Of a DNA stretch of 64,000 nucleotides, positions 1 through 64,000 are shown piece by piece. The first letter of the stretch is position 1. Each line of letters starts with the position of its first letter. This stretch comes from an uncultured Candidatus Cloacimonadota bacterium (lineage in GTDB: Bacteria; Cloacimonadota; Cloacimonadia; Cloacimonadales; CAYQPF01). The stretch spans positions 45,424-109,423 of the forward strand of contig CAYQPF010000001.1 of the NCBI GenBank assembly GCA_964419225.1, written 5' to 3'. The notes beneath the pieces were generated by a model. That model searched no databases. It saw only the letters and a program-made list of their open reading frames with translations, and had not been told where the DNA came from. The position numbers were made by a program, and so were the translations under genes.

Positions 1-16
1 TGCCCCCTGCCCACTA

Positions 17-2473
17 CTACTCACATCTCAACGCTTCCACCGGATCTGATGATGCTGTCTTAAAAGCAATGATTCCCACGGTGATCCAGGCGATCACAAA
101 GGCAGCCAGAGCAGACCAGACAAAAGATAATATCGGCACTTCTATATGATAGGGAAACCGCTTTAACCACATTTCCATGATGATATAGGATACAGGCCAG
201 GCTATCAGATTGGAGATTAATACCAATTTGCTGAAATCTCTTGTGAGAAGGATGATAATACTACAGACACTACCGCCTAATACTTTGCGGATGCCTATTT
301 CTTTTGTCCTCTGCTGAGCAGCATAAGATGCTAATCCCAACAACCCCAAACAGGCTATGAATATGCACATAAAAGAAAAGTAGGTAAACACTCTGGCCAA
401 TTTATCTTCACTTTTATATTCATTTTGCACATCGTTAGTAAGGAAAGTATATTCAAAGGGATCAATAGCAAAATGTTTTCTCCAGATCCTCTCCAAATCT
501 GTCAGAATCGCTTTCTGGTTTTCGGCGTTTATTCTGATATAAATCTGATTTCCCGGGTTTCGGGTTGTTACAAAAACTACCGGTTCAATATTACTGTGCA
601 GAGAGGTATAAACAAAATCATCCACTACACCCACAATAACAGAATTAACTTTATCCGTAGAGCCTGTAGGATAAAAGGGTTGCCCTTGTGCTTTTCCTAA
701 ATGCCCCATTGTCGCTGCTAAAGTTCTGTTGACTACAAAATCCTTCGGAAAAGTGTTAGTTGCTAAAGTATCTGAGCCAATACTATGGATATTGTCCCGC
801 GTGGCAAAATTCTTGCCTTCTATGAATTTCAAACCTAAAAAATCCAGAAAATGAGCATCAACCCGCATCAAATTGCAGATAAGGTTGTTTTCCTTTCCTT
901 TTGACATATAAGAAAATGAGAGTTTTCCCTGCTGCCCGGCCGGTTTACTGTTGGCACTGGCAATGTCCAATACCCCGGTTTGCCTACTGGCCTCATTCCG
1001 GAATGCTGTGTATTCCTGTGCATATAAAGAATCCGGTACACCATTAATGATCACAACATTGTCCTTATTATAACCCACTTCGTAGGATTTTAAATAATTC
1101 AACTGTTTTGTTACAATCAAGGTGCCAATTATCATGATAATCGATAAACTGAACTGACATACAACCAGTATTTGCCTGATCAATCTGCCTTTTATCCCTT
1201 TGGTGATCGTCCCTTTTATCACTGCTGCCGGTTGAATGGATGATAAATAAAAAGCAGGATAACTTCCCGATATGATACCAACTATAGTGGTTATCATGAT
1301 GATCCCGATATACATCCACCAGGGAGTATTCAACCCGATCTCGATTTTCTTGTCCGCAAGTTGATTAAAAGTCGGAAGTAATAATTCTGTCAGTATTAAG
1401 GCAAAAAACATGGCAATAAATGTTACCACCACTGATTCCAGTAAAAACTGTTTAACCAACTGCGATTTCTGTGCTCCGACAACCTTGCGTAATCCCACTT
1501 CTTTTGCCCTGCCTGCTGATCTGGCTGTCGATAAATTCATGTAATTGATACAGGCTATGGAAAGTAAGAACAGACCGACTATCAGAAAAATGTAGATATC
1601 TTCTTTCTTCCCCTGAGGTTCATCCCAGATGTAATTCGTGAAATGTGTTTCTTTTAAGGGCTGCATAATAGGTGCAAAAGTGGAGTTAAAAGTCTTTCCG
1701 GAAGCTGCCATGTATTTATTGAAGAATCCCTTTGTCTTTTGAACAAAAGCTTCTTTGTTTGTATTCTCTTTGAGTAAAACATAATTCAACTGGTTAACCT
1801 GCCATAGTAACAGATGATTTTGCGGAGAAACATAAGTTGGCCCAGCTATTGCCACCAGACTATTGAAATAGTTCTGTTCACTCAGGATAGCTTCATATTT
1901 CAAATGCGTATTATCCGGAAAATCCTTAAACACTCCCGTGACTTTATAAACATCACCATTACCTGATTTTACCGTTTTTTCCAGTGGATTAACATCTCTG
2001 AACAATTTTTTGGCAAATGATTCCGAGAGAATTACTTTATTTGAGCCTGTTAGAGCATTATTGGGAGAACCGTACAGGAATTCATGGGTAAAAACATTTA
2101 GTATTCCCTGATTACCTGCCCAGCAATTGTTCACATAAACGCTTATATTCCCGTTTTTTAACAATATTCTGCCCAGATTAGAGAATCTTGCATAATCCTC
2201 CACTTCCGGATACTCATCTTTAAACAAAGGACCTATTATTAATGAACTGGCTGAATATCTATCTTCTCTTCCGCTAAAATTATAATGTGAGGCTATTCTC
2301 ATGATCCGCTCAGAGTTTTTATGATAACTGTCATAAGTCAACTCATTATAACAATACAAAAGAATCAGTATCGCTCCGACCAATCCTATTGCCAGACCTA
2401 TTATATTCAGCAAAGAATACAACTTGTTGTTCATGATATTCCTGATAGCTACCTTAAAATAATTGCCAAACAT
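17..2473 (-). CDS. ABC transporter permease, MacB/FtsX family
   Basis: 818-aa ORF. N-terminal TM helix (LYSLLNIIGLAIGLVGAILILL), large extracytoplasmic domains and two FtsX-type TM modules (second begins RTKEIGIRKVLGGS). GGAGG lies upstream of the ATG on the minus strand. Confidence 0.85.
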   Translation of the reverse strand: MFGNYFKVAIRNIMNNKLYSLLNIIGLAIGLVGAILILLYCYNELTYDSYHKNSERIMRIASHYNFSGREDRYSASSLIIGPLFKDEYPEVEDYARFSNLGRILLKNGNISVYVNNCWAGNQGILNVFTHEFLYGSPNNALTGSNKVILSESFAKKLFRDVNPLEKTVKSGNGDVYKVTGVFKDFPDNTHLKYEAILSEQNYFNSLVAIAGPTYVSPQNHLLLWQVNQLNYVLLKENTNKEAFVQKTKGFFNKYMAASGKTFNSTFAPIMQPLKETHFTNYIWDEPQGKKEDIYIFLIVGLFLLSIACINYMNLSTARSAGRAKEVGLRKVVGAQKSQLVKQFLLESVVVTFIAMFFALILTELLLPTFNQLADKKIEIGLNTPWWMYIGIIMITTIVGIISGSYPAFYLSSIQPAAVIKGTITKGIKGRLIRQILVVCQFSLSIIMIIGTLIVTKQLNYLKSYEVGYNKDNVVIINGVPDSLYAQEYTAFRNEASRQTGVLDIASANSKPAGQQGKLSFSYMSKGKENNLICNLMRVDAHFLDFLGLKFIEGKNFATRDNIHSIGSDTLATNTFPKDFVVNRTLAATMGHLGKAQGQPFYPTGSTDKVNSVIVGVVDDFVYTSLHSNIEPVVFVTTRNPGNQIYIRINAENQKAILTDLERIWRKHFAIDPFEYTFLTNDVQNEYKSEDKLARVFTYFSFMCIFIACLGLLGLASYAAQQRTKEIGIRKVLGGSVCSIIILLTRDFSKLVLISNLIAWPVSYIIMEMWLKRFPYHIEVPILSFVWSALAAFVIAWITVGIIAFKTASSDPVEALRCE

Positions 2474-2790
2474 GCATCCTCCACCTTTATCTGCTCCGGT
2501 CTTATCTCCAGTCCTTTATCCCAAACACTTACATAAATGCAACCCCAATGCCAATCACCACCATACTGCTTTCATTTTTGCCTAACTGCCTGATATGTAA
2601 ACAAATATTTCAACAATTGTTAAACAATGACTGTATCGATTACCTGTAATAATTAAAACTATCCGCTTTTGATACAGCAAGTGTACGATATTGGACAGCT
2701 TGTTTGGCTAAAAATCTTCTCTTGGGAGATGATGCAGACTGCGTCATTACTATAAAGAGCCTGGCAGGCTCTTCTCCCAGGAACGATTTT

Positions 2791-2830
2791 CCCCACATAT
2801 GTCCATATAGTCCATAGAGTCCATTTGTGC
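2791..2830 (-). repeat. ATGGACT 9-nt periodic block (inverted copy of the 26501-26535 block)
   Basis: The reverse complement reads aatggactctatggactatatggacatatgtgggg. Confidence 0.75.
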
Positions 2831-2868
2831 TCATGGGTGCCTATTCGTGGTTAAAATCTCTAATCAGA

Positions 2869-2946
2869 CCCATCCGACCAGTCCCATTCCCCCAACTCTC
2901 AACTTTCAACTCTCAACTATCAACTTCTCCTTCCCCCTGCCCCCTG
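2869..2946 (-). repeat. GTTGAGA-type heptamer array (C-rich on the plus strand)
   Basis: cccatccgaccagtcccattcccccaactctcaactttcaactctcaactatcaacttctccttccccctgccccctg. The reverse complement of 2888-2946 matches 11101-11158, including a 38-nt perfect stretch. Confidence 0.9.
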
Positions 2947-3039
2947 AACATTATTCTCTTGACCAAAATCTCAAATCCCAAAATAAATGTACCCATAAAT
3001 GACTCTCGGAGGTAAAATTGAAAAAGCTGTTCTTTTTTA

Positions 3040-5172
3040 ATGATTTTATGCCTATTCCTGACCAATATTTTTGCTCAAAGCGATCAGGGAGTTAATTATA
3101 CTAACGGAGACTATGTTACATGTTCTGCTATTGAGGGAGATTTCCTTTGGGTTGGCACTACTGGCGGATTAGTAAAAATTAATCGAATTACAGGTGAAAC
3201 TGTCTTCTATAATAAAGCAAATTCTCATTTGCCAAGTAATCAAATATTAGATATTTCTGTGGATTCTCAAGGAATCAAATGGATTGTTAATAGTGATCAG
3301 AGTATTGCCAAATTTGATGGTACAAACTGTACTGTATATAAAACTTCCAATTCTGCTCTGCCTGATTGTGGTTTTGAGTGTATTTCTATTGATTCTCAAA
3401 ATACCATATGGATTGGTACTTATGGTGGACTTGTCAAATTTGATGGAGTAAACTGGACTATCTTCAATACTTCCAATTCAGATTTGCCTGGTAATAGAGT
3501 TTGTTGTATCACTTTTGACTCTCAGAATAACAAATGGATAGGCACTTATGGTGGTCTTGCCAAATTTGATGGGACAAACTGGACAGTATATAATACTTCT
3601 AACTCAGGGCTGCCTTATGATTATGTTAATTGTATCACTATTGATTCTCAGAATAACAAGTGGATTGGTACGGCAGATGGTGGTCTTGCCAAATTTGATG
3701 GGACAAACTGGGTTGTATATGACATGTTCAATTCAGGCTTACCTATTGATTGGGTTGAATGTATCTCAATTGACGCTCAGAATAACAAATGGATTGGTAC
3801 TATGAATGGTGGTCTTGCCAGATTTGATGGGACAAACTGGACTGTATATAATACTTCTAATTCAGACTTACCTTATGATTTGATTAAATGTATCTCTATT
3901 GATTCTCAGAATAATAAATGGATTGGTACTTGTGATGTTGGTGGTCTTACTAAATTTGACGATGTAGTTTGGATTGCTTACAATACTTCCAATTCAGACT
4001 TACCATCTAATGATGTTAATTGTATTACAATTGATTCTCAGAATAACAAGTGGATTGGTACTTTCGGTGGACTTGTTAAATTTGATGGGGCAAATTGGAC
4101 AGTATATAATACTTCTAATTCAGATTTGCCTGATAATTGGATAATGTGTATCTCCATTGATTCTCAAAATAACAAATGGATTGGTACTGAGGCTGGAGGT
4201 CTTGCCAAATTTGATGACACAAACTGGACGGTTTACAATACATCTAATTCAGAATTGCCCAGTAATCAAGTTGGATGTATTTCTATTGATTCTCAGGATA
4301 ACAAATGGATTGGTACTGTCTCTGATGGTGGACTTGTTAAATTTGATGGTATGAACTGGATTGTGTATGATACTGAAAATTCAGGGTTGCCCAGGAATTT
4401 TGTTCACTATGTTTCAATAGACTCTCAGAACAATAAATGGATTGGCACTGCTGGTGGTGGTCTTGCTAAATTTGATGATTCTAACTGGACAGTTTACGAT
4501 ACTTCTAGTTCAGAGTTGCCTAGTAATCATGTCAATTGGATTTGTATTGACTCTCAAAACAACAAATGGATTGGTACTCCGCAGGGTCTTGCCCAATTTG
4601 ATGGTACAAATTGGACAGTTTACAATATTTCCAATTCTATTCTGCCCGATTATCATGTAGGCTGCCTTTCTATTGATTCTCAGGATAACATATGGATTGG
4701 CACTAATCGATGTCTTGCCAAGTTTGACGGAACATATTGGACAGTTTTCAATGAAACAAACTCCATTTTGCCTTCAATTTACATTAAAAGTATTGCCATC
4801 GACTCGCAGGATAATAAATGGATTGGTTCCGTAGGAGGCTTAACCGAACTCTTCTGGAATGCAACTCCGACTCAGGATGAAATCCAGAAACCCCTGTCCT
4901 CCCTTAATCTCTCAAACTATCCTAATCCCTTCAATCCGCAAACCACGATTTCCTACACTCTTCCCCAACCCGGTAATGTAGAGTTGGAAATCTTCAATAT
5001 CAAAGGCCAGTCAGTCAAACAACTTGTGCAGGAAAACCAGTCTTCAGGCAAGCACACTGTCCTCTGGCAGGGAAACGATACTTCCGGCAAAAAAGTCACT
5101 TCCGGGATCTATTTCTGCAGAATAACCACAGCCAATAAACAGGAAATCCGCAAAATGCTGCTTCTAAAGTAG
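3040..5172 (+). CDS. Secreted beta-propeller repeat protein (two-component-regulator-propeller / Reg_prop-like repeats) with T9SS C-terminal sorting domain
   Basis: About 14 tandem ~47-aa repeats (IDSQNNKWIGTxGGLAKFDGTNWTVYNTSNSDLPSN). Short signal peptide. C-terminus NYPNPFNPQTTISYTL...GIYFCRITT...KMLLLK. Confidence 0.75.
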   Translation: MILCLFLTNIFAQSDQGVNYTNGDYVTCSAIEGDFLWVGTTGGLVKINRITGETVFYNKANSHLPSNQILDISVDSQGIKWIVNSDQSIAKFDGTNCTVYKTSNSALPDCGFECISIDSQNTIWIGTYGGLVKFDGVNWTIFNTSNSDLPGNRVCCITFDSQNNKWIGTYGGLAKFDGTNWTVYNTSNSGLPYDYVNCITIDSQNNKWIGTADGGLAKFDGTNWVVYDMFNSGLPIDWVECISIDAQNNKWIGTMNGGLARFDGTNWTVYNTSNSDLPYDLIKCISIDSQNNKWIGTCDVGGLTKFDDVVWIAYNTSNSDLPSNDVNCITIDSQNNKWIGTFGGLVKFDGANWTVYNTSNSDLPDNWIMCISIDSQNNKWIGTEAGGLAKFDDTNWTVYNTSNSELPSNQVGCISIDSQDNKWIGTVSDGGLVKFDGMNWIVYDTENSGLPRNFVHYVSIDSQNNKWIGTAGGGLAKFDDSNWTVYDTSSSELPSNHVNWICIDSQNNKWIGTPQGLAQFDGTNWTVYNISNSILPDYHVGCLSIDSQDNIWIGTNRCLAKFDGTYWTVFNETNSILPSIYIKSIAIDSQDNKWIGSVGGLTELFWNATPTQDEIQKPLSSLNLSNYPNPFNPQTTISYTLPQPGNVELEIFNIKGQSVKQLVQENQSSGKHTVLWQGNDTSGKKVTSGIYFCRITTANKQEIRKMLLLK
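3100..4850 (+). repeat. Intragenic tandem ~141-bp repeats (Reg_prop units)
   Basis: A recurrent string, gattctcagaataacaa(a/g)tggattggtac...cttgccaaatttgatgggacaaactggac, with long identical stretches between units. Confidence 0.85.
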
Positions 5173-5257
5173 GATTAGCATCCAGCATATGGTTCAGATA
5201 TCATATTCCAGATGTTGATACTCTCAGACCTGTAGTCATATAATACGAGTTTAAAAT
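5173..5257 (+). repeat. Conserved ~85-nt element directly 3' of a T9SS-cargo gene stop (copy 1)
   Basis: After the TAG: gattagcatccagcatatggttcagatatcatattccagatgttgatactctcagacctgtagtcatataatacgagtttaaaat. A partial extra head, aggactagcgtccagc, follows at 5258-5273. Confidence 0.85.
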
Positions 5258-5633
5258 AGGACTAGCGTCCAGCAATATTAGCATGGAGCAAATTGTAGGG
5301 GTATCATAAAACCACTAATTCCGATCCTCTTTTTGTGCTTATTTAGGAACTGAGACAAAATAAAGTATTCAATATGGCTTAGTTATATACGTGAAATATG
5401 ATTGAATTTTTGTAAGAAATAATGTGGTATCAAGCAATAAACGAAAATTCAGGTAAATCATTAGAAGAATAATCTTTCGTCCTATCGGACGAGGATTGGT
5501 GGTCATTCAAACTGGCAGTTGAAACTGTCCAGCTAACATCTTTTGTCCTACGGACAGTAAGAGAAGCCTATGCTTGATACATATTCCATTGCAAATATTA
5601 TTTTGTCACGAACCCAAAAAATGGGTGGTTGCT

Positions 5634-5677
5634 GTAAGCTAAAGCATACAGAATTACCGGCTAAAGCCAGCGTTCCA
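5634..5677 (+). repeat. 44-nt dispersed repeat core
   Basis: gtaagctaaagcatacagaattaccggctaaagccagcgttcca. It contains an internal direct duplication of GCTAAAGC. Confidence 0.85.
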
Positions 5678-5750
5678 AGGCAATAGCCGGGTAATAATAG
5701 ACTGAGCCCATACTCACTAAGGTTTTAGCCCAAGATGTTAATGATAATAT

Positions 5751-5834
5751 TTTAAGTTCTTATCATAAGACTGCAGGTCTTAGATTATCAACACCCGAAG
5801 TAAAAAACCTGAACCATAAGCTGGACGCTAGTCC
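5751..5834 (-). repeat. Conserved ~85-nt element directly 3' of a T9SS-cargo gene stop (copy 2)
   Basis: Sense reading after the TGA: ggactagcgtccagcttatggttcaggttttttacttcgggtgttgataatctaagacctgcagtcttatgataagaacttaaa. Confidence 0.85.
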
Positions 5835-7874
5835 TCATTTAATTAAAAGCATTTTTTTGATCTCGGATTTAGTGCCGGTATTGATCTTATAGAAATAAAT
5901 TCCACTTGTAACTTTATCCGCACCATTATTATCACCATTCCAGACAATGGAATAATCACCTGCAGATTGAGTTTCATTGACCAGTGTTTTCACTAACTGC
6001 CCTTTAGCGTTGTAAACACTCATGTTGACCATACCTGTTTGAGGGACAGTATAAGCAATTGTTGTTGTGGGGTTGAAGGGGTTAGGATAGTTTTGTTTGA
6101 GAATTTTTGGAGAGTTTAGGGTGATCTCTGATTTGCCGAGAAGCAGGTCATTTTCGATCATCTCAGTCACATTGAAATCCAGGGCCATATACATCAGGTA
6201 ACCCCCGAGATTCTCATCAGGATATTGCTGAAAAGAATTATAGTCAAGTGCATTATAGAACATGAAATGTACTCTAACCTGTGTGTCTCCATTTTCATCA
6301 ATGTACTTTTCGAGTGGATCGCAGGGATAAACATACTCAGGGATCATACCTCCGAAGATTTCTGGATTGTCGATACTGTTGAAGTAAAAAGCTTTACTCC
6401 AGTGGGAGCCATTATCTGCAGAGATTTCCACAACAATTTCAGGCACATCAGCCCACTGTTCAAAATCTGTGTTATTCAGTTCATTAAACAGTCTGGCTTT
6501 GTCGCTGTTTTGCCAGACAGCTGCCATATAATTATCATTTGGTGTTTTAGTGATCTTGAAATTATTCTCATTATAGGTATCATTATAATCCCACCAGAAG
6601 AAAGGAAAATCATTATCAAATTCCCAGGGTTCATCAGGACCTACGACTTCACGCCAGGGGATATAAATCTGGCCGTCATCTTCCTGTTCCAAGCAGTCTT
6701 CGCCCCATCCCTTGGGTTCGATATCCAGAACTTTGAATTGCTGGGTTACAAAATCATATTGCACATCTTTTACAAATTGAAAATTCCAGTAATATCCTGA
6801 AGGAACCTGTAATCCCCAGCAGTTGATCATATGCAATCTGCCGGCATTATCCATTTCCACATTCATGTGATGGGTATTAATCGGGCTGAAGAATAATGAG
6901 TCTGCATTGGGAAAAGTACTATCGGGATTAGGAACATATCTCTCGGAATTAGTTATGGTCATAGAGAAGTCCCCGTCTCCGTAGTTATTGTTGTACAGAA
7001 CAAACAGATCCGGCTCGAGTGTCTGTGTTGAATCCATGTTTAAATAGCCCATGAACCCGATCATGGAGTCTTTGACAAAGAAGGAATACTGTGGTCTTTT
7101 AAATGTTGTACCATTATGCCAGGCATCCATTTGGGGAATTGTTCTGACAGTCCAAGTGAAAGGTGTTGTTCCGTTCAACATTTCTGTAGATATATCTGTA
7201 TATGCAATTTTAGGGTTTTCAGAAGGAAATCCTGCACCTCCTGTTGTTGTATTTTGGGCATAAACATATATTCTACGGTAATCAGTACCCATAGGAGAAG
7301 CACCGAAAAATACATTTGGCCAAATGTATTCATCTCCGTTAGGATCAGGTGGAAAGATTACTTGAGGAACTGACCACAGAAAATTGGACTGTTGATAGGC
7401 TAAAAAGCATTCGAGATCACCAGAATTTGTGTTCTCTGCATGCCAACCTACAAAGGGATTATTCGTGACAGGATCAATATCAAAGGTGGGAAATCCTTGT
7501 CTAAGATCATCGGTTGTTATGCGTCCACTATTCTGATTTACTCCGTTACTGATATAATTGTAATAAGCTTTTCTGGAAGAATTTTGATTTGTCTCCTGAG
7601 CGTGATAAACGGCATAAATGCCGTCACCTAAGTTTTGTATTTTCAGGGGAATATTATTATACCCGCCCATGAAATACTCACTATAAGAAAACATCAGTTG
7701 GATGGGGGGATAGGCTAGTGTTACCTCGGCAGGTAACGGTCTTTCGTGATTGATTGGAATTGCTTTCAGATTGGGACTGGCAATGGCTCTCTTGGGTGAA
7801 TAGTTACTCTGCATTTCTGCCAGCAATAACACTCCCACAAAAACCAGCATAACAGTGACAAACAGTTTTTTCAT
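5835..7874 (-). CDS. Secreted protein of unknown function with T9SS C-terminal sorting domain
   Basis: Signal peptide MKKLFVTVMLVFVGVLLLA. C-terminus NYPNPFNPTTTIAYTV...GIYFYKINT...KMLLIK. GGAGG lies upstream of the ATG. No catalytic motif recognised. Confidence 0.7.
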   Translation of the reverse strand: MKKLFVTVMLVFVGVLLLAEMQSNYSPKRAIASPNLKAIPINHERPLPAEVTLAYPPIQLMFSYSEYFMGGYNNIPLKIQNLGDGIYAVYHAQETNQNSSRKAYYNYISNGVNQNSGRITTDDLRQGFPTFDIDPVTNNPFVGWHAENTNSGDLECFLAYQQSNFLWSVPQVIFPPDPNGDEYIWPNVFFGASPMGTDYRRIYVYAQNTTTGGAGFPSENPKIAYTDISTEMLNGTTPFTWTVRTIPQMDAWHNGTTFKRPQYSFFVKDSMIGFMGYLNMDSTQTLEPDLFVLYNNNYGDGDFSMTITNSERYVPNPDSTFPNADSLFFSPINTHHMNVEMDNAGRLHMINCWGLQVPSGYYWNFQFVKDVQYDFVTQQFKVLDIEPKGWGEDCLEQEDDGQIYIPWREVVGPDEPWEFDNDFPFFWWDYNDTYNENNFKITKTPNDNYMAAVWQNSDKARLFNELNNTDFEQWADVPEIVVEISADNGSHWSKAFYFNSIDNPEIFGGMIPEYVYPCDPLEKYIDENGDTQVRVHFMFYNALDYNSFQQYPDENLGGYLMYMALDFNVTEMIENDLLLGKSEITLNSPKILKQNYPNPFNPTTTIAYTVPQTGMVNMSVYNAKGQLVKTLVNETQSAGDYSIVWNGDNNGADKVTSGIYFYKINTGTKSEIKKMLLIK

Positions 7875-7995
7875 TAGATCCTCCTACTACATCTTTAATT
7901 ATCCTCTTACTCTGAAAACATGCATATTTTTTACTATATATTAAATATTGTCAAGAAAATATATTGGGAATTTAAAAAAATGACGGGATTTTCGG

Positions 7996-8021
7996 TAGAG
8001 ACAGGGCATGCCCTGTCTCTA
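7996..8021. terminator. 26-nt perfect palindrome downstream of rlmI (terminator-like hairpin)
   Basis: tagagacagggcatgccctgtctcta. There is no immediate T-run on the minus strand, so its function is uncertain. Confidence 0.35.
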
Positions 8022-8057
8022 TGATTCATAATTTTTCAGATTTTAATATTTGATCTA

Positions 8058-9233
8058 TCAGTTAACCCTCAGGATGATGCATTTTAAATACTGCGTTTCA
8101 GGGCAGTAGGGTGAAAGCGGATGATCGGAGGAAGCAGTACGCTGCTCGAGAATCTGGATAGTTTTACAGGCTTTCACAGATGCCTGGGAAAGAGCCATGA
8201 TGAACTCTTCTTTTGTCACTCTTCCCGAACAGCTGCAGGTGACCAGAATGCCGTTTTTATTGAGGAGACGCATGGCTGCTTCATTAAGCTTACGATAACC
8301 TGTTAGAGCCTGTTTGACTGAATCCTGCTTATGGGTGAATTTGGGAGGATCAAGGACTATTATATCATACTTTTCCTGAGCTTCTGCCAGATAAGAGAAG
8401 GCATCGGATTTGACGAAGATGATGTTTTTAAGATTGTTGAGTTCGGCATTCCTCTCCGCAGCTTTGATTGCATAATCAGAGATGTCAACTGCCGTGATCT
8501 CTGTAGCACCGCCGACAGCCAAATTCAGAGCAAAACCTCCCAGGTAGCTGCAGATATCCAGAGCTTTTCTGTTCTGGGCATATTTTCTGACAGCCAGATG
8601 ATTATTCTGCTGGTCTGTATAGAAGCCGGTTTTTTGCCCTTTATAGAGGGATATTTCATATTTCAGTCCGTTTTCTTCAATGAGAAAAGGTATTTCCGGA
8701 AGAGTGCCATACACGACTTCGTCTTCGGCATTAAAACCTTCTTCTTTCAGCATTGATTTATCATACTTCAAATAGATGGCAGTTGGTTTGAGTTCTGTGG
8801 TAAGAATATCGATGAGCAATTCTCTAATATGATACATACTGAAGGAAGTTATTTGCATGACCAGGTAATTATCGTACTGATCGAGGGTAAGTCCTGATAA
8901 TTGATCAGCTTCACTGAAAATCAGTCTGGAGGCGGAATTCTTTCCGGCGATTCCTAAAATGTTCTTACGCAGATTAATGGCTGTTTTTATTTGTTGTCTA
9001 AAGAAATCAGGAGTGATTTCCTGAGAGATATCAAACGAATAATTCCTTACTCTTATTTGACTCTTCGAATTATAAATTCCATAAGAGATAAACTCGTTCT
9101 TTGACGAGAGAACTTTAATTACTTCACCGTCCGTAATATTAGTAGTAGCATTATTTATAGCACCTGAAAAAATCCAAGGGTGCCTGTAAAGGAAAGGAAC
9201 GTCTTTTCCCGGTTTAAGATTTAGGGTTTTCAT
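8058..9233 (-). CDS. rlmI: 23S rRNA (cytosine-C5) methyltransferase RlmI-like, PUA + class I SAM-MTase
   Basis: N-terminus KPGKDVPFLYRHPWIFSGAI (PUA-like). SAM motif ALDICSYLGGFAL. Catalytic IIVLDPPKF and C-terminal cysteines TCSCSG. Confidence 0.8.
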   Translation of the reverse strand: MKTLNLKPGKDVPFLYRHPWIFSGAINNATTNITDGEVIKVLSSKNEFISYGIYNSKSQIRVRNYSFDISQEITPDFFRQQIKTAINLRKNILGIAGKNSASRLIFSEADQLSGLTLDQYDNYLVMQITSFSMYHIRELLIDILTTELKPTAIYLKYDKSMLKEEGFNAEDEVVYGTLPEIPFLIEENGLKYEISLYKGQKTGFYTDQQNNHLAVRKYAQNRKALDICSYLGGFALNLAVGGATEITAVDISDYAIKAAERNAELNNLKNIIFVKSDAFSYLAEAQEKYDIIVLDPPKFTHKQDSVKQALTGYRKLNEAAMRLLNKNGILVTCSCSGRVTKEEFIMALSQASVKACKTIQILEQRTASSDHPLSPYCPETQYLKCIILRVN

Positions 9234-9315
9234 AAGTTATCCACCATTTTTTTGTAGTTATACACATATAGTCAAATTGAACAAGTCTTGTTTAATATTT
9301 TATCTAACATATTGA

Positions 9316-11031
9316 CTATCGCTCAATTGCGAATTTAACACTAAGAGATAAATCGTCTGACTTGAATACACAGGTGTAAATTCCTGTGGATAAGTATGTG
9401 GATGAGTTTGTGATGTTGGTCAGGTATAGTTTATTCTCTCCCGGAGTGGTATTTAGGATATATTTCTCCAGTACTTTTTTACCGGAAATGTTATAAATAA
9501 TTATTTTACAGTTATGCTGAATATTTTCAAAATATGTAGTTAAAATCAAATCATTTTTAACCGGATTAGGAAAGATGTAACATTCGTTTCGGGGGGGATT
9601 TAGCGAAAATTGACTTGAATCTGCAGCACTTTTGTTCCCTGTTTCATCCTCACAGAAAATCGTGAATGAGCCATTTTTCAAGACAGGGATTGAGATATTA
9701 TCGGAATAAGTAGAATATATAGTACTTCGTTTGTTATCTTCTTTGAGAACAATATTGGTTTTTAAATTATCAACATCCAGAGGGTAAATCCATTTGAGAT
9801 AGAGAGTACTGAGATTAACTTTGGAAGTTTTGAGATCAACATTTGCAGGAGCTGTAGTATCATCAGAGTTGGCAAAGTTAGCCATTCTGAGCATTCTGGT
9901 GGATGAGAAGGAAAGATTGGAGTATTTTTCCATGTTCAGGGTGATCAGTTCATTGAGGAGGGGGTAGTAGAAAGTGGCAGTACCGCAAATACCGAGTTGA
10001 TTATTATATTTTTGGGCGATGAAACAGGAATCAATACCAGCCAGAATAGCATTACAATCCGACTTTAACTGCAGATCAGATGCTGCATCTTCTAAATGTA
10101 AGAAGAAGTTCTTCAGGTCAGCGTCAACCTGTTGATCATTAAAGCAAAGTGTTTTGCTTCGTGCCAGTGCAAAAGGGGTACGGTCTGTTTGATATGCCCA
10201 TTGATTGGTGAAAGCGGTCAACTTGCTGCAGAGATCTTTGTATTTTTCAGTCTCAACTGCAGAGCAGGTGAGGGGATAATTGGTTTCACCCAGAGGGTTT
10301 TGGCTACCACCGAGCAGATATGAATTCAAATAGAGGGTGGGGATGACCTGAGCCAGGTGATCCGGGTTGGAATTGGAATTCCATTCTTGCAGGAGATCAT
10401 TGTAGGGAAAGCCATCGGTGGGAACTTCTTCTTCGGAGGAAATGAAGTAATCTGTGAAATTGGCAGCTTCGCCGATGATTTCCATTGAACCCATATTACA
10501 GGCATCCATGATCAGCAAGGACAAATGTGGTAAATAGGCTAGGGCAGACCGAAAATCCCCATTCGTGAATTCAATGAGATTTTCTGATGTGTTGTCCGGG
10601 CAGACATATTTGGAATCTGATTTCATCCAACCTGTACCATGAGACCAGATTACCAGAGCATAGTTATCAGCGGGATAAAGGGAAGTACCCCAGTCAATAA
10701 AGCTACGCAGGGAATGGTAGTCACCACTGTCGATCTGACCAAGATTACGGATAATGGGAGATGTTATTTCGGGAGAATTATCTTTTTGAATACGGTAACG
10801 TTTAGCACCGGTGGGGGAGAGTTCCTGAGGTAAATCCAGTTGTACCAGCAGATTTCCTTTGGTGAATCCGACTTCTTCCATTTCATTAATATCACTGATT
10901 GCATTAAGAGCCAGACCGTTATCTGCAGCCATATAGACAAGAATAGTCCATTCTACCGCAAAAAGGGGAGTGGAAATAAGGAGCATCACGGCAAACAAAA
11001 AAGCAATTTGTTTCAACTTCCAACCTCCCAT
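9316..11031 (-). CDS. Clostripain-like cysteine peptidase (family C11) with T9SS-type C-terminal domain
   Basis: Signal peptide. VYMAADNGL, His motif VIWSHGTGW, Cys motif LIMDACNMG. C-terminal beta-sandwich tail IFPNPVKNDL...GIYTCVF. Confidence 0.75.
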   Translation of the reverse strand: MGGWKLKQIAFLFAVMLLISTPLFAVEWTILVYMAADNGLALNAISDINEMEEVGFTKGNLLVQLDLPQELSPTGAKRYRIQKDNSPEITSPIIRNLGQIDSGDYHSLRSFIDWGTSLYPADNYALVIWSHGTGWMKSDSKYVCPDNTSENLIEFTNGDFRSALAYLPHLSLLIMDACNMGSMEIIGEAANFTDYFISSEEEVPTDGFPYNDLLQEWNSNSNPDHLAQVIPTLYLNSYLLGGSQNPLGETNYPLTCSAVETEKYKDLCSKLTAFTNQWAYQTDRTPFALARSKTLCFNDQQVDADLKNFFLHLEDAASDLQLKSDCNAILAGIDSCFIAQKYNNQLGICGTATFYYPLLNELITLNMEKYSNLSFSSTRMLRMANFANSDDTTAPANVDLKTSKVNLSTLYLKWIYPLDVDNLKTNIVLKEDNKRSTIYSTYSDNISIPVLKNGSFTIFCEDETGNKSAADSSQFSLNPPRNECYIFPNPVKNDLILTTYFENIQHNCKIIIYNISGKKVLEKYILNTTPGENKLYLTNITNSSTYLSTGIYTCVFKSDDLSLSVKFAIER

Positions 11032-11077
11032 TAATTTTGGCTAAGATATTTGCGGGAAAAAATCTGTCAAAGATAAT

Positions 11078-11198
11078 CAGTGGGCAGTATGCAGTATAGG
11101 CAGGGGGCAGTGGAGATGAGAAGTTGATAGTTGAGAGTTGAAAGTTGAGAGTTGGGGGAGTCGTGAGTGGTAAATGGTAAGTTGTGAGTGGTAATTTG
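11078..11198 (+). repeat. GTTGAGA + GTGAGTG-type heptamer arrays (G-rich, nearly C-free on the plus strand)
   Basis: cagggggcagtggagatgagaagttgatagttgagagttgaaagttgagagttgggggagtcgtgagtggtaaatggtaagttgtgagtggtaatttg. Confidence 0.9.
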
Positions 11199-11260
11199 CA
11201 AAAATTTTCCTATTGACATAAACTAAGGCTTCAGGCGATGATAATAAAAATACTAATTAA

Positions 11261-12556
<1,296 letters not shown>

Positions 12557-12573
12557 CAATTACTAAAATAATA

Positions 12574-12604
12574 GTGGTTCAAAGCTTTGCTTTGAGCCAC
12601 TTTT
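12574..12604 (+). terminator. Rho-independent terminator after eno
   Basis: Hairpin gtggttcaaag/ctttgagccac (one G-U pair) followed by tttt. Confidence 0.6.
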
Positions 12605-13739
12605 GGTTATTATGAGCAATAAAATAGTATTAAAAAAGCTTGTAGAAATACAGGAATTTATCAATAAACTTGATAAAGCCAAATTAAAATTCTACTTTCT
12701 CTTCAAGGGAATCAGGCATAGAGCTTATTTATTGGAGTCTGAGAAATATCTGGTAGTCAATGAACTACAGCAGATCAACACTCCTTTGTATTTAAAAAAG
12801 AAAGATAAAGCTATCTTTGAATTGGAGACAGTTCAGGGATTTGATTTACTGAGAATATCATTCGAAGCGAGTTATTTTGCAGATAGTGATCATCTCGGGT
12901 TCAATACATATTTATTTGAATTTCCCATGAAACTTGAATATAGTCTGGAAATTTTTACAGCATATCCGACAGCAGAAGACAGTGTATTAATATCATTTAT
13001 GTTGGATAAGATTCAGGAGTATCGCAAGGTCGGGTCAATTAATAAAAATGAAATAAAGTTTAAGGGGATTTATACACGATACAAGAATTTTCATGCTTCC
13101 TCTCTGCATGGAGCAGATTTGAAACTGCCGTTTGCCAAGATAAAAATTTCTGGTTATTTTACATGTGCAGCCAATAATGATTGTATTATCAGTGGCTATG
13201 CTTTTAAGGAAGAGGTTGAGATAGAAGTGCAAAAATATTTGGAAGATTATTATATTGCGGAGAATAAGATTATTCCATTCAGATTTCCTGAGTTAACCCT
13301 TGATTTGGATAATCTGGATAAAGGCAAAGAATTTATTCCCAATACAAAAATTCCTGTTAAGATAAAAGTTTTGATTTTAGATGACAAGGAAATCGTAACA
13401 GAGTATTTGAAATCTATCTTGAACAATAAGACGAATTTTGTTGTTTCAGTCTGTAATGATCCATTGGAATTTGTTACTTTATTAAAAAACTTTCTTCCGC
13501 ATATCTTAATAATTGATCATAATATGCCGGAAGTGTCTGGTGATTATTTTGTAAAATATTTAAAAGGGAATAATCTGCTCAACGATCAGATTACTATTTT
13601 AATGTTGGAATATGAAACTGCCTCAATGAAATCTTCTTTCGAAAAGAATTTTGACGGAGTGATCGTCAAACCAGTCGATTCTAAACAATTAATCGACCTG
13701 ATCACTGAATGCTTAAAACGGAAATATCTGGAGAAATAA
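12603..13739 (+). CDS. Response-regulator receiver (REC) domain protein with uncharacterised ~250-aa N-terminal domain
   Basis: C-terminal REC: KVLILDD...LIIDHNMPEVSG...VIVKPV (DD/D/K residues present). The N-terminal part has no motif I recognise. The likely ATG is 3 codons in (MSNK). Confidence 0.7.
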   Translation: MVIMSNKIVLKKLVEIQEFINKLDKAKLKFYFLFKGIRHRAYLLESEKYLVVNELQQINTPLYLKKKDKAIFELETVQGFDLLRISFEASYFADSDHLGFNTYLFEFPMKLEYSLEIFTAYPTAEDSVLISFMLDKIQEYRKVGSINKNEIKFKGIYTRYKNFHASSLHGADLKLPFAKIKISGYFTCAANNDCIISGYAFKEEVEIEVQKYLEDYYIAENKIIPFRFPELTLDLDNLDKGKEFIPNTKIPVKIKVLILDDKEIVTEYLKSILNNKTNFVVSVCNDPLEFVTLLKNFLPHILIIDHNMPEVSGDYFVKYLKGNNLLNDQITILMLEYETASMKSSFEKNFDGVIVKPVDSKQLIDLITECLKRKYLEK

Positions 13740-14326
13740 TGAAAAAAATCTTCTTAATGATTCTGACGGGGATACTACTCTTGGGCTGCAGTACTAAAGG
13801 GACAATAGAAATCCAAAATAACACGGCAAATAAAATATTTTTTACATTTCTGGATAATAGCTATACTCTGACCAAAGGGCAATCCAAGATTTTTGAAGTT
13901 GATACAGGGAAAGAGTATATTTTTCATGAATCATCCAAAACTTATCCGCTTCAGTTAGTGGGCGAAACCTTTTTAATGCTCGGTGGAGCCAAAGAAACAG
14001 AAGTGACTGTAAAAGGGAATCAGAAATTACACTTATACACATATCCAACCCACGCCTGCATAAAGGTTAAGAATCTTGGTCCGACACCTATCACAAGTTT
14101 AAAATATATTCAACATTTTCTGAATAAGGATGAGGAATCACCGAATCTGATAGTGCAGCCCATTGCACAGAATGAGAGCCAGTATTTCAGACTGGCTTAC
14201 AGCGAACCAACAGGCACTACATCTTTCACCTACAGTTTTGAAATTGGGAAAAGCGAGGGTCCAGCGTTGGTGGTGGATAGAGTGTTTTTGCCGTTAGACA
14301 GTCTTTATACGGTAGAGATGGAATAG
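13739..14326 (+). CDS. Lipoprotein, unknown function
   Basis: The internal ATG of the track ORF gives MKKIFLMILTGILLLGCSTKG (signal peptide plus lipobox LLGC). The start overlaps the upstream stop (TAATG). Confidence 0.65.
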   Translation: MKKIFLMILTGILLLGCSTKGTIEIQNNTANKIFFTFLDNSYTLTKGQSKIFEVDTGKEYIFHESSKTYPLQLVGETFLMLGGAKETEVTVKGNQKLHLYTYPTHACIKVKNLGPTPITSLKYIQHFLNKDEESPNLIVQPIAQNESQYFRLAYSEPTGTTSFTYSFEIGKSEGPALVVDRVFLPLDSLYTVEME

Positions 14327-14335
14327 GGGGCACAT

Positions 14336-14720
14336 TCCACGAAAGAGACGCTTTTCCGGGAGTGTTATCCACGAATTTCACTAATTACTCGAATTAAAAG
14401 AGAGAATATTATAGTCTTGAGTGCATAGTCCTGAGTCTGTGGGAAATATTCCGGGAAGAGAAGCTTTTAGAGAGTTTTTACCGCGAATTATACGAATTTA
14501 GCGAATTGGGAGAAGATATTCGAGAGTATAGCCACCGATCAACACTGATTAACACTGATCAAGAAAGAAATATTATAGTGCTGAGTGCATAGTCGTGAGT
14601 CCTGAGTCTGTGAGAAATATTCTGTGGAAGAGAGGTTTTTAGAGAGTTAACCACTAATTTACACAAATATGCACGAATTGGGAGAATCATTTAGAGATTT
14701 TTGTCCATGAATATCACAGA
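14336..14720 (+). repeat. Degenerate tandem repeat (~165-bp period, 2 clear units plus partial units) at the left edge of the defense island
   Basis: Unit 14405-14526 is aatattatagtcttgagtgcatagtcctgagtctgtgggaaatattccgggaagagaagcttttagagag...cgaattgggagaag. It recurs at 14569-14697 as aatattatagtgctgagtgcatagtcgtgagtcctgagtctgtgagaaatattctgtggaagagaggtttttagagag...cgaattgggagaat. Confidence 0.8.
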
Positions 14721-15026
14721 TTACTCGATTTTGGAGAGAGATAGATCTAATAGTCATGCACTATGAGAATTTTTGAAACCCGCAGGCAAGTATTAAGGAA
14801 AGAGTAGGCAGGGTGAGGGAAAATGATATCGACAATTCGGAATTGACGGACGATTCAGGAAGGAGATAATACAGGGCAAACAATACAATTAACTTGACAA
14901 CCTGAAAACGCTTACAAATAAATAATATCGAAAAATTCATGAATTAAAAGTTTAATAAATAAGGAAGTGTTAAAAGATATGGGAAGATTAACCGGCCCTG
15001 GAGCATATCAATATCAGAGCACTTCT

Positions 15027-15058
15027 TTATCATAGAAAGATAAGAATATCTATGATAA
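15027..15058. promoter_or_regulatory. 9-bp inverted repeat (possible operator) upstream of the Bro-N gene
   Basis: ttatcatag - 14 nt - ctatgataa, about 35 nt upstream of the AGGAGG/ATG at 15092. Confidence 0.25.
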
Positions 15059-15091
15059 TCAGAAATTCAGGTGGGAAGAAGGAGGTTACAG

Positions 15092-15432
15092 ATGAGTAAA
15101 GAAACATCAGTAAAAGTCTTTGAGTCAAAGCAAATCCGGTCTCTATGGGATGAGGAAGAGGAAAAATGGTATTTTTCTATTGTAGATGTAGTGGGTGTAT
15201 TAACAGATAGTCCTAATCCAAACAACTATTGGAAAGTGTTAAAACACAGATTGGTAAAAGAGCGGGGAGTGAGATGGTTACAAAATGTAACCAACTGAAA
15301 ATGCCTTCTTCGGATGGAAAATACTACAAAACAGATGTAGCAGATACAGAGCAAATTTTTCGGTTGATTCAATCAGTTCCTTCACCGAAGGCAGAGCCAT
15401 TTAAGTTGTGGCTGGAAAGAGTAGCAAATTGA
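15092..15432 (+). pseudogene. Bro-N domain protein, frameshifted and apparently C-terminally short
   Basis: Two overlapping ORFs (15071-15298, 15229-15432) together read as one Bro-N sequence: VFESKQIRSLWDEEEEKWYFSIVDVVGVLT...YWKVLKHRLVKE / GSEMVTKCNQLKMPSSDGKYYKTDVADTEQIFRLIQSVPSPKAEPFKLWL. The frames join near 15262 (an extra c before gggg). Confidence 0.7.
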
Positions 15433-15767
15433 GGAAAAACTAATTCCGCACTTACCCTAAATTTGGTAAATTAGTTATAGATATCCTAACGATTGTATAT
15501 TTTATATTAGTGTCAGAAATCAAATAGGGGTCTAGATGGAAGCTAGTAAGAAGCTAAAGAGAAGCATATAGGCAACAATGAGTGTTTTTTTGAAAATAAA
15601 CAGGGAAAATGAACAAGTTTTGATATACTTTAGATAAACACGATAATGTTTTCATGTTAGTGTAATAAATTTGTATTGTTTTATATTGATATTTTTTCAT
15701 TTGACAAATATTGGAGAGTATTGTTATTTATACTAAGTATATAAAATTATTAAGAAAGGAATAAATA

Positions 15768-17780
15768 ATGCAAAATTTTAGTAAGCAAGTAAGCGATATC
15801 TGGGCAGTAGCTAATTTATTAAGGGGACCTTATCATCCCAATCAATACAAAGATATAATGTTACCGATGACAGTATTACGAAGGTTGGATTGTGTGTTAG
15901 AGCCGACGAAAGAAGATGTTTTAAAGACAGTGGAAAAGTATCGGGATACTGAGTTAAAGAATGTGGAACCAATTCTGAACAAAATTACAAAAGTACCATT
16001 TCATAATACCAGTCGGTTTACATTTGAGAGGTTGAAAGAAGACCCTGACAATCTGGCACAAAATCTGGTTCAATATATAAAGTCATTTTCATCCCGAGCA
16101 CAAAAAGTATTGGAATATTTCAATTTTGAGAAGCATATAGCCAAACTTGAGGAGAATAATATTCTGTTTCTCTTGATTTCGAAATACTGCGAAATGGACT
16201 TACATCCTGAGACAGTATCAAACCTGGGGATGGGATATATTTTTGAAGAATTGATCCGCAAGTTTTATGATGCCAGTAACGAAGAGGCTGGAGATCACTT
16301 TACTCCCCGTGAAGTAATTAGGCTGATGGTTGATATCATATTTTTGCCGGATAATAATGTACTTAGCACCAAGGGAATTATCAAAACCTTATTTGATCCT
16401 GCCTGCGGGACAGGTGGAATGCTTTCGGTGGCAGAAGATTATTTGCAGGAGTTAAATCCAGATGCACATTTGGAAGTATATGGTCAGGATTATAATGAGC
16501 AGTCTTACGCAATTTGCGGGTCTGACATGATGATAAAAGACCAGAATCTGGATAATATCCGCTATGGGAACAGCTTTACAAATGATCAGTTTGCAGGTAT
16601 GCATTTTGATTATATGCTGGCAAATCCACCGTTTGGAGTGGAATGGAAGAAAGAAAAAGACATAATTGAAAAAGAGCATGAAAAACAAGGGTTTGGCGGT
16701 CGTTTCGGTGCAGGATTACCCAGGATAAATGATGGACAGTTATTGTTCATTATGCACATGATGCACAAAATGAAAGAGACAAAGGAAGGTGGGACAAGGT
16801 TGTCGATAGTGTTTAACGGTTCTCCGCTGTTTACGGGTGGAGCAGGATCAGGAGAGAGTGAAATCCGACGCTGGATAATCGAAAATGATATGTTGGAAGC
16901 GATTATTGCTTTGCCTGATCAACTGTTTTACAATACCGGTATATCTACGTATTTATGGATAGTGACAAACAGAAAAGACCCAAAACGCAAAGGAAAAGTA
17001 CAATTGGTCAATGCGGTGGGATTCTATAAGAAAATGCGAAAGAGTCTGGGGAATAAGCGGAATGAGATTAGTGAAGATCAGAGAGCAGAAATAGTACGGT
17101 TGTATGGTGAGTTTAGCGAGAGTGAGTTTGTCCGCATATATAAGAACACAGATTTTGCGTATAAGAGGATTACGGTGGAGAGACCGTTGAAGCTTAATTT
17201 TGTAGTGGATGCTGAACATATCCGGAAAGTAAGAGATTGCAGTGCGTTTTCAGGATTGGCAGAAAGCAAAAAGCGTAAGGACAAGGAAGTTGTTTTACAG
17301 GAAATAGAAGAAGGACGGAAACTTCAAGATAAGATAATAGAAGCACTGGAGAAATTAAGCAGTTTGGGAGTGGTACAGAATCGGGATAAGTTTACCCATG
17401 AGTTGAAGGCAGTTTTGAAGAAAGTCGGGTTAGTATTGCCGGCACCTTTGCTGAAAGGAATTTTGAGTGCAATAGCAGAAAGAGATGAAACGGCTGATGT
17501 ATGCAAGGATGCCAAAGGCAAACCTGAAGCTGATCCTGAGTTACGTGATTATGAGAATGTGCCTTATGAAGATGAGATTGATGCATATATGAAGCGGGAA
17601 GTTTTGCCACATGTGCCTGATGCCTGGGTGGATCATGAAAAGACCAAGGTCGGGTATGAGGTCAATTTCAACAGATATTTCTATAAATATGTTCCACCTC
17701 GCCCTTTGAAGGAAATAGATGCAGAACTCAAAGCTATAGAAGCTGAGATAGCAGAGATGCTGGTTGGGGACTCGGAATGA
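15768..17780 (+). CDS. hsdM: Type I restriction-modification system, DNA methyltransferase subunit M
   Basis: HsdM N-terminal domain (IWAVANLLRG). SAM motif FDPACGTGGML. Catalytic LANPPFGVEW. Confidence 0.95.
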   Translation: MQNFSKQVSDIWAVANLLRGPYHPNQYKDIMLPMTVLRRLDCVLEPTKEDVLKTVEKYRDTELKNVEPILNKITKVPFHNTSRFTFERLKEDPDNLAQNLVQYIKSFSSRAQKVLEYFNFEKHIAKLEENNILFLLISKYCEMDLHPETVSNLGMGYIFEELIRKFYDASNEEAGDHFTPREVIRLMVDIIFLPDNNVLSTKGIIKTLFDPACGTGGMLSVAEDYLQELNPDAHLEVYGQDYNEQSYAICGSDMMIKDQNLDNIRYGNSFTNDQFAGMHFDYMLANPPFGVEWKKEKDIIEKEHEKQGFGGRFGAGLPRINDGQLLFIMHMMHKMKETKEGGTRLSIVFNGSPLFTGGAGSGESEIRRWIIENDMLEAIIALPDQLFYNTGISTYLWIVTNRKDPKRKGKVQLVNAVGFYKKMRKSLGNKRNEISEDQRAEIVRLYGEFSESEFVRIYKNTDFAYKRITVERPLKLNFVVDAEHIRKVRDCSAFSGLAESKKRKDKEVVLQEIEEGRKLQDKIIEALEKLSSLGVVQNRDKFTHELKAVLKKVGLVLPAPLLKGILSAIAERDETADVCKDAKGKPEADPELRDYENVPYEDEIDAYMKREVLPHVPDAWVDHEKTKVGYEVNFNRYFYKYVPPRPLKEIDAELKAIEAEIAEMLVGDSE

Positions 17781-19093
17781 ACTTAAAACCATATCCAAAA
17801 TATAAACCAAGCGGGATTGAATGGCTGGGTGAGATACCGGAAGATTGGGAAATGACCAGATTGAGATTTATAACGAAAGTTAATCCAACAAAAGGAGAAT
17901 TGAATGGATTAAACAAAGATGATTTGGTTAGCTTTTTGCCTATGGAAGAAATAAGCAGTGATGGAACTCACAGTGCAAAACTGGAAAAAAGATTGGGTGA
18001 AGTTGAATCTTCTTATACCTATTTTAGAGAAAATGATGTACTCTTTGCTAAAATAACGCCTTGTTTCGAGAATAATAAAGGAGCAATTGCCAAGAATCTG
18101 ACCAATGGAATAGGTTTTGGAACCACGGAGCTTCATGTTTTACGATCATTATCAAAATGTTTTAATGAATTCCTCTATTATATAACCATAAGCGATCCGT
18201 TTAGAAAATGGGGTTATTCGTATATGTATGGGGCTGGTGGACAGAAAAGAGTACCTGAAGAATTCATTAAAGACTATTACCTACCTTTTCCAACAATAGG
18301 AATTCAACGTAAAATATCAGCCTTTTTAGATAGTGAAACCTCTCTCATAGATACACTTATTGCCAAGAAGCAAAGACAGATTGAATTATTAAAAGAAAAG
18401 CGAATTGCTTTGATAACAAATGCAGTGACAAAAGGACTTGATCCCAATGTGAAAATGAAACCAAGCGGGATTGAATGGTTGGGAGAGATACCGGAAGAAT
18501 GGAAAGCATCTGTGGTAAAAAGAGGATATTCAGTACAATTAGGTAAAATGCTGCAGAACAATAAGACCAATGATTCGGATGTTTTAGTTAATTACTTACG
18601 AGCAGTTCACATACAAAATGAAGGTATTAATACAAACGATCTGCCAGAAATGTGGGCATCAAAAGAGGAACTAACACAGTATGGGGTTAGAATTGGTGAC
18701 TTACTAATTTGCGAAGGTGGGGAAGCAGGCAGAAGTGCATTTTTATATGAACTTGAAAATGACTGTATTATTCAGAATGCACTGCATCGGGTTCGCTCAA
18801 AGACTAACGAATTAAGGTATCTACACTATTTCTTACAAATAGTAAAAAATAGTGGTTGGATGGAAGTCTTATGTAATAAAGCTACGATAATGCATTTTAC
18901 CAGAGAAAAATTAGTAGATCTTGAAATAGTGCTTCCAAACAGAAAGGTACAAAAAGATATAACAGATTACCTCGATAAGGAAACTACTAAAATTGATAAA
19001 ATGATGGGTAAAATTAATCATTCAATTTCATTGTTACAAGAATTTAGATCATCCTTGATAACAGATGTGGTTGCAGGGAAAATACAATGTTAA
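17777..19093 (+). CDS. hsdS: Type I restriction-modification system, specificity subunit S (two target-recognition domains)
   Basis: ATGA overlap with hsdM. Duplicated architecture, each half opening with KPSGIEWLGEIPE(D/E)W. Conserved helical spacers (LIAKKQRQIELLKEKR; LLQEFRSSLITDVV). Confidence 0.92.
   Translation: MNLKPYPKYKPSGIEWLGEIPEDWEMTRLRFITKVNPTKGELNGLNKDDLVSFLPMEEISSDGTHSAKLEKRLGEVESSYTYFRENDVLFAKITPCFENNKGAIAKNLTNGIGFGTTELHVLRSLSKCFNEFLYYITISDPFRKWGYSYMYGAGGQKRVPEEFIKDYYLPFPTIGIQRKISAFLDSETSLIDTLIAKKQRQIELLKEKRIALITNAVTKGLDPNVKMKPSGIEWLGEIPEEWKASVVKRGYSVQLGKMLQNNKTNDSDVLVNYLRAVHIQNEGINTNDLPEMWASKEELTQYGVRIGDLLICEGGEAGRSAFLYELENDCIIQNALHRVRSKTNELRYLHYFLQIVKNSGWMEVLCNKATIMHFTREKLVDLEIVLPNRKVQKDITDYLDKETTKIDKMMGKINHSISLLQEFRSSLITDVVAGKIQC
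17804..17851 (+). repeat. hsdS internal direct repeat, copy 1 (48 bp)
   Basis: aaaccaagcgggattgaatggctgggtgagataccggaagattgggaa. It is near-identical to 18458-18505. Confidence 0.85.
18458..18505 (+). repeat. hsdS internal direct repeat, copy 2 (48 bp)
   Basis: aaaccaagcgggattgaatggttgggagagataccggaagaatggaaa. Confidence 0.85.
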
Positions 19094-20241
19094 TAGGGGA
19101 AGTTATGAAATGTTTACACAGTGGGAAATGTTTTTGTGGAGAATATTGTGCTAATAATCTAAGGAATAGACAAAGGAGTTTTGGAGGCTATTGTTATAGG
19201 CTAAAATATCGATCTTGGTATAGACATTTTTCATACTTTATACCTATTGCAAAATTAAGTGTAAAAGGAGAAAAATACAATCAAAAATACGATTATCTGA
19301 ATTCAAAATCATGTACTTGCATTTCAATTTATGATTTTATCAGAGCCACTCTTACATTGGGATCTTTAGATAGTTCCTCTTGTTATAAACGGAGTTTTCG
19401 ATTACATTCATTCAGATTAGGAGCGTGTTTATCAGCAATTTCATTACTAGAGTTTGATGGTAATCTTAAACTAAATAAGGATTATAATGAGTTAGACCTT
19501 TCTGAGAAAATATTTGTAAACTATTGGTATGGCATGATTTTTACTAAAATTGTAGCTGAACAAATATTTCTAGTACCTTGGTTAGGATTTGTAGATAATT
19601 GCCCTGTTAAAATTGAAAAAGATGATGAAGAAACAAAGTCAAGACCTGACTACGTTGGATTAGATATAAATAGTGGATGGCATGTTTTCGAAGCCAAAGG
19701 AACAAAAAATAAAACAAAAGACATGGAAAATAGAGCAATAACACAAGCTAAAATGATTAAAAAGATAGCTAATAAAAAACCTAAAACCAGTAATGCTTGC
19801 ATTGCTGAATTATCTGCATCAGGAGTGAAAATATATCTTTATGATCCTGTTCCAGACGATGATGAACATAATGGGAATAATGGTGACAATGTTGAAGGAG
19901 ATCACAAAGCTTTTCTAAAGGCATATTATCAGTCATTAATTTCATTTATTATAGAAAATGATAATGAACAAACTTCTTTTAAAGTTGGCGAATATTCTTT
20001 TATTGGACGTAAGTCAATATTACTTGGTAACGAGATAACAATAGCCTTACCTCAAGAAATAATTAAATATCCAGAAGCAGCAGACCGTTTTTGTAAGCAA
20101 TTGTTTGAAACAGATGAAGTCTCTTATGATTTGCCAACACAATATAGCAGTATTGGACTTGATGGGGTATTAGTGTTTTCTAAAAAGCCATTTGAGATAG
20201 TTCCCGAAGAAGTAAGCAAATTGTCAACAATCTTAAAGTGA
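19087..20241 (+). CDS. Hypothetical protein with PD-(D/E)xK-like nuclease signature, embedded in the Type I R-M operon
   Basis: The ATG overlaps the hsdS stop (ATGTTAA). Motif SRPDYVGLDINSGWHVFEAKGTKNK fits PD...ExK. The N-terminus is Cys-rich (CLHSGKCFCGEYC). No family recognised. Confidence 0.6.
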   Translation: MLIGEVMKCLHSGKCFCGEYCANNLRNRQRSFGGYCYRLKYRSWYRHFSYFIPIAKLSVKGEKYNQKYDYLNSKSCTCISIYDFIRATLTLGSLDSSSCYKRSFRLHSFRLGACLSAISLLEFDGNLKLNKDYNELDLSEKIFVNYWYGMIFTKIVAEQIFLVPWLGFVDNCPVKIEKDDEETKSRPDYVGLDINSGWHVFEAKGTKNKTKDMENRAITQAKMIKKIANKKPKTSNACIAELSASGVKIYLYDPVPDDDEHNGNNGDNVEGDHKAFLKAYYQSLISFIIENDNEQTSFKVGEYSFIGRKSILLGNEITIALPQEIIKYPEAADRFCKQLFETDEVSYDLPTQYSSIGLDGVLVFSKKPFEIVPEEVSKLSTILK

Positions 20242-20347
20242 CAAATTCAACAAACCTGTTGACAACAAATCTAAGAATTAGTTGTTTTATTTAAGAGAAA
20301 TAGTTTGAGATAGTTAGAGAGAAAAGCAAAAAAGGGATGAGCAAAGA

Positions 20348-21496
20348 ATGAGTACATTACCGTTGAACAGGGAGATACTTTTTTGGGGAATGGAGCGATC
20401 CGGGCTGAATGAAGAAGCATTGGAGGAGAAGTTTCCCAAGATAAGGAAATGGATAAGCGGAGCGACAGAGCCGACTTTCAAGCAATTGGAAGATTTGGCG
20501 AAGGCTGTGTTTATACCATTCGGCTATTTTTTTCTGTCTAAACCTCCGGCTGAGAAGTTACCCATTCCATTTTATCGTACTGTTAAAAGTGGTGAGAATA
20601 ATCAGATCAGTCCCAATCTTTTAGAGACAATTTATGCCATGCAGAGACGGCAAATCTGGCTACAGGAATACAAAATAGAGAATGAATATGAACCGTTGGA
20701 GTATGTAGCTTCTGCAGGGGAAAAAGAAAGTCCGGTGAAAGTAGCGGAAGAGATAAGAAAGGTGCTTGGACTGGAAGAGAACTGGACTTGCTCTTTACCC
20801 AATAAGGATGAAGCACTAAGACATTTCAGATATGTAATTGAAAATGCCGGAATAACAGTCATGGCAAATGGAATTGTGGAAAACAATACGCACAGAAGAT
20901 TGAGTGTGAAAGAGTTTCGGGGTTTTGTGTTGGTGGATAAATATGCACCCCTGATCTTTGTGAATAATTCCGACAGCAAGGCAGCCCAAATGTTTACGCT
21001 GGCACATGAACTGGCACATGTTTGGTTTGGGAGTAGCGGGGTATTTGATTTAAGGCAATTACAGCCTTCTGAGGATGTGAAAGAGATTGTGTGTAATCAG
21101 GTCGCAGCAGAATTGTTGATATCGACGAGATTGGTCAGGCATACCTGGGAAAAGACAGAGAATAAGAATGAGATTTACCGAGATATGGCAAAGAAGTTCA
21201 AGGTAAGCGAGATTGTGGTAGCGAGAAGATTGCAGGATTGTGGATTTATTACAAAGGAAGAGTTTTTGACATTTTATGATGAATACATAGAGAAACTGAA
21301 GAATATTACAAAAGTAAAACAAGGTGGAGGTGATTTTCTAAATAATCAGAATCTCCGCGTTAATAAGCAATTTATGAGTCTTGTTCTTCAGGCATTGGGT
21401 GAAGGGAAGATACAATACACAGAAGCATATCGGCTGACAGGTTTACACAGAAAATCTTTCGAGGATTTTGCGTTTAGAGTAACAGGGAAGCCCTGA
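20348..21496 (+). CDS. ImmA/IrrE-family zinc metallopeptidase (COG2856/DUF955) with N-terminal HTH-like domain
   Basis: N-terminus LNEEALEEKFPKIRKWISGATEPTFKQLEDLAKAVFIPFGYFFL. HExxH motif FTLAHELAHVWFG. Confidence 0.85.
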   Translation: MSTLPLNREILFWGMERSGLNEEALEEKFPKIRKWISGATEPTFKQLEDLAKAVFIPFGYFFLSKPPAEKLPIPFYRTVKSGENNQISPNLLETIYAMQRRQIWLQEYKIENEYEPLEYVASAGEKESPVKVAEEIRKVLGLEENWTCSLPNKDEALRHFRYVIENAGITVMANGIVENNTHRRLSVKEFRGFVLVDKYAPLIFVNNSDSKAAQMFTLAHELAHVWFGSSGVFDLRQLQPSEDVKEIVCNQVAAELLISTRLVRHTWEKTENKNEIYRDMAKKFKVSEIVVARRLQDCGFITKEEFLTFYDEYIEKLKNITKVKQGGGDFLNNQNLRVNKQFMSLVLQALGEGKIQYTEAYRLTGLHRKSFEDFAFRVTGKP

Positions 21497-21987
21497 TGAC
21501 AGATGAACCAGTCTTTGTTTTAGATGCGAATGTATTTATCGGAGCAAAGAATGGTTATTATGCATTTGATATAGTGCCGGCATTTTGGGAAAAACTGATT
21601 GAGTATGCCTCAGAAGGAAGAATTGCCAGTACAATTCAGGTATGGGAAGAGCTTACAATTGGAAGTGATGAGCTGGTAGAATGGGTTAAACACAACTTTA
21701 AGAATTATTTTTTACACACTGATAATATGTTCGTTATCGAAGCATATACGAAAATTATAAATTGGGTACAGAGTGAAAATTATTTAGATGCAGTAAAAGA
21801 GGATTTTGCCAAAATAGCAGATGGGTGGATAATCGCTTATGCAATGGCACATAATGGAATAGTGGTAACGCATGAAATGCCAAGTCTGAGCAAAAAGAAG
21901 ATACCGATGCCCAATATTTGTGAGGTATTTGGGGTGAAGTATGTGAATACATTTGAGATGATGCGAATGCTGGGAGTGAAGCTGTAA
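21496..21987 (+). CDS. DUF4411 family PIN-like protein (putative nuclease/toxin partner of ImmA/IrrE)
   Basis: The start overlaps the upstream stop (TGATG). N-terminus VFVLDANVFIGAKNGYYAFDIVPAFWEKL is typical of DUF4411. Confidence 0.8.
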   Translation: MTDEPVFVLDANVFIGAKNGYYAFDIVPAFWEKLIEYASEGRIASTIQVWEELTIGSDELVEWVKHNFKNYFLHTDNMFVIEAYTKIINWVQSENYLDAVKEDFAKIADGWIIAYAMAHNGIVVTHEMPSLSKKKIPMPNICEVFGVKYVNTFEMMRMLGVKL

Positions 21988-22007
21988 GTAAGGTTAGGTG
22001 TCAGGGC

Positions 22008-22142
22008 CCAATGTCATTAACTTAAGCTGGATAGACTGGCTTTGGCTCAACTTTCCACATGGAACGCTGGCTTTAGCCGGTAATTCTGTATGCTTTAGCT
22101 TACGGAAAAAACTATCATTTTCCCTTAAGTCAATGACATTGG
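22008..22142. mobile_element. MITE-like 135-bp insert with 19-bp terminal inverted repeats, sitting inside a CAGGTGT heptamer array
   Basis: Left arm ccaatgtcattaacttaag (22008-22026); right arm cttaagtcaatgacattgg (22124-22142), 18/19 complementary. It contains the 44-nt dispersed core also seen at 5634-5677. Confidence 0.4.
22060..22103 (-). repeat. 44-nt dispersed repeat core (inverted copy)
   Basis: The reverse complement equals gtaagctaaagcatacagaattaccggctaaagccagcgttcca, identical to 5634-5677. Confidence 0.85.
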
Positions 22143-22187
22143 TCAGGTGCCAGGTGTCGGGTGTCAGTGGAAGGAAGGAAAAGAGAG
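22141..22187 (+). repeat. CAGGTGT-type heptamer array
   Basis: ggtcaggtgccaggtgtcgggtgtcagtggaaggaaggaaaagagag. Confidence 0.8.
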
Positions 22188-22303
22188 TGCTTAACCACCA
22201 CGTCAGGATTAGATTCCAGCATTATTTTGTTGCCACCACTCCGCCGGAAAGGAATTAAGATGTGGGCAGATAATATTTTAGATGCTTAAAAGATAGAGGA
22301 CAA

Positions 22304-25261
22304 ATGAATTACAATGAGAAATGTTATGAAGAGGTTTTGGAAGAAACACTATTAGAGTCGGGATATATTAAGTCAGAGATTACAGAATATCACAAGGCAA
22401 GGGCATTATTTCCTGAGCAGATAATATCGTTTATACAGTCAACTCAACCAAAAGAGTGGGAATATTTGTATAATTTGCATAAAGAAAATACCGGAGCTGT
22501 GATTATTGAGGATTTAGGCAAGGCACTTAATTCTGAGTATGAGGGATGTCTATATGTGTTAAGGCATGGATTCAAGTGTTATGGAAAGACACTTAAGACT
22601 GCATATTTTGCTCCGGTTAGTAATCTGAATCCGGAAATACAAAGACTCTATGATGCTAACAGGCTGAGTATTACTCGTCAACTCATGTATTCGGAAAAAA
22701 ATAATAACAGTCTGGACATGGTTATCAGTCTGAATGGGATACCGATTATAACATTAGAGTTGAAGAATCCTTTAACAGGGCAGACCTGGCGGAATGCTAT
22801 TCATCAGTATAAGCATGACAGAGATCCGGGAGAGTTACTGTTCCAATTCAAGAAGAGAACACTTGCCCATTTTGCAGCAGATCCTGATGAAATATATATG
22901 ACAACGAGATTATCAGGAAAAGAAACACGCTTCTTACCATTTAACAAGGGATTGAATCAAGGAGCAGGTAATCCGCCTAACCCCAAGGGATACAAAACAG
23001 CATATCTTGCTGAAGAAATTTTACAAAAGGATAGTTTATTAGAAATAATTGCCCGGTTCTTACATTTACAAGTGGAAGAAAAAATGTTGGGTACACGTAA
23101 AATACGCAGAGAAAGTTTGATTTTTCCCAGATATCATCAGTTAGATTGTGTAAGAAGGATAATTACTGATGCCGGAAGTGAAGGAAGCGGGAAGAGTTAC
23201 TTAATACAACATTCGGCAGGAAGCGGGAAAAGCAATACAATTGCCTGGCTGGCACACAGACTGGCGAGTCTGCATAATGAGCAGGATAAGAGAGTTTTTG
23301 ATTCTGTTGTGGTAGTAACAGACAGACTGGTACTTGATCAACAGTTACAGGACACAATTTATCAGTTTGAGCACAAATATGGAGTTGTTTGTAAGATAAA
23401 TGAAGACTCGACACAGTTGGCAGAATGTTTGAAAAACGGGACTCCGATAATAATAACAACTTTACAGAAATTTCCTTATGTCACAGAAAAAGTGGGAGCT
23501 TTACCCCAAAGAAAATATGCAGTAATAATAGATGAGGCACACAGTTCACAGAGCGGAGAAAGAGCGACTGAGTTGAAAGGAGTATTAGGAGAAAATACGA
23601 ATAGAGAGGTTGAGGATTATGAAGACGTCATCAATCAGAATATGCAGAAGAGGGGACATCAGCCGAATATAAGTTTTTTTGCATTTACGGCAACACCTAA
23701 GTATAAGACACTGGAAGTTTTTGGAACAGCCCAAAAAGGAGAAACACCCGCAAGTTTTCACATTTACAGCATGAGACAGGCAATAGAAGAGGGCTTTATT
23801 CATGATGTATTAAAATACTACACAACTTACAAGACATATTTTGGCTTAATAAAATCAATTGAAGATGATCCGGAAGTAGATAAGCATAAAGCAGCCCGGG
23901 AATTGGCACGCTTCATGAGTATGCATCCTTATAATATATCACAAAAGACGGAAGTGATGATAGAGCATTTCCGCAGGCATACAAGGCATAAAATCGGCGG
24001 GAAAGCGAAGGCAATGGTGGTGACATCATCACGATTACATGCAGTCAGATACAAGCAATCCTTTGATGAATATCTACTGAGAAAAGGATATACAGATATA
24101 AGGACATTAGTTGCTTTTTCAGGAGAAGTAATTGATCCAGATGCTCCAGATTGTACCTATACAGAGCAGGGGATGAATCAGGGAGTCAGAGAAAAGGAAT
24201 TGCCGGAACGCTTTGGGTCGGATGAATATCAAATTCTGATAGTAGCTGAGAAATATCAAACCGGATTTGATCAGCCCTTGTTACACACAATGTATGTGGA
24301 TAAGCGGTTGGATGGAATACAAGCCGTACAAACATTATCCAGATTGAATCGCATACATTCAGGAAAAGAAGATACATTTGTTTTAGATTTTTATAATGAG
24401 AGTGATGGCATTGCAGAGGCATTCCAGCCATACTTTGAAACGACAAAGGTTGGCGAGAGAGTAGATGTTCACCAACTTTATGAAATAAAAATAAAGCTGG
24501 AAGCAGCACATGTTTTCTTTACAGAAGAAGTAGAAGAATTTGCACGGACATATTATAAACCTGTTAAGTATCACAACCCACAGGATCATGTTAAGTTAAA
24601 CCGTTGTCTTGATCCGGCAGTGGAAAGGTATTTGGGGTTGAGCGTGGAAGAACAGGATGAGTTTAAACGAAGTTTGACAGCATTTAGAAATCTTTACTCA
24701 TTCATTTCGCAGATAATACCATTTCAGGATTCTGATTTGGAGAAATTATATACTTATGTTCGCTTTCTAATAGCTAAACTACCTAAAGGTGCAAAAGGGA
24801 TTGTATATCATTTCGATGATGAAGTCGCTTTGAAATACTATAGATTGCAAAAGATAATGGAGGGATCTATAACACTTGAAACGGGAATTGGAGGAGAGGT
24901 TTCGGGGCCTTTGGAAGTAGGAACAGGTAAAGTCAAGGGCGAGTTAGTTGAATTATCAGAATTGATTAATATTTTGAATGAGAGATTTGGTACTAATTTT
25001 ACGACAGCAGATCAATTGTTTTTTGATTCTTTGAAGGAAGATGCTTTGGCTAATGACAAACTGCGTCAGGCAGCAGTTGTGAACACACTGGAGAATTTTG
25101 GAATAGTATTTCAAAAGCAATTGGAAGATATATTAATTAACCGGTTAGATCAGAATCAGACGATAGCACAGAAATTCTTTAATGAAGATGATTTTAAAAG
25201 AATAATAAGTCATACCTTGATGAAACAGGTGTATAAAGCAATCAATGAGGAGAAAGTCTGA
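22304..25261 (+). CDS. hsdR: Type I restriction enzyme, R subunit (nuclease + SF2 helicase/translocase)
   Basis: N-terminal PD-(D/E)xK (LDMVISLNGIPIITLELKN). Walker A QHSAGSGKSNT. DEAH box VIIDEAHSSQSG. Helicase C region QTGFDQP...QAVQTLSRLNR. Confidence 0.95.
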   Translation: MNYNEKCYEEVLEETLLESGYIKSEITEYHKARALFPEQIISFIQSTQPKEWEYLYNLHKENTGAVIIEDLGKALNSEYEGCLYVLRHGFKCYGKTLKTAYFAPVSNLNPEIQRLYDANRLSITRQLMYSEKNNNSLDMVISLNGIPIITLELKNPLTGQTWRNAIHQYKHDRDPGELLFQFKKRTLAHFAADPDEIYMTTRLSGKETRFLPFNKGLNQGAGNPPNPKGYKTAYLAEEILQKDSLLEIIARFLHLQVEEKMLGTRKIRRESLIFPRYHQLDCVRRIITDAGSEGSGKSYLIQHSAGSGKSNTIAWLAHRLASLHNEQDKRVFDSVVVVTDRLVLDQQLQDTIYQFEHKYGVVCKINEDSTQLAECLKNGTPIIITTLQKFPYVTEKVGALPQRKYAVIIDEAHSSQSGERATELKGVLGENTNREVEDYEDVINQNMQKRGHQPNISFFAFTATPKYKTLEVFGTAQKGETPASFHIYSMRQAIEEGFIHDVLKYYTTYKTYFGLIKSIEDDPEVDKHKAARELARFMSMHPYNISQKTEVMIEHFRRHTRHKIGGKAKAMVVTSSRLHAVRYKQSFDEYLLRKGYTDIRTLVAFSGEVIDPDAPDCTYTEQGMNQGVREKELPERFGSDEYQILIVAEKYQTGFDQPLLHTMYVDKRLDGIQAVQTLSRLNRIHSGKEDTFVLDFYNESDGIAEAFQPYFETTKVGERVDVHQLYEIKIKLEAAHVFFTEEVEEFARTYYKPVKYHNPQDHVKLNRCLDPAVERYLGLSVEEQDEFKRSLTAFRNLYSFISQIIPFQDSDLEKLYTYVRFLIAKLPKGAKGIVYHFDDEVALKYYRLQKIMEGSITLETGIGGEVSGPLEVGTGKVKGELVELSELINILNERFGTNFTTADQLFFDSLKEDALANDKLRQAAVVNTLENFGIVFQKQLEDILINRLDQNQTIAQKFFNEDDFKRIISHTLMKQVYKAINEEKV

Positions 25262-25270
25262 ACCAGCAAA

Positions 25271-25308
25271 GAGATGTTGATAGTTGATAGTTGAGAGTTG
25301 GGGGGAGG
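25271..25308 (+). repeat. GTTGATA-type heptamer array between hsdR and the orphan ORF
   Basis: gagatgttgatagttgatagttgagagttggggggagg. Its 3' end supplies the SD of the next ORF. Confidence 0.85.
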
Positions 25309-25312
25309 TGCC

Positions 25313-26437
25313 ATGAAGAATCCAGAATATTTAGAGAATGTGCGAAGTTTAAGAGAGAATTTAGAAAGATTAGATAAAGAAGCAATAAATGAATTAATCT
25401 TGCAGGGGACTAGTATAGATTTATGTGAATTTGATAGTCTGGATAAAGCAGAGCAAATTGAAAAGCTGGTATTGTATGTTTCAGATATTAAGACAGTGAA
25501 AAGGATACTTCTTTATTTACCTGAGAGTAGTATCTGTCTGATCAAAGAAGTGCTTTCCAATGCTGTGTATGATCCGAATATTTGTTCTGATGGAATTAAT
25601 AATTTAACTCAGTATTTCTTAGGTGTTCAGATAAGTAATAAGGATAAATGGAGAAAAGTGCGAGAAGGAACGGCATACGTTGAGGTTATGTATCTATATG
25701 ATGAAGTAAGACCGATACTTGAAGAAGTTGATTGGGAGGCTTTAGATCAGGAAAGAAGACAGATACAGCCTTTAATTGAGGTTATTCCAGCGATTCCCAA
25801 GTTTTATGGTTTGTTGGAAATGGAAAACATGATTATGATTTACCGGGCACAAAACGAGACATTGCTGACAGATGAGCAGATAACTGAGTATGTAACAGAA
25901 TATTATAATGAGTATTATCCAAGCTTTTACAGTGACTACATGGTGAGTGATGGCTTGATAATTGATAGATATATTTGCAGGTTTGAAGGTTATCTGGAAT
26001 TTTTGCAAAGGAATATTCAGGGAAAGCCAATGTATATACCAACGAAAGAAAATTTTACTAAAATATTGAATGATGAGTATTTTGAAGACATGCCTTTATT
26101 TATTCCTTTAGACAATTTTTTGTCCAGAAATTATGCCCATGAAAATGATATTTTACTACTGTTTTATGAGCCCTTTTTGGAAGAGGTAGAACTTTTTATG
26201 TATGACATCCTTGAACATTTCAATAAAGGAGGAGACTTGCAGGGAGCTCTACAGCTTATAAAGAAACAGGAATTGATGCCCAAAAAGCCTGAAGCAAGAA
26301 GAAAACTGAGTTTTTTATTGTTCAAGTTTTATTATACCACCAGATTTTGGTTTCATAGAGGGCATAGTCCCAGAGAGATGCAGAAAATAGAGGGAGTGAC
26401 TCATAGATATTTAGTGAAAAACAGGAAATATCAATAG
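25313..26437 (+). CDS. Hypothetical protein (374 aa) immediately downstream of hsdR
   Basis: ATG preceded by GGGGGGAGG. Long ORF on the same strand as hsdR, 51 nt after its stop. Rich in Tyr/Glu/Leu (YYNEYYPSFYSDYMV; RFWFHRGHSPREM). No motif recognised. Confidence 0.6.
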   Translation: MKNPEYLENVRSLRENLERLDKEAINELILQGTSIDLCEFDSLDKAEQIEKLVLYVSDIKTVKRILLYLPESSICLIKEVLSNAVYDPNICSDGINNLTQYFLGVQISNKDKWRKVREGTAYVEVMYLYDEVRPILEEVDWEALDQERRQIQPLIEVIPAIPKFYGLLEMENMIMIYRAQNETLLTDEQITEYVTEYYNEYYPSFYSDYMVSDGLIIDRYICRFEGYLEFLQRNIQGKPMYIPTKENFTKILNDEYFEDMPLFIPLDNFLSRNYAHENDILLLFYEPFLEEVELFMYDILEHFNKGGDLQGALQLIKKQELMPKKPEARRKLSFLLFKFYYTTRFWFHRGHSPREMQKIEGVTHRYLVKNRKYQ

Positions 26438-26460
26438 AGAGAAGAGCTGTTTAAATTATA

Positions 26461-26700
26461 GGGAAATTGATAGTTGATTTGTGAGAAAAAGCTTTTTGGG
26501 AATGGACTATATGGACTAAATGGACTGTATGGACAAAAGGGACTTTGGAAATAGGTGCGGTGGGCCAGTAGAAAAGGACTGAGCATTAAGGATTGAGAAA
26601 AAGGACGCTTAATAGAACGCAGACTTACACGGACTGACACAGACTAACACGGACAAGAGAGGATATCTGAAGCTATAGTATGGTGGAATTGAAAAAGAGA
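26461..26700 (+). repeat. Mosaic of short periodic repeat blocks (GTTGATA, ATGGACT x4, GGACGCTTAATAGAACGC, ACACGGACTG x3); GGA/GGAC-rich
   Basis: ggaatggactatatggactaaatggactgtatggacaaaagggactttggaa...aaggactgagcattaaggattgagaaaaaggacgcttaatagaacgcagacttacacggactgacacagactaacacggacaagagaggat. About 13 GGA triplets in roughly 165 nt. Confidence 0.85.
26603..26654 (+). repeat. GGACGYTTAATAGAACGC-family repeat
   Basis: ggacgcttaatagaacgcagacttacacggactgacacagactaacacggac. Confidence 0.75.
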
Positions 26701-26916
26701 AAAGATATATAAGCCACCGAAGTCCACCGAAAAGACCGCAAAAAGTGGAGTGTGAATTGAGAAAAGGTTTATTGGTAAGTTGGACATAAAGATGCTTAAG
26801 GGAAATTGGGTCAGCATTTTTGATAAAGATATTCAAATTTATCAGGTAGAGCAGATATTTTAACATTGGTGCGAGGGCAGATTCGGAGCGGGAGAAATAT
26901 TTTTTGTAGAAATAGG

Positions 26917-26945
26917 TTGACAAATAATTAATAAGCGAGTATAGT
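26917..26945 (+). promoter_or_regulatory. Sigma70-like promoter for the cmk operon
   Basis: TTGACA - 17 nt - TATAGT, about 30 nt upstream of the cmk ATG. Confidence 0.5.
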
Positions 26946-26973
26946 GGTTTCATCATAAATAGTAGTTGGTAAT

Positions 26974-27657
26974 ATGGAGAGTAATTTTATAATTGCTTTG
27001 GATGGTCCGGCATCCTCAGGAAAGAGTACGACAGCCCGCTTATTGGCGCAGCGGTTAAAATACATATATATTGATACCGGAGCCATGTATAGAGCATGTG
27101 CCTTGTTTTCAATAGAGAAGAAGATTGATCTGGACGATTTCAATGCGTTGGAATGGTTATTGGACAATGTCAAAGTCAGGATAGAGTATAATGAAGTTGG
27201 TAACCGGGTTATTTTGAATGATGAAGATGTAACGGAGCGGATCCGGGAAGCGGATGTGACCGAGATGTCTTCGAAGATAGCCACATTAAAGTTAGTACGC
27301 AAGAAGATGGTAGATTTGCAGAGGAGAATGGGTCGTGACGGCGGGGTCATCATGGATGGTCGTGACATTGGGACTGTAGTATTTCCGGGAGCAGATTTCA
27401 AGTTCTTTATTATAGCAGATTTGAAAACCAGAGCTCAGAGACGTTGGATGGAGTTCAAGGAAAAGGGGATCGAGAAGTCTTTGGAAGAGATTGAGAAAGA
27501 CTTACGCTGGAGAGACCGTAATGATACAAACCGTGAGGTTGGACCGTTACGTAAGGCGGAGGATGCGATCGAACTTGATACGACCAGTTTAACTATCGAA
27601 GAGCAGGTTAATATATTATACAATCTGATAGCCCGTCCTTATGAGAACGACCTATAG
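26974..27657 (+). CDS. cmk: Cytidylate kinase
   Basis: IIALDGPASSGKSTTARLLAQRL P-loop. YIDTGAMYRA. GRDIGTVVFP. Confidence 0.95.
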   Translation: MESNFIIALDGPASSGKSTTARLLAQRLKYIYIDTGAMYRACALFSIEKKIDLDDFNALEWLLDNVKVRIEYNEVGNRVILNDEDVTERIREADVTEMSSKIATLKLVRKKMVDLQRRMGRDGGVIMDGRDIGTVVFPGADFKFFIIADLKTRAQRRWMEFKEKGIEKSLEEIEKDLRWRDRNDTNREVGPLRKAEDAIELDTTSLTIEEQVNILYNLIARPYENDL

Positions 27658-28237
27658 GCTCATAACGTTCGCTATCCGGCAGTTATTCAGGATAGCCGGA
27701 CACTATAAGATTGTACATCCGGAGCGGATGCAGAGTATCCGGGGCAGTTTATTAGCCTCGAATCACTTATCGAATCTTGATCCGCCGATACTGGGTTCTT
27801 TGATACCCTTTGAGATCTTTTATCTAGGCAAAGCAGAATTGTTTAAAAACAAGATTTTTGGTGCCATCTTACGGCACATTAATGTAATTTCTGTGAAGCG
27901 TGGTGTATTGGATATGAAGGCGATCAAGCAGGTTCAGGGAGCATTAACGGATGGATATTCTGTATTGGTATTTCCTGAGGGCACACGTCGGGGCAAAGTG
28001 ATCAAGCCCGGGGTGGGTTTATTTGCGATGAGTGTAAAGAAGCCCATAGTTCCCATATATTTGGAGAACACGGACGAAGTGGGTGCCTGTATGTTATTTA
28101 AAAAGAGAATGAAGATGGTGATAGGTGAACCGATCCCGGTGGAGTATTTTTCGGACTGGGAGGAGAACAAGGCGAGTTATCAGAAACTTGCAGATTATAT
28201 TTTTGAAAAGATTCAAGAGTTGAAGCATGAGTGTTAG
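27641..28237 (+). CDS. plsC: 1-acyl-sn-glycerol-3-phosphate acyltransferase
   Basis: HX4D motif NHLSNLD. VFPEGTRRG. Overlaps cmk and ispH. Confidence 0.85.
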   Translation: MRTTYRLITFAIRQLFRIAGHYKIVHPERMQSIRGSLLASNHLSNLDPPILGSLIPFEIFYLGKAELFKNKIFGAILRHINVISVKRGVLDMKAIKQVQGALTDGYSVLVFPEGTRRGKVIKPGVGLFAMSVKKPIVPIYLENTDEVGACMLFKKRMKMVIGEPIPVEYFSDWEENKASYQKLADYIFEKIQELKHEC

Positions 28238-29123
28238 GATAGCCCGGAATTCGGGGTTTTGTTTTGGAGTGAAGAGAGCCATACGATTGGCTATGGAGAC
28301 TTCGAGAGAGCATGAGAGCATAGTAACATTGGGTCCGATCATCCATAATCCGCAGATGGTTGACAAGCTGAAGGCAGAGGGGATAGAGTCTGTGGATCAT
28401 CCTGACGAGATCAGGGGCAGGACCACGATAATCCGTTCGCATGGTTTACCTAAAGATGAATTGAGTGTATTAGAGAAGCTTAAGGTTAAGATTATTGATG
28501 CCACATGTCCTTATGTTTCGAAGACCCAGCAGTACGGTTTTCAGTTGAGTCGGGAGAATTACACGGTAATAATACTGGGTAATGCGGATCATCCCGAGGT
28601 GATAGCTTTGAAGTCTTTTATAGATGGTGAAGTGATCATAGTGAAGAATGCCGGGGAGTTGGAGCAGCGACAGTACTCGAAGATAGGAGTGATCTGCCAG
28701 ACAACGCAGAACATTGAGAATCTGAGAGAGTTGGTTGTGAAGTTATTGGACTTGAGTAATGAGGTAAGGGTAATCAACACGATCTGCAATGCGACGAGCA
28801 TACGGCAGGAATCGACTTTAGAGCTTGCCAGAAAGAGTGATGTGATGATAGTTATAGGAGGCCGGAACAGTTCGAACACTAAGATGTTGGCAGAGATCAG
28901 CCAGCAATATGTGGAGACCTGGCCCATAGAGACAGCTGAGGAGTTAAGTCCTGAGTGGTTTGAGGGCAAGACGGATATAGGTATAACAGCAGGAGCATCG
29001 ACTCCGGATTGGATAATTTTAGATGTCTATAATAAAATAAATAAAGTAATTGGGGATTCTGAGGCGGACATCACGCGGATCGAGGATATTCCTGGTTATA
29101 AGGAGGAAGGTAATGTCTTTTAA
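28227..29123 (+). CDS. ispH: 4-hydroxy-3-methylbut-2-enyl diphosphate reductase
   Basis: NSGFCFGVKRAI, GPIIHNPQ, DATCPYV, ICNAT (three Cys ligands). Confidence 0.93.
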   Translation: MSVRIARNSGFCFGVKRAIRLAMETSREHESIVTLGPIIHNPQMVDKLKAEGIESVDHPDEIRGRTTIIRSHGLPKDELSVLEKLKVKIIDATCPYVSKTQQYGFQLSRENYTVIILGNADHPEVIALKSFIDGEVIIVKNAGELEQRQYSKIGVICQTTQNIENLRELVVKLLDLSNEVRVINTICNATSIRQESTLELARKSDVMIVIGGRNSSNTKMLAEISQQYVETWPIETAEELSPEWFEGKTDIGITAGASTPDWIILDVYNKINKVIGDSEADITRIEDIPGYKEEGNVF

Positions 29124-31014
29124 CAATGAATTGGACAACAACATCAATCAGGAAAATTTGGTGAAACCACCAGTTGCTGAGAAAGTCGGTAAATCTGAAG
29201 ACGATATGATCGCCATGTATGAGCAGTCTTTCAGCAATATTGAGCCAAACCAGATTGTAGAGGGAACAATTGTCAGTGTTAATGATAAGGAAGTCATGGT
29301 AGATATTGGATATAAATCTGAAGGATCTATACCCATCCATGAATTTTCTTCACTCACCATGCCCAAGAAAGGCGATAAACTGAGTGTCTGGATCAATGCA
29401 GTCGAGGACGATGAAGGCAAGTTGAAGCTTTCTAAGAAGAGAGCTGATTTCGTTATTAACATTGAAAAGATGAAAGTCATATTTCAGAATAATGAAACAG
29501 TACAGGGAGTGCTGAGACGGCGCGTCAAAGGAGGCATGATAGTAGATGTTCTTGGTTTAGAAGCTTTTTTACCCGGATCACAAATTTCTTTAAAACCGAT
29601 ACCCAACCTGGATCAGTTTATTGGTAAAGAATCACAGTTCAAGATCATTAAATTGGATGAAGAGAGAAGAAACATCATAGTTTCACGCAAGAAAGTGTTG
29701 GAAGAGGAAAATGAGAGCAAGAAAGTTCGTTTGAAAGAGAAGATTCAGATTGGAGCTGAGCTTGACGGAGAAGTAAAGAATATTACAGATTACGGTGCAT
29801 TCATTGATTTAGGCGGCATGGACGGCTTGCTCCATATAACCGATATGTCCTGGGGTCACATTAATCATCCCTCAGAACTTTTGAACATCGGCACAAAGAT
29901 CAAGGTAAAAGTAATTGGCTATGATGATGCCAATCAGAGAGTATCTTTGGGTCTGAAACAACTTGTTCCTCATCCATGGGAGAACATAGAAGCCAAGTAT
30001 CTGGAAGGCACAAAAGTAAGCGGTAAGGTAGTGAATCTTGTTAATTACGGTGCATTTATAGAGCTTGAGCCGGGAGTAGAAGGTTTGATCCATGTCTCAG
30101 AAATGAGTTGGACCAAGAAGATCAATCATCCTAAGCAATTAGTGAAGATTGGAGATTCTGTAAATGCCATCGTTTTATCAGTATCCAAAGAAGATCAGAG
30201 AATTTCTTTGGGAATGAAGCAGATGGAACCTAATCCCTGGTTAACAATTGATGACAGATATCCACTCGGTTCTACCATAACCCGCAAGATCAAGAGTTTA
30301 ACTCAGTTCGGTATCTTTGTGGAAGTTGAGCCAGAGATAGACGGATTAGTACATATTTCTGATATATCCTGGACCAAGAGAGTATATCATCCGAAAGAAA
30401 TGTTCCGCAAGGGACAGGAAATTACGGCTGTTGTATTATCAGTAGATACAGCGATGAAGAAAATTGCTCTTGGAATCAAGCAAATGCATAATGATCCATG
30501 GGAAAATTTAGCAGAGATTTTACCGGTCAATTCCGAGATTAACGGAATCATTAGCAAGATAATCCCCAAGGGAGTATTGGTTGATGTAGAAGTTAACGGT
30601 GGATTTGTAGAAGGTTTTGTTCCTATTACTCATTTAGCGATCACCAAACTGGAAAAACCGGAATGGGCATTTGATATGAATGAAGAAATTCCTCTCAAGG
30701 TCATTGAACTTGATATGGAAAACAGAAGACTTATACTCAGTGTAAAAGCGTTCTTCTTTGCCAGAGAGAAGGAAGTATTCAGTGATTTCCTGAAACTTCA
30801 TGAGCAAAGAATTAAAGAAAGAGCACCACACGGTGTCAGCAAAATGGAAGAGAGTAATTACGATGCACATGATGAAGAATATCCGACTCATGATGAAGTA
30901 TATGCAGCACATGCAGAAGTAATGGAAACTCCGGAAGAAGTTTGCGAAGCTCCTGTGGAAGCTATCGAACCTACAGAAGAAGTAGAAGTTCAGGAAGAAA
31001 AGACTGAAGAATAA
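29113..31014 (+). CDS. rpsA: 30S ribosomal protein S1 with acidic C-terminal tail
   Basis: The internal ATG after AGGAGG gives MSFNNELD. Six S1 domains (e.g. GTIVSVNDKEVMVDIGYKSEGSIP; GEVKNITDYGAFIDLGG). I trimmed the track ORF start (29050). Confidence 0.93.
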   Translation: MSFNNELDNNINQENLVKPPVAEKVGKSEDDMIAMYEQSFSNIEPNQIVEGTIVSVNDKEVMVDIGYKSEGSIPIHEFSSLTMPKKGDKLSVWINAVEDDEGKLKLSKKRADFVINIEKMKVIFQNNETVQGVLRRRVKGGMIVDVLGLEAFLPGSQISLKPIPNLDQFIGKESQFKIIKLDEERRNIIVSRKKVLEEENESKKVRLKEKIQIGAELDGEVKNITDYGAFIDLGGMDGLLHITDMSWGHINHPSELLNIGTKIKVKVIGYDDANQRVSLGLKQLVPHPWENIEAKYLEGTKVSGKVVNLVNYGAFIELEPGVEGLIHVSEMSWTKKINHPKQLVKIGDSVNAIVLSVSKEDQRISLGMKQMEPNPWLTIDDRYPLGSTITRKIKSLTQFGIFVEVEPEIDGLVHISDISWTKRVYHPKEMFRKGQEITAVVLSVDTAMKKIALGIKQMHNDPWENLAEILPVNSEINGIISKIIPKGVLVDVEVNGGFVEGFVPITHLAITKLEKPEWAFDMNEEIPLKVIELDMENRRLILSVKAFFFAREKEVFSDFLKLHEQRIKERAPHGVSKMEESNYDAHDEEYPTHDEVYAAHAEVMETPEEVCEAPVEAIEPTEEVEVQEEKTEE

Positions 31015-31023
31015 AAACATAGA

Positions 31024-31054
31024 GGGCGAACATAGTTCGCCCTTTTTCGTTTTG
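31024..31054 (+). terminator. Rho-independent terminator after rpsA
   Basis: gggcgaa-catag-ttcgccc followed by tttttcgtttt. Confidence 0.8.
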
Positions 31055-31063
31055 AATAAGGAC

Positions 31064-31114
31064 GGACGCTTAATAGAACGCGGATTGACGCAGAAACCGA
31101 GGTTAATCGCAGAT
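31064..31114 (+). repeat. GGACGYTTAATAGAACGC-family intergenic repeat
   Basis: ggacgcttaatagaacgcggattgacgcagaaaccgaggttaatcgcagat. Confidence 0.8.
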
Positions 31115-31166
31115 TTGAAAATTATTGTTTCGAAGCAAAAGAAGTATATTTTTTTCTAATAATAAC

Positions 31167-31838
31167 ATGATTAAAGAATTAGTGAAGTTGCCATTTCCCG
31201 GAGAAGAGATCTATCAATTCAAAGGTGGTAATTGCATAACTTCAGACACAGCATTTTTAAGCGATACAATCAAAGCATATATAAATAATCAGCACAAGCA
31301 TATTCTGGAACTTGGATCTGCAAACGGGATAATTCTGTTTATGCTGCATTACTGGTTTCCGGAAAAGAACTATCTTGGTCTGGAAATCCAGGAAGAATTA
31401 TCTGCTTTGGCTGAAGAGAATAAGCAATTATTAGCACAAAGAAAGAGTATTGAGCATATTGATTTTAAATGTTTTGATCTGAGACATGCAGCGGAATATT
31501 TTTCTGCCTGCAGTTTTGATTTAATTTTTTCCAACCCTCCTTTTTATCCTGTGGATAAAGGTTTGATCAGTCCTAACAAACAAAAGGCAATATCCCGGCA
31601 TGAGCTAACTTGCACGATGTATGATATACTGAGCGTGATAAGTTTTCTTTTGTCAGAAACAGGTATAGCACTGGTGATGTATCCTGGTTTTCGTGCTGAA
31701 GAAATGGTGCAAAGAGCAGAAGAATTCAAATTAAAGATAGTCGAGAAAATATCAATTGACAAAAACACTTGCAATAGTGACTTTCCCAAGAATAGAATAA
31801 TATATATATTGAAAAAATCTGAAGAAAAGTTGGAGTGA
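31167..31838 (+). CDS. SAM-dependent methyltransferase, TrmN6/YfiC-like (tRNA m6A37-type NPPF motif)
   Basis: SAM motif ILELGSANGII. Catalytic IFSNPPFY. The start is uncertain (track start 31125 is TTG). Confidence 0.6.
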   Translation: MIKELVKLPFPGEEIYQFKGGNCITSDTAFLSDTIKAYINNQHKHILELGSANGIILFMLHYWFPEKNYLGLEIQEELSALAEENKQLLAQRKSIEHIDFKCFDLRHAAEYFSACSFDLIFSNPPFYPVDKGLISPNKQKAISRHELTCTMYDILSVISFLLSETGIALVMYPGFRAEEMVQRAEEFKLKIVEKISIDKNTCNSDFPKNRIIYILKKSEEKLE

Positions 31839-31839
31839 A

Positions 31840-32607
31840 ATGAGAAAGAGTATAATTGTTCAGTTTCTGATTGCCTTAATCCTTTTGGCAGCATGGAGTT
31901 TTGGGATAGTTGTCTCACAACAGTATATGAATACGATATATGGTAATTTGTATAAATATCCGATATTGGTATATTCCTATGATTTTGACAGGCTGAACAG
32001 ATTGAAAGTGGATTTGGACAAGGTTACTTTTATAACAGAGATAACCTTGGAGAAGTCGGCAGATTTATCAGCTGCTTTGCAGAAGAAATATCAGTTGGAT
32101 AATGCTCAGGAGATATTGCAGAACAGTCCCTTACCCAATTTACTGGTGATACGTTATGAGGGATCGAATCGTCAGCAATTGCAGGGGATAATTTTTCAGA
32201 TTAACAGTTATGACAAGACAATGCTTTTAGAATATCGGGAGAGTGCCTGGGATGAGATTTTTAACAATGCTTATGATTTTAAGCAGAAAGCAGATTTATT
32301 TTTATGGTTATGGGTTGCATTTTCTCTCTTTTTTCTAATCATATCACGCATAAAATATGAGAATATAAATTATCCCAAGTTTGCTGATCCTTCAAACAGA
32401 ACCCGTAGTTATATACTCCGATATGGAGTAAACACATTAATGCTGAATGTCATACCCTTTATTTTTGTATATTTGGGTTACAATTTATATTTATCTATTA
32501 CAAATTTAAGATTTCTTATACCTGAGAATGAGATCACAAAGCAGATTATTGTATATTTGATAGCTGTGATTCTTCCCTTTTTTATCGTTAAATTGAGACA
32601 TGATTAA
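31840..32607 (+). CDS. Membrane protein, FtsX-like topology (tentative)
   Basis: N-terminal TM helix, then an extracytoplasmic segment with NSPLPNLLVIRY resembling the FtsX ECD, then 3 C-terminal TM helices. Confidence 0.4.
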   Translation: MRKSIIVQFLIALILLAAWSFGIVVSQQYMNTIYGNLYKYPILVYSYDFDRLNRLKVDLDKVTFITEITLEKSADLSAALQKKYQLDNAQEILQNSPLPNLLVIRYEGSNRQQLQGIIFQINSYDKTMLLEYRESAWDEIFNNAYDFKQKADLFLWLWVAFSLFFLIISRIKYENINYPKFADPSNRTRSYILRYGVNTLMLNVIPFIFVYLGYNLYLSITNLRFLIPENEITKQIIVYLIAVILPFFIVKLRHD

Positions 32608-33172
32608 AAGACATATTCCCAACATCTTAACTGTTATCCGGGTGATATTGGTTCCGGTTTATCTATATGTATTTTATAATTTACCGCAACCGTATGGTGT
32701 ATTCTGGGGTTTGATCATCTTTATTGTAGCGAGTATAACAGATTATTATGATGGGATGTTGGCCAGAAAATTTAAAGTGATCAGCAATTTCGGGAAGATC
32801 ATGGATCCTTTAGCAGACAAGATCCTGGTTATAGTTGCTCTATTTACGCTAACAATAAATCCTGTGTTGTATCTGCATTGGATAGTAATTGCGATAGTAT
32901 CATTTCGGGAATTAGCAGTTACCATATTACGTGATATTTATGCACGTAAGGGCATTTACATTGCAGCCAATAATTGGGGGAAAATAAAAACAGTACTCCA
33001 GATGACCGGAATAATTGCAGCCTTATTGTACTATGTTTTGAGTAACAGTTTTCTGCTTTTTAAGCCGTATAATTATTCCATTGTATTGGGAATACAGATA
33101 TTTTTTGGAGTTGTAACCTTTGTGACAATTATGTCCGGGCTGAATTATTTTATCATAAAACGAAATAAATGA
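32600..33172 (+). CDS. pgsA: CDP-diacylglycerol--glycerol-3-phosphate 3-phosphatidyltransferase
   Basis: CDP-alcohol phosphatidyltransferase motif DYYDGMLARKFKVISNFGKIMDPLADK. Confidence 0.9.
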   Translation: MIKRHIPNILTVIRVILVPVYLYVFYNLPQPYGVFWGLIIFIVASITDYYDGMLARKFKVISNFGKIMDPLADKILVIVALFTLTINPVLYLHWIVIAIVSFRELAVTILRDIYARKGIYIAANNWGKIKTVLQMTGIIAALLYYVLSNSFLLFKPYNYSIVLGIQIFFGVVTFVTIMSGLNYFIIKRNK

Positions 33173-33179
33173 GGAAAAG

Positions 33180-34244
33180 ATGAAGAGAATTTTTATGCTG
33201 TTGCTGGTATTAGCAATGTTTACGGCGTGCGAAAGAATGGAGAAAGGCAATCATTATAAACCGCAGAATGCCTCAGTGATTGATAATAGGAAACCCTCTT
33301 CCTGGGGTCATTTACAGACAATTTATGTTTTTGCCGATGATCATGTTTGGAAGTATGCAGAAGGTCATTTAAGACAAACCTTAGAAAGGGAGTTTTTCAC
33401 AACTCAGAATGAGAAGTTGTTTGAAATAGAAAGAGTTCCGTTATCAGCTTATGATTCCCATTCCAGATTCAACAATATTCTGATTCTGGGTAATTTACAG
33501 TCAGTTGATTCAGTTTCAATGTTTGTGAAAAAGCTTGCAACACCTGAAATGGTAGATCTTACAAAAAAGAAGCTGGGGTCAATTTTTGTGAATAATAATC
33601 TGTGGTCAAGTGATCAGGTGACGGTATTCTTAATGGGTACCACAGAAGAGAACTTGTTAAAATTGAATATTCTGCAAGCCAATATGGTATTCAAAGTATT
33701 CAAAGAAAAGTTAGCCAATCGGTTGGAAAGACAGATATATCAGCCTCAGGTTTGGGAGGAAAAGATCTTTAAATCTCTGCCTTATACAATCCAGGTTACG
33801 AAGAATTATCAATTGTATAAAAGTGATTCAGCCAATAATTTTGTGTGTTTTTTATACAGATCAATGCAAAAATCAGGAGACAAGCCGGATAAGTACATTT
33901 CAGTATATACTGAGAAAATGGAATCAGATAAGATTAGTAAAGAATGGCTTTATGAAACGAGAAAAAGGTTAGCCTGGAAATATTACGATCAGGATGAAGT
34001 AATCAAAGCAGATGCTCAATATGCAAAACAGAATATCTGTGAGCATGCGGGAATGAAAATGAATGGCAGATGGCAGAATCAGAAGTATTCTGTGGGTGGT
34101 ACATTCCAGACCTTTGCTTTTTGGGATGAAGCCACAAAAACAGCTTATTTGATCGATAACAGTATCTATTTTCCAGCAGGCTTTAAATTGGTATATTTGC
34201 TGGAATTGGAAATAATGTCTAATACATTGAAAATCAAGAAGTAA
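33180..34244 (+). CDS. Lipoprotein, unknown function (possibly DUF4837-like)
   Basis: MKRIFMLLLVLAMFTAC lipobox. The family assignment is from memory only. Confidence 0.5.
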   Translation: MKRIFMLLLVLAMFTACERMEKGNHYKPQNASVIDNRKPSSWGHLQTIYVFADDHVWKYAEGHLRQTLEREFFTTQNEKLFEIERVPLSAYDSHSRFNNILILGNLQSVDSVSMFVKKLATPEMVDLTKKKLGSIFVNNNLWSSDQVTVFLMGTTEENLLKLNILQANMVFKVFKEKLANRLERQIYQPQVWEEKIFKSLPYTIQVTKNYQLYKSDSANNFVCFLYRSMQKSGDKPDKYISVYTEKMESDKISKEWLYETRKRLAWKYYDQDEVIKADAQYAKQNICEHAGMKMNGRWQNQKYSVGGTFQTFAFWDEATKTAYLIDNSIYFPAGFKLVYLLELEIMSNTLKIKK

Positions 34245-34274
34245 TACAATCATTATGTTTTGAGGAGTAAAAAG

Positions 34275-35411
34275 ATGAAAAGATCCACAACCTTAGCTCT
34301 AATTATCCTGGTTCTGGTAGTAAATATTTTTATAAGTTATTTGTTTGCAACGGGAAAAGAGAACAGTAATTTCATGAAACGTGTCAATTTAAACGATAAT
34401 GTAACCTTAAACCGTCAGACTTCTATAACACAGGCTGTGCAAATGATTGAACCGGCCGTGGTAAGTGTGAATGTGCTTAAGACAGAAATAGTAAGATCAA
34501 ATCCTTTTTATGATGATCCTTTTTTTGGTGGTTTTTTTGGTGGTGCACCGATGAAGAGAGAGGTTCAGAGTTTAGGCTCAGGGGTAATATATTCAGAAGA
34601 TGGCTATATTATCACCAATGCACATGTTGTTGAGGGTGCGACAAAGATAAAAGTTATTCTTACGGATGGCAGAGAATTGGATGCTAAGTTATTAGGCATA
34701 GATAATCTGCAAGACATAGCAGTGATAAAAGTAGATGATAAAAAATTGCCAATTGCTAAGATAGGTGTTTCTTCAGATCTGATAATAGGTGAATGGGTAA
34801 TTGCTGTCGGAAATCCGTATGCTTTTTTGATCAAAGATAGTAAGCCCAGTGTTTCAGTTGGTGTAATTTCTGCCGTAGATAGGAATTTTACGCAGAAGCA
34901 GGATGGCAAGTTATATAAGAAGATGATTCAGACAGATGCAGCGATAAATCCCGGGAACAGTGGAGGACCATTAGTGAATATCAATGGTGAAGTGATAGGG
35001 ATCAATTCTTTTATATTTTCAGAAAATGGGGGAAGCGTGGGCATTGGTTTCGCCATTCCTATTGATAAAGCCAAGAAAATTGCCCAGGATATCATCAAAT
35101 ATGGTAAAGTCAGGCAGGCATTCTTTGGATTTATGGTTCAGGATTTGAATCAAATGATAGCTAATTATCTGAATATCAACACCAAAGAGGGAGTAATCGT
35201 CACAGTGGTTAATGAGAACAGCGGAGCTGAAAAAGCCGGATTAAAGAGAAGTGATGTTATCTTAAAAATCAACAACAATCCCATTAAGAATGCTCAGGAT
35301 GCGGAAATGGCCGTAGGTGATGTCGCACCAGGGGATGAAGTAAAAGTACAAGTGAAACGGGGTGACAAAGAAGTTGAGATTGTCTTTGTAGCTGAGGAAT
35401 ATAAGAAATGA
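34275..35411 (+). CDS. htrA: HtrA/DegP-family serine protease with one PDZ domain
   Basis: Catalytic triad contexts ITNAHVV, DIAVIKV, GNSGGPLVN. C-terminal PDZ (GVIVTVVNENSGAEKAGLKRSDVILKINN). Confidence 0.9.
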   Translation: MKRSTTLALIILVLVVNIFISYLFATGKENSNFMKRVNLNDNVTLNRQTSITQAVQMIEPAVVSVNVLKTEIVRSNPFYDDPFFGGFFGGAPMKREVQSLGSGVIYSEDGYIITNAHVVEGATKIKVILTDGRELDAKLLGIDNLQDIAVIKVDDKKLPIAKIGVSSDLIIGEWVIAVGNPYAFLIKDSKPSVSVGVISAVDRNFTQKQDGKLYKKMIQTDAAINPGNSGGPLVNINGEVIGINSFIFSENGGSVGIGFAIPIDKAKKIAQDIIKYGKVRQAFFGFMVQDLNQMIANYLNINTKEGVIVTVVNENSGAEKAGLKRSDVILKINNNPIKNAQDAEMAVGDVAPGDEVKVQVKRGDKEVEIVFVAEEYKK

Positions 35412-35977
35412 AGTTATTGAAAAAGAGGATACTGGATTCTGCCATTGTTTTGAATGAAAATGTACTGAAAGTGGACAATTTCCTCAATCATCTGATAGAT
35501 ATTGAGTTAGCCAATGAAATCGGCAAAGAGTTTGCTGAAAGATTTAAAAATAAAAAGATAACTAAAATCTTAACTATTGAGGCTTCGGGAATAGGTATAT
35601 CATGTGTTACTGCACAATATTTCGGGGTACCTGTACTCTTTGCTAAAAAGCAAGACAGTATCAATATGGAAACAGATAAATTCGTATCTCAGGTACATTC
35701 TTTTACCAAGAACAGAGATTATCATATTTTTGTATCCAAAAAGTATCTTTTACCTGAAGATCATGTCCTAATTATAGATGATTTTCTGGCTAATGGATCA
35801 GCCTGCAAAGGTTTGATAGATATAGTCAGACAAAGTAAGGCCACACTTGAGGGAATTGGAATTGTTATTGAGAAAGAGTTCCAGCATGGCAGGTCTCAAA
35901 TTCAGGATAAAGAAGTGCAAATTGAATCGCTGGCTATAATTAGTTCATTAAAAAATAATCAGGTGGAATTCAAATGA
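35408..35977 (+). CDS. xpt: Xanthine phosphoribosyltransferase
   Basis: MKLLKKRILDSAIVLNENVLKVDNFLNH. PRPP motif VLIIDDFLANGSA. Confidence 0.9.
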   Translation: MKLLKKRILDSAIVLNENVLKVDNFLNHLIDIELANEIGKEFAERFKNKKITKILTIEASGIGISCVTAQYFGVPVLFAKKQDSINMETDKFVSQVHSFTKNRDYHIFVSKKYLLPEDHVLIIDDFLANGSACKGLIDIVRQSKATLEGIGIVIEKEFQHGRSQIQDKEVQIESLAIISSLKNNQVEFK

Positions 35978-36453
35978 TTTTTGATTTGATAGACAATGCT
36001 ACACAGTATTTTCCTGGCAGTACGGCTTGGGAGAGAGTGTTTAAATTTTATTGGGAATATATTGAAAAGGGATTTCTCCTTGGGATTACTGAGATTGAAG
36101 GTCGAAACTTGTATGCCTCGGTATCAGAGTATGAGACGAAGTCTGCTGACAGTGCTTTATTTGAGACTCATCAGGAATATATTGATGTTCAGATAATCCT
36201 TTCCGGGGCAGAAATTATCAGATATTGTCCCAGACCCGATGTATTAGAAGACAGAGCCACAGAATATGATACAGAAAAAGATGTGGAATTCTTTAGACAG
36301 ACATCAGACAGGGCTGTTGATCTGGTCATGAAACCTGGAAGCTTTGCTGTATTCTTTCCAGAAGATGCTCATCTGCCACAGTTATCCTATGGCAAGGAAG
36401 CCTGTCAGGTGAAGAAAGTAGTGTTTAAACTAAGTATTAGCAGTCTAATTTGA
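35974..36453 (+). CDS. YhcH/YjgK/YiaL family protein (DUF386, EbgC-like cupin)
   Basis: MIFDLIDNATQYF...YASVSEYETKSADSALFETHQEYIDVQIILSG...FAVFFPEDAHLP. Confidence 0.8.
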   Translation: MIFDLIDNATQYFPGSTAWERVFKFYWEYIEKGFLLGITEIEGRNLYASVSEYETKSADSALFETHQEYIDVQIILSGAEIIRYCPRPDVLEDRATEYDTEKDVEFFRQTSDRAVDLVMKPGSFAVFFPEDAHLPQLSYGKEACQVKKVVFKLSISSLI

Positions 36454-36461
36454 GAAATAAC

Positions 36462-36490
36462 TTGACGGATCGTATTATGATTTATATATT
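36462..36490 (+). promoter_or_regulatory. Sigma70-like promoter
   Basis: TTGACG - 17 nt - TATATT, about 105 nt upstream of the 36597 ATG. Confidence 0.35.
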
Positions 36491-36596
36491 ATGTTAAGTG
36501 ATATATAAGAAATAAAAAGCTTTTTGCTTTAGTATTTGCCAGACAGAAAATTGGTGGCATGCTCAAGTGAAAGAAATATTTTCTTAAGGATATGGA

Positions 36597-37544
36597 ATGA
36601 GTAAATATAAAGAGATTGAACTAAATAATTTGAAAAAATATTCTGTTGCAGACCGCAAGAGTAAAGTGGATTTGAAAGAATTTTCACATGTCGCTGATCT
36701 TGATTTGTCTTCTTTCTGGAATTGTATTCCAGATATTTTGAAAGGCAAAGATATGAAGGAATTGATTGAACAGACATTTCAGGCTTATAAAAACGGACGA
36801 AGTATCATCATTGGTTTAGGCGGGCATGTGATCAAATGCGGTTTAACACCTTTACTGATTGAGATGATGCGGTTGGGAGCAGTGCAGAGTTTTGTCTCAA
36901 ACGGCTCGGTTACGATCCATGATTTTGAGATAGCCAAGTTCGGGCAGACTTCCGAGGATGTAGCCGTAGCTCTTGAGGATGGTTCTTTCGGAATGGCGAG
37001 GGAAACCTGTGACGGGATCAATATGATTATCAGAGAAGGTTCAAAGACAGGATTGGGCTACGGTGAGAGTATCGGAAAACACCTTAGTGAGACCGCCGAA
37101 AACAAGGGTATCTCGCTCTTGGCTAATGCTTATGATTACAATATACCTTTTTCTGTAAGTGTAGCAATAGGCACTGATATTGTCCACCAACACGAAACTG
37201 CTGACGGGATGAGTATTGGCGACTGCTCTATGCGGGATTTTCGCATTCTTTGTGAGCAATTGAAGAATTTAAATGATGGTGGTGTATTTCTCAACTTTGG
37301 TTCTGCTGTTGTCATTCCCGAAGTATTTCTCAAGGCTTTGACAGTTGTCCGTAATCTGGGCAATGAGGTTAAGAACTTTTATACAGCCGTGTTTGATATG
37401 AATATGCATTACCGGCCTCAGACGAATATAGTTTATCGGCCCACTTTATCGGGTGGAAAAGGTTATTACTTTGTTGGTCATCATGAAATCATGATCCCTC
37501 TTTTTCTGCTTAGTCTAAGAGAAAGGATATTGCAAGATGCGTAA
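36597..37544 (+). CDS. Deoxyhypusine-synthase-like family protein (tentative)
   Basis: The overall pattern GLGGHVIKCGLTPLLIEMMRLGAVQSFVSNGSVTIHDFEIA resembles the DS-family core. Assignment by eye only. Confidence 0.35.
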   Translation: MSKYKEIELNNLKKYSVADRKSKVDLKEFSHVADLDLSSFWNCIPDILKGKDMKELIEQTFQAYKNGRSIIIGLGGHVIKCGLTPLLIEMMRLGAVQSFVSNGSVTIHDFEIAKFGQTSEDVAVALEDGSFGMARETCDGINMIIREGSKTGLGYGESIGKHLSETAENKGISLLANAYDYNIPFSVSVAIGTDIVHQHETADGMSIGDCSMRDFRILCEQLKNLNDGGVFLNFGSAVVIPEVFLKALTVVRNLGNEVKNFYTAVFDMNMHYRPQTNIVYRPTLSGGKGYYFVGHHEIMIPLFLLSLRERILQDA

Positions 37545-37986
37545 AATATTGTATATTTTACTGATAATATTGACTGCTCAGTCCATATATGGTTTTGAAA
37601 CAGGGAAAAATCCAACGAAAGCAGCATTGATGGCTTTGGTAATACCGGGAACCGGGCAGTATTATAACGAGTCCTATATCAAGGCAGGTACTTTTTTGAC
37701 ACTGCAATGCTATTTTGTGGGAAATGCTCTGTATCATCATAAAAAGATGAATGATGCTTATGACAAAGTGCCAACTTATACTGGTACGGAAGATAATCCC
37801 TATATAAATGAGTATAATTCTTACTATAATAAGACCCAAAATGATTACTGGTGGATCGGAGCAACAGCATTGATTTCCTCCCTGGATGCTTATGTTGATG
37901 CACATTTATACAATTTCAAAGCGAAGAAAAAAGAGGTACATCTTAAATTCACGCAGTCTTCTGTTGGCTTAGAACTTAAATTCTAA
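37537..37986 (+). CDS. DUF5683-like small secreted/membrane protein
   Basis: Signal peptide. PTKAALMALVIPGTGQYYNESYIKAG motif. Confidence 0.5.
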   Translation: MRKILYILLIILTAQSIYGFETGKNPTKAALMALVIPGTGQYYNESYIKAGTFLTLQCYFVGNALYHHKKMNDAYDKVPTYTGTEDNPYINEYNSYYNKTQNDYWWIGATALISSLDAYVDAHLYNFKAKKKEVHLKFTQSSVGLELKF

Positions 37987-37994
37987 GATTTTAA

Positions 37995-40382
37995 ATGTTA
38001 CGCAAAACAATACTTTTAATTGTCATATCTATCCAAATATCTTTATATGCCATAAATGTTATAATCAATGAAGTGATGTATGATCCTGTTGGCACGGATG
38101 ATTTTCATGAATGGATCGAGCTTTATAATCCCAGAGATATAGCAGTTAACCTGGAAGGGTGGGTCTTACTGTCTGGAGGAGAGGCTTTTGATACCACTTT
38201 TGTTTTTCCCCGCAAGATGATTCAGGCACATGGTTTTTTGCTAATTGGAGAGGAGGATGTGGAAAATGCAGATATTATTGCTTTATTGGATTTACAGAAT
38301 GGAGGTGCAGAATCAGACGGGATAAGGTTGATATCAGCAAATGGATATTATACAGATACTGTTTTATACGATTCACCTAACAGTAACGGACTTGGGGATG
38401 ACGAATCAAATCCTGGATGGGAGTTACTCCAGGATGTGGTGAGTGGACATAGTCTGGCACGCAAATCTGACGGAGTTGATACAAATTTAGCATCAGACTG
38501 GTTTGATTGTTCTATCCCTTCACCGGGGAAAACTAATGTTTTGTCGATAGATTTAGCGATTGAGAAAAGTTTTGTTAAGAAAAATTCACCTTCTCCACAG
38601 TTATTCACACTTATTAGCAACTTATCCACAAATTTGGTGGATAACTCTCCAATCTCTGTGGACATATATGTGGATAACTCTCTTTTCATACACATCACTG
38701 TATCACAGCTTATGCCTCTAGAAGTTTTGACAACAGTAACAGATTTGCCGAATTTAACTGAAGGATGCCGGAGAATAAGAGTTATATTAAATTATTCTCA
38801 GGATTCTAATCCTGGCAATAACAGTTATGAATTTCAATATTGGCAAGGCAGGTCGCCCTTGATCATTAATGAGATAATGTATGCCCCTGCCTCAGATAAT
38901 CAGGAATGGTTGGAAGTTTATAACCGGAGTGATTCTACCTTTTCTGCTGATTCTTTATTTATTGAGGATACTGGCGGAGGAAGAATAGAATTTTCGGGAA
39001 TGATTCATCCTTTTGAATACAAAATTATTTGTAGTAATCCTGAGCAAATGAAACAGAAATATATCTGGCTGACAGATGGGCAAATACTCCCGGCATCTTC
39101 CTGGACATATTTAAACAACACAGATGAGACTCTCAAACTGGAAATTGGAACTCAGCTTCTAGATTCAGTTTATTATAACGGTAGTGGAACGCAAAATAAT
39201 CATTCATTGGAAAGGAACAATCCATACTCCGAAGAGGGTCTTAACTGGAGTATATGCAATAGTGAGTTTACTGCAACGCCGGGACAGGTTAACAGTAATA
39301 TAATCATGCAAAATGATTTAGAAATATCTTTCATTTCTTTTGAAGTATCTGGTAATCAATTAATTCATAAGGTTTTTATCAAGAATACAGGATTGAATAA
39401 TATCCGCTCCTTTTTACTAAGACTTTATCAGGAAGAAGAGAATTTAGTATTGCTGGATTCAGTTGATATCATTATCGCTGACAGTATAAGCTATGTTTTT
39501 CAAACAGATTTACCTGAGGATACTTACTGTACATTTAAGTATGTAGCAGATAGTGCTGAGGACGAAAATCAGAGCAATAATTTCTGCATCAGCAAATATC
39601 TGAGCAAAACTCTTCCCTGTGTGATCAATGAAATCATGTACAATCCTTTGGTAGATGAGCCGGAATGGTTGGAAATTAGGGTTAATAATCCAGGCCTGAT
39701 GATAGATGATTTTTACCTTGTATCTGGTGAAGAAACAATAGTTGTAAAAAGAACAAATAAGCAATTCATTGTTTTGACTAGTACAGTAGAAGATTCAACA
39801 TTTCTGGCAGCATTGATCGATCATAATCTTGCAGACCTACAAAGAGGTTTACCTGCATTACTGAATACAGGTGAAAATCTTTGTTTTCAGGACAAGTGGG
39901 GTAATTGTTGGGACTCATTCTTCTATCAGCCATCCTGGAGTAAAGAAAAAGGTGTGTCGATTGAACGAGTGAATCATAATATACTGCCTTCAGATACAAA
40001 CTGGGGCTTTTGTCTGAATGAAAAAGGGAATACGATAGGGACAGAAAATAGTATTCTAATTCAAACAATTGTATCAAATGTAGGATTAACAGTCAATCCT
40101 GATCCTTTTTCACCATACAGAAATGAGAGGACAATGCTTACGATCAGGATACCGGAAAAGATCTCGAAAGTAAATTGCCGGATATTTGATTTGAAGGGAA
40201 GAATTGTAAAAAAGATCTCAGATCAGAAGTTACAACCGGCAGAGTTTAGTATTATCTGGGATGGAAAAGATGATAAAGGACAGAATCTTTTACCCGGAAT
40301 TTACATAATTCAAATGGAAGCCTGTGGCAATACTACAGGCAGACTGTATCGAAAGCAGAAAACCGTAGTAATCGGGAAGTAG
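37995..40382 (+). CDS. Secreted protein with three lamin-tail-domain (LTD) modules and FlgD/T9SS-like C-terminal domain
   Basis: LTD openings VIINEVMYDPVGTDDFHEWIELYNP, LIINEIMYAPASDNQEWLEVYN, CVINEIMYNPLVDEPEWLEI. C-terminus VNPDPFSPYRNE...GIYIIQMEA. Confidence 0.7.
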   Translation: MLRKTILLIVISIQISLYAINVIINEVMYDPVGTDDFHEWIELYNPRDIAVNLEGWVLLSGGEAFDTTFVFPRKMIQAHGFLLIGEEDVENADIIALLDLQNGGAESDGIRLISANGYYTDTVLYDSPNSNGLGDDESNPGWELLQDVVSGHSLARKSDGVDTNLASDWFDCSIPSPGKTNVLSIDLAIEKSFVKKNSPSPQLFTLISNLSTNLVDNSPISVDIYVDNSLFIHITVSQLMPLEVLTTVTDLPNLTEGCRRIRVILNYSQDSNPGNNSYEFQYWQGRSPLIINEIMYAPASDNQEWLEVYNRSDSTFSADSLFIEDTGGGRIEFSGMIHPFEYKIICSNPEQMKQKYIWLTDGQILPASSWTYLNNTDETLKLEIGTQLLDSVYYNGSGTQNNHSLERNNPYSEEGLNWSICNSEFTATPGQVNSNIIMQNDLEISFISFEVSGNQLIHKVFIKNTGLNNIRSFLLRLYQEEENLVLLDSVDIIIADSISYVFQTDLPEDTYCTFKYVADSAEDENQSNNFCISKYLSKTLPCVINEIMYNPLVDEPEWLEIRVNNPGLMIDDFYLVSGEETIVVKRTNKQFIVLTSTVEDSTFLAALIDHNLADLQRGLPALLNTGENLCFQDKWGNCWDSFFYQPSWSKEKGVSIERVNHNILPSDTNWGFCLNEKGNTIGTENSILIQTIVSNVGLTVNPDPFSPYRNERTMLTIRIPEKISKVNCRIFDLKGRIVKKISDQKLQPAEFSIIWDGKDDKGQNLLPGIYIIQMEACGNTTGRLYRKQKTVVIGK

Positions 40383-40386
40383 GGGG

Positions 40387-40438
40387 GGACGTTTAATAGA
40401 ACGCGGATCTTCACGGAATTCGCAGAAAAAACGCAGAT
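40387..40438 (+). repeat. GGACGYTTAATAGAACGC-family repeat, copy flanking the GxxExxY gene (left)
   Basis: ggacgtttaatagaacgcggatcttcacggaattcgcagaaaaaacgcagat. 51/52 identical to 40896-40947. Confidence 0.9.
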
Positions 40439-40495
40439 AAATGTTTTTTATGATGTTTGTTAAGATAGTAAAATGTAAAAGAAGATGGAGGAAAT

Positions 40496-40870
40496 ATGAT
40501 TGAGTTTTTGCATAAAGAAATCACGGAACAGATTATAGAAAGTTATTACAAAGTGTATAATCAGTTGGGGTATGGTTTTTTGGAAAAAGTGTATGAAAAT
40601 GCTCTTTGTAATACTTTGAAGCAAAAAGGATTAGTCTGCGAAAAACAAAAGCCCATATCTGTTTATTTTGAAAATGAAATTGTGGGTGAGTATTTTGCTG
40701 ATTTAGTAGTAGAAAACAAAGTAATTGTTGAGATTAAATCAGTGGAAAATCTTTGTAAGGACCATGAAAATCAGTTAATTCATTATCTTAAAGCTACTAA
40801 AATAGAGGTGGGATTGTTAATTAATTTTGGCAGAAATGCAAAATTCATCAGAAGAGTGTTCTCGAATTGA
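40496..40870 (+). CDS. GxxExxY protein (PD-(D/E)xK nuclease superfamily, PDDEXK_3)
   Basis: ESYYKVYNQLGYGFLEKVYENAL contains the family signature G-FL-E-KV-Y. 124 aa, typical size. Confidence 0.85.
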   Translation: MIEFLHKEITEQIIESYYKVYNQLGYGFLEKVYENALCNTLKQKGLVCEKQKPISVYFENEIVGEYFADLVVENKVIVEIKSVENLCKDHENQLIHYLKATKIEVGLLINFGRNAKFIRRVFSN

Positions 40871-40895
40871 AAATGTCGGAAAACTGATAGAAATA

Positions 40896-40947
40896 GGACG
40901 TTTAATAGAACGCGGATCTTCACAGAATTCGCAGAAAAAACGCAGAT
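40896..40947 (+). repeat. GGACGYTTAATAGAACGC-family repeat, copy flanking the GxxExxY gene (right)
   Basis: ggacgtttaatagaacgcggatcttcacagaattcgcagaaaaaacgcagat. Confidence 0.9.
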
Positions 40948-41075
40948 GGATAGTTTTATTATACTTTTCCATGTTTTGATGCTTAATAATTTCTTGAAAT
41001 TAGGCAATTAGGAACTGATTGGCTGTTAAAATTTATGAAACTGTTCTTTATGTCGCATTTATTTAATACAGATAA

Positions 41076-41123
41076 CTGCGAAAATCAGCGAATACTGTGA
41101 AAATCCGCGTTCTATTAATCGTG
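41076..41123 (-). repeat. GGACGYTTAATAGAACGC-family repeat, inverted copy
   Basis: The reverse complement reads cacgattaatagaacgcggattttcacagtattcgctgattttcgcag. Together with 40896-40947 it forms a long inverted repeat around a 128-bp spacer. Confidence 0.8.
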
Positions 41124-41164
41124 TATCTTCTTTGGGGGATAGATCAAGAATTGTATTGACTTTA

Positions 41165-41195
41165 TTTTCAATTGTAATATTATAAGTATGTATAA
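41165..41195 (+). promoter_or_regulatory. Possible sigma70-like promoter for comM/yifB
   Basis: TTGACT - 17 nt - ATTATA (or 19 nt - TATAAG), about 25 nt upstream of the GGAGG/ATG. Confidence 0.3.
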
Positions 41196-41219
41196 AAAAT
41201 TATAGCATATGGAGGTAAG

Positions 41220-42761
41220 ATGTACGGGAAAAGCATCTCTTATTCTTTGATCGGGATCAATGCAGAGCAGATAGAAGTTGAATCAGATATAAAGCCCGGA
41301 CTTTTCAAGTTCTCCATTGTAGGCTTACCTTCTGATTCTGTTAAAGAAAGTCGGGATCGGGTATCAGCAGCTATAAAAAATAGCGGATATAAGTTCCATA
41401 CAAACAATTATACTGTAAATTTAGCTCCTGCTGATGTTCGCAAGGAAGGTGTGGCTCTTGATTTACCTATTGCCATGGCTATATTGAATGCTTCCAGACA
41501 AATTTCCGGGAAGAATTTGGATAGATATGCTCTAATTGGAGAGTTGTCTTTGGATGGGGATTTACGTCCTGTTAAAGGAATACTACCAGTAGCTTTGGCA
41601 GTTAAGAGAGATAAACTGGAGGGATTGATCGTCCCCGAAGATAATGCCAGAGAAGCAGCAGTCGTAGAAGGTTTGAAAGTATATGGAGTAGCAAATTTGC
41701 GGGATGTGATTTCATTTTTGGAAGAAAAGCTTACAATTCATGCCTGTGAGGTTGATAGAACCACAATGTTTTCGGGTTATGATGAAAACCAGGTAGATAT
41801 GTTTGATGTTAAGAGTCAGATGCAGGCGAAGAGAGCCTTAGAAATTGCTGCCGCAGGGGGACATAATTTGCTGATGCTGGGTCCTCCAGGATCTGGTAAG
41901 ACTATGCTGGCCCGCAGAGTGCCGACAATTTTGCCGGAACTGACATTGGAAGAAGCTTTGGAGACGACCAAAATTCATTCAGTTGCAGGAATGATAGCTG
42001 GGAAGAGAAACAGTATTGTCTCTTCGAGGCCTTTTCGTTCACCGCATCATACTATAAGTGATGTGGCTTTAATAGGTGGAGGAGCTTATCCCAAACCGGG
42101 GGAAGTTTCTCTTTCACATAATGGTGTTCTTTTTTTAGATGAGTTACCGGAGTTTAAGAAGTCTGTACTAGAAGTACTGAGACAACCATTGGAAGATGGA
42201 GTTGTGACAATTTCCAGAGCATCACAAAGTCTCATTTTTCCGGCTAAGTTTATGCTGATAGCTTCCATGAATCCGTGTCCTTGCGGATATTACGGGAGTG
42301 AAATCCAGGGGCATACTTGTCAATGTTCTGAAACCCAAATACATAAATATCGTTCCAAAATCTCCGGACCTTTGCTGGACAGGATTGATTTGCATTTGGA
42401 AGTTCCGGCAGTTAAATTCAATGAATTCTCACAGCAACCGAATGGAGAAAAATCTGTTGAGATCAGAGTCAGAATCAATAAAGCCAGAAGAATTCAATTG
42501 GAAAGATATAAAAAGGACAGCATATATTGTAATTCTCAAATGAACCCTAAGCAGATCAGAACCTACTGTAAATTGAAGCCGGATTGTCAGGAGATAATGA
42601 AGTCTGCGATGCACAATATGGGTTTTTCAGCCAGAGCATATGACAGGATCCTGAAAGTGGCACGAACAATAGCAGATTTGGAGGGAGCACCGGATATTTT
42701 GATTCATCATATCAGCGAGGCTGTGCAGTACCGGACTTTGGACCGTAAGTACTGGGGGTAG
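41220..42761 (+). CDS. comM: YifB/ComM family Mg-chelatase-like AAA+ ATPase
   Basis: Lon-like N-terminal domain. Walker A GPPGSGKTMLARR. Walker B VLFLDELPEF. C-terminal SARAYDRILKVARTIADLEG. Confidence 0.93.
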   Translation: MYGKSISYSLIGINAEQIEVESDIKPGLFKFSIVGLPSDSVKESRDRVSAAIKNSGYKFHTNNYTVNLAPADVRKEGVALDLPIAMAILNASRQISGKNLDRYALIGELSLDGDLRPVKGILPVALAVKRDKLEGLIVPEDNAREAAVVEGLKVYGVANLRDVISFLEEKLTIHACEVDRTTMFSGYDENQVDMFDVKSQMQAKRALEIAAAGGHNLLMLGPPGSGKTMLARRVPTILPELTLEEALETTKIHSVAGMIAGKRNSIVSSRPFRSPHHTISDVALIGGGAYPKPGEVSLSHNGVLFLDELPEFKKSVLEVLRQPLEDGVVTISRASQSLIFPAKFMLIASMNPCPCGYYGSEIQGHTCQCSETQIHKYRSKISGPLLDRIDLHLEVPAVKFNEFSQQPNGEKSVEIRVRINKARRIQLERYKKDSIYCNSQMNPKQIRTYCKLKPDCQEIMKSAMHNMGFSARAYDRILKVARTIADLEGAPDILIHHISEAVQYRTLDRKYWG

Positions 42762-42810
42762 TTCAGGTGTCAGGTACCAGGTGTCTGGTGTCAGTGGGGA
42801 AAGGAGAGGG
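42761..42810 (+). repeat. CAGGTGT-type heptamer array
   Basis: gttcaggtgtcaggtaccaggtgtctggtgtcagtggggaaaggagaggg. The same family occurs at 22141-22187. Confidence 0.8.
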
Positions 42811-42850
42811 ACGTTTAATAGAACGTGGATTTACACGAAAAACGCAGAAA
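42809..42850 (+). repeat. GGACGYTTAATAGAACGC-family repeat
   Basis: ggacgtttaatagaacgtggatttacacgaaaaacgcagaaa. Confidence 0.75.
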
Positions 42851-42870
42851 ATCAAGAATTTGAAAGATTT

Positions 42871-42905
42871 TATAAAACGAAAAGGGCACAATTTCTTGTG
42901 CCCTT
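42871..42905 (-). terminator. Rho-independent terminator of the giant T9SS gene (possibly bidirectional with comM)
   Basis: Minus-strand reading: aagggcaca-agaaat-tgtgccctt followed by ttcgtttta. Confidence 0.6.
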
Positions 42906-42940
42906 TCTGCATTATTGTTTTGTTATGAGTGACTTGGTCC

Positions 42941-43028
42941 CTCAATTTAAGTTCGTATCATTTGATTACAGTTTTGAGATTATCAACACCATAAATATGA
43001 TATCTGAACCATAAGCTGGACGCTAGTC
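42941..43028 (-). repeat. Conserved ~85-nt element directly 3' of a T9SS-cargo gene stop (copy 3)
   Basis: Sense reading after the TAG: gactagcgtccagcttatggttcagatatcatatttatggtgttgataatctcaaaactgtaatcaaatgatacgaacttaaattgag. Confidence 0.85.
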
Positions 43029-46000
43029 CTACTTCATTAAGATCATCTTCCGGGTGGAAGAGTATTTTCCTGATTTCATTTTGTAGAAGTAGATACCGCT
43101 GGAAACAGATTTACCAGAAGCATCTCTGCCGTTCCAAACAGCTTTATAATTTCCGGCAGGTTGTTTCTTGTTCACAAGATTGGTAACCTTTTGACCGGAA
43201 ATATTATAGATATCGATCACTGTCAATCCGTCATCTTTCTGGGAATATTCAATTGAGGTGGAAGGATTGAAAGGATTAGGATAATTCAAACCTAATTTAG
43301 TATTAAGAACAGCAGGATTATGATCGTTGTTGCCGACAAAAGTAACCGGTGCTGTAGGTTGTGATTCACCGTTAGGTGCAGTATAAACTGCAGTCAAATA
43401 ATAAGAATACTCTATATTAACAGCTACTGTTGCATCGGTATAGGTTAACTGAGCAGCAGGTACAGTTGTTAACAGGGCATTATTACGATAGATCTTGAAA
43501 CTGGTCAGACTTCTGTTGGTTTCCTTCTTTTGAGTATTACCTCTGACTCCTTCAGGATTAGGAGCATTCCAGGTTAAAACGGCCTGATTATTCACATTTT
43601 GAACAGCCAAGTTGGTTGGAGGATTGAATACTGGAGGGATATTAACGAAGTCATCTGAGTTACGTGCAGTAAAGTAATTACCTTCAGCAGTGGAATTACA
43701 GATACCTGTAATGTGTTGCTGGTTGATAGGAATATCATTTCCGATATAATCAACACCCGGGAAGGAAGTACGGAAACTGCCGGCAGCAGAAGCATCATGA
43801 ACAGCATATACTGTATTGTTGGCAAAAGTGTCCATCACATCAAAATTAACAGAATTGATCTTGATTAATTCAGCTTCGTATTGTTCGAAGTTATTATTCA
43901 TTTCTGCCATAGTAATTACTTGAGGCGTAATCACATTACCTGTTGAAACTGGAGGTCCCGGATTCAAAACAGGTACAAATTGCAGCATATTGCCTGTTAC
44001 GACGAGTTTTCCTCTGATGTTAGCGATTGCATCACCGAGGTTGTAGTTTGTTGTAATGATACCATTATTGTCATCAATCAGGATTGCAGCGGAAGCATCC
44101 TGGATGTATTTCTGGTTTCTGAAGGTTTGTTTGAAAGTTAGAACAGCATTACCTGTGAGGATATAATCCAAGTTTGGATTGATTTCCACTGCTCTTAAAG
44201 CTGCAATATTGTTCAGATATGCAGGAAGCATAATAGTTTCAGTATTTGAAGGTAAGGATTCACCATCAGGATTAGCATAGATTGCTGTAATAAAGTATTG
44301 GTAGTATCCGCCGTTTGTTGCTTCTGCATCATGGTAGGTTGTTACCGTGGAAGCCAGGGTAGTTACCAGAATATTGTTGCGATATACTTTATAACCACTC
44401 AAGCTTCTGCTGAGCATAGATTGTTTCTTCAGATTATTTCTGACCATACCTGCAGGAACGGGAGCTTGCCAAGCCAGATCAATAAAGTTATTGCCCGGAG
44501 TAGCAGTCAGGTTCTGAGGAGGATTGAAATTCGTGGTTGCAGGCTGGAAGTCTGCCAATGTTCTTGGGGTAAGATAGTTACCATCTGCACGTGAATTACA
44601 GATACCTATGATGTGTTGAGCATCTGTAGGAATAGGTGTATTGATATAATTCATATCATAGAAAGTAGTTCTAAGATAACCATTTCCAGAAGCGTCATGC
44701 ATAGGGTATCTGATGCCATTAGCAAAGTTTCCGGTAGAGTCTATGGTTACATTGATGACTCTGACCAATTCAGATTCATAATCTTCGAAATTAGTATTTA
44801 AATCAGATATTGTAATGATTTGAGGATTGATCACATTACCTGTAGAGGTTGCAGTTCCTGGATCGGTAAGAGGAGTAAATTCGAGCATACCGCCGAATTC
44901 GACAAGCTTACCGCTTAACCCTGTAATACCATCACCGATATTGTAAGCTGAAGTAATTGCACCGGGAAGATCATCGATCATGATAGCTGCTGAAGCATCC
45001 TGGACAAATTTTTGGTGTCTGTAAGTTTGAGCGAAGGTGAGGATAACTTCGCTATTTAAGTTATAGACTGTATTTGTGCCGACAGGTTGAGTTCTGAGAG
45101 CTGCGATACTGTTCAGATAGACAGGCAGGGCAGCAACGACTGAGTTTGAAGGTGCAGATTCCCCATCGGGGTTAGTATAAACAGCAGTAACATAGTAAGT
45201 ATATGTGTTACCATTAACAACAGTATTATCCTGATAGGTCAATTCGGCAATAGGAGTATCAAACAAAGCGGTTCCGTTTCTATAAACTTTATATCCGGTC
45301 AGACTTCTGGTACTCTTTCTGGCTTGAGCAGGAGCTTGCCAATTGAGAGTAACGACACCGTCTGCAAGAACATAACTCAGATTTTGTGGTGCCACGAAAT
45401 CTGTGATTACAGTAAAGTCGGCAATGCTACGAGCTGTAAAGTAATTGCCGTCAACTCTGGAATTGAAAATACCGACAACTGTTACAGGTGTTGTATAAAC
45501 GGGGATACCGATATAATCAACATCATAGAAAGTTGTTCTGAATCTAACGGTATCAGCAGTTCCATTCGTTAATTGATAGACAGTACCGTTGGCAAAATTA
45601 CCGGTTGGATTAACGAAGGACAAGTTTTCAATTTTTACTAATTCGGCTTCGAATTCTTCAAAATTAGTTACAAAATGATTGGGAGTGACAATTTGGGGGC
45701 TGATAATATTTCCTACGGTAGTAGGAGGACCGGGATTTACTGACGGGACAAATTGAAGCATTCCTCCGAATTCGGAAAGAGTACCTGTTAAGTTAGTAAT
45801 ACCATCACCCACATTGTAAGGAGTCGCTAAAACACCCGTCATATCATCAACTAAAATACCACCGGTAGCGTCCTGGAAATATTTTTGATTTCTGAAAGTC
45901 TGTTTAAAAGTGAGAACCGCCATACTACTAACTGAATAGATAGTGGTTGTGCCGGGAGTTTGTGTTCTTAATGCAGCAAAATTTTCCAATACAACCGGGA

Positions 46001-48674
46001 AGGTGTAACCAGCAGTAGCGATACCGCTGGGAGCCAATTCCGGGGCAAATGCTCTTGCTTTGACTGTTGTATTCACAGTAACCAGGAAGGAATCTGCATA
46101 TACAGTAGATGTTTCCAGCGGTTCAGTTCCATCTAAAGTATAGTAGATGGTTGAGCCAGGGGTTGAGCAGGTAATTTTAATGTAGATTGGATTCAGATGT
46201 GCACCTGGTGCGGGTGAAAAGGCAGGAGTAGCAACTGTGGGAACTCCACCGCCCGGGGTGAAGGTATGAATTCCAAGATCTGTAATGAAATCAATGGGAT
46301 TAACGATCCATTGGGAATCATCTACGTTTGTGCCTGCAGATTCAGCCCAGTTAGTTGTGGGTGAACTTACAGTCGGTTTTCTGATCAAAGTATGATTTAA
46401 AGTAGCATCAGCAACACCGGCAACTCCCCAAGAAGTACCTGGATCTGTGCCCTGAACACCGATCATATCGATCAGTACGTCATTATGGAATAAGCCAAGG
46501 GCATCATCACCATTGTAGAATGTGACAGTGCTGGTAGTGTCTGCTAAAGCCAGGATTGTGGCATTGGCTGCTGAATTTGCAATTATATAAACGTCATTAT
46601 GTGCTAATGTATGATTATAAACAAGAGTTGTCCCCCAGGCACCACCATTAGATCCAAGTTTTACGGAGTATTCGCCCAGATTAACAGGCTGGCCTGTTCC
46701 GTTGAAGATCTCAATTGCTTTATTGTTGCTTGATCCTTCAACATATTCAGAGAAGAATAAGTCTGTAGCATATACAGGAGGATTAGTCGCAGTGTTTTGG
46801 GAATAGATAACCTGATTTCCACCATATACAACATATTGGTCATTTTTTATGGCAATACCGGTAAGTCTGGTTTTATTAAAAGTAAGATCTGGTAAGCCTA
46901 TTTGAGTCCAGGATGCTCCGTTATCTGTAGATTTAATCAAAGCCCACACACTTCCATAATTATCTGTACCAGAACTATATCCCACAGCATAGAAATTTCC
47001 ATCAGCATCAGAATTAGTTCCATTTAAATCATCAGTAGCTGATTCGGTGGCTAGAGTCCAGTCAGCTTCATTCATTCCGCCGTTGGAAGTATAATAGATG
47101 ATGCCTGTTTTTTGGGTTAGAATACCGTTATTGGCATCTTTGAAATGAATGTCAGTAATATCGTTAGTACCAATAAGCATTTGAGTCCAGTTAGCACCAC
47201 CATCATTAGTTTTGAAAAGTTTACCTGAGATAGCTCCGGCTAACCCGTTATTTTGATCAAACCAATGAGCACATAAAAGATTATTGGCTGATGTTAACCC
47301 AACATTTCCCAGGACAGTCCAGGTTAAACCGCCGTCTGTAGTTTTAGCATTTTTATCGCCGACACCCATGACAAAACCGTTCATATCGTCGAGGAAGATG
47401 ATTCTATAGTAGGATTTTGAAGCGGCAACACCAGGAACCTGGAAATTGGTCCATGTTAATCCGCCATCGATTGTATGATAAATTTTGCCGGTAGTTTTAC
47501 CTGTAACAAAACCTTCGAGTTCGTTTTTGAAATAAACGGCATAATATCTGTTGAAGTCACCGGGAATAAAAAGGCGTGTGAAGGTGTCTCCACCGTCAGT
47601 TGTTTTTAGAAGATTTCCTGTGTCCCCACAGAGGTACCAGACTTCATCATTAACTATGCTAGTACTATAGATAAAATTGATAGGAATAGTTTGTTCAGTC
47701 CAGGATACACCATTATTAACAGATTTTAACAAATTTCCTTTCCAGGCTGAAGATATTAATTCACCATTGGCATTAAATTCTATACCTTCGAAGTAGTCAC
47801 CGAAATTATTGGTAACAATTTCAGTTGTTTGCCAGTTATTGGTAGTTTTGACAATAACGCTGTTCCAGCCCACTGCGTAACCGACGCTGCCATTCATGGT
47901 TACGTCCTGCATTTTGGTTGTAGATCCGGCAACACCGTTCAAACATGTGAAATTAGCACCATCATCTGTGCTGTAGCCGATAAAGCCTTTGTCGCCCAGG
48001 ACAACTACCGTAGAACCAAATTGTCTGACACCGTAAAGGTGAGGGTTATTGGTAATTGTGATAGGAACAAGTGTCCAAGTGGTTCCATAATCAGTTGTGC
48101 GGAGCAGTTTGGAAGTGCCTGAAGCATTGTTGCAGGCGACAAAACCAACTCCGGCTTCATTCAGAGATATGGAATATAAGGTAGTAATTATAGGTGAAGT
48201 TTGAGCTGTCCAGGTGACACCATTATCTGCAGAATAAACAATAACTCCGTTTAACCCGCAAGCCATAATTTTTCCACTGGGCAGATATACAACGCTATTG
48301 ATCCCGTTTGTGTTGGAGAAAAGTGTTTTGACATCCTGGTTGACTGTCCAGGTGGTGCCTCCGTCTGCTGTCATTGCTAAAGTTGCCTGATCAGCAACGA
48401 TGATTCCATGATTTGCATCATAGAAATCAACATCATTCAAATCAAAATAAACATTGTTAACTGCATCAAAAGCAGGATTGGGTACAAATTGATATGTATT
48501 CCCATTATCTGAAGAATGAACAACTGCTCCGGCAGTACCTACTGCCCAAACATGTGATCCCACTAAATCCATATTATAGAAATTAGCTGGGAAATCGCAC
48601 TGTCTTTTCAAATCCCAGGCAGTTAAGCTGGTGAAAAGAGTAATTATTATTAATAAGCATAATAACCGTTTCAT
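43029..48674 (-). CDS. Giant secreted multidomain protein: BNR/Ycf48-like beta-propeller repeats + lamin-tail domain + chitobiase-C-like domain + 3 x (OB-like module + FN3) + T9SS C-terminal domain
   Basis: I chose the start at MKRLLCLLIIITLF (signal peptide, GGAGG upstream). About ten BNR-type motifs (TADGGTTWT, SADNGVTWT, TTDYGTTWT, STDNGASWT...). LTD as in ExeM/NucH nucleases (LFFSEYVEGSSNNKAIEIFNGTG). TIYYTLDGTEP. Three ~300-aa modules. C-terminus NYPNPFNPSTSIEY...GIYFYKMKS...KMILMK. Confidence 0.75.
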   Translation of the reverse strand: MKRLLCLLIIITLFTSLTAWDLKRQCDFPANFYNMDLVGSHVWAVGTAGAVVHSSDNGNTYQFVPNPAFDAVNNVYFDLNDVDFYDANHGIIVADQATLAMTADGGTTWTVNQDVKTLFSNTNGINSVVYLPSGKIMACGLNGVIVYSADNGVTWTAQTSPIITTLYSISLNEAGVGFVACNNASGTSKLLRTTDYGTTWTLVPITITNNPHLYGVRQFGSTVVVLGDKGFIGYSTDDGANFTCLNGVAGSTTKMQDVTMNGSVGYAVGWNSVIVKTTNNWQTTEIVTNNFGDYFEGIEFNANGELISSAWKGNLLKSVNNGVSWTEQTIPINFIYSTSIVNDEVWYLCGDTGNLLKTTDGGDTFTRLFIPGDFNRYYAVYFKNELEGFVTGKTTGKIYHTIDGGLTWTNFQVPGVAASKSYYRIIFLDDMNGFVMGVGDKNAKTTDGGLTWTVLGNVGLTSANNLLCAHWFDQNNGLAGAISGKLFKTNDGGANWTQMLIGTNDITDIHFKDANNGILTQKTGIIYYTSNGGMNEADWTLATESATDDLNGTNSDADGNFYAVGYSSGTDNYGSVWALIKSTDNGASWTQIGLPDLTFNKTRLTGIAIKNDQYVVYGGNQVIYSQNTATNPPVYATDLFFSEYVEGSSNNKAIEIFNGTGQPVNLGEYSVKLGSNGGAWGTTLVYNHTLAHNDVYIIANSAANATILALADTTSTVTFYNGDDALGLFHNDVLIDMIGVQGTDPGTSWGVAGVADATLNHTLIRKPTVSSPTTNWAESAGTNVDDSQWIVNPIDFITDLGIHTFTPGGGVPTVATPAFSPAPGAHLNPIYIKITCSTPGSTIYYTLDGTEPLETSTVYADSFLVTVNTTVKARAFAPELAPSGIATAGYTFPVVLENFAALRTQTPGTTTIYSVSSMAVLTFKQTFRNQKYFQDATGGILVDDMTGVLATPYNVGDGITNLTGTLSEFGGMLQFVPSVNPGPPTTVGNIISPQIVTPNHFVTNFEEFEAELVKIENLSFVNPTGNFANGTVYQLTNGTADTVRFRTTFYDVDYIGIPVYTTPVTVVGIFNSRVDGNYFTARSIADFTVITDFVAPQNLSYVLADGVVTLNWQAPAQARKSTRSLTGYKVYRNGTALFDTPIAELTYQDNTVVNGNTYTYYVTAVYTNPDGESAPSNSVVAALPVYLNSIAALRTQPVGTNTVYNLNSEVILTFAQTYRHQKFVQDASAAIMIDDLPGAITSAYNIGDGITGLSGKLVEFGGMLEFTPLTDPGTATSTGNVINPQIITISDLNTNFEDYESELVRVINVTIDSTGNFANGIRYPMHDASGNGYLRTTFYDMNYINTPIPTDAQHIIGICNSRADGNYLTPRTLADFQPATTNFNPPQNLTATPGNNFIDLAWQAPVPAGMVRNNLKKQSMLSRSLSGYKVYRNNILVTTLASTVTTYHDAEATNGGYYQYFITAIYANPDGESLPSNTETIMLPAYLNNIAALRAVEINPNLDYILTGNAVLTFKQTFRNQKYIQDASAAILIDDNNGIITTNYNLGDAIANIRGKLVVTGNMLQFVPVLNPGPPVSTGNVITPQVITMAEMNNNFEQYEAELIKINSVNFDVMDTFANNTVYAVHDASAAGSFRTSFPGVDYIGNDIPINQQHITGICNSTAEGNYFTARNSDDFVNIPPVFNPPTNLAVQNVNNQAVLTWNAPNPEGVRGNTQKKETNRSLTSFKIYRNNALLTTVPAAQLTYTDATVAVNIEYSYYLTAVYTAPNGESQPTAPVTFVGNNDHNPAVLNTKLGLNYPNPFNPSTSIEYSQKDDGLTVIDIYNISGQKVTNLVNKKQPAGNYKAVWNGRDASGKSVSSGIYFYKMKSGKYSSTRKMILMK
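43340..45985 (-). repeat. Three tandem ~0.9 kb intragenic modules in the giant gene
   Basis: The modules begin FAALRTQTPGTTTIY (about 45985), IAALRTQPVGTNTVY (about 45110) and IAALRAVEINPNLDY (about 44208). Each continues LTFKQTFRNQK(Y/F)xQDA...DD...GDGI...G(K/T)L..FGGML(Q/E)F.P and ends with an FN3 unit (PQNL...W.AP...L.GYKVYRN). Confidence 0.8.
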
Positions 48675-48706
48675 TATACCTCCTATAGAATTAAAATTCC
48701 AACAGT

Positions 48707-48736
48707 TTATATAATAAAAGTGCTGATAATTAGTCA
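48707..48736 (-). promoter_or_regulatory. Sigma70-like promoter of the giant T9SS gene
   Basis: Minus-strand TTGACT - 18 nt - TATATA, about 30 nt upstream of the GGAGG/ATG at 48674. This supports the shorter start. Confidence 0.45.
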
Positions 48737-48872
48737 ATTGAAAAATGAAAAAGAGAAAATATTGTGAATTGTGAATGATATGAGAAAAATTAGGAGATAA
48801 TTATTTTTGTTCCTTTTTTTGTTACTTAAGTGCTTTTTTCATTAATCATAATAATAAAAGCGGAAAAAACAC

Positions 48873-48902
48873 TTGCTCAGTGAATTTGAAAAATGGTATA
48901 AT
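48873..48902 (+). promoter_or_regulatory. Extended -10 promoter in a long gene-free region
   Basis: TTGCTC - 18 nt - TATAAT with TGg immediately upstream (TGgTATAAT). The nearest downstream gene starts about 380 nt away. Confidence 0.4.
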
Positions 48903-49284
48903 TATATGGTAGAATTGAAAATATTTTAAGGAGAGTTTTAAGTGTTGGTTTCCCATTTAGATAAGGTTTAGAGGGAAATGCGAGGAAAGAAGTCATTGTT
49001 TGAAGATGAGTTAAAACAATAAAATTATTAAGGATTAAAAAAAACACTTGCCAATAAATCCAAGAAAGAAGATTTGGATTTAATAAAGATATATAGATGT
49101 GGCGAGGTTGAGAAAAAGCATGTTTTTTGCTTCTTGAAATATTTCCTTGACAGGAAATATGAGATGAAGATGTTAGTACAAATGAAGTTACTTAATAAAG
49201 AAATATGGTAGTTGTCTCAAAGCTTCATATCATATTTCAAAAAAAATAATAAGTAAAGATCTGATAAGAAATCTAGGAGGAAAA

Positions 49285-49476
49285 ATGAGAAAGATCAATT
49301 TAAAGAAAATGGCCGTACTTACAATTAGTTTAGTTGCTTTTGTTGCAGCTATCAATTTCACTGGTTGTGCTAAGAAAACTGAAGAAGCAGTTCCTGCTGA
49401 CACAACTATGACAGCTCCTGCTGTTGATACAGCTGCTGTACCAGCTGCTGACACAACTGCAACTCCAGCTCAATAA
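49285..49476 (+). CDS. Small lipoprotein (63 aa) with Ala/Thr/Pro-rich tail
   Basis: AGGAGG SD. MRKINLKKMAVLTISLVAFVAAINFTGC lipobox. Tail AVPADTTMTAPAVDTAAVPAADTTATPAQ. A strong terminator follows directly. Confidence 0.7.
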   Translation: MRKINLKKMAVLTISLVAFVAAINFTGCAKKTEEAVPADTTMTAPAVDTAAVPAADTTATPAQ

Positions 49477-49496
49477 TATTGTAGCTAATAATTTCC

Positions 49497-49533
49497 AGAC
49501 TGTCTGTTCGCCATAACAGACAGTCTTTTTTTA
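49497..49533 (+). terminator. Rho-independent terminator
   Basis: agactgtctgtt-cgccat-aacagacagtct followed by ttttttt. Confidence 0.85.
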
Positions 49534-49568
49534 TATCCATAGTATAGCTTAATCATGGGAAAAAGCAA

Positions 49569-50027
49569 ATGAAATTAGTTATTCAAAGAGTAGAAAAAGC
49601 ACAAGTTCACATAGACAACAAACTTCACTCAGAAATATCTGCCGGGTTATTGGTATTTTTGGGAATAACTCATACTGATTCTAGTCAGGAAATTGATTGG
49701 CTGGCCAAAAAACTGGTGGAGTTAAGGATTTTTGCCGATGAAAATGGAAAAATGAATCGTTCAATCCTGGATACACAGGGTGAGTTATTGATTGTATCTC
49801 AGTTTACCCTGTATGCTGATTGTCGCAGAGGAAGAAGACCGGATTTCATTGCTTCAGCACATCCCTTAATAGCCAATGACCTGTATCTCAAATTTTTGGA
49901 AAAAGTCAGGGAATTTGGACTGGATGTCAAGGAAGGGGTTTTCGGGGCAGACATGAAAATCAGTCTGGTAAATGACGGGCCTGTAACAATAGTGTTGAGT
50001 CAAGAGTCGTTAGTGGTTAATGGTTAA
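49569..50027 (+). CDS. dtd: D-aminoacyl-tRNA deacylase
   Basis: MKLVIQRV...GLLVFLGI...SQFTLYAD...GRRPDF...SLVNDGPVTI. Confidence 0.93.
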   Translation: MKLVIQRVEKAQVHIDNKLHSEISAGLLVFLGITHTDSSQEIDWLAKKLVELRIFADENGKMNRSILDTQGELLIVSQFTLYADCRRGRRPDFIASAHPLIANDLYLKFLEKVREFGLDVKEGVFGADMKISLVNDGPVTIVLSQESLVVNG

Positions 50028-50061
50028 TGGTGAGTGGTTAGTCTTGAGTCTTGAGTCATGA
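49994..50061 (+). repeat. GGTTAAT / TGAGTCT heptamer array overlapping the dtd 3' end
   Basis: gttgagtcaagagtcgttagtggttaatggttaatggtgagtggttagtcttgagtcttgagtcatgag. Confidence 0.8.
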
Positions 50062-50277
50062 GCCGATTGACGGATGCCGGGTATAGTAAATTCTGAGATT
50101 GATATATAAACGATATAGGAACTATATAAATATTATTTTAGAGCAGGATACAGGAAGTAGCACACACATAGATAACGCATTATAATACATACAAATAGCG
50201 AATAGGAAAAATAGATAAAAATGAAATGGCACAAGATATGCATTTATAAAAGAAAATGAATATTTAGTGGAGATATT

Positions 50278-51114
50278 ATGAAAAAGACACTCATTTTCAG
50301 TGTAATCGTTCTTTTTAGTTTATTCCTTTATGGAATGATGGATAAGGACATAAACAAGTCAAACTCGCATAATAAGGTAATTAGTGATGGTGTAGCTTTG
50401 AAAGTCATGAGTGAGGTTGTTATAGCCGAAGGTTTTAATGCATCTACTTTTTCAGTAAAATTAGGCTCTGGTGACCTGATTTTGAAAGGTACAACCGGCA
50501 AAAATGTAAATCTTAGTATTAAGTATTATGAATATGAAAAAGGTGATGCCACTATTTTTATCAAAGATGGGAAACTCGATTACTCGACAAAGAGCGGAAA
50601 GCCTGTTCAAATATATTTAGTTGACGGAACAGTTCCTGATAAAGTCAGTTTGGATGCTAAGACTGGTAGTGGAGACATTACTTTAAGTTTTTTTCACAAG
50701 AGTGAATTTTTAAACACAGTCATGGGTAGCGGTGATGTGAATGTTTCCAATGTAACAAATATTGGTAACATAAGTATCAAGACAGGCAGTGGTGATGTGC
50801 AATTTGATAATTTAGATGGTATTAAGGAAGTACAAGTAGTTACAGGAAGTGGAGATTTACAAGTGAGTAATTGTAAGAATATCGAAAGTCTTGTGAACAA
50901 AAGCGGAAGTGCAGAAGTTGTTCTGACAAATTATAAAGGAAACCATGTTCAATGTCAAACAGGCAGTGGTGATCTTGCAGTAAACGGATCATCTATTGAG
51001 CAACTTGAGTTTAAAAGTGGCAGTGGTGACATAGTGATCAACAAGAGTACAATCAAGAAAAGAATGTTCCAAACCTCAGCCGGGGATATTGTGGAACAAA
51101 AGAATGTAGAATAA
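50278..51114 (+). CDS. DUF4097-like beta-strand repeat protein (putative adhesin fold)
   Basis: Signal peptide. Repeated GSGD strands (TGSGDITLS, MGSGDVNVS, TGSGDVQFD, TGSGDLQVS, TGSGDLAVN, SGSGDIVIN). Confidence 0.6.
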   Translation: MKKTLIFSVIVLFSLFLYGMMDKDINKSNSHNKVISDGVALKVMSEVVIAEGFNASTFSVKLGSGDLILKGTTGKNVNLSIKYYEYEKGDATIFIKDGKLDYSTKSGKPVQIYLVDGTVPDKVSLDAKTGSGDITLSFFHKSEFLNTVMGSGDVNVSNVTNIGNISIKTGSGDVQFDNLDGIKEVQVVTGSGDLQVSNCKNIESLVNKSGSAEVVLTNYKGNHVQCQTGSGDLAVNGSSIEQLEFKSGSGDIVINKSTIKKRMFQTSAGDIVEQKNVE

Positions 51115-51142
51115 AGCTCCCATATCTCTAACATATCCATGT

Positions 51143-51169
51143 AGGCAGATCAAGTGATCTGCCTTTTTC
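51143..51169 (+). terminator. Rho-independent terminator
   Basis: aggcagatc-aagt-gatctgcct followed by ttttc. Confidence 0.75.
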
Positions 51170-51207
51170 ATTACTGTTCACCACTCATTACTGACTACTC
51201 AACCCTG
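51169..51207 (-). repeat. Heptamer array (GTGAGTG/TGAGTAG type, C-rich on the plus strand)
   Basis: Plus strand cattactgttcaccactcattactgactactcaaccctg; reverse complement cagggttgagtagtcagtaatgagtggtgaacagtaatg. Confidence 0.65.
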
Positions 51208-51292
51208 TTTTGACATAATAAATAAATCTGCTTTACAAATTATCTGTCTTTCGATATTAAGGTAAAAAGTATATAAGGATGTGGAGGTTATT

Positions 51293-52438
51293 ATGAAGTA
51301 TAGACCTTGTGGAAAACTCAATTTACAATTATCTGCCTTGGGATTTGGCTGTATGAGATTACCCTTAAACAGCGATAGTTCCTCGGATATAAATGAAGAA
51401 AATGCTATTGCTATGATCCGTTATGCCATCGAGAATGGCGTTAATTACTTTGACACAGCCTGGCCTTATCATGGTGGTAACAGCGAAACCCTTCTTGGCA
51501 AAGCATTGGAAGACGGATATCGGGAAAAAGTCTATATTGCCACCAAAATGCCAACCTGGCAGATAAAGAGTTTGGAAGATTGTGACCATTTTTTTGATGA
51601 ACAGTTAAAAAAACTGCAGACGACCTGCATAGATTTTTACTTACTGCACGCCTTGAATAAAAGTCGTTGGACAGGTTTAAAAGAGCTTGATGTTTTCTCC
51701 TGGGCAGAAAAAAAGAAAAAAGAGGGCAAGATCAAGTATTTTGGTTTTTCTTTCCATGATGATCTTCCAGTATTCAAAGATATTATAGACGCTTATAATT
51801 GGGATTTCTGCCAGATTCAGTATAATTTCATGGACATCAATGAGCAGGCGGGTACTGAAGGCCTGCAATATGCTCATGCTAAAGATATTGCTGTTATTAT
51901 TATGGAACCCCTCAGAGGCGGAGACATAGTCAAAGAAGTGCCTCCTCAAATTCAGGAAATATGGGATAAGACCACTGTTAATTACTCACCTGTCGAATGG
52001 GCCTTACACTGGTTGTGGAACCAGCCGGAAGTCTCTACCGTACTCAGCGGGATGAACAATATTATGCAGGTTATTGAAAATATCAACTATGCTCATGATT
52101 CCAAAGTAAACTCTTTAGACCCTCAGGATCTAAAAGTTATAGATGATGTCAGGGAAAAATATAAAGAATTAAAACCAATTAGTTGTACCAACTGCGGTTA
52201 TTGTCAACCTTGCCCGAACAAAGTGGCAGTACCTAATTTGTTTAATCTTTATAATGAAATTGCGATATACGGCAATTATGAAAAATCAAAATTCCTCTAT
52301 ACATTTGTACCCGAAGAGAGCCGGCCATCCAGTTGCGATGCATGTGGCAAATGTATTGATATATGCCCGCAGAAAATTAACATCCCCAATCTCATAGATA
52401 AAGTCCGTAGAGTTTTTGAAATGGGGGAAAAAATCTAG
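51293..52438 (+). CDS. Aldo/keto reductase with C-terminal 4Fe-4S ferredoxin domain (COG1453-type)
   Basis: MKYRPCGK...LGFGCMRLP...YFDTAWPYHGG. C-terminal CTNCGYCQPCP and CDACGKCIDICP. Confidence 0.85.
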   Translation: MKYRPCGKLNLQLSALGFGCMRLPLNSDSSSDINEENAIAMIRYAIENGVNYFDTAWPYHGGNSETLLGKALEDGYREKVYIATKMPTWQIKSLEDCDHFFDEQLKKLQTTCIDFYLLHALNKSRWTGLKELDVFSWAEKKKKEGKIKYFGFSFHDDLPVFKDIIDAYNWDFCQIQYNFMDINEQAGTEGLQYAHAKDIAVIIMEPLRGGDIVKEVPPQIQEIWDKTTVNYSPVEWALHWLWNQPEVSTVLSGMNNIMQVIENINYAHDSKVNSLDPQDLKVIDDVREKYKELKPISCTNCGYCQPCPNKVAVPNLFNLYNEIAIYGNYEKSKFLYTFVPEESRPSSCDACGKCIDICPQKINIPNLIDKVRRVFEMGEKI

Positions 52439-52472
52439 GTTAACAGTTAATGGTTAATGGTTAATGGAGTGG
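52439..52472 (+). repeat. GGTTAAT heptamer array
   Basis: ggttaacagttaatggttaatggttaatggagtgg, lying between a stop codon and the next ATG. Confidence 0.8.
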
Positions 52473-52477
52473 AATAA

Positions 52478-53872
52478 ATGAAAATACTGGTTATGCAACT
52501 GGCAAAAATTGGTGATATCATTCAAACGAATCAGCTTTTAAAGATGTTAAGAGTTGAACACGAGGAAGCACAAATACACCTTTTGGTAAATTCTCTGTTT
52601 GAAGAGATGAAACCTCTGCTGGAAGTGGATAACCTGATTGGGTTTAATTTAGGAAAAGCACTGGATCAAACCGGGCATGTTCTGCAGTTAAATACCTATG
52701 TAACATCTTTCCTCAATGAATTGCTCCAGAATAAATACGATTTGATAATTAATCTGAACAGTATTGGTTTTACTAAAGATCTTCTGGAATATTTCCGTGC
52801 TGATTCTTCTATAGCCTTAAAAGGGTTTCACAGCAATGATAATATCAGTCAGAAATGGTTGTATTATGTAATTTCTTTTATTAAGACCCGGGAATTTGCC
52901 ACTTTTAATCTTGTGGATATTTATAAAAACATCTGTAATCTGCCCGGTACCCGGTCTTCTATGCCTCCGTCCAAGCCATTTAAAAAGCCATCTACAAACA
53001 GAATTGTCTTCCAATTGGGCTGTCGTAATATCAAACGGCAGTGGAGTATCTCCAATTTTGCCGAACTGGCTAACCTTCTCATTGCCGAAGGCAAAGAAAT
53101 TTGTTTGGTGGGATCTGAAGAAGAATTTGATCTGCGTGATGAGTTTTTGAAACTTATTCTCCACAAAACTTCTGTTTCCGACCTGATGGGTAAAACTTCA
53201 CTCTTAGAACTATCGCAAATTTTAAAACAATCGGATCTTCTGATCTCAGGAGATACAGGTACAATGCATATCGCCAGTTCTGTCGGGGTGGAGGTTTTCG
53301 CCATTTTCTTAGGACCGGCTTATCCGTGGGAAACCTTGGGATACAGTGCTGACATAAAAGTAGTCTATCCTCAATCCGAGAAGTATATTTGTTATCCCTG
53401 TCAGGAAACTGCTGATTGTCTCTATAATCTGGCCTGTCATACTGAAATTACTCCCCATAAGGTTTTTAAAGCTATCCAAAATCTGCTGTCTTTGCAGGTT
53501 TACCACACCAGATATGATCTGATTGGCCAGTATTTAGTACCAGGGGCAGGATCACAACTGCCTTTAACAAAAGAAAGATACCTGGCTTTTGTTTATCGTT
53601 GTTTTTGTCTGGAATGGATTTTTCAGACAACCTCTTCCTTGCAGGATTATTTGCAAGACTATTCTTTTACTTCTGAAAAATTGCTTGAATGGAAAGAAAT
53701 GCTCTTAAAAGAATGGAGAAAATTTCAGATATTATTTGACAAAAACCTGGATTATTCCAGTTTTCAAATGAATTTGCCCAACCTGGCACCCCTCTACTAT
53801 TGGCACAAACTCTTTAATGAACAAGAAAAGGATCTGTTTACAGATTGGGAAAAATACTTAAATGGACTTTAA
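52478..53872 (+). CDS. Glycosyltransferase family 9 (heptosyltransferase-like) with C-terminal extension
   Basis: MKILVMQLAKIGDIIQT. SGDTGTMHIASSVG. Confidence 0.7.
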   Translation: MKILVMQLAKIGDIIQTNQLLKMLRVEHEEAQIHLLVNSLFEEMKPLLEVDNLIGFNLGKALDQTGHVLQLNTYVTSFLNELLQNKYDLIINLNSIGFTKDLLEYFRADSSIALKGFHSNDNISQKWLYYVISFIKTREFATFNLVDIYKNICNLPGTRSSMPPSKPFKKPSTNRIVFQLGCRNIKRQWSISNFAELANLLIAEGKEICLVGSEEEFDLRDEFLKLILHKTSVSDLMGKTSLLELSQILKQSDLLISGDTGTMHIASSVGVEVFAIFLGPAYPWETLGYSADIKVVYPQSEKYICYPCQETADCLYNLACHTEITPHKVFKAIQNLLSLQVYHTRYDLIGQYLVPGAGSQLPLTKERYLAFVYRCFCLEWIFQTTSSLQDYLQDYSFTSEKLLEWKEMLLKEWRKFQILFDKNLDYSSFQMNLPNLAPLYYWHKLFNEQEKDLFTDWEKYLNGL

Positions 53873-56714
53873 AGAAAACTTGGATCAATTTAAAACAGAA
53901 TTACTAAATTTTATCGTAATCGACATAGAAACAACAGGCCTAAGTTATACTCAGGATGATATTATCGAGATCTCCGCTCTTAAATATGAAAAAGCAGTTA
54001 AAACCGATTCTTATAATACTCTGATCAGACTGTCGCATCCGTTACCCAAACACATCATCCAATTAACCGGCATAACAGATCAGGATCTGGCTGGTGGTAA
54101 AACTGTTAAAGAAGCTTTAAAGGAACTCAAAGGTTTTTGCGGAGATGAAGTTCTTGTTTTTCATAATCAGAGTTTTGACCTTAATTTCTTGAATTATCAT
54201 CTGGAAAAAAGCTGGAAAACCAGATTTTATAACCAAACTTTGGATACTCTGGAATTGAGTAAAATATTTCTTCCCTATCTGGATAATCATCGTCTGGAAA
54301 CACTTGCTGCTCATTTTGAAATTGAAAACAAAAATGCTCATAGAGCTGCCAGCGATAGCGAAGCAACCGCAGAATTACTCTTTAAAATTTGCGAGTTTAT
54401 TCTCGACAGAATCCCGGTTCACCTTCTCAATTCTTTGCATAATGTCGTGCAATATGTAACAGCTGCTGATTTTCTCTCTACCATCATATACAAACTCCTG
54501 CAATACAAACAGAAAATTGCTCTTCTGCAGGATCAAAAGGGACTGCCTGAGAGTACTGCTCTCAATTTCCTGGAGAACAAACCACAACTGGAAAAAGATT
54601 TTACTATCAAAGAAGTCTTTGCAGACGATGGATTATTAAAACAAAACTTCCCTAATTATGAACTGAGACAGGGTCAAATTGCCATGACTCAGGCTGTCTA
54701 TGAAAGCATGGTGCAAAACGCTTTTCTGCTTGTTGAAGCAGGTACAGGTGTCGGTAAATCTTTGGCTTATTTAATTCCGGCTCTTAAATTCTCTGCCTCT
54801 GCCAAAGAACGAGTTATAATCTCTACCAATACTAAAAATTTACAGGAACAATTATTCTACAAAGATATTCCCATCCTGAGCAAATTCCTTCCTACACATT
54901 TTACGGCTGTTCTTTTAAAAGGAAGAGATAATTATATTTGCGAAAAGAAATGGCAGGATGTAATTACTGACGTCGGTAAACATCTTTCGCCCGAAGAAGC
55001 CTGGGGACTACTATATCTAATCATCTGGAAAGAAACTACCAAAACAGGAGATATTTCTGAAAATACCTCTTTTTCCAAAAGCAGCAGTGCCATCCTATGG
55101 AAAAAGCTCATGGCTGACAGACATTTCTGCCCGGGAAAAAGATGCAAATTAGCTTCCCGCTGCTATTTGATGGACATCAGAACCAAAGCAGAAGCCGCTA
55201 ATTTGGTGGTAGTTAACCATTCTCTCCTTTTTGCAGACATGCTGACTGAGAACGCATCAATCGGAGAATACAAATATCTGATCATCGATGAAGCTCACAA
55301 TCTCATGCAATCGGCTTCCCAATATTTCTCTGCTTCCATAAGCTACTCCGATTTCATTACTTTTTTCAATTCCCTGTTTAGTACCAAAAAAACTTTCCAA
55401 TCGGGGTTGTTGGTCAATCTGAAAGCGAATGCAGCTAAAAGCAGTTTTGAACGTTCCGACAAAGATCTGTTTACTACCAAAATTGAAACTATCTGCGTCG
55501 ATCTGCAGGATAAAACGAGTATTTTTGAGGATCTTTTCAACTGGGTCAATCTGGAAGTTCGACTTAAAGGTGATTACCAAAAACTGAGGGTAAAGAGGAT
55601 TGAAGATTACAAACTACTCACAGAAAAACTTGCACTTTGTGAAAACTACATGGAAGCTTTAAGAAAGGATATCATCTTCCTGCACCATTATCTGGAAAAT
55701 GTTAATAGCTCCAGATTTGTAGAACATCAGGAATCCATGAGTAATCTTGACTCCATTCTGCAAAAAATTGAAGAATACACCACGACCTTAACTATATTAA
55801 AAGAACCTGATCTGAGCAATAATGCGTATTGGTTGTCCAGTATAAGTGCTGAGGATGGAAAGTATCCGGGCGGTATTATTAACTATGCACCTTTATCTGT
55901 AAATGTCCTCCTTAAGGAAAAGCTCTTCGACATGATGAACACAATAATCTTTACCTCAGCGACAATCAGTATCAGAGGCTCCTTTAAATACTTCATGAGC
56001 CAGCTTGGTCTTGACTTGCTGAAAGAAAAAGTATTGAATCAGGAAATCGTAGAGTCACCTTTTGACTATCCTAATCAGACAGTAGTTGCCACAGCTGCAT
56101 ATTTACCTGCTCATACAGATGCTTATTACATGCCCAAAAGCATTGATCTTCTCAAAAATATTATCACAAAAGCCAGAGTTGGAACCTTGGTTTTATTCAC
56201 ATCCTATAAGGATTTAAACAAGGTTTACGAAGAGATGGAAGAATTTTGTTTCCAAAAAAATATCACCCTCCTGGCTCAGGGAAAGGGTAGTTCGAGAAGT
56301 TCTCTTCTGAAAGATTTCAAGAATACAGGTAATGCTGTCTTGCTGGGAACAAGCTCATTTTGGGAAGGTATTGATGTTCAGGGCGAATCTCTTTCTATCT
56401 TAGTTTTGTTTAAACTCCCTTTTCAGGTTCCTTCAGATCCAATCGTAGAGGCATATATCGAAAAACTTGCTGCTGAAAACAAAGATTCTTTTATGCATTA
56501 TATGCTCCCTAATGCACTTTTGAAAATGCGTCAGGGTTTCGGCAGACTTATCAGAAGCAAATCTGATCATGGTGCTGTAATAATTCTCGATAACAGAGTC
56601 TTCACTAAAAAATATGGTCAGTATTTTCTGGAAACCTTGCCTTCTCCTGTTCTAAATTGTCAAAGCCCCCTGGAAATTTACGATAAAATAGTTCACTGGT
56701 TCAAAAGATTATAA
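53862..56714 (+). CDS. dinG: DinG-family ATP-dependent helicase fused to N-terminal DnaQ-like 3'-5' exonuclease
   Basis: Exo I FIVIDIETTGL. HRAASDSEAT. Helicase EAGTGVGKS. IIDEAHNL. C-terminal GTSSFWEGID and QGFGRLIRS. Confidence 0.9.
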   Translation: MDFKENLDQFKTELLNFIVIDIETTGLSYTQDDIIEISALKYEKAVKTDSYNTLIRLSHPLPKHIIQLTGITDQDLAGGKTVKEALKELKGFCGDEVLVFHNQSFDLNFLNYHLEKSWKTRFYNQTLDTLELSKIFLPYLDNHRLETLAAHFEIENKNAHRAASDSEATAELLFKICEFILDRIPVHLLNSLHNVVQYVTAADFLSTIIYKLLQYKQKIALLQDQKGLPESTALNFLENKPQLEKDFTIKEVFADDGLLKQNFPNYELRQGQIAMTQAVYESMVQNAFLLVEAGTGVGKSLAYLIPALKFSASAKERVIISTNTKNLQEQLFYKDIPILSKFLPTHFTAVLLKGRDNYICEKKWQDVITDVGKHLSPEEAWGLLYLIIWKETTKTGDISENTSFSKSSSAILWKKLMADRHFCPGKRCKLASRCYLMDIRTKAEAANLVVVNHSLLFADMLTENASIGEYKYLIIDEAHNLMQSASQYFSASISYSDFITFFNSLFSTKKTFQSGLLVNLKANAAKSSFERSDKDLFTTKIETICVDLQDKTSIFEDLFNWVNLEVRLKGDYQKLRVKRIEDYKLLTEKLALCENYMEALRKDIIFLHHYLENVNSSRFVEHQESMSNLDSILQKIEEYTTTLTILKEPDLSNNAYWLSSISAEDGKYPGGIINYAPLSVNVLLKEKLFDMMNTIIFTSATISIRGSFKYFMSQLGLDLLKEKVLNQEIVESPFDYPNQTVVATAAYLPAHTDAYYMPKSIDLLKNIITKARVGTLVLFTSYKDLNKVYEEMEEFCFQKNITLLAQGKGSSRSSLLKDFKNTGNAVLLGTSSFWEGIDVQGESLSILVLFKLPFQVPSDPIVEAYIEKLAAENKDSFMHYMLPNALLKMRQGFGRLIRSKSDHGAVIILDNRVFTKKYGQYFLETLPSPVLNCQSPLEIYDKIVHWFKRL

Positions 56715-56841
56715 AAAAGATATAGAAATGACTAAGTAGAGAAATCAAATTTGAGTTTTATTTCTTGACTTGGTACAAGTTCTTTAAGTATCTTGGATAA
56801 AAAATACAGGCATCTTGGAGTTGATATGATTATGTGGACTT

Positions 56842-59800
56842 ATGAAGCAGGTAATTATGGAAAATGATCTAATTTATACAAAGATAATCAATAATATGCC
56901 TTTGGGGTATGTCAGACATGAACTCATTTTCAATAAATCCGGAACCGTTGTCGATTACAAAATACTCGAAGTAAATCCTGCTTATGAAGTTATGTCAGGT
57001 ATGAAAAGTGAACATTTGGTCGGGCAAACACATAATGAGTTAATTGATAATTATTCTTCTCCGCCTAATCCATTTTTTGATACATATGTGCAAATCGCCT
57101 TGAACCAAACCCAAACTTCTTTTACCCATTATTCTTTACGTATCAAGAAATGGTTTCATGTTAAAGCCTTTTCTCCTGAAAAAAACCAGTTTGTGACCAT
57201 TATTCAGGATATTACCAGCCTAAAGCACTCTGAAGATTTAAAGGAAATTTTCTTTGATATGTCTCTGGATTTGTTGTGTATTGCCGATTACGACGGATTC
57301 TTTGTCCACTTGAGTAAAACCTGGAAAAACCTGCTTGGCTGGGAACTTGAAGAATTATATAAAGAGCCTTTCTTGAGTTTTATTCATCCCGAAGATCGGG
57401 AAAAAGCCAAACAAGCCTTGATAAATCTGCTGGATACAAACACAATGAATGGTTTGGAATTTCGTTTTGTGCGTAAAGATGGATCTTATTTGTGGCTTTC
57501 ATGGAATGCCAAACTGGAAAAAGATAAAAATCTTATCTATGCTGTAGCCCGGGATATCCAACAACATAAAGTTGTGGAAGATCTAACAGAAAAAGAAGCC
57601 AAACTCAATGAAAATCTTCTAAAACTGACTTTACTTAATGAAAAACTCTTTAAAATCATTGACGATTTTCCCTTAGCTATTGCGGTTACTGATCTGAAAG
57701 GTAAGGCAGAATTACTAAATAAGAAATATCTGGAGCTCTTTGATTATCCTAAGAATAAAATTGATAGTGTCGAAAATGTTGCCAATAATACTTTAAAATC
57801 TCTGGAAATTGCCCAGGAAAAAATTCTTGAAGCAAAAAAGATAATGCACCTTAGTTTAATTGAAAAATCACAGTTTGGTCCTATTGCATTAGAAATAACT
57901 ACAGGGAAAAACGAAATCAGATATTTGGATGCTTACTATTTAAATCTGGGGTTGTTTGGAATTTGGACATTTAATGATCTCACTCCTCAAAAAACAGCTG
58001 AAAAGCAATTAGAAAAAAATCAACAAATGGTTGAACAATACATTGATTCAATTGAAGATCATATGTTCATCGTTCGTAAGGATGGTGAGAAATATCAAAT
58101 TGTCTTAATAAATGATTCCTTGAGTAAATTTGTGAATATCCCCAAAGAAATCATTTTTATTACCCCGTTAGATGTGCTTTTCCCTGACTCCTTTGGGCCC
58201 TTATACGAAAAATATGACAAAGTATTAGAAAGCAAAGCAGCACTGCATTATGAGGAAGATGGCCCTCTGATCGATGGAAAACCCACCTATTTTGACACTC
58301 TTTTAACACCCATTTTTGACGAAGATGGAAGTGCCATTATGGTTGCCGGCTTGTCCAGAAATATAACAGGCAGAAAAAAGTTTGAGCAGGAATTACTTAG
58401 AGCTAAAGAACAAGCTGAAGCCGCTAACATAGCTAAAAGAGAATTTCTCGCCAATATGAGTCATGAAATCCGCACTCCTATGAATTCTATCATGGGATTT
58501 TCTGAATTGTTAAAAGAAAATTCACCCGATGCAAAATCTACTTATTATATAAATGGAATCATGAGTAGTGGTAAAACACTTTTATCTTTGATCAATGATT
58601 TTCTTGATTTATCCAAAATTGAAGCTAATCGCATGATTCTTAACCCTGAACCATGTAAAATTAAACCACTTCTGAACGAATTTACAAAGATTTTTCAACA
58701 ACAACAAGTATCAAAGAACATTAACTTCACTATCAGAATTGATTCTTCAGTTCCGAAAAATATCCTGATTGATGAAGTACGATTCAAACAAATTATCTAT
58801 AATTTGCTTTCCAATTCTTTCAAATTTACTCACGAGGGATTCATATCTCTCTGTGTAGCTTGTGAGGATATTCAAGAAAACAAATTATCTCTGTCTATCA
58901 CCTTAACTGATTCAGGGATAGGTATCCCCAAAGACCAGTATGCCCAAATCTTTGAGGCCTTTATCCAACAGGATGGACAAAATACCCGACGCTATGGCGG
59001 TACAGGTTTGGGTTTAACTATTACAAAACGGCTGGTAGAAATCATGGGTGGCACAATCTATGTACATAGTGAAATTGGTAAAGGCTCTCAATTTGATATA
59101 GTGATCCCTGATTTGGAAATTATTCCGGATAAGGAAACCTCTTCTATGGTGATTATTGAACAAAAATCTGACTATAATTTCCTGAATGCCAGAATCCTGA
59201 TTTGTGAAGATATGGATATTCATCTGGAATTGATTAAAACTTTTCTGGAAAACACTAATTGTGAAATTATTACAGCTCGAAATGGCAAAGAAGCTGTCGT
59301 TAAAACCTTGGAAAATAATCCGGATTTGATTCTGATGGATGTCCTTATGCCAGAAATGGACGGCTTGGATGCTACTAAAGAAATCAGGAAAACTTTCGCT
59401 TCTACACAAATCCCAATCATTATTATTTCTGCTTCTGCCCTCTCACACGATATAGCTTCTTTAGAAAACTTCGCTAATGGCTTTATCCTTAAACCTATCG
59501 AAAGAGGAAACCTTCTTACTGCCATAGCTAAAGCATTACCCCTGGCAAAATCTAAAACTTCCGAGCAATTTGTTTATGACCTTACAAAAACCAAACGTAT
59601 CAGTCCCTATGTTCGAAAAAAAATGGAAAGCAAGTTCCTTTCTTTATGGAAGCAAACAGCTTCTTTGATGATAAATGATGATATTCAGGAATTCGCCCAT
59701 AAATTAAAAAAATTCTCCCAAAAATATGATCTTGATTTCTTTATAGATTATGCCGTTCAATTGGACGATTTGGCTGAAAATTTTCAAATAGAACAGATGA

Positions 59801-59862
59801 ATAACAGTTTTCTTCAATTCCCAAAATTATTAAATGATATCCAAAAAGAAAAGGAGGAATAA
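56842..59862 (+). CDS. Hybrid sensor histidine kinase/response regulator with multiple PAS domains and C-terminal HPt-like region
   Basis: H-box MSHEIRTPMNSI. HATPase GTGLGLTITKRLVE. REC ILICEDMD...LILMDVLMPEMDG...LKP. No TM helix seen. Confidence 0.9.
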   Translation: MKQVIMENDLIYTKIINNMPLGYVRHELIFNKSGTVVDYKILEVNPAYEVMSGMKSEHLVGQTHNELIDNYSSPPNPFFDTYVQIALNQTQTSFTHYSLRIKKWFHVKAFSPEKNQFVTIIQDITSLKHSEDLKEIFFDMSLDLLCIADYDGFFVHLSKTWKNLLGWELEELYKEPFLSFIHPEDREKAKQALINLLDTNTMNGLEFRFVRKDGSYLWLSWNAKLEKDKNLIYAVARDIQQHKVVEDLTEKEAKLNENLLKLTLLNEKLFKIIDDFPLAIAVTDLKGKAELLNKKYLELFDYPKNKIDSVENVANNTLKSLEIAQEKILEAKKIMHLSLIEKSQFGPIALEITTGKNEIRYLDAYYLNLGLFGIWTFNDLTPQKTAEKQLEKNQQMVEQYIDSIEDHMFIVRKDGEKYQIVLINDSLSKFVNIPKEIIFITPLDVLFPDSFGPLYEKYDKVLESKAALHYEEDGPLIDGKPTYFDTLLTPIFDEDGSAIMVAGLSRNITGRKKFEQELLRAKEQAEAANIAKREFLANMSHEIRTPMNSIMGFSELLKENSPDAKSTYYINGIMSSGKTLLSLINDFLDLSKIEANRMILNPEPCKIKPLLNEFTKIFQQQQVSKNINFTIRIDSSVPKNILIDEVRFKQIIYNLLSNSFKFTHEGFISLCVACEDIQENKLSLSITLTDSGIGIPKDQYAQIFEAFIQQDGQNTRRYGGTGLGLTITKRLVEIMGGTIYVHSEIGKGSQFDIVIPDLEIIPDKETSSMVIIEQKSDYNFLNARILICEDMDIHLELIKTFLENTNCEIITARNGKEAVVKTLENNPDLILMDVLMPEMDGLDATKEIRKTFASTQIPIIIISASALSHDIASLENFANGFILKPIERGNLLTAIAKALPLAKSKTSEQFVYDLTKTKRISPYVRKKMESKFLSLWKQTASLMINDDIQEFAHKLKKFSQKYDLDFFIDYAVQLDDLAENFQIEQMNNSFLQFPKLLNDIQKEKEE

Positions 59863-59863
59863 A

Positions 59864-60643
59864 ATGAAGCATATAATTTTTTATTACACAGGCTCAGGCA
59901 ATTCCCTCGCTCTTGCTAAATACATGCAGCTTAAAAATCCTGAGAGTGAGTTGATCTCTATACCTAAAGCATTTGCCAACATTGAACCTATCACTGCTGA
60001 TGTCGTCGGATTCGTGTTTCCCGTCTATGCCTGGGGAATGCCCCGTATGCTCGAAGACTTTCTTTCTCAGGTAAAATTTGATACTAAACCTTACATCTAT
60101 GCCCTGGTAACTCGCGGAGGTTATTCTGGTAAAGTTCTTCCCCAAATGAACGATTACCTCAAAAAGAAAGGACAGGAATTAAGTCTGGGCTTTGGCATAA
60201 AAATGCCTGCTAATTTTATCATCGGTTATAATCCCCGCGGTACGGAAGATGTGCAGGAACAAATGGAAAAAATCAAAGTTCGGGCTGACAAGATAAATGA
60301 GTTAATCAAAATCAAGCACAAAGGTCTTATCGATTCTTCGTTTTTCCTCTTCGATGCCATATCTTTTTCAGTGCACAGGCTTGCACTCAATCATTTCAAA
60401 AAAGGCGACAAAAATTTCTGGATTAATGAAAATTGTATAGATTGCCATATCTGTGAAAAAATATGCCCTCGTAATAATATTCAGATCGTCAAAGAAATTA
60501 GAACCTGGAAGCATGACTGTGAGATGTGTCTGGCCTGCATCCACTGGTGCCCCAAACAAGCTATTCAATACAAAAATATTACTGCCAAAAGAAGAAGATA
60601 TACCCACCCTGAAATCAAGGTTGAAGAATTATTTCTGAGATGA
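59864..60643 (+). CDS. EFR1-family ferredoxin (flavodoxin-like domain + 2x 4Fe-4S motif)
   Basis: The internal ATG gives MKHIIFYYTGSGNS. CIDCHICEKICP and CEMCLACIHWCP. Confidence 0.6.
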   Translation: MKHIIFYYTGSGNSLALAKYMQLKNPESELISIPKAFANIEPITADVVGFVFPVYAWGMPRMLEDFLSQVKFDTKPYIYALVTRGGYSGKVLPQMNDYLKKKGQELSLGFGIKMPANFIIGYNPRGTEDVQEQMEKIKVRADKINELIKIKHKGLIDSSFFLFDAISFSVHRLALNHFKKGDKNFWINENCIDCHICEKICPRNNIQIVKEIRTWKHDCEMCLACIHWCPKQAIQYKNITAKRRRYTHPEIKVEELFLR

Positions 60644-60715
60644 GTAAAAAATCTTTGACAAAAATCATTCTTTTTAAAGAGTTAACAAAAAATATATAAG
60701 ATGATAGGAGGATAG

Positions 60716-61171
60716 ATGTCCGATAAGACTGTTGATAAAAACGAAATTCTGGAAAAAATGAGTATTGAGCATAGAAAGCCATTCTCTTTAATCGAACTTT
60801 TAATGATTATTATGATTGTTGGTACTTGCTTAACTATTTTTATTCCGGTTCAACAAGCCAGACAAGATGAACTCAAAGTTAAAGACACTATTAAAGTTAT
60901 GCAACAAATCGTTCAGGCAGAAATTGATTACAAAAATAATCCTGCTTTAGGAAATGGCTCTTTTGCTATCGACATTTCTGAATTAAAGAGTGCAACTGCT
61001 CAGTTAGACACAACCTATTTCAATTATGCTGTAAGCGATACAGCTGTTGTTGCAACCAGTACTAAGAATTTCAGTAAACCCAATGTTGTGTTCTATTATC
61101 ACTTAACAGAACAAAGATACATGGTTAACAAAGAGTTCAAAGACGTAATCGACATCAACTGGTTACCCTAA
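60716..61171 (+). CDS. Pilin/pseudopilin-like protein with prepilin-type N-terminal helix (atypical leader)
   Basis: RKPFSLIELLMIIMIVGTCLTIFIP resembles the class III signal (xFSLIEL), but no Gly at -1. AGGAGG SD. Confidence 0.5.
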   Translation: MSDKTVDKNEILEKMSIEHRKPFSLIELLMIIMIVGTCLTIFIPVQQARQDELKVKDTIKVMQQIVQAEIDYKNNPALGNGSFAIDISELKSATAQLDTTYFNYAVSDTAVVATSTKNFSKPNVVFYYHLTEQRYMVNKEFKDVIDINWLP

Positions 61172-61186
61172 TCTTTTTAATTATAC

Positions 61187-61217
61187 AAAGCCTTCAGTCG
61201 CTCTGAAGGCTTTTTTT
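61187..61217 (+). terminator. Rho-independent terminator
   Basis: aaagccttcag-tcgct-ctgaaggcttt followed by tttttt. Confidence 0.8.
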
Positions 61218-61221
61218 ATTT

Positions 61222-62763
61222 ATGATTTTACCACTAATATTCGGTTATACAGAAATTCATTACCATCTCAGGTATTTATATCCTCTTTACTACCGTCGTG
61301 AACCTGAAATAATTACTGATTTTCCAAAAAGACTTGTCTTTTCCCGTTCCTCAACTCTTCCTTTGCTCTTCATTATCAAAGACAGTCACCTGTTCCCGGT
61401 TAAAATCCTTAAACTGATCATTGAAATTAATCACAATATGGGCATAAAACGCCATGTTATCACCCTTAATCAGGATTTTAACTCAAAATATTTTTCCGAA
61501 ATTTACCCGTTAAATCTTGATAATGTGGAAAAAGAACAAACTCTCTCTATTAATGTCCAAATCGAATATAGCAAAAACAAGCGTAAACGCAAATGTATAA
61601 ATGACAATTACTCTTCTCTCAATACTCCGCCGTATCAGGTATATTACACGGAAACTGGCAATACCTACCCTCCGGACTGGTTTGCGGGAGAAGCACATTA
61701 TCACAGTGATTTTACTGAGGATCAGGTCGAATTCGGTGCAGATATTCCCTCTACAGCAACTTTGGCCAAACAAATGGGTCTCGATTGGTTCTTTGTTACC
61801 GACCATTCTTACGATCTTGATGATAAATTAGATTCTTATCTGACTAATGATCCGGATCTGCCCAAATGGCACTCCATGCAGAAAACCGCTCTCGCGGAGG
61901 ATTCTCCGGAACTGAGAATTATCCCGGGTGAAGAGATCTCCATCGGCAATTCCCAAAATAGAAATATACACCTCCTCTCCATTAATCACCCCGAATTCAT
62001 CGAAGGTTATGGAGATGGGGCCGAAAAATGGTTCGATAATAAACCTTTGCACAATATCTCCGAAATCAACCTCAAACACAGTCAGGACAACCTTTTTATT
62101 GCAGCTCATCCTCACGAACAAATCCCCTGGATCCAAAAAATCACCCTCAACCGCGGAACCTGGGATTTACAGGATTTTCTGAAAGCAGGTATTACTCATC
62201 TCCAACTCATTAATTCCTCCAACTTTCATGAAATGGAAAAAAATGTTATCTATTGGAAATCTCTCCTTCTCAAAAAATATAAATTCCTTCTCTTAGCCGG
62301 AAATGATGCTCATGGTAATTTTAATGTGCTCAGACAAATCAAATCCCCTTTCCTTAAGCTCTATCATGAAAGAAAACAAATCTTCGGTAGCATGATGACA
62401 GTTTTCAATTATCCTGAGAATAACCCGGTTGCCGGGTTAAAACAAGGCAGGGTATTTGTCACAAATGGTCCATTCCTGGATTTCTCTGTCTCTCAGGGTG
62501 AAACAACTGTCTATGTGGGCCAATCCTGTTCTCTGAGAGGTAAAATAACCCTGAACATTCAGGCCAATTCTTTTGAGGAATACGGCAATATTAAAAAGAT
62601 TATCCTGCATCAGGGTTTCTATCAAAATAAGGAAATCAACCAATTTCTTGATATAACTTCACCTTCTCTGGAAATAGAAGTTTCTAAGCCATGTTACCTC
62701 CGTCTCAGCCTTTACACGGCGAATAAAGGTATTGCTCTGACCAATCCTGTTTGGATAGATTAA
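61222..62763 (+). CDS. PHP-domain-like metal-dependent phosphoesterase (CehA/McbA-like), tentative
   Basis: GEAHYHSDFTED...WFFVTDHSYD...HLLSIN...AAHP...GNDAHG, a histidine pattern compatible with the PHP fold. Confidence 0.4.
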   Translation: MILPLIFGYTEIHYHLRYLYPLYYRREPEIITDFPKRLVFSRSSTLPLLFIIKDSHLFPVKILKLIIEINHNMGIKRHVITLNQDFNSKYFSEIYPLNLDNVEKEQTLSINVQIEYSKNKRKRKCINDNYSSLNTPPYQVYYTETGNTYPPDWFAGEAHYHSDFTEDQVEFGADIPSTATLAKQMGLDWFFVTDHSYDLDDKLDSYLTNDPDLPKWHSMQKTALAEDSPELRIIPGEEISIGNSQNRNIHLLSINHPEFIEGYGDGAEKWFDNKPLHNISEINLKHSQDNLFIAAHPHEQIPWIQKITLNRGTWDLQDFLKAGITHLQLINSSNFHEMEKNVIYWKSLLLKKYKFLLLAGNDAHGNFNVLRQIKSPFLKLYHERKQIFGSMMTVFNYPENNPVAGLKQGRVFVTNGPFLDFSVSQGETTVYVGQSCSLRGKITLNIQANSFEEYGNIKKIILHQGFYQNKEINQFLDITSPSLEIEVSKPCYLRLSLYTANKGIALTNPVWID

Positions 62764-62788
62764 CCTGATTTACAACTAAGGGAAAATA

Positions 62789-64000
62789 ATGAACGAAAAA
62801 ATGCTCAAATTCGAAAATGAAAAGATCAGTAAATTACTCCTGACTTTTTCCATCCCGGCCATCATCGCCATGATCGTCAACTCTCTTTATAATGTCATCG
62901 ATCGTATTTTTGTCGGTCGTTATGTTAATACTGATGCCTTATCCGGAATAGCTATCACAATGCCTATTGGCTTTATTATCATGGCTTTTGGCATGCTCAT
63001 CGGCACAGGTGCCGGGGCTCTGATTTCCATCAGACTCGGACAGGGCAGAAAAGAAGAAGCTGAAAATATTCTCGGAAATGCTTTTTCCCTGATCCTGATC
63101 ATCTCAATTGTACTTCCTGCTATTTTCTATACAAATATTGACTGGTTTCTTAAAATCTTCGGGGCCAGCACTACCATTCTTCCCTATGCCAGAAGCTTTA
63201 TCACGATCATTCTGGCAGGTTCCTTTTTTGGTCATGTCAGCTTTGCTTTGAGTGCTGTGATCAGAGCAGAAGGAAGTCCCAGGATCTCCATGCTGACTCA
63301 ATTAGTCAATGCTCTGCTAAATATTGTCCTGGCTTATGTTTTTATCTGCCTTATGGGGTGGGGTGTTGTTGCCTCTGCTTTGGCAACAGTTATTTCTCAG
63401 GCTGTATCAGCTTTTTGGGTACTCATGTTTTTCCGCAGCAAACACAGCAGCCTCAAGATCCGTTGGTCTGCCATGAAATTGAAGATGCCTGTGATTCTGG
63501 GAATTTTCTCGATTGGAGTTTCTCCATTTGTCATGCAGATCATAGCAAGTCTGATCAATGTGATCTTTAACCGCCAACTCAGTCATTATGGCAATGATGT
63601 CGCCATTGGTGCCTTTGGAATTATCAACAGCATCATGCTTTTGATTCTGATGCCTGTGTTTGGTATTGTCCAGGGCTCCCAACCCATTATCGGCTACAAC
63701 TACGGTGCCAAACTTTATAGCCGGGTAAGAAAGACTGTCTTTGGAGCTGTCATTGGTGCATCTATTTTTTGTTTCTTTGGCTGGCTGATCGTTATGCTTT
63801 TCCCGACACCCATCTTAAAAATATTCACTCTCGATAAAGCTCTGATTCAAACAGGTGCACAAGGTGTGGTGATCTTCCAGGCGATGCTTTTCATCGTTGG
63901 TGCTCAGATCATCTGCGGCAGCTTCTTCCAAGCCATCGGTAAAGGCATGATTTCCTTAACTTTGACCATCAGCCGACAGGTTATATTCCTCTTTCCCTTA
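62789..64000 (+). CDS. MATE family efflux transporter (partial, continues past the window end)
   Basis: This ORF is not in the track because it has no stop in the window. It reads MNEKMLKFENEKISKLLLTFSIPAIIAMIVNSLYNVIDRIFVGRYV...GTGAGALISIRLGQGR. Confidence 0.8.
   Translation, partial: MNEKMLKFENEKISKLLLTFSIPAIIAMIVNSLYNVIDRIFVGRYVNTDALSGIAITMPIGFIIMAFGMLIGTGAGALISIRLGQGRKEEAENILGNAFSLILIISIVLPAIFYTNIDWFLKIFGASTTILPYARSFITIILAGSFFGHVSFALSAVIRAEGSPRISMLTQLVNALLNIVLAYVFICLMGWGVVASALATVISQAVSAFWVLMFFRSKHSSLKIRWSAMKLKMPVILGIFSIGVSPFVMQIIASLINVIFNRQLSHYGNDVAIGAFGIINSIMLLILMPVFGIVQGSQPIIGYNYGAKLYSRVRKTVFGAVIGASIFCFFGWLIVMLFPTPILKIFTLDKALIQTGAQGVVIFQAMLFIVGAQIICGSFFQAIGKGMISLTLTISRQVIFLFPL

Follow-up and report, generated by a model that had tools for sequence, protein, structure and literature searches.

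The 64,000-nt stretch of DNA analyzed here (the window), from an uncultured Candidatus Cloacimonadota bacterium, contains three genes for T9SS cargo proteins that are each followed, flush with the stop codon, by a similar sequence of about 85 nt. This arrangement raises the question of what the shared sequence is: a residue of gene duplication, a small mobile repeat, a recombination site or promoter at the DNA level, or a signal in the 3'UTR of the cargo transcripts.

An element fused to the stop codons of T9SS cargo genes

We designate the three copies A, B, and C (Table 1) and divide the element into two parts: a head, which in its RNA form reads (U)AGGACUAGCGUCCAGC(W)UAU... over 16 to 26 nt and is fused to the stop codon, and a body of ~60 nt, which follows the head at four loci, including one outside the window (L002, see below). 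Aligned in mRNA sense from the stop codon, A, B, and C show a mean column identity of 79%. With up to three mismatches allowed, the 26-nt head pattern finds three matches in the window compared to 0.00 expected (100 shuffles), and the mid block GTGTTGATAATCTCAGACCTGTAGTC occurs exactly three times. Among the four full copies, the most diverged variable block is that of copy B.

A sequence-only reading of the window had described these three copies as lying flush with the stops of T9SS cargo genes, and the sequences read as described. It had also placed the start of the element at the first base after the stop codon. The register with the stop codon holds, but the conserved head actually begins inside it, so that the element starts at 5171 (A), 5835 (B), and 43030 (C). 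Across the junction of stop and head, A and C read AAR-TAG-GAC, and B, with one extra G, reads AAA-TGA-GGAC.

All five gene-adjacent heads known from the window and from two further loci (L002 and L004, see below) run in mRNA sense, and each overlaps its stop codon. The host stop is TAG in four of these five head-bearing genes compared to 24% of the other window genes (p = 0.013), which suggests that the conserved head includes the stop codon.

The genes carrying the head encode T9SS cargo with a canonical ...KKMLLxK tail. Pfam assigns Por_Secre_tail / FlgD_ig C-terminal domains to the proteins of genes A, B, and C, and a Por_Secre_tail domain is present in all five proteins encoded upstream of gene-adjacent heads. 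A tie to a subset of T9SS cargo, as had been proposed, is borne out by these five heads at cargo stops from three genomic sources. Two other T9SS-tailed genes of the window, 9316-11031 and 37995-40382, end in more divergent tails (...FAIER and ...VVIGK) and, as the earlier reading had noted, lack the element; no T9SS tail was found among the other scanned window ORFs of at least 149 aa.

Two heads are located away from stop codons. An exact one adjoins copy A and agrees in 16/16 positions with the head, in line with the extra head fragment reported before. The other, at 22205, is degenerate: it has no cargo gene before it, 0.08 such matches are expected per window, and it could be a chance match. 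Cargo genes A and B are convergent, and in the region between them the second head behind A and the head of copy B match perfectly as a 16-nt inverted repeat; the segment enclosed by these two heads is invertible in principle.

Table 1. Coordinates of the element and of neighboring features. Positions refer to the window unless a contig is named; strands are given in parentheses, and bit scores are from covariance model R1.
Feature	Position (strand)	Sequence or detail	Context	Bits
Copy A	5170-5257 (+)	stop TAG 5170-5172; head AGGATTAGCATCCAGC 5171-5186, variant with compensatory GGAT/ATCC pair; body to 5257	Reg_prop/T9SS cargo gene 3040-5172 (+)	113.9
Second head, no body	5257-5273 (+)	TAGGACTAGCGTCCAGC; match at 5258-5273	adjoins copy A	
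Copy B	5751-5837 (-)	stop TGA 5835-5837; head AGGACTAGCGTCCAGC 5820-5835; body to 5751	679-aa T9SS cargo gene 5835-7874 (-)	104.9
Copy C	42941-43031 (-)	stop TAG 43029-43031; head 43015-43030; body to ~42941	1902-aa T9SS cargo gene 43029-48737 (-)	111.9
Possible degenerate head	22205-22220 (+)	AGGATTAGATTCCAGC; 13/16, 3 mismatches	intergenic, upstream of hsdR	
Inverted pair of heads	5258-5273 (+) / 5820-5835 (-)	546 nt apart	between genes A and B	
Mini-ORFs	5187-5216; 5790-5819 (-); 42985-43014 (-); L002 4098-4127 (-)	9 codons	full copies	
Intrinsic terminator	42880-42907 (-)	12-bp stem and U-tract	~35 nt 3' of copy C	
Terminator-like hairpin	5656-5671 (-)	GCTGGCTTTAGCCGGT	~80 nt 3' of copy B	
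Terminator-like hairpin	L002 4036-4012		3' of L002 copy	
Terminator-like hairpin	L004 4404-4425		3' of L004 head	
Weak terminator-like hairpin	5297-5337 (+)	GGGGTATC...GATCCTC, then TTTTTGTG; read by eye	3' of copy A and second head	
Identical 20-nt terminator hairpin	42884-42903 (-); L004 4405-4424 (+)	GGGCACAAGAAATTGTGCCC	3' of head-bearing cargo genes	
49-nt repeat	5629-5677 (-); 22060-22108 (+)	96% identical	after gene B; after DUF4411 gene 21496-21987	
GGACGYTTAATAGAACGYGGAT... family	26603-26664; 31061-31120; 40387-40448; 40896-40957; 41085-41122 (-); 42806-42870	~60 nt	intergenic	
(GGTGTCA)n tracts	42763-42800; 21990-22010; 22140-22170	G/T-rich, heptamer-like		
(GTTAATG)n tracts	50009-50051; 52439-52467; 11163-11191	G/T-rich, heptamer-like		
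(TTGAKAG)n tracts	2888-2946; 11101-11159; 25268-25315	G/T-rich, heptamer-like		
Type I restriction-modification locus	15768-25261	hsdM 15768-17780; hsdS 17777-19093; hsdR 22304-25261		
Direct repeat in hsdS	17804-17851; 18458-18505	48 nt, 92% identical		

Conservation of the element exceeds that of the adjoining coding sequences

If the element were merely the end of recently duplicated genes, which the earlier reading had named as a finding that would speak against it, the coding sequences next to it should be at least as similar. Over the last 240 coding nt, the genes of A, B, C, L002, and L004 are 48-69% identical between loci. Their codon third positions are 26-51% identical overall and 26-42% among A, B, C, and L002, compared to 14-16/16 for the 16-nt head and 75-80% for the whole element. 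Such saturated third positions beside the element exclude a recent duplication of the gene 3' ends. The earlier inference, drawn from the tailed genes without it, that the element is distinct from the CTD coding repeat is supported as well. The proposal that the element is the scar of a cassette spreading CTD-encoding 3' ends is disfavored, because the CTD coding DNA beside it is not co-conserved.

Conservation within the element is uneven: three of 26 columns vary in the head compared to 28 of 59 in the remainder (Fisher p = 0.0014), and two of the three variable head columns pair with each other. The closest coding pair is that of B and L004 (69% identical nucleotides, third positions 51%), both of which have a perfect head. 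No alignment was obtained between their bodies (z = -0.2), and any homology of the L004 tail to the body is marginal (p ~0.015-0.035, with one control reaching 0.045). Since the bodies are 75-80% alike at the diverged loci A, B, C, and L002 but not between B and L004, the body seems to have spread or been homogenized after the genes had diverged. This pattern would fit a head that is older than the body or under stronger constraint. The order head-body-head after gene A and the inverted heads between A and B would be compatible with recombination at the head.

Transcription context and predicted RNA structure

Terminator-like hairpins follow the element at a distance of 25-110 nt in C, B, L002, and L004. 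The hairpin behind A is weak, was read by eye, and was not called by the scanner because its loop exceeds 8 nt. Because it lies after the stop codon but ahead of a terminator-like hairpin, the element should be transcribed as the proximal part of the 3'UTR. The 20-nt hairpin GGGCACAAGAAATTGTGCCC occurs in identical form in two different genomes, both times downstream of a head-bearing cargo gene, while the sequences between head and terminator differ. The hairpin behind copy B, GCTGGCTTTAGCCGGT, is contained in the 49-nt repeat, which lies in sense after both genes listed in Table 1; the Logan contig L005 ends within this repeat.

The head contains the mini-hairpin GGAC-TAGC-GTCC that had been noticed before. 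It comprises 4 bp (-5.2 kcal/mol) and is the only invariant palindrome of the element. The only paired change in the head, found in copy A, is compensatory and converts GGAC/GTCC to GGAT/ATCC (C-G to U-A). On the sense strand, RNAalifold predicts this hairpin and a second, 12-bp helix between alignment columns 26-38 and 51-65. In the second helix, five cells (four changes) remain paired via G-U in sense and are broken in antisense; overall, 93.8% of the cells paired in the consensus are retained in sense compared to 83.3% in antisense. The pairing retained by G-U points to a sense RNA, a difference that is not significant with four sequences. The covariation score was attained by 121 of 500 shuffles (n = 4 sequences), and folding the copies one by one gave weak structures (z ~-1 to -2.5) that vary from copy to copy. 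With no more than four full copies available, the evidence for structure and covariation is weak. Inspection by eye revealed no IHF site, no dif-like site, and no end hairpins of the IS200/IS605 type.

Distribution of the element outside the window

In a collection with a single genome for each GTDB species, to which the source genome does not belong, a scan with the pattern TAGCRTCCAGCWTATGGTTCAG, which is too strict for head-only copies, returned one real match and one chance match within a Thorarchaeota gene. The real match lies on CAZREC010000128.1 (L002), a 6.3-kb contig binned as 'Muribaculaceae', and is a full copy in sense that begins at the TAG stop of a T9SS cargo gene and is followed by a terminator. 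The cargo gene has a domain set like that of C, and its ORF runs past the contig end. Because a Cloacimonadota-type cargo gene with a full element sits in a 'Muribaculaceae' MAG, the contig is probably mis-binned. The second locus, L004, is a contig that encodes P0002, a 58%-identical homolog of gene B, and comes from the DNA assembly of run SRR13723396, in which the organism of the window is also represented. Here, TAG-GACTAGCGTCCAGCATAT is found at the gene stop, followed by a tail unlike the body and then by the terminator hairpin of copy C. In total, four full copies (A, B, C, and L002) and two head-only copies (L004 and 5258-5273) were available.

Applied to the window and the fetched loci, covariance model R1 detected no further copies; its sole extra hit was a partial match in L004 (31.7 bits). 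Among metagenome contigs, the pattern CCAGCWTATGGTTCAG-N(12-26)-GTTGATA, also too strict for head-only copies, gave a single chance match within a coding region. With the head as query, viral contigs yielded three chance matches, all in GC-rich coding DNA, and BLAST searches of plasmids and phages yielded none. Rfam 15 gave no gathering-level match anywhere in the window. In E-value mode, only sub-threshold chance matches were obtained for 5100-5900 and 42780-43100, the best of which fall outside the element, on the terminator hairpin. A literature search on T9SS 3'UTR motifs and Cloacimonadota repeats found nothing relevant. The element is real and non-random, and it is absent from Rfam and from the collections and literature covered by these searches.

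Homologs of the host genes can do without it. The element is absent after homologs of C at 50-56% identity (L012-L014), after a 33%-identical homolog of B (L015), and after two genes of other lineages with similar CTDs (L009, L011), so any function would have to be recent and dispensable. A search with a CTD profile returned only generic Cloacimonadota CTD fragments. The homologs of C and the matches of the CTD search bear Candidatus Cloacimonadota/Cloacimonetes names and, judged from the sequences covered by these searches, the element is restricted to one narrow clade of this phylum.

Other repeats in the window

A second intergenic repeat family, GGACGYTTAATAGAACGYGGAT..., is ~60 nt long (Table 1). 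The small PDDEXK_3 gene 40496-40870 is bracketed by two direct copies that are 92% identical, an arrangement reminiscent of an inserted cassette. The copy behind the FlgD-tailed gene 37995-40382 begins 5 nt past its stop, and others follow non-cargo genes (S1, ComM). Three types of G/T-rich, heptamer-like tracts were also observed. Several of them are flush with or overlap the stops of unrelated genes, so that patterned sequence after the stop codon appears to be a general habit of this genome. An unannotated 384-aa ORF and a gene pair (Peptidase_M78 / DUF4411) interrupt the type I restriction-modification locus, the hsdS gene of which contains an internal direct repeat. The Logan contigs around the element end at neighboring repeats, and an extension of the window via the gene at its left edge added only ~100 nt. 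Because such repeats break short-read assemblies, the element should be annotated.

A candidate 3'UTR module and its alternatives

To explain these observations, we propose, with a probability of roughly 40%, that the element is a lineage-specific 3'UTR module acting at the RNA level, the body of which has spread or been homogenized among the loci. The head would be a signal that some of the T9SS cargo mRNAs have in common. This signal may be a site where a protein or an RNase binds or processes the transcript or, alternatively, the conserved 5' seed of sibling 3'UTR-derived sRNAs that are released at the stop codon. Either way, the cargo transcripts would come under common post-transcriptional control. 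The body would be a younger, accessory part that spread among head-bearing loci via recombination at the head or gene conversion, and the order head-body-head after gene A would be a product of this process. In favor of this proposal are the fixed position and orientation of the heads, the Por_Secre_tail domains encoded upstream, the uneven conservation, the compensatory pair and the sense-strand G-U pairing, the placement ahead of terminator-like hairpins, the prevalence of TAG stops, the lack of terminal inverted repeats and, in the scanned window ORFs of at least 149 aa, of transposase or recombinase domains, the fit of the B and L004 pair with an old head and a younger body, and the precedent of GlnZ and CpxQ (see below). 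A search for targets of the head with RNAduplex, using the 5' regions in the window, was uninformative and identified no target. The two heads away from stop codons resemble the dynamics of a repeat and count against an RNA module. So do the small number of copies, the non-significant covariation, the weak folds, the short head hairpin, the homologs that lack the element, and the other repeat families of the genome.

A more far-reaching version of this proposal seems doubtful to us: the head-bearing genes would form a 3'UTR regulon specific for a cargo class, in which the stop-flush signal couples the expression of the secreted proteins to each other or to the load on envelope or secretion. 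We found no description of such a regulon for the T9SS. If the head is functional, it would be the first 3'UTR signal specific to T9SS cargo transcripts and would offer a way into the post-transcriptional control of an uncultured phylum. Its distinguishing traits are the exact register with the stop codon, the link to one CTD subfamily, and a conservation far above that of neighboring synonymous sites.

The main rival is a small, non-autonomous mobile or dispersed repeat of the MITE/REP type, neutral or selfish, for which the similarity of the copies would simply reflect recent spread. Its insertion would be in one orientation only, at the conserved 3' end of a CTD subfamily (...AAATAG) or at the head. 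We regard this as possible, if somewhat unlikely. It would explain why the element is multi-copy within a narrow clade only, why the bodies are more alike at paralogous loci than in the closest coding pair, B and L004, and how a head-body-head arrangement and perhaps a stray degenerate head at 22205 came about. Other 3'-flanking repeat families, some of them flush with stop codons, are abundant in the genome, and the body contains a conserved σ70-like -35/-10 pair, as do some MITEs. The hallmarks of transposition are missing, however. A search with a seed of 6 in the four copies and their flanks detected no terminal inverted repeats. There are no short target-site duplications; B, C, and L002 are without a flanking direct repeat, and the second, 17-nt head after A is too long and too specific for a typical duplication of this kind. 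Pfam identified no transposase, RAYT, or recombinase domain in the scanned window ORFs of at least 149 aa. The strict orientation and stop-codon register (5/5) also argue against such a repeat, as do the uneven conservation of head and body and the compensatory change, neither of which is expected of uniform neutral decay, and the L004 locus, where the head is perfect and the body not conserved. Should the element nevertheless be selfish, it would illustrate cleanly how a very small element that lacks inverted ends can target the conserved 3' end of a gene family and leave the genes intact.

Less probable by a good margin is that the head serves as a recombination site at the DNA level, in the manner of an att-like core or a cassette junction, for the exchange, insertion, or inversion of 3'UTR segments; the inverted heads would then permit inversion of the 546-nt spacer between genes A and B. 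Head-body-head is the expected product of integration at a core site, the 16-nt inverted repeat is perfect, and the sequences that follow an identical head in the full copies differ from those in L004 and from those after 5273. Yet the scanned window ORFs of at least 149 aa encode no integrase or invertase domain recognized by Pfam, and the head, by inspection, lacks the two-arm architecture of dif or attC. Moreover, an exchange at the head alters no protein, and a unit of 85 nt is too small to act as a circular intermediate.

Slightly weaker still is the idea that the body is an outward-facing promoter module, from which a short RNA would run to the terminator downstream or an antisense transcript into the convergent neighbor. 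At aligned positions in A, B, and C, we observed the promoter-like hexamers TTGATA and, after 18 nt, TATAAT/TATGAT/AATGAT, which score 11/12 (A), 10/12 (B), and 9/12 (C); the four copies all agree in bases 2 and 6 of the -10 hexamer. L002 scores only 8/12 and was not called, and AT-rich DNA yields many such matches (7 found compared to 3.1 expected). The four copies share no sequence downstream, and the transcripts from C and L002 would comprise ~45-75 nt, most of it terminator. A promoter in the body would also leave the most conserved part of the element, the head, unexplained.

Hardly tenable, finally, is a residue of recently duplicated 3' ends of cargo genes or a translated sequence, be it a read-through extension (the frame past the stops of A, C, and L002 is open for 21 codons) or a 9-codon ATG...TGA ORF (MVQ[IV]..C*) present in all four full copies: the third codon positions are saturated, the extension would require passing two in-frame TAG codons and is out of frame in B, and the mini-ORF lacks a usably spaced Shine-Dalgarno sequence. 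Variable sites are distributed over the codon positions as 7:4:7, and both coding readings were rejected for this lack of a codon-position signal.

Comparison with known systems

The REP/BIME sequences of Enterobacteria and Pseudomonas are short extragenic repeats in 3'UTRs, often located near stop codons or between convergent genes. They affect mRNA stability and, at a distance of up to ~15 nt from the stop, also translation of the upstream gene. REPs are GC-rich imperfect palindromes of 20-40 nt with long stems that occur in both orientations and are tied to RAYT transposases. The element is likewise short, extragenic, and placed in predicted 3'UTRs near stops, with copies A and B lying between convergent genes. 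Unlike REPs, it has a palindrome of only 4 bp and no stable stem-loop of 20-40 nt, its orientation is fixed, its hosts belong to one functional gene class, and no RAYT (Y1 HUH) domain was found in the scanned window ORFs of at least 149 aa.

The Correia elements of Neisseria carry terminal inverted repeats, generate TA target duplications, and insert in either orientation. With these and other MITEs, the element has in common a similar size (~85-150 nt for Correia elements), multiple copies, probable co-transcription with neighboring genes, and internal promoter-like hexamers, but terminal inverted repeats, target duplications, and two-way orientation are absent. As in integron attC sites, the conserved site starts just after the stop of the upstream ORF, and the interior is more variable. 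In contrast to attC, there is no imperfect R''/L''-L'/R' palindrome, no GTTRRRY core, no integrase in the scanned window ORFs of at least 149 aa, and no cassette array, and the hosts are convergent genes of 2-6 kb.

The element also has features in common with 3'UTR-derived sRNAs. CpxQ from cpxP and GlnZ from glnA are sRNAs processed at the stop codon of the parental gene (PMC9731577, PMC5222698), and both have conserved seeds just 3' of this stop codon, with RNase E sites flanking it (PMC9731577). Like these sRNAs, the element has its most conserved stretch immediately 3' of the stop and lies between the parental stop and a putative Rho-independent terminator (in C, B, L002, and L004; weak and read by eye in A). 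As for CpxQ, with cpxP as its parent, the parental genes encode envelope or secreted proteins. Differences are that the element has several paralogous hosts instead of one conserved locus, that its head partly folds into a hairpin, and that it occurs in another phylum with a very narrow distribution. Although it lacks the features that define REPs, MITEs, and attC sites, the element, as judged from these comparisons, most resembles 3'UTR repeats and 3'UTR-derived sRNAs.

Follow-up and report, generated by a model that had tools for sequence, protein, structure and literature searches.

That heptanucleotide repeats are over-abundant between bacterial genes has, to our knowledge, been recognized since 2007, without an accepted cause. 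Heterocystous cyanobacteria carry STRR heptamers built from the words CCCCAGT, TTGGTCA and CAACAGT. Mrazek et al. (2007), as summarized in PMC4679880, described LSSRs with over-represented heptanucleotide units, and their polymerase-footprint explanation of heptamers is quoted there and in PMC4692102. Other heptamers include the TAACTGA repeats of marine Beggiatoaceae (MacGregor 2015; PMC4679880) and the GGGAATC and GGGGAYT heptamers of Xanthomonas and Nostoc (Rehm et al. 2015; PMC4692102). Those of Xanthomonas lie 28 nt from the ORF on their 5' side, versus 160 nt from the downstream ORF (PMC4692102). The window analyzed here, 64,000 nt of one contig from an uncultured Candidatus Cloacimonadota bacterium, is rich in intergenic tandem words that an initial annotation took for one family of blocks and could match to no described element class. 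Neither view was sustained. The heptamer blocks are members of a class already described, the bacterial intergenic heptanucleotide tandem repeats, and are not a new element class. The blocks with 9–11-nt units (26627–26655 and just 3' of 42761–42810) are unrelated to them and form the terminal arms of a compact element with a GxxExxY gene.

All annotated blocks were confirmed, their positions matching those given exactly or to within a few bases. The lag-7 excess proposed as a check was found: intergenic DNA (6.8 kb) gave z = 3.7 at lag 7 and z = 2.9 at lag 14 versus shuffles, and coding DNA of the window gave a lag-3 signal only. TRF detected nine period-7 arrays of at least three copies in the window versus 0.23 in shuffles of local composition, all nine being intergenic or at gene ends. 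Arrays of period 9 and period 10 numbered three each (versus 0.2 and 0.05 expected, respectively); all of the former and two of the three latter are intergenic or overlap a gene end. The statement that nearly every longer intergenic region contains such blocks was too strong: of the 17 regions measuring at least 100 nt, roughly 11 do so. Direct and inverted repeat alignments bore out the recurrence of words and the mosaic joining of blocks. Adjacency to stop codons was likewise upheld, with nine of ten blocks downstream of a co-oriented gene beginning no more than 25 nt past the stop (P < 1e-5 under random placement; n = 10 blocks, starts chosen by eye). Two blocks (25296–25312 and 52460–52477) do supply the Shine-Dalgarno sequence of the next gene, as annotated. 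CRISPR had correctly been set aside, since the units are contiguous and 7–10 nt long versus 24–48-nt repeats with unique spacers. So had terminators: the units are direct, folding z-scores of six blocks range from -1.96 to +1.0, and true terminators lie beside blocks, never inside them. The window yielded no Rfam match at the gathering threshold or at E ≤ 1, and a tRNA scan found none. Collectively, these data confirm a heptad-periodic, non-random and mosaic set of blocks.

Five heptamer word families were distinguished: GTTGAKA, TGGTNAN, GTCNTGA, CAGGTGT and GGCAGnn. Module ends are conserved, the start being purine-rich or ..ATAG and the tail TGGGGRA, and the same words recur with the same start and end motifs at three to five sites each. 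A dispersed 59-nt module, CAGGGGGCAG..(GTTGAKA)x5..GTTGGGGGA, was aligned at 2888–2946 (minus strand) and is 93% identical, non-repeat ends included, to an inverted copy 8 kb away at 11101–11159. This second copy is part of a plus-strand feature defined by repeat alignment (11085–11158), in which GGCAGnn heptamers precede the GTTGAKA module between two divergent promoter-like sites; a GTGAGTG/GTAAATG array of the TGGTNAN family follows at 11161–11196 (plus strand, repeat alignment). The join at 2888–2946 could be an assembly artefact between the two copies. We also considered the 2888/11101 inverted pair as an inversion switch and rejected this, as a recent inversion finds no support in the skew pattern. 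Further copies of the module lie at 25268–25315 and beyond the window start. The former was aligned over 25270–25303 (plus strand) and has a tail, GGGGGGAGG, that forms the Shine-Dalgarno sequence for the ATG at 25313. A weak GTTGAKA array of about 2.5 units was aligned at 26465–26486 (plus strand). At the window edge (1–24, minus strand), GTGAGTA words followed by GGCAGnn heptamers occupy the 3' flank of an FtsX-like gene. Past the window start, this block continues on Logan contig L245 as GTCNTGA and GTTGAGA arrays; both ends of the contig fall inside GTTGAGA arrays, suggesting multi-copy sequence.

The remaining arrays are on the plus strand unless noted. Repeat alignment placed GTCNTGA (TGAGTCT) heptamers at 14413–14441 and 14578–14612, as copies 1 and 2 of a higher-order repeat of about 170 nt. 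In the same region, TRF reported a CACGAATTW 9-nt array (14370–14396), which resembles a degenerate CRCnGAT arm and was missed by the arm model described below, a GCGAATTWN 9-nt array (14483–14507) and three copies of the 10-nt unit GATCAACACT (14533–14563). Two further TRF arrays of 9-nt period consist of ATGGACTNT, with 3.3 copies at 2797–2830 (minus strand) and 3.7 copies at 26501–26535. CAGGTGT occurs as two units 5 nt past a stop codon (21993–22007), as an array ending in GTCAGTGGAAGG that is parted from the first by a MITE-like insert (22143–22170), and as 4.6 units ending in GTCAGTGGGGAAAGGAG, 1 nt past the stop of a ComM-like gene (42763–42797). A TGGTNAN array (GGTTAAT/GTGAGTG; TRF and repeat alignment) overlies the last codons of dtd at 50005–50040 and adjoins a GTCTTGA array at 50037–50062. 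A degenerate TGGTNAN-type array of opposite orientation (51169–51207, minus strand) has a terminator on one side and the next promoter-like site on the other. Finally, 4.3 copies of GGTTAAT (52439–52468, repeat alignment) fill a 39-nt operon spacer and end in GGAG before the ATG at 52478.

Strand composition had been viewed as a hallmark of the blocks, with one strand almost free of C. This is true of the GTTGAGA and GGTNANT families (0–8% C) but not of GTCNTGA/CAGGTGT blocks (12–18% C) or of 9–10-nt blocks (11–29% C). Furthermore, C on that strand is already at 11.7% in the intergenic background. Most of the G/C strand bias of the blocks, their C-poverty included, is the skew of the genome itself. 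G is truly above background, at 38% versus 21%. Blocks do occur in both orientations as annotated, yet 14 of about 16 are G-rich on the sense strand. The sign of local GC skew, which changes near 5–6 kb, matches block orientation in 15 of 16.

The 9–11-nt blocks (CACGGACTGA, CGCGGAT...) share a common head, TAATAGAAC. An arm spans about 45 nt and consists of an outer head, (T)AATAGAAC, followed by approximately four tandem CRCnGAT units at about 9-nt spacing; an arm sequence with CGGAT cores is TAATAGAACGCGGATCTTCACGGAATTCGCAGA. Three orphan arms and one full element occur in the window, the latter (40387–41122) running from an arm through its sole gene and an extra arm to an inverted arm. The gene (40496–40870, plus strand) encodes a 124-aa GxxExxY/PDDEXK_3 protein of PD-(D/E)XK fold (PF13366, E = 2.5e-41; TIGR04256, E = 2e-40) in which E30, D69, E79 and K81 are all intact. 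It is flanked by inverted, head-out arms at 40387 (plus) and 41122 (minus). The left arm (40387–40437; repeat alignment and arm model) starts 4 nt past the upstream stop codon, and the right arm (41074–41122, minus strand) is the arm model's best match (E = 6e-4). Between gene and right arm lies the extra internal arm in direct orientation (40896–40946, plus strand), 92% identical to the arm at 40387 by repeat alignment. All three orphans are on the plus strand. One consists of GGACGCTTAATAGAAC and then CACGGACTGA units (26603–26655; repeat alignment and arm model), another stands directly past an intrinsic terminator (31064–31116; arm model E = 0.007), and the third is located between a heptamer array and the terminator at 42880–42907 (42809–42850). 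An nhmmer model built from metagenome loci only recovered the window arms at 41117–41074, 31071, 40394, 40903 and 26610; the sixth copy, at 42809, was detected by direct repeat alignment. The window-specific arm head GGACGYTTAATAGAACGYRGA had no match among viral contigs.

We compared 80 metagenome loci with GxxExxY homologues of 53–66% identity. Within 250 nt of the gene, tandem-array density was 4.5-fold higher, and all 44 near-gene arrays had a period of 9 or 10, nearly all with a CGGAT core. Arm heads numbered 144, in 52 of the 80 loci, versus 3 in shuffles, and the consensus of these 144 arms is ATAGAAC plus four CRCnGAT units. In total, 122 of 145 arms were no more than 400 nt from a GxxExxY gene. 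Within that distance, 48 arms lay upstream and were co-oriented with the gene, and 45 lay downstream and faced the other way, the head-out inverted arrangement. Residues E30, D69, E79 and K81, of catalytic type, are at least 99% conserved in the homologues. The arm-bearing element is cross-phylum. Palindromic empty units of about 90 nt, each an arm pair without a gene, were seen in loci L233, L204 and L179. The conserved nuclease-like protein may recognize the tandem units and cut at or near the head. Cutting would move or copy the element and leave orphan arms, by analogy with REP and RAYT.

Heptamers do not belong to this element. Period 7 was found in none of the 44 near-gene arrays, and 24 of 30 heptamer arrays in the 80 loci were at least about 1 kb from arms or in armless loci. 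Conversely, GxxExxY genes are not companions of heptamer-rich loci, with no homologue in 80 enolase loci. Nor are the window's words special and shared across phyla. In IMG/VR, AGTTGAN formed 81 stretches and CAGGTGN 18, and scrambled control words formed 16 and 45; arbitrary heptamer words thus also make arrays. Among short periods, 7 was the most frequent in 1.19 Mb of sequence drawn from 80 unrelated species. Similar arrays also lie between structural genes of two compact phage contigs (L161 and L085).

Comparison with other Cloacimonadota bears on the age of both repeat types. The nearest relatives are about 70% identical at the protein level (best match 72% in an enolase scan of genome contigs), and 112 kb from related Cloacimonadota contained neither period-7 arrays nor arm heads. 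The only other assembly found for this organism derives from the same sample and is 100% identical; the three Logan contigs recovered, all from one sample, match the window identically. The spacer between ComM and the next gene is 13–23 nt in relatives versus 267 nt in the window, and that between the LTD/FlgD_ig gene and ComM is 11–20 nt (L340 and L342) versus 837 nt. With spacers of 11–23 nt in relatives versus 267–837 nt here, the repeats in the window are clearly recent additions. The GxxExxY element fills the 837-nt spacer, which identifies it as an insertion, by presence and absence at one syntenic site that is empty in relatives of about 69% protein identity. A clean target-site duplication was not evident around it.

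On balance, we think it probable that the blocks are lineage-specific, non-coding repeat DNA, introduced or expanded immediately behind stop codons, in which two unrelated classes are mixed. Heptamer modules would have been copied between intergenic sites and would lengthen or shorten via 7-nt replication slippage. They may persist where insertion is tolerated, namely after a stop codon and before the next signal. The G richness and C poverty of their sense strand would largely reflect the strong strand skew of the genome, and their use as a ribosome-binding site would be occasional and incidental. The heptamer arrays most probably have no dedicated cellular function. Nonetheless, stop-codon adjacency, co-orientation with genes and the arrays of phage contigs would also be compatible with an RNA-level function.

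One form of such a function casts the arrays as transcribed, unstructured G/U-rich pads on which a putative cold-shock-domain or S1-type RNA-binding protein is seated at 7 nt per unit, with an effect on Rho loading, translation re-initiation or the stability of mRNA 3' ends. For the Beggiatoaceae TAACTGA repeats, a role of this kind was proposed by MacGregor (PMC4679880). The G content, the sense-strand orientation of 14 of about 16 blocks, the nine of ten that adjoin a stop codon and the two that supply a Shine-Dalgarno sequence agree with this proposal, as do the absence of predicted structure and the phage-contig arrays. However, related Cloacimonadota manage without arrays, orthologous spacers included, at least five unrelated words are in use, and arbitrary words form arrays elsewhere. 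A transcript is also unexpected at 11085–11196, with its divergent promoter-like sites, and at 51169–51207, past a terminator. We regard a dedicated platform as unlikely. Less likely again is that each array arose in place by local slippage, with no copying between sites. The many different words, the status of heptamers as the modal tandem period across bacteria and Mrazek's polymerase-footprint explanation, as quoted in PMC4679880 and PMC4692102, would suit such an origin. It is disfavored because the 59-nt copies, 93% identical at two sites, share non-repeat flanks; recurrence of words with shared start and end motifs at three to five sites each and the non-random placement beside stop codons also speak against it. 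It seems highly improbable that the G-rich arrays are leading-strand markers comparable to Chi or KOPS. Orientation does follow the sign of local skew in 15 of 16 cases, but replication and transcription orientation are inseparable within the window, the arrays cluster at gene ends rather than spread along the strand, and relatives have none. GGGNAGGG is not enriched (2 matches versus 3.9 expected), and a KOPS-like role of GGGCAGGG was rejected on the same count of 2 versus 3.9.

All 13 of the 13 genes for PF05635, the 23S-IVS protein, that were examined in other phyla lay between inverted heptamer arrays (L055 with two genes, L061, L243, L244, L188, L173, L326, L328, L329, L330, L332 and L334), which usually began a few nt past the upstream stop codon. 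The window heptamers could accordingly be pictured as orphaned or trans-mobilized arms of selfish PF05635/TIGR02436 cassettes, whose inverted arrays would pair into an RNA stem of about 30 bp cleavable by RNase III, as in rRNA IVS. Consistent with this picture, related proteins go with related words ((T)TAGGGR) in hosts ranging from AT-rich (L332) to GC-rich (L055, 62% GC), empty inverted pairs with loops of 13–130 nt are common, and the cassette is missing behind enolase in a related Terriglobia locus. The Coxiella IVS carries an S23p ORF and a 28-bp bordering stem that is cut by RNase III (PMC4990558). The window itself, however, has no PF05635 homologue and no heptamer array with a local inverted partner; a single array (51169–51207) is inverted relative to a neighboring array, 1.1 kb away. 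Moreover, heptamer and octamer arrays elsewhere also occur beside ordinary genes, such as gatC and panD in L042 and structural genes of phages. We consider this derivation conceivable but doubtful. With similar reserve, and by analogy, both systems might be joined in one scheme, in which intergenic tandem-word arrays are not slippage noise but the recognition arms of two tiny selfish cassette families: heptamers for four-helix-bundle (23S-IVS/Avd-like, pentameric) genes and the 9-nt CRCnGAT for GxxExxY nuclease genes. Each oligomer subunit would read one unit, and orphans would be mobilized in trans as REP are by RAYT. If true, this scheme would explain the long-noted heptanucleotide excess beside 3' ends of bacterial genes.

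These results add Cloacimonadota to the phyla with heptamer repeats and reveal that a visually uniform mosaic is a mix of two independent repeat systems. GxxExxY (PF13366), a widespread gene family, is now linked with a terminal repeat conserved across phyla and with an insertion event, which gives it a testable, predicted role as a mobile nuclease element. The bracketing of PF05635 genes offers a concrete hypothesis for the origin of heptamer arrays. In practical terms, heptamer modules break short-read assemblies, as at the ends of contig L245.

Among described systems, the 23S IVS with an S23p ORF (Leptospira and Coxiella; PMC4990558) is alike in its small ORF, complementary ends and long stem. 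These IVS are regarded as selfish and horizontally moved and are located in rRNA helices (PMC4990558); we found no description in the literature of IVS arms as tandem heptamers. The window is not assigned to IVS-type cassettes, as both the gene and local inverted array pairs are absent. The GxxExxY arms recall REP/BIME and RAYT (REPtron) in that a single small gene lies between inverted short repeats, and orphan repeats occupy other intergenic regions in mosaics with other motifs. REPs, however, are individual palindromes and RAYT is an HUH/Y1 transposase, whereas the window arm has four direct 9-nt units plus a head and accompanies a PD-(D/E)XK-fold gene. With direct repeats as units and PF13366 rather than a Y1 (IS200-like) transposase as gene, the element falls outside the REP/RAYT group. 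MITEs are similarly short, non-autonomous, intergenic and multi-copy, but heptamer module ends lack inverted repeats and neither repeat class showed a target-site duplication, which argues against membership. A G-quadruplex pattern of at least four G3 runs at heptad spacing was not found, as GTTGAKA, TGGTNAN, GTCNTGA and CAGGTGT have no G3; G runs of heptamer modules occur only at module ends.

For the heptamer blocks, the likenesses are closer. STRR also come as several heptamer families per genome, and both STRR and TAACTGA form short intergenic arrays of 2–6 copies. TAACTGA repeats often adjoin coding regions and overlap the ribosome-binding site, yet they lie mainly just upstream of start codons and the window blocks just downstream of stop codons. 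Both differ from the window in words and host phylum, and the blocks are not STRR in the strict sense, given other words and a Cloacimonadota host. In Xanthomonas and Nostoc, one dominant word serves each genome, whereas at least five word families are abutted in mosaics here; Xanthomonas has about 70 convergent pairs, and the window arrays are almost all solo and co-oriented. The Cloacimonadota host lineage, with relatives that lack arrays, is a further difference. Nonetheless, Xanthomonas and Nostoc heptamers share with the window blocks imperfect tandem 7-nt units in few to several copies, about 90% intergenic location, a position nearer the 5' ORF, many loci per genome and a G-rich strand.

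The short intergenic tandem-word blocks of the window are real and non-random. All blocks named in the initial annotation were found, and TRF returned nine period-7 arrays of at least three copies versus 0.23 expected from shuffles keeping local composition, three period-9 arrays (0.2 expected) and three period-10 arrays (0.05 expected). Apart from one period-10 array, all of these lie in intergenic DNA, which makes up about 10% of the window, or overlap a gene end. A lag-7 periodicity scan, proposed as a refutation of the pattern, gave intergenic z-scores over shuffles of 3.7 (lag 7) and 2.9 (lag 14), and thus does not refute it. Other parts of the original description were too strong. Of 17 intergenic regions 100 nt or longer, about 11 hold blocks, which falls short of nearly every longer one. 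The strand described as almost free of C is indeed C-poor in heptamer blocks (word families GTTGAKA, TGGTNAN, GTCNTGA, CAGGTGT and GGCAGnn; 7.4% C), but this poverty is mostly background, with 11.7% C in intergenic DNA outside blocks and 11–29% in the 9–10-nt blocks; the true excess over background is of G (38% versus 21%). Nor do the blocks form a single family, as blocks of 9–11-nt units differ in kind from heptamer blocks. The evidence best supports lineage-specific repeat DNA in two parts. One part, which is well supported, is a mobile GxxExxY-gene element and its orphan arms. The other, supported by anatomy and comparison, would be heptanucleotide SSR modules copied between stop-codon-proximal sites and probably slipping by 7 nt.

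Six window copies of GGACGYTTAATAGAAC are followed by CRCnGA(T) units, and two direct and one inverted copies of this ~45-nt arm surround a 124-aa gene whose product matches PF13366 PDDEXK_3 (E = 2.5e-41) and TIGR04256 GxxExxY (E = 2e-40). The PD-(D/E)XK-type residues E30, D69, E79 and K81, at least 99% conserved, are kept in the window protein. In a comparison set of 80 metagenome loci with GxxExxY homologues (53–66% identity), the zone up to 250 nt from the gene held tandem arrays at 4.5 times the density seen farther out; all 44 near-gene arrays had period 9 or 10, nearly all with a CGGAT core. A simple head pattern detected 144 arms (versus 3 in shuffles), spread over 52 of these loci, and the arms align as A-ATAGAAC-RC-nGAT plus three more CRCnGAT units at ~9-nt spacing. 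Within 400 nt of the gene lay 122 of 145 arms; at that distance 48 were upstream in gene orientation and 45 downstream in the opposite orientation. Arms flanking GxxExxY genes are head-out terminal inverted arms, and arm pairs without a gene make palindromes of ~90 nt. A profile built exclusively from foreign arms recovered window copies at 41117–41074, 31071, 40394, 40903 and 26610. The blocks at 26627–26655 and 42809–42850 (just 3' of the CAGGTGT array interval 42761–42810) are orphan arms of the element. Arrays of CACGAATTW and GCGAATTWN at 14370–14507 look like decayed arms; the arm profile does not recover them. At comparison locus L173 (1744–1830), a near-threshold Rfam match to Flavo-1 RNA (37.7 bits; gathering score 42) has arms holding CGGAUUGAAGCGGAAAGC units; their resemblance to CRCnGAT units raises the possibility that this motif and the arm family are related. 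No published description of the gene–arm association was found in the literature; a PD-(D/E)XK survey gives the GxxExxY family as "function unknown, multiple transfers" (PMC3424549).

Because the best relatives of the window's enolase and ComM-like ATPase, both from Cloacimonadota, are only 70–72% identical, the host represents a Cloacimonadota lineage without a close sequenced relative. The sole other assembly of the organism, Logan contigs from run SRR13723396, matches the window at 100% identity. In two related Cloacimonadota that share this gene order, 11–20 nt separate the LTD/FlgD_ig and ComM-like genes; the window has 837 nt (40383–41219), comprising an arm, the GxxExxY gene, an arm, an inverted arm and a promoter-like site (TTGACT-16-TATTAT, 41156–41183). 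This single-site comparison is direct evidence that the whole spacer is an insertion relative to these two relatives. No clean target duplication was seen there, and the ComM-like gene downstream seems to have acquired a promoter of its own. The spacer 3' of the ComM-like gene is likewise 267 nt in the window versus 13–23 nt in relatives, and nine loci (112 kb) of other Cloacimonadota hold no period-7 arrays or arm heads; the heptamer arrays are therefore recent in this lineage. Type IX secretion C-terminal domains occur on proteins encoded in the window. The last codons and 60–90 nt 3' of three type-IX-secreted proteins (5148–5255, 5751–5841 and 42946–43053) are 78–82% identical, contain GGACTAGCGTCCAGC, and constitute a conserved 3' module. 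A small lipoprotein-like ORF (49286–49468) is followed by a strong terminator (49497–49526), and a 24-nt repeat in its region (49394–49470) would encode a Pro/Ala/Thr-rich repeat.

Heptamer blocks recur as defined units. A 59-nt stretch, CAGGGGGCAG..GAGAAGTTGATAGTTGAGAGTTGAAAGTTGAGAGTTGGGGGA, is present at 11101–11159 (+) and 2888–2946 (-) with 93% identity, with a shorter copy at 25268–25315 and one more just past the window start. Copies of GTCNTGA and CAGGTGT arrays share a start motif, ..TATAG, and end motifs GTCAGTGGGGAA and GTCTGTGGGAAAT. The blocks are thus dispersed modules, more than local slippage alone would yield. Short-read Logan contig L245 (window -90 to 2917) starts and stops inside GTTGAGA arrays, as would happen if assembly were interrupted by a multi-copy repeat; modules of this kind split assemblies, and the join made in the MAG at 2888–2946 could be an artefact between two module copies. 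Inserted between two CAGGTGT arrays is a MITE-like 135-nt unit (22008–22142) that has terminal inverted repeats of 19 nt (CCAATGTCATTAACTTAAG; complementarity 95%) and a 49-nt hairpin core, an inverted copy of which (96% identical) lies at 5629–5677. Repeat-rich spacers also border a type I restriction-modification island (14800–25261; hsdM, hsdS and hsdR), in which genes for an IrrE-type metallopeptidase and a DUF4411/PIN protein are inserted before hsdR; an apparent Bro-N-like pseudogene fragment, recognized by eye, precedes it at ~15090–15300.

Block position is non-random: nine of ten blocks following a co-oriented gene begin at most 25 nt from the stop codon of that gene (P < 1e-5). The G-rich strand is the sense strand of neighbouring genes in 14 of ~16 blocks, and orientation agrees with the sign of local GC skew in 15 of 16; the two effects are inseparable here, since the direction of the genes matches the skew nearly throughout the window. 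Strand skew is very pronounced: most of the window (G+C ~38%) has a GC skew between +0.2 and +0.3, whereas values are negative before ~5 kb, with a cumulative minimum near 5–6 kb, and about zero after ~52 kb, where genes remain on the + strand. Possible causes of the changes at ~5000–6000 and ~52000 are an origin-like switch, foreign DNA or a repeat-associated MAG misjoin. DnaA-box-like 9-mers number six in 90 nt inside the LTD/FlgD_ig gene (38591–38677) and four around the 9234–9315 spacer (cluster 9237–9405); TTATCCACA at no more than one mismatch occurs 47 times in the whole window versus 23 expected.

A cis-regulatory role of the blocks at the RNA level is a less likely reading. In two cases the block end provides the Shine-Dalgarno sequence for the gene that follows. 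Of six blocks that were folded, none was more stable than its shuffles (z between -1.96 and +1.0), and no Rfam family matches the window blocks. A novel alternative is that the heptamer blocks are orphan arms of cassettes resembling rRNA intervening sequences. In other phyla heptamer arrays are commonly inverted pairs, and 13 of 13 PF05635/TIGR02436 genes met there, which encode the four-helix-bundle "23S rRNA intervening sequence protein" (comparison loci L055, L061, L173, L188, L243, L244, L326, L328–L330, L332 and L334), are bracketed by such a pair, usually beginning a few nt past the upstream stop codon; in L244 the arms are perfectly complementary over 32 nt. Words vary by clade (TAGGGGT, GGACTCG, GGCATTC, TTAGCGA, ATTTCAG), and related proteins with related words ((T)TAGGGR) occur in hosts from AT-rich (L332) to GC-rich (L055, 62% GC). 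Two independent cassettes lie directly 3' of enolase (L055 and L330). However, the window has no PF05635/TIGR02436 gene, none of its heptamer arrays has a local inverted partner, and arrays elsewhere also flank ordinary and phage structural genes; the orphan-arm reading is therefore kept as a rival to copied heptamer modules. At one Nitrospiraceae locus (L042, 668–1602) the ordinary genes gatC and panD lie between octamer arrays (GGTAATTG) whose orientation alternates, so bracketing is not restricted to selfish genes. Two IMG/VR contigs encoding phage structural proteins (L161, head completion protein; L085, prohead protease) have heptamer arrays in many intergenic spacers, often as adjacent inverted pairs. 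No literature link between the PF05635/TIGR02436 family and heptamer repeats was found. The bracketed PF05635/TIGR02436 loci resemble rRNA intervening sequences, in which an S23p ORF lies inside a stem cut by RNase III (PMC4990558), in placing a small ORF between complementary ends.

The view that no described element class matches the blocks fails for the heptamers. Around enolase in 80 unrelated species (1.19 Mb), period 7 outnumbered every other short tandem period, with 53 arrays spread over 20 loci, and some loci were far denser than the window (10 arrays in 11.7 kb of a Verrucomicrobiota, 7 in 4.3 kb of a Zixibacteria). Arbitrary words form heptamer arrays: IMG/VR stretches numbered 81 for AGTTGAN x3.7, 16 and 45 for two scrambles, and 18 for CAGGTGN. 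STRR heptamers are known in cyanobacteria. Heptamers are the most abundant unit among Mrazek's long SSRs, as summarised in PMC4679880, and TAACTGA repeats are known in Beggiatoaceae (PMC4679880). The GGGAATC and GGGGAYT repeats of Xanthomonas and Nostoc are 89–93% intergenic, and their mean distance is 28 nt to the ORF on the 5' side versus 160 nt to the downstream ORF (PMC4692102). The window heptamer blocks follow the same positional rule, closeness to the 5' neighbouring ORF, and belong to this known, widespread phenomenon.
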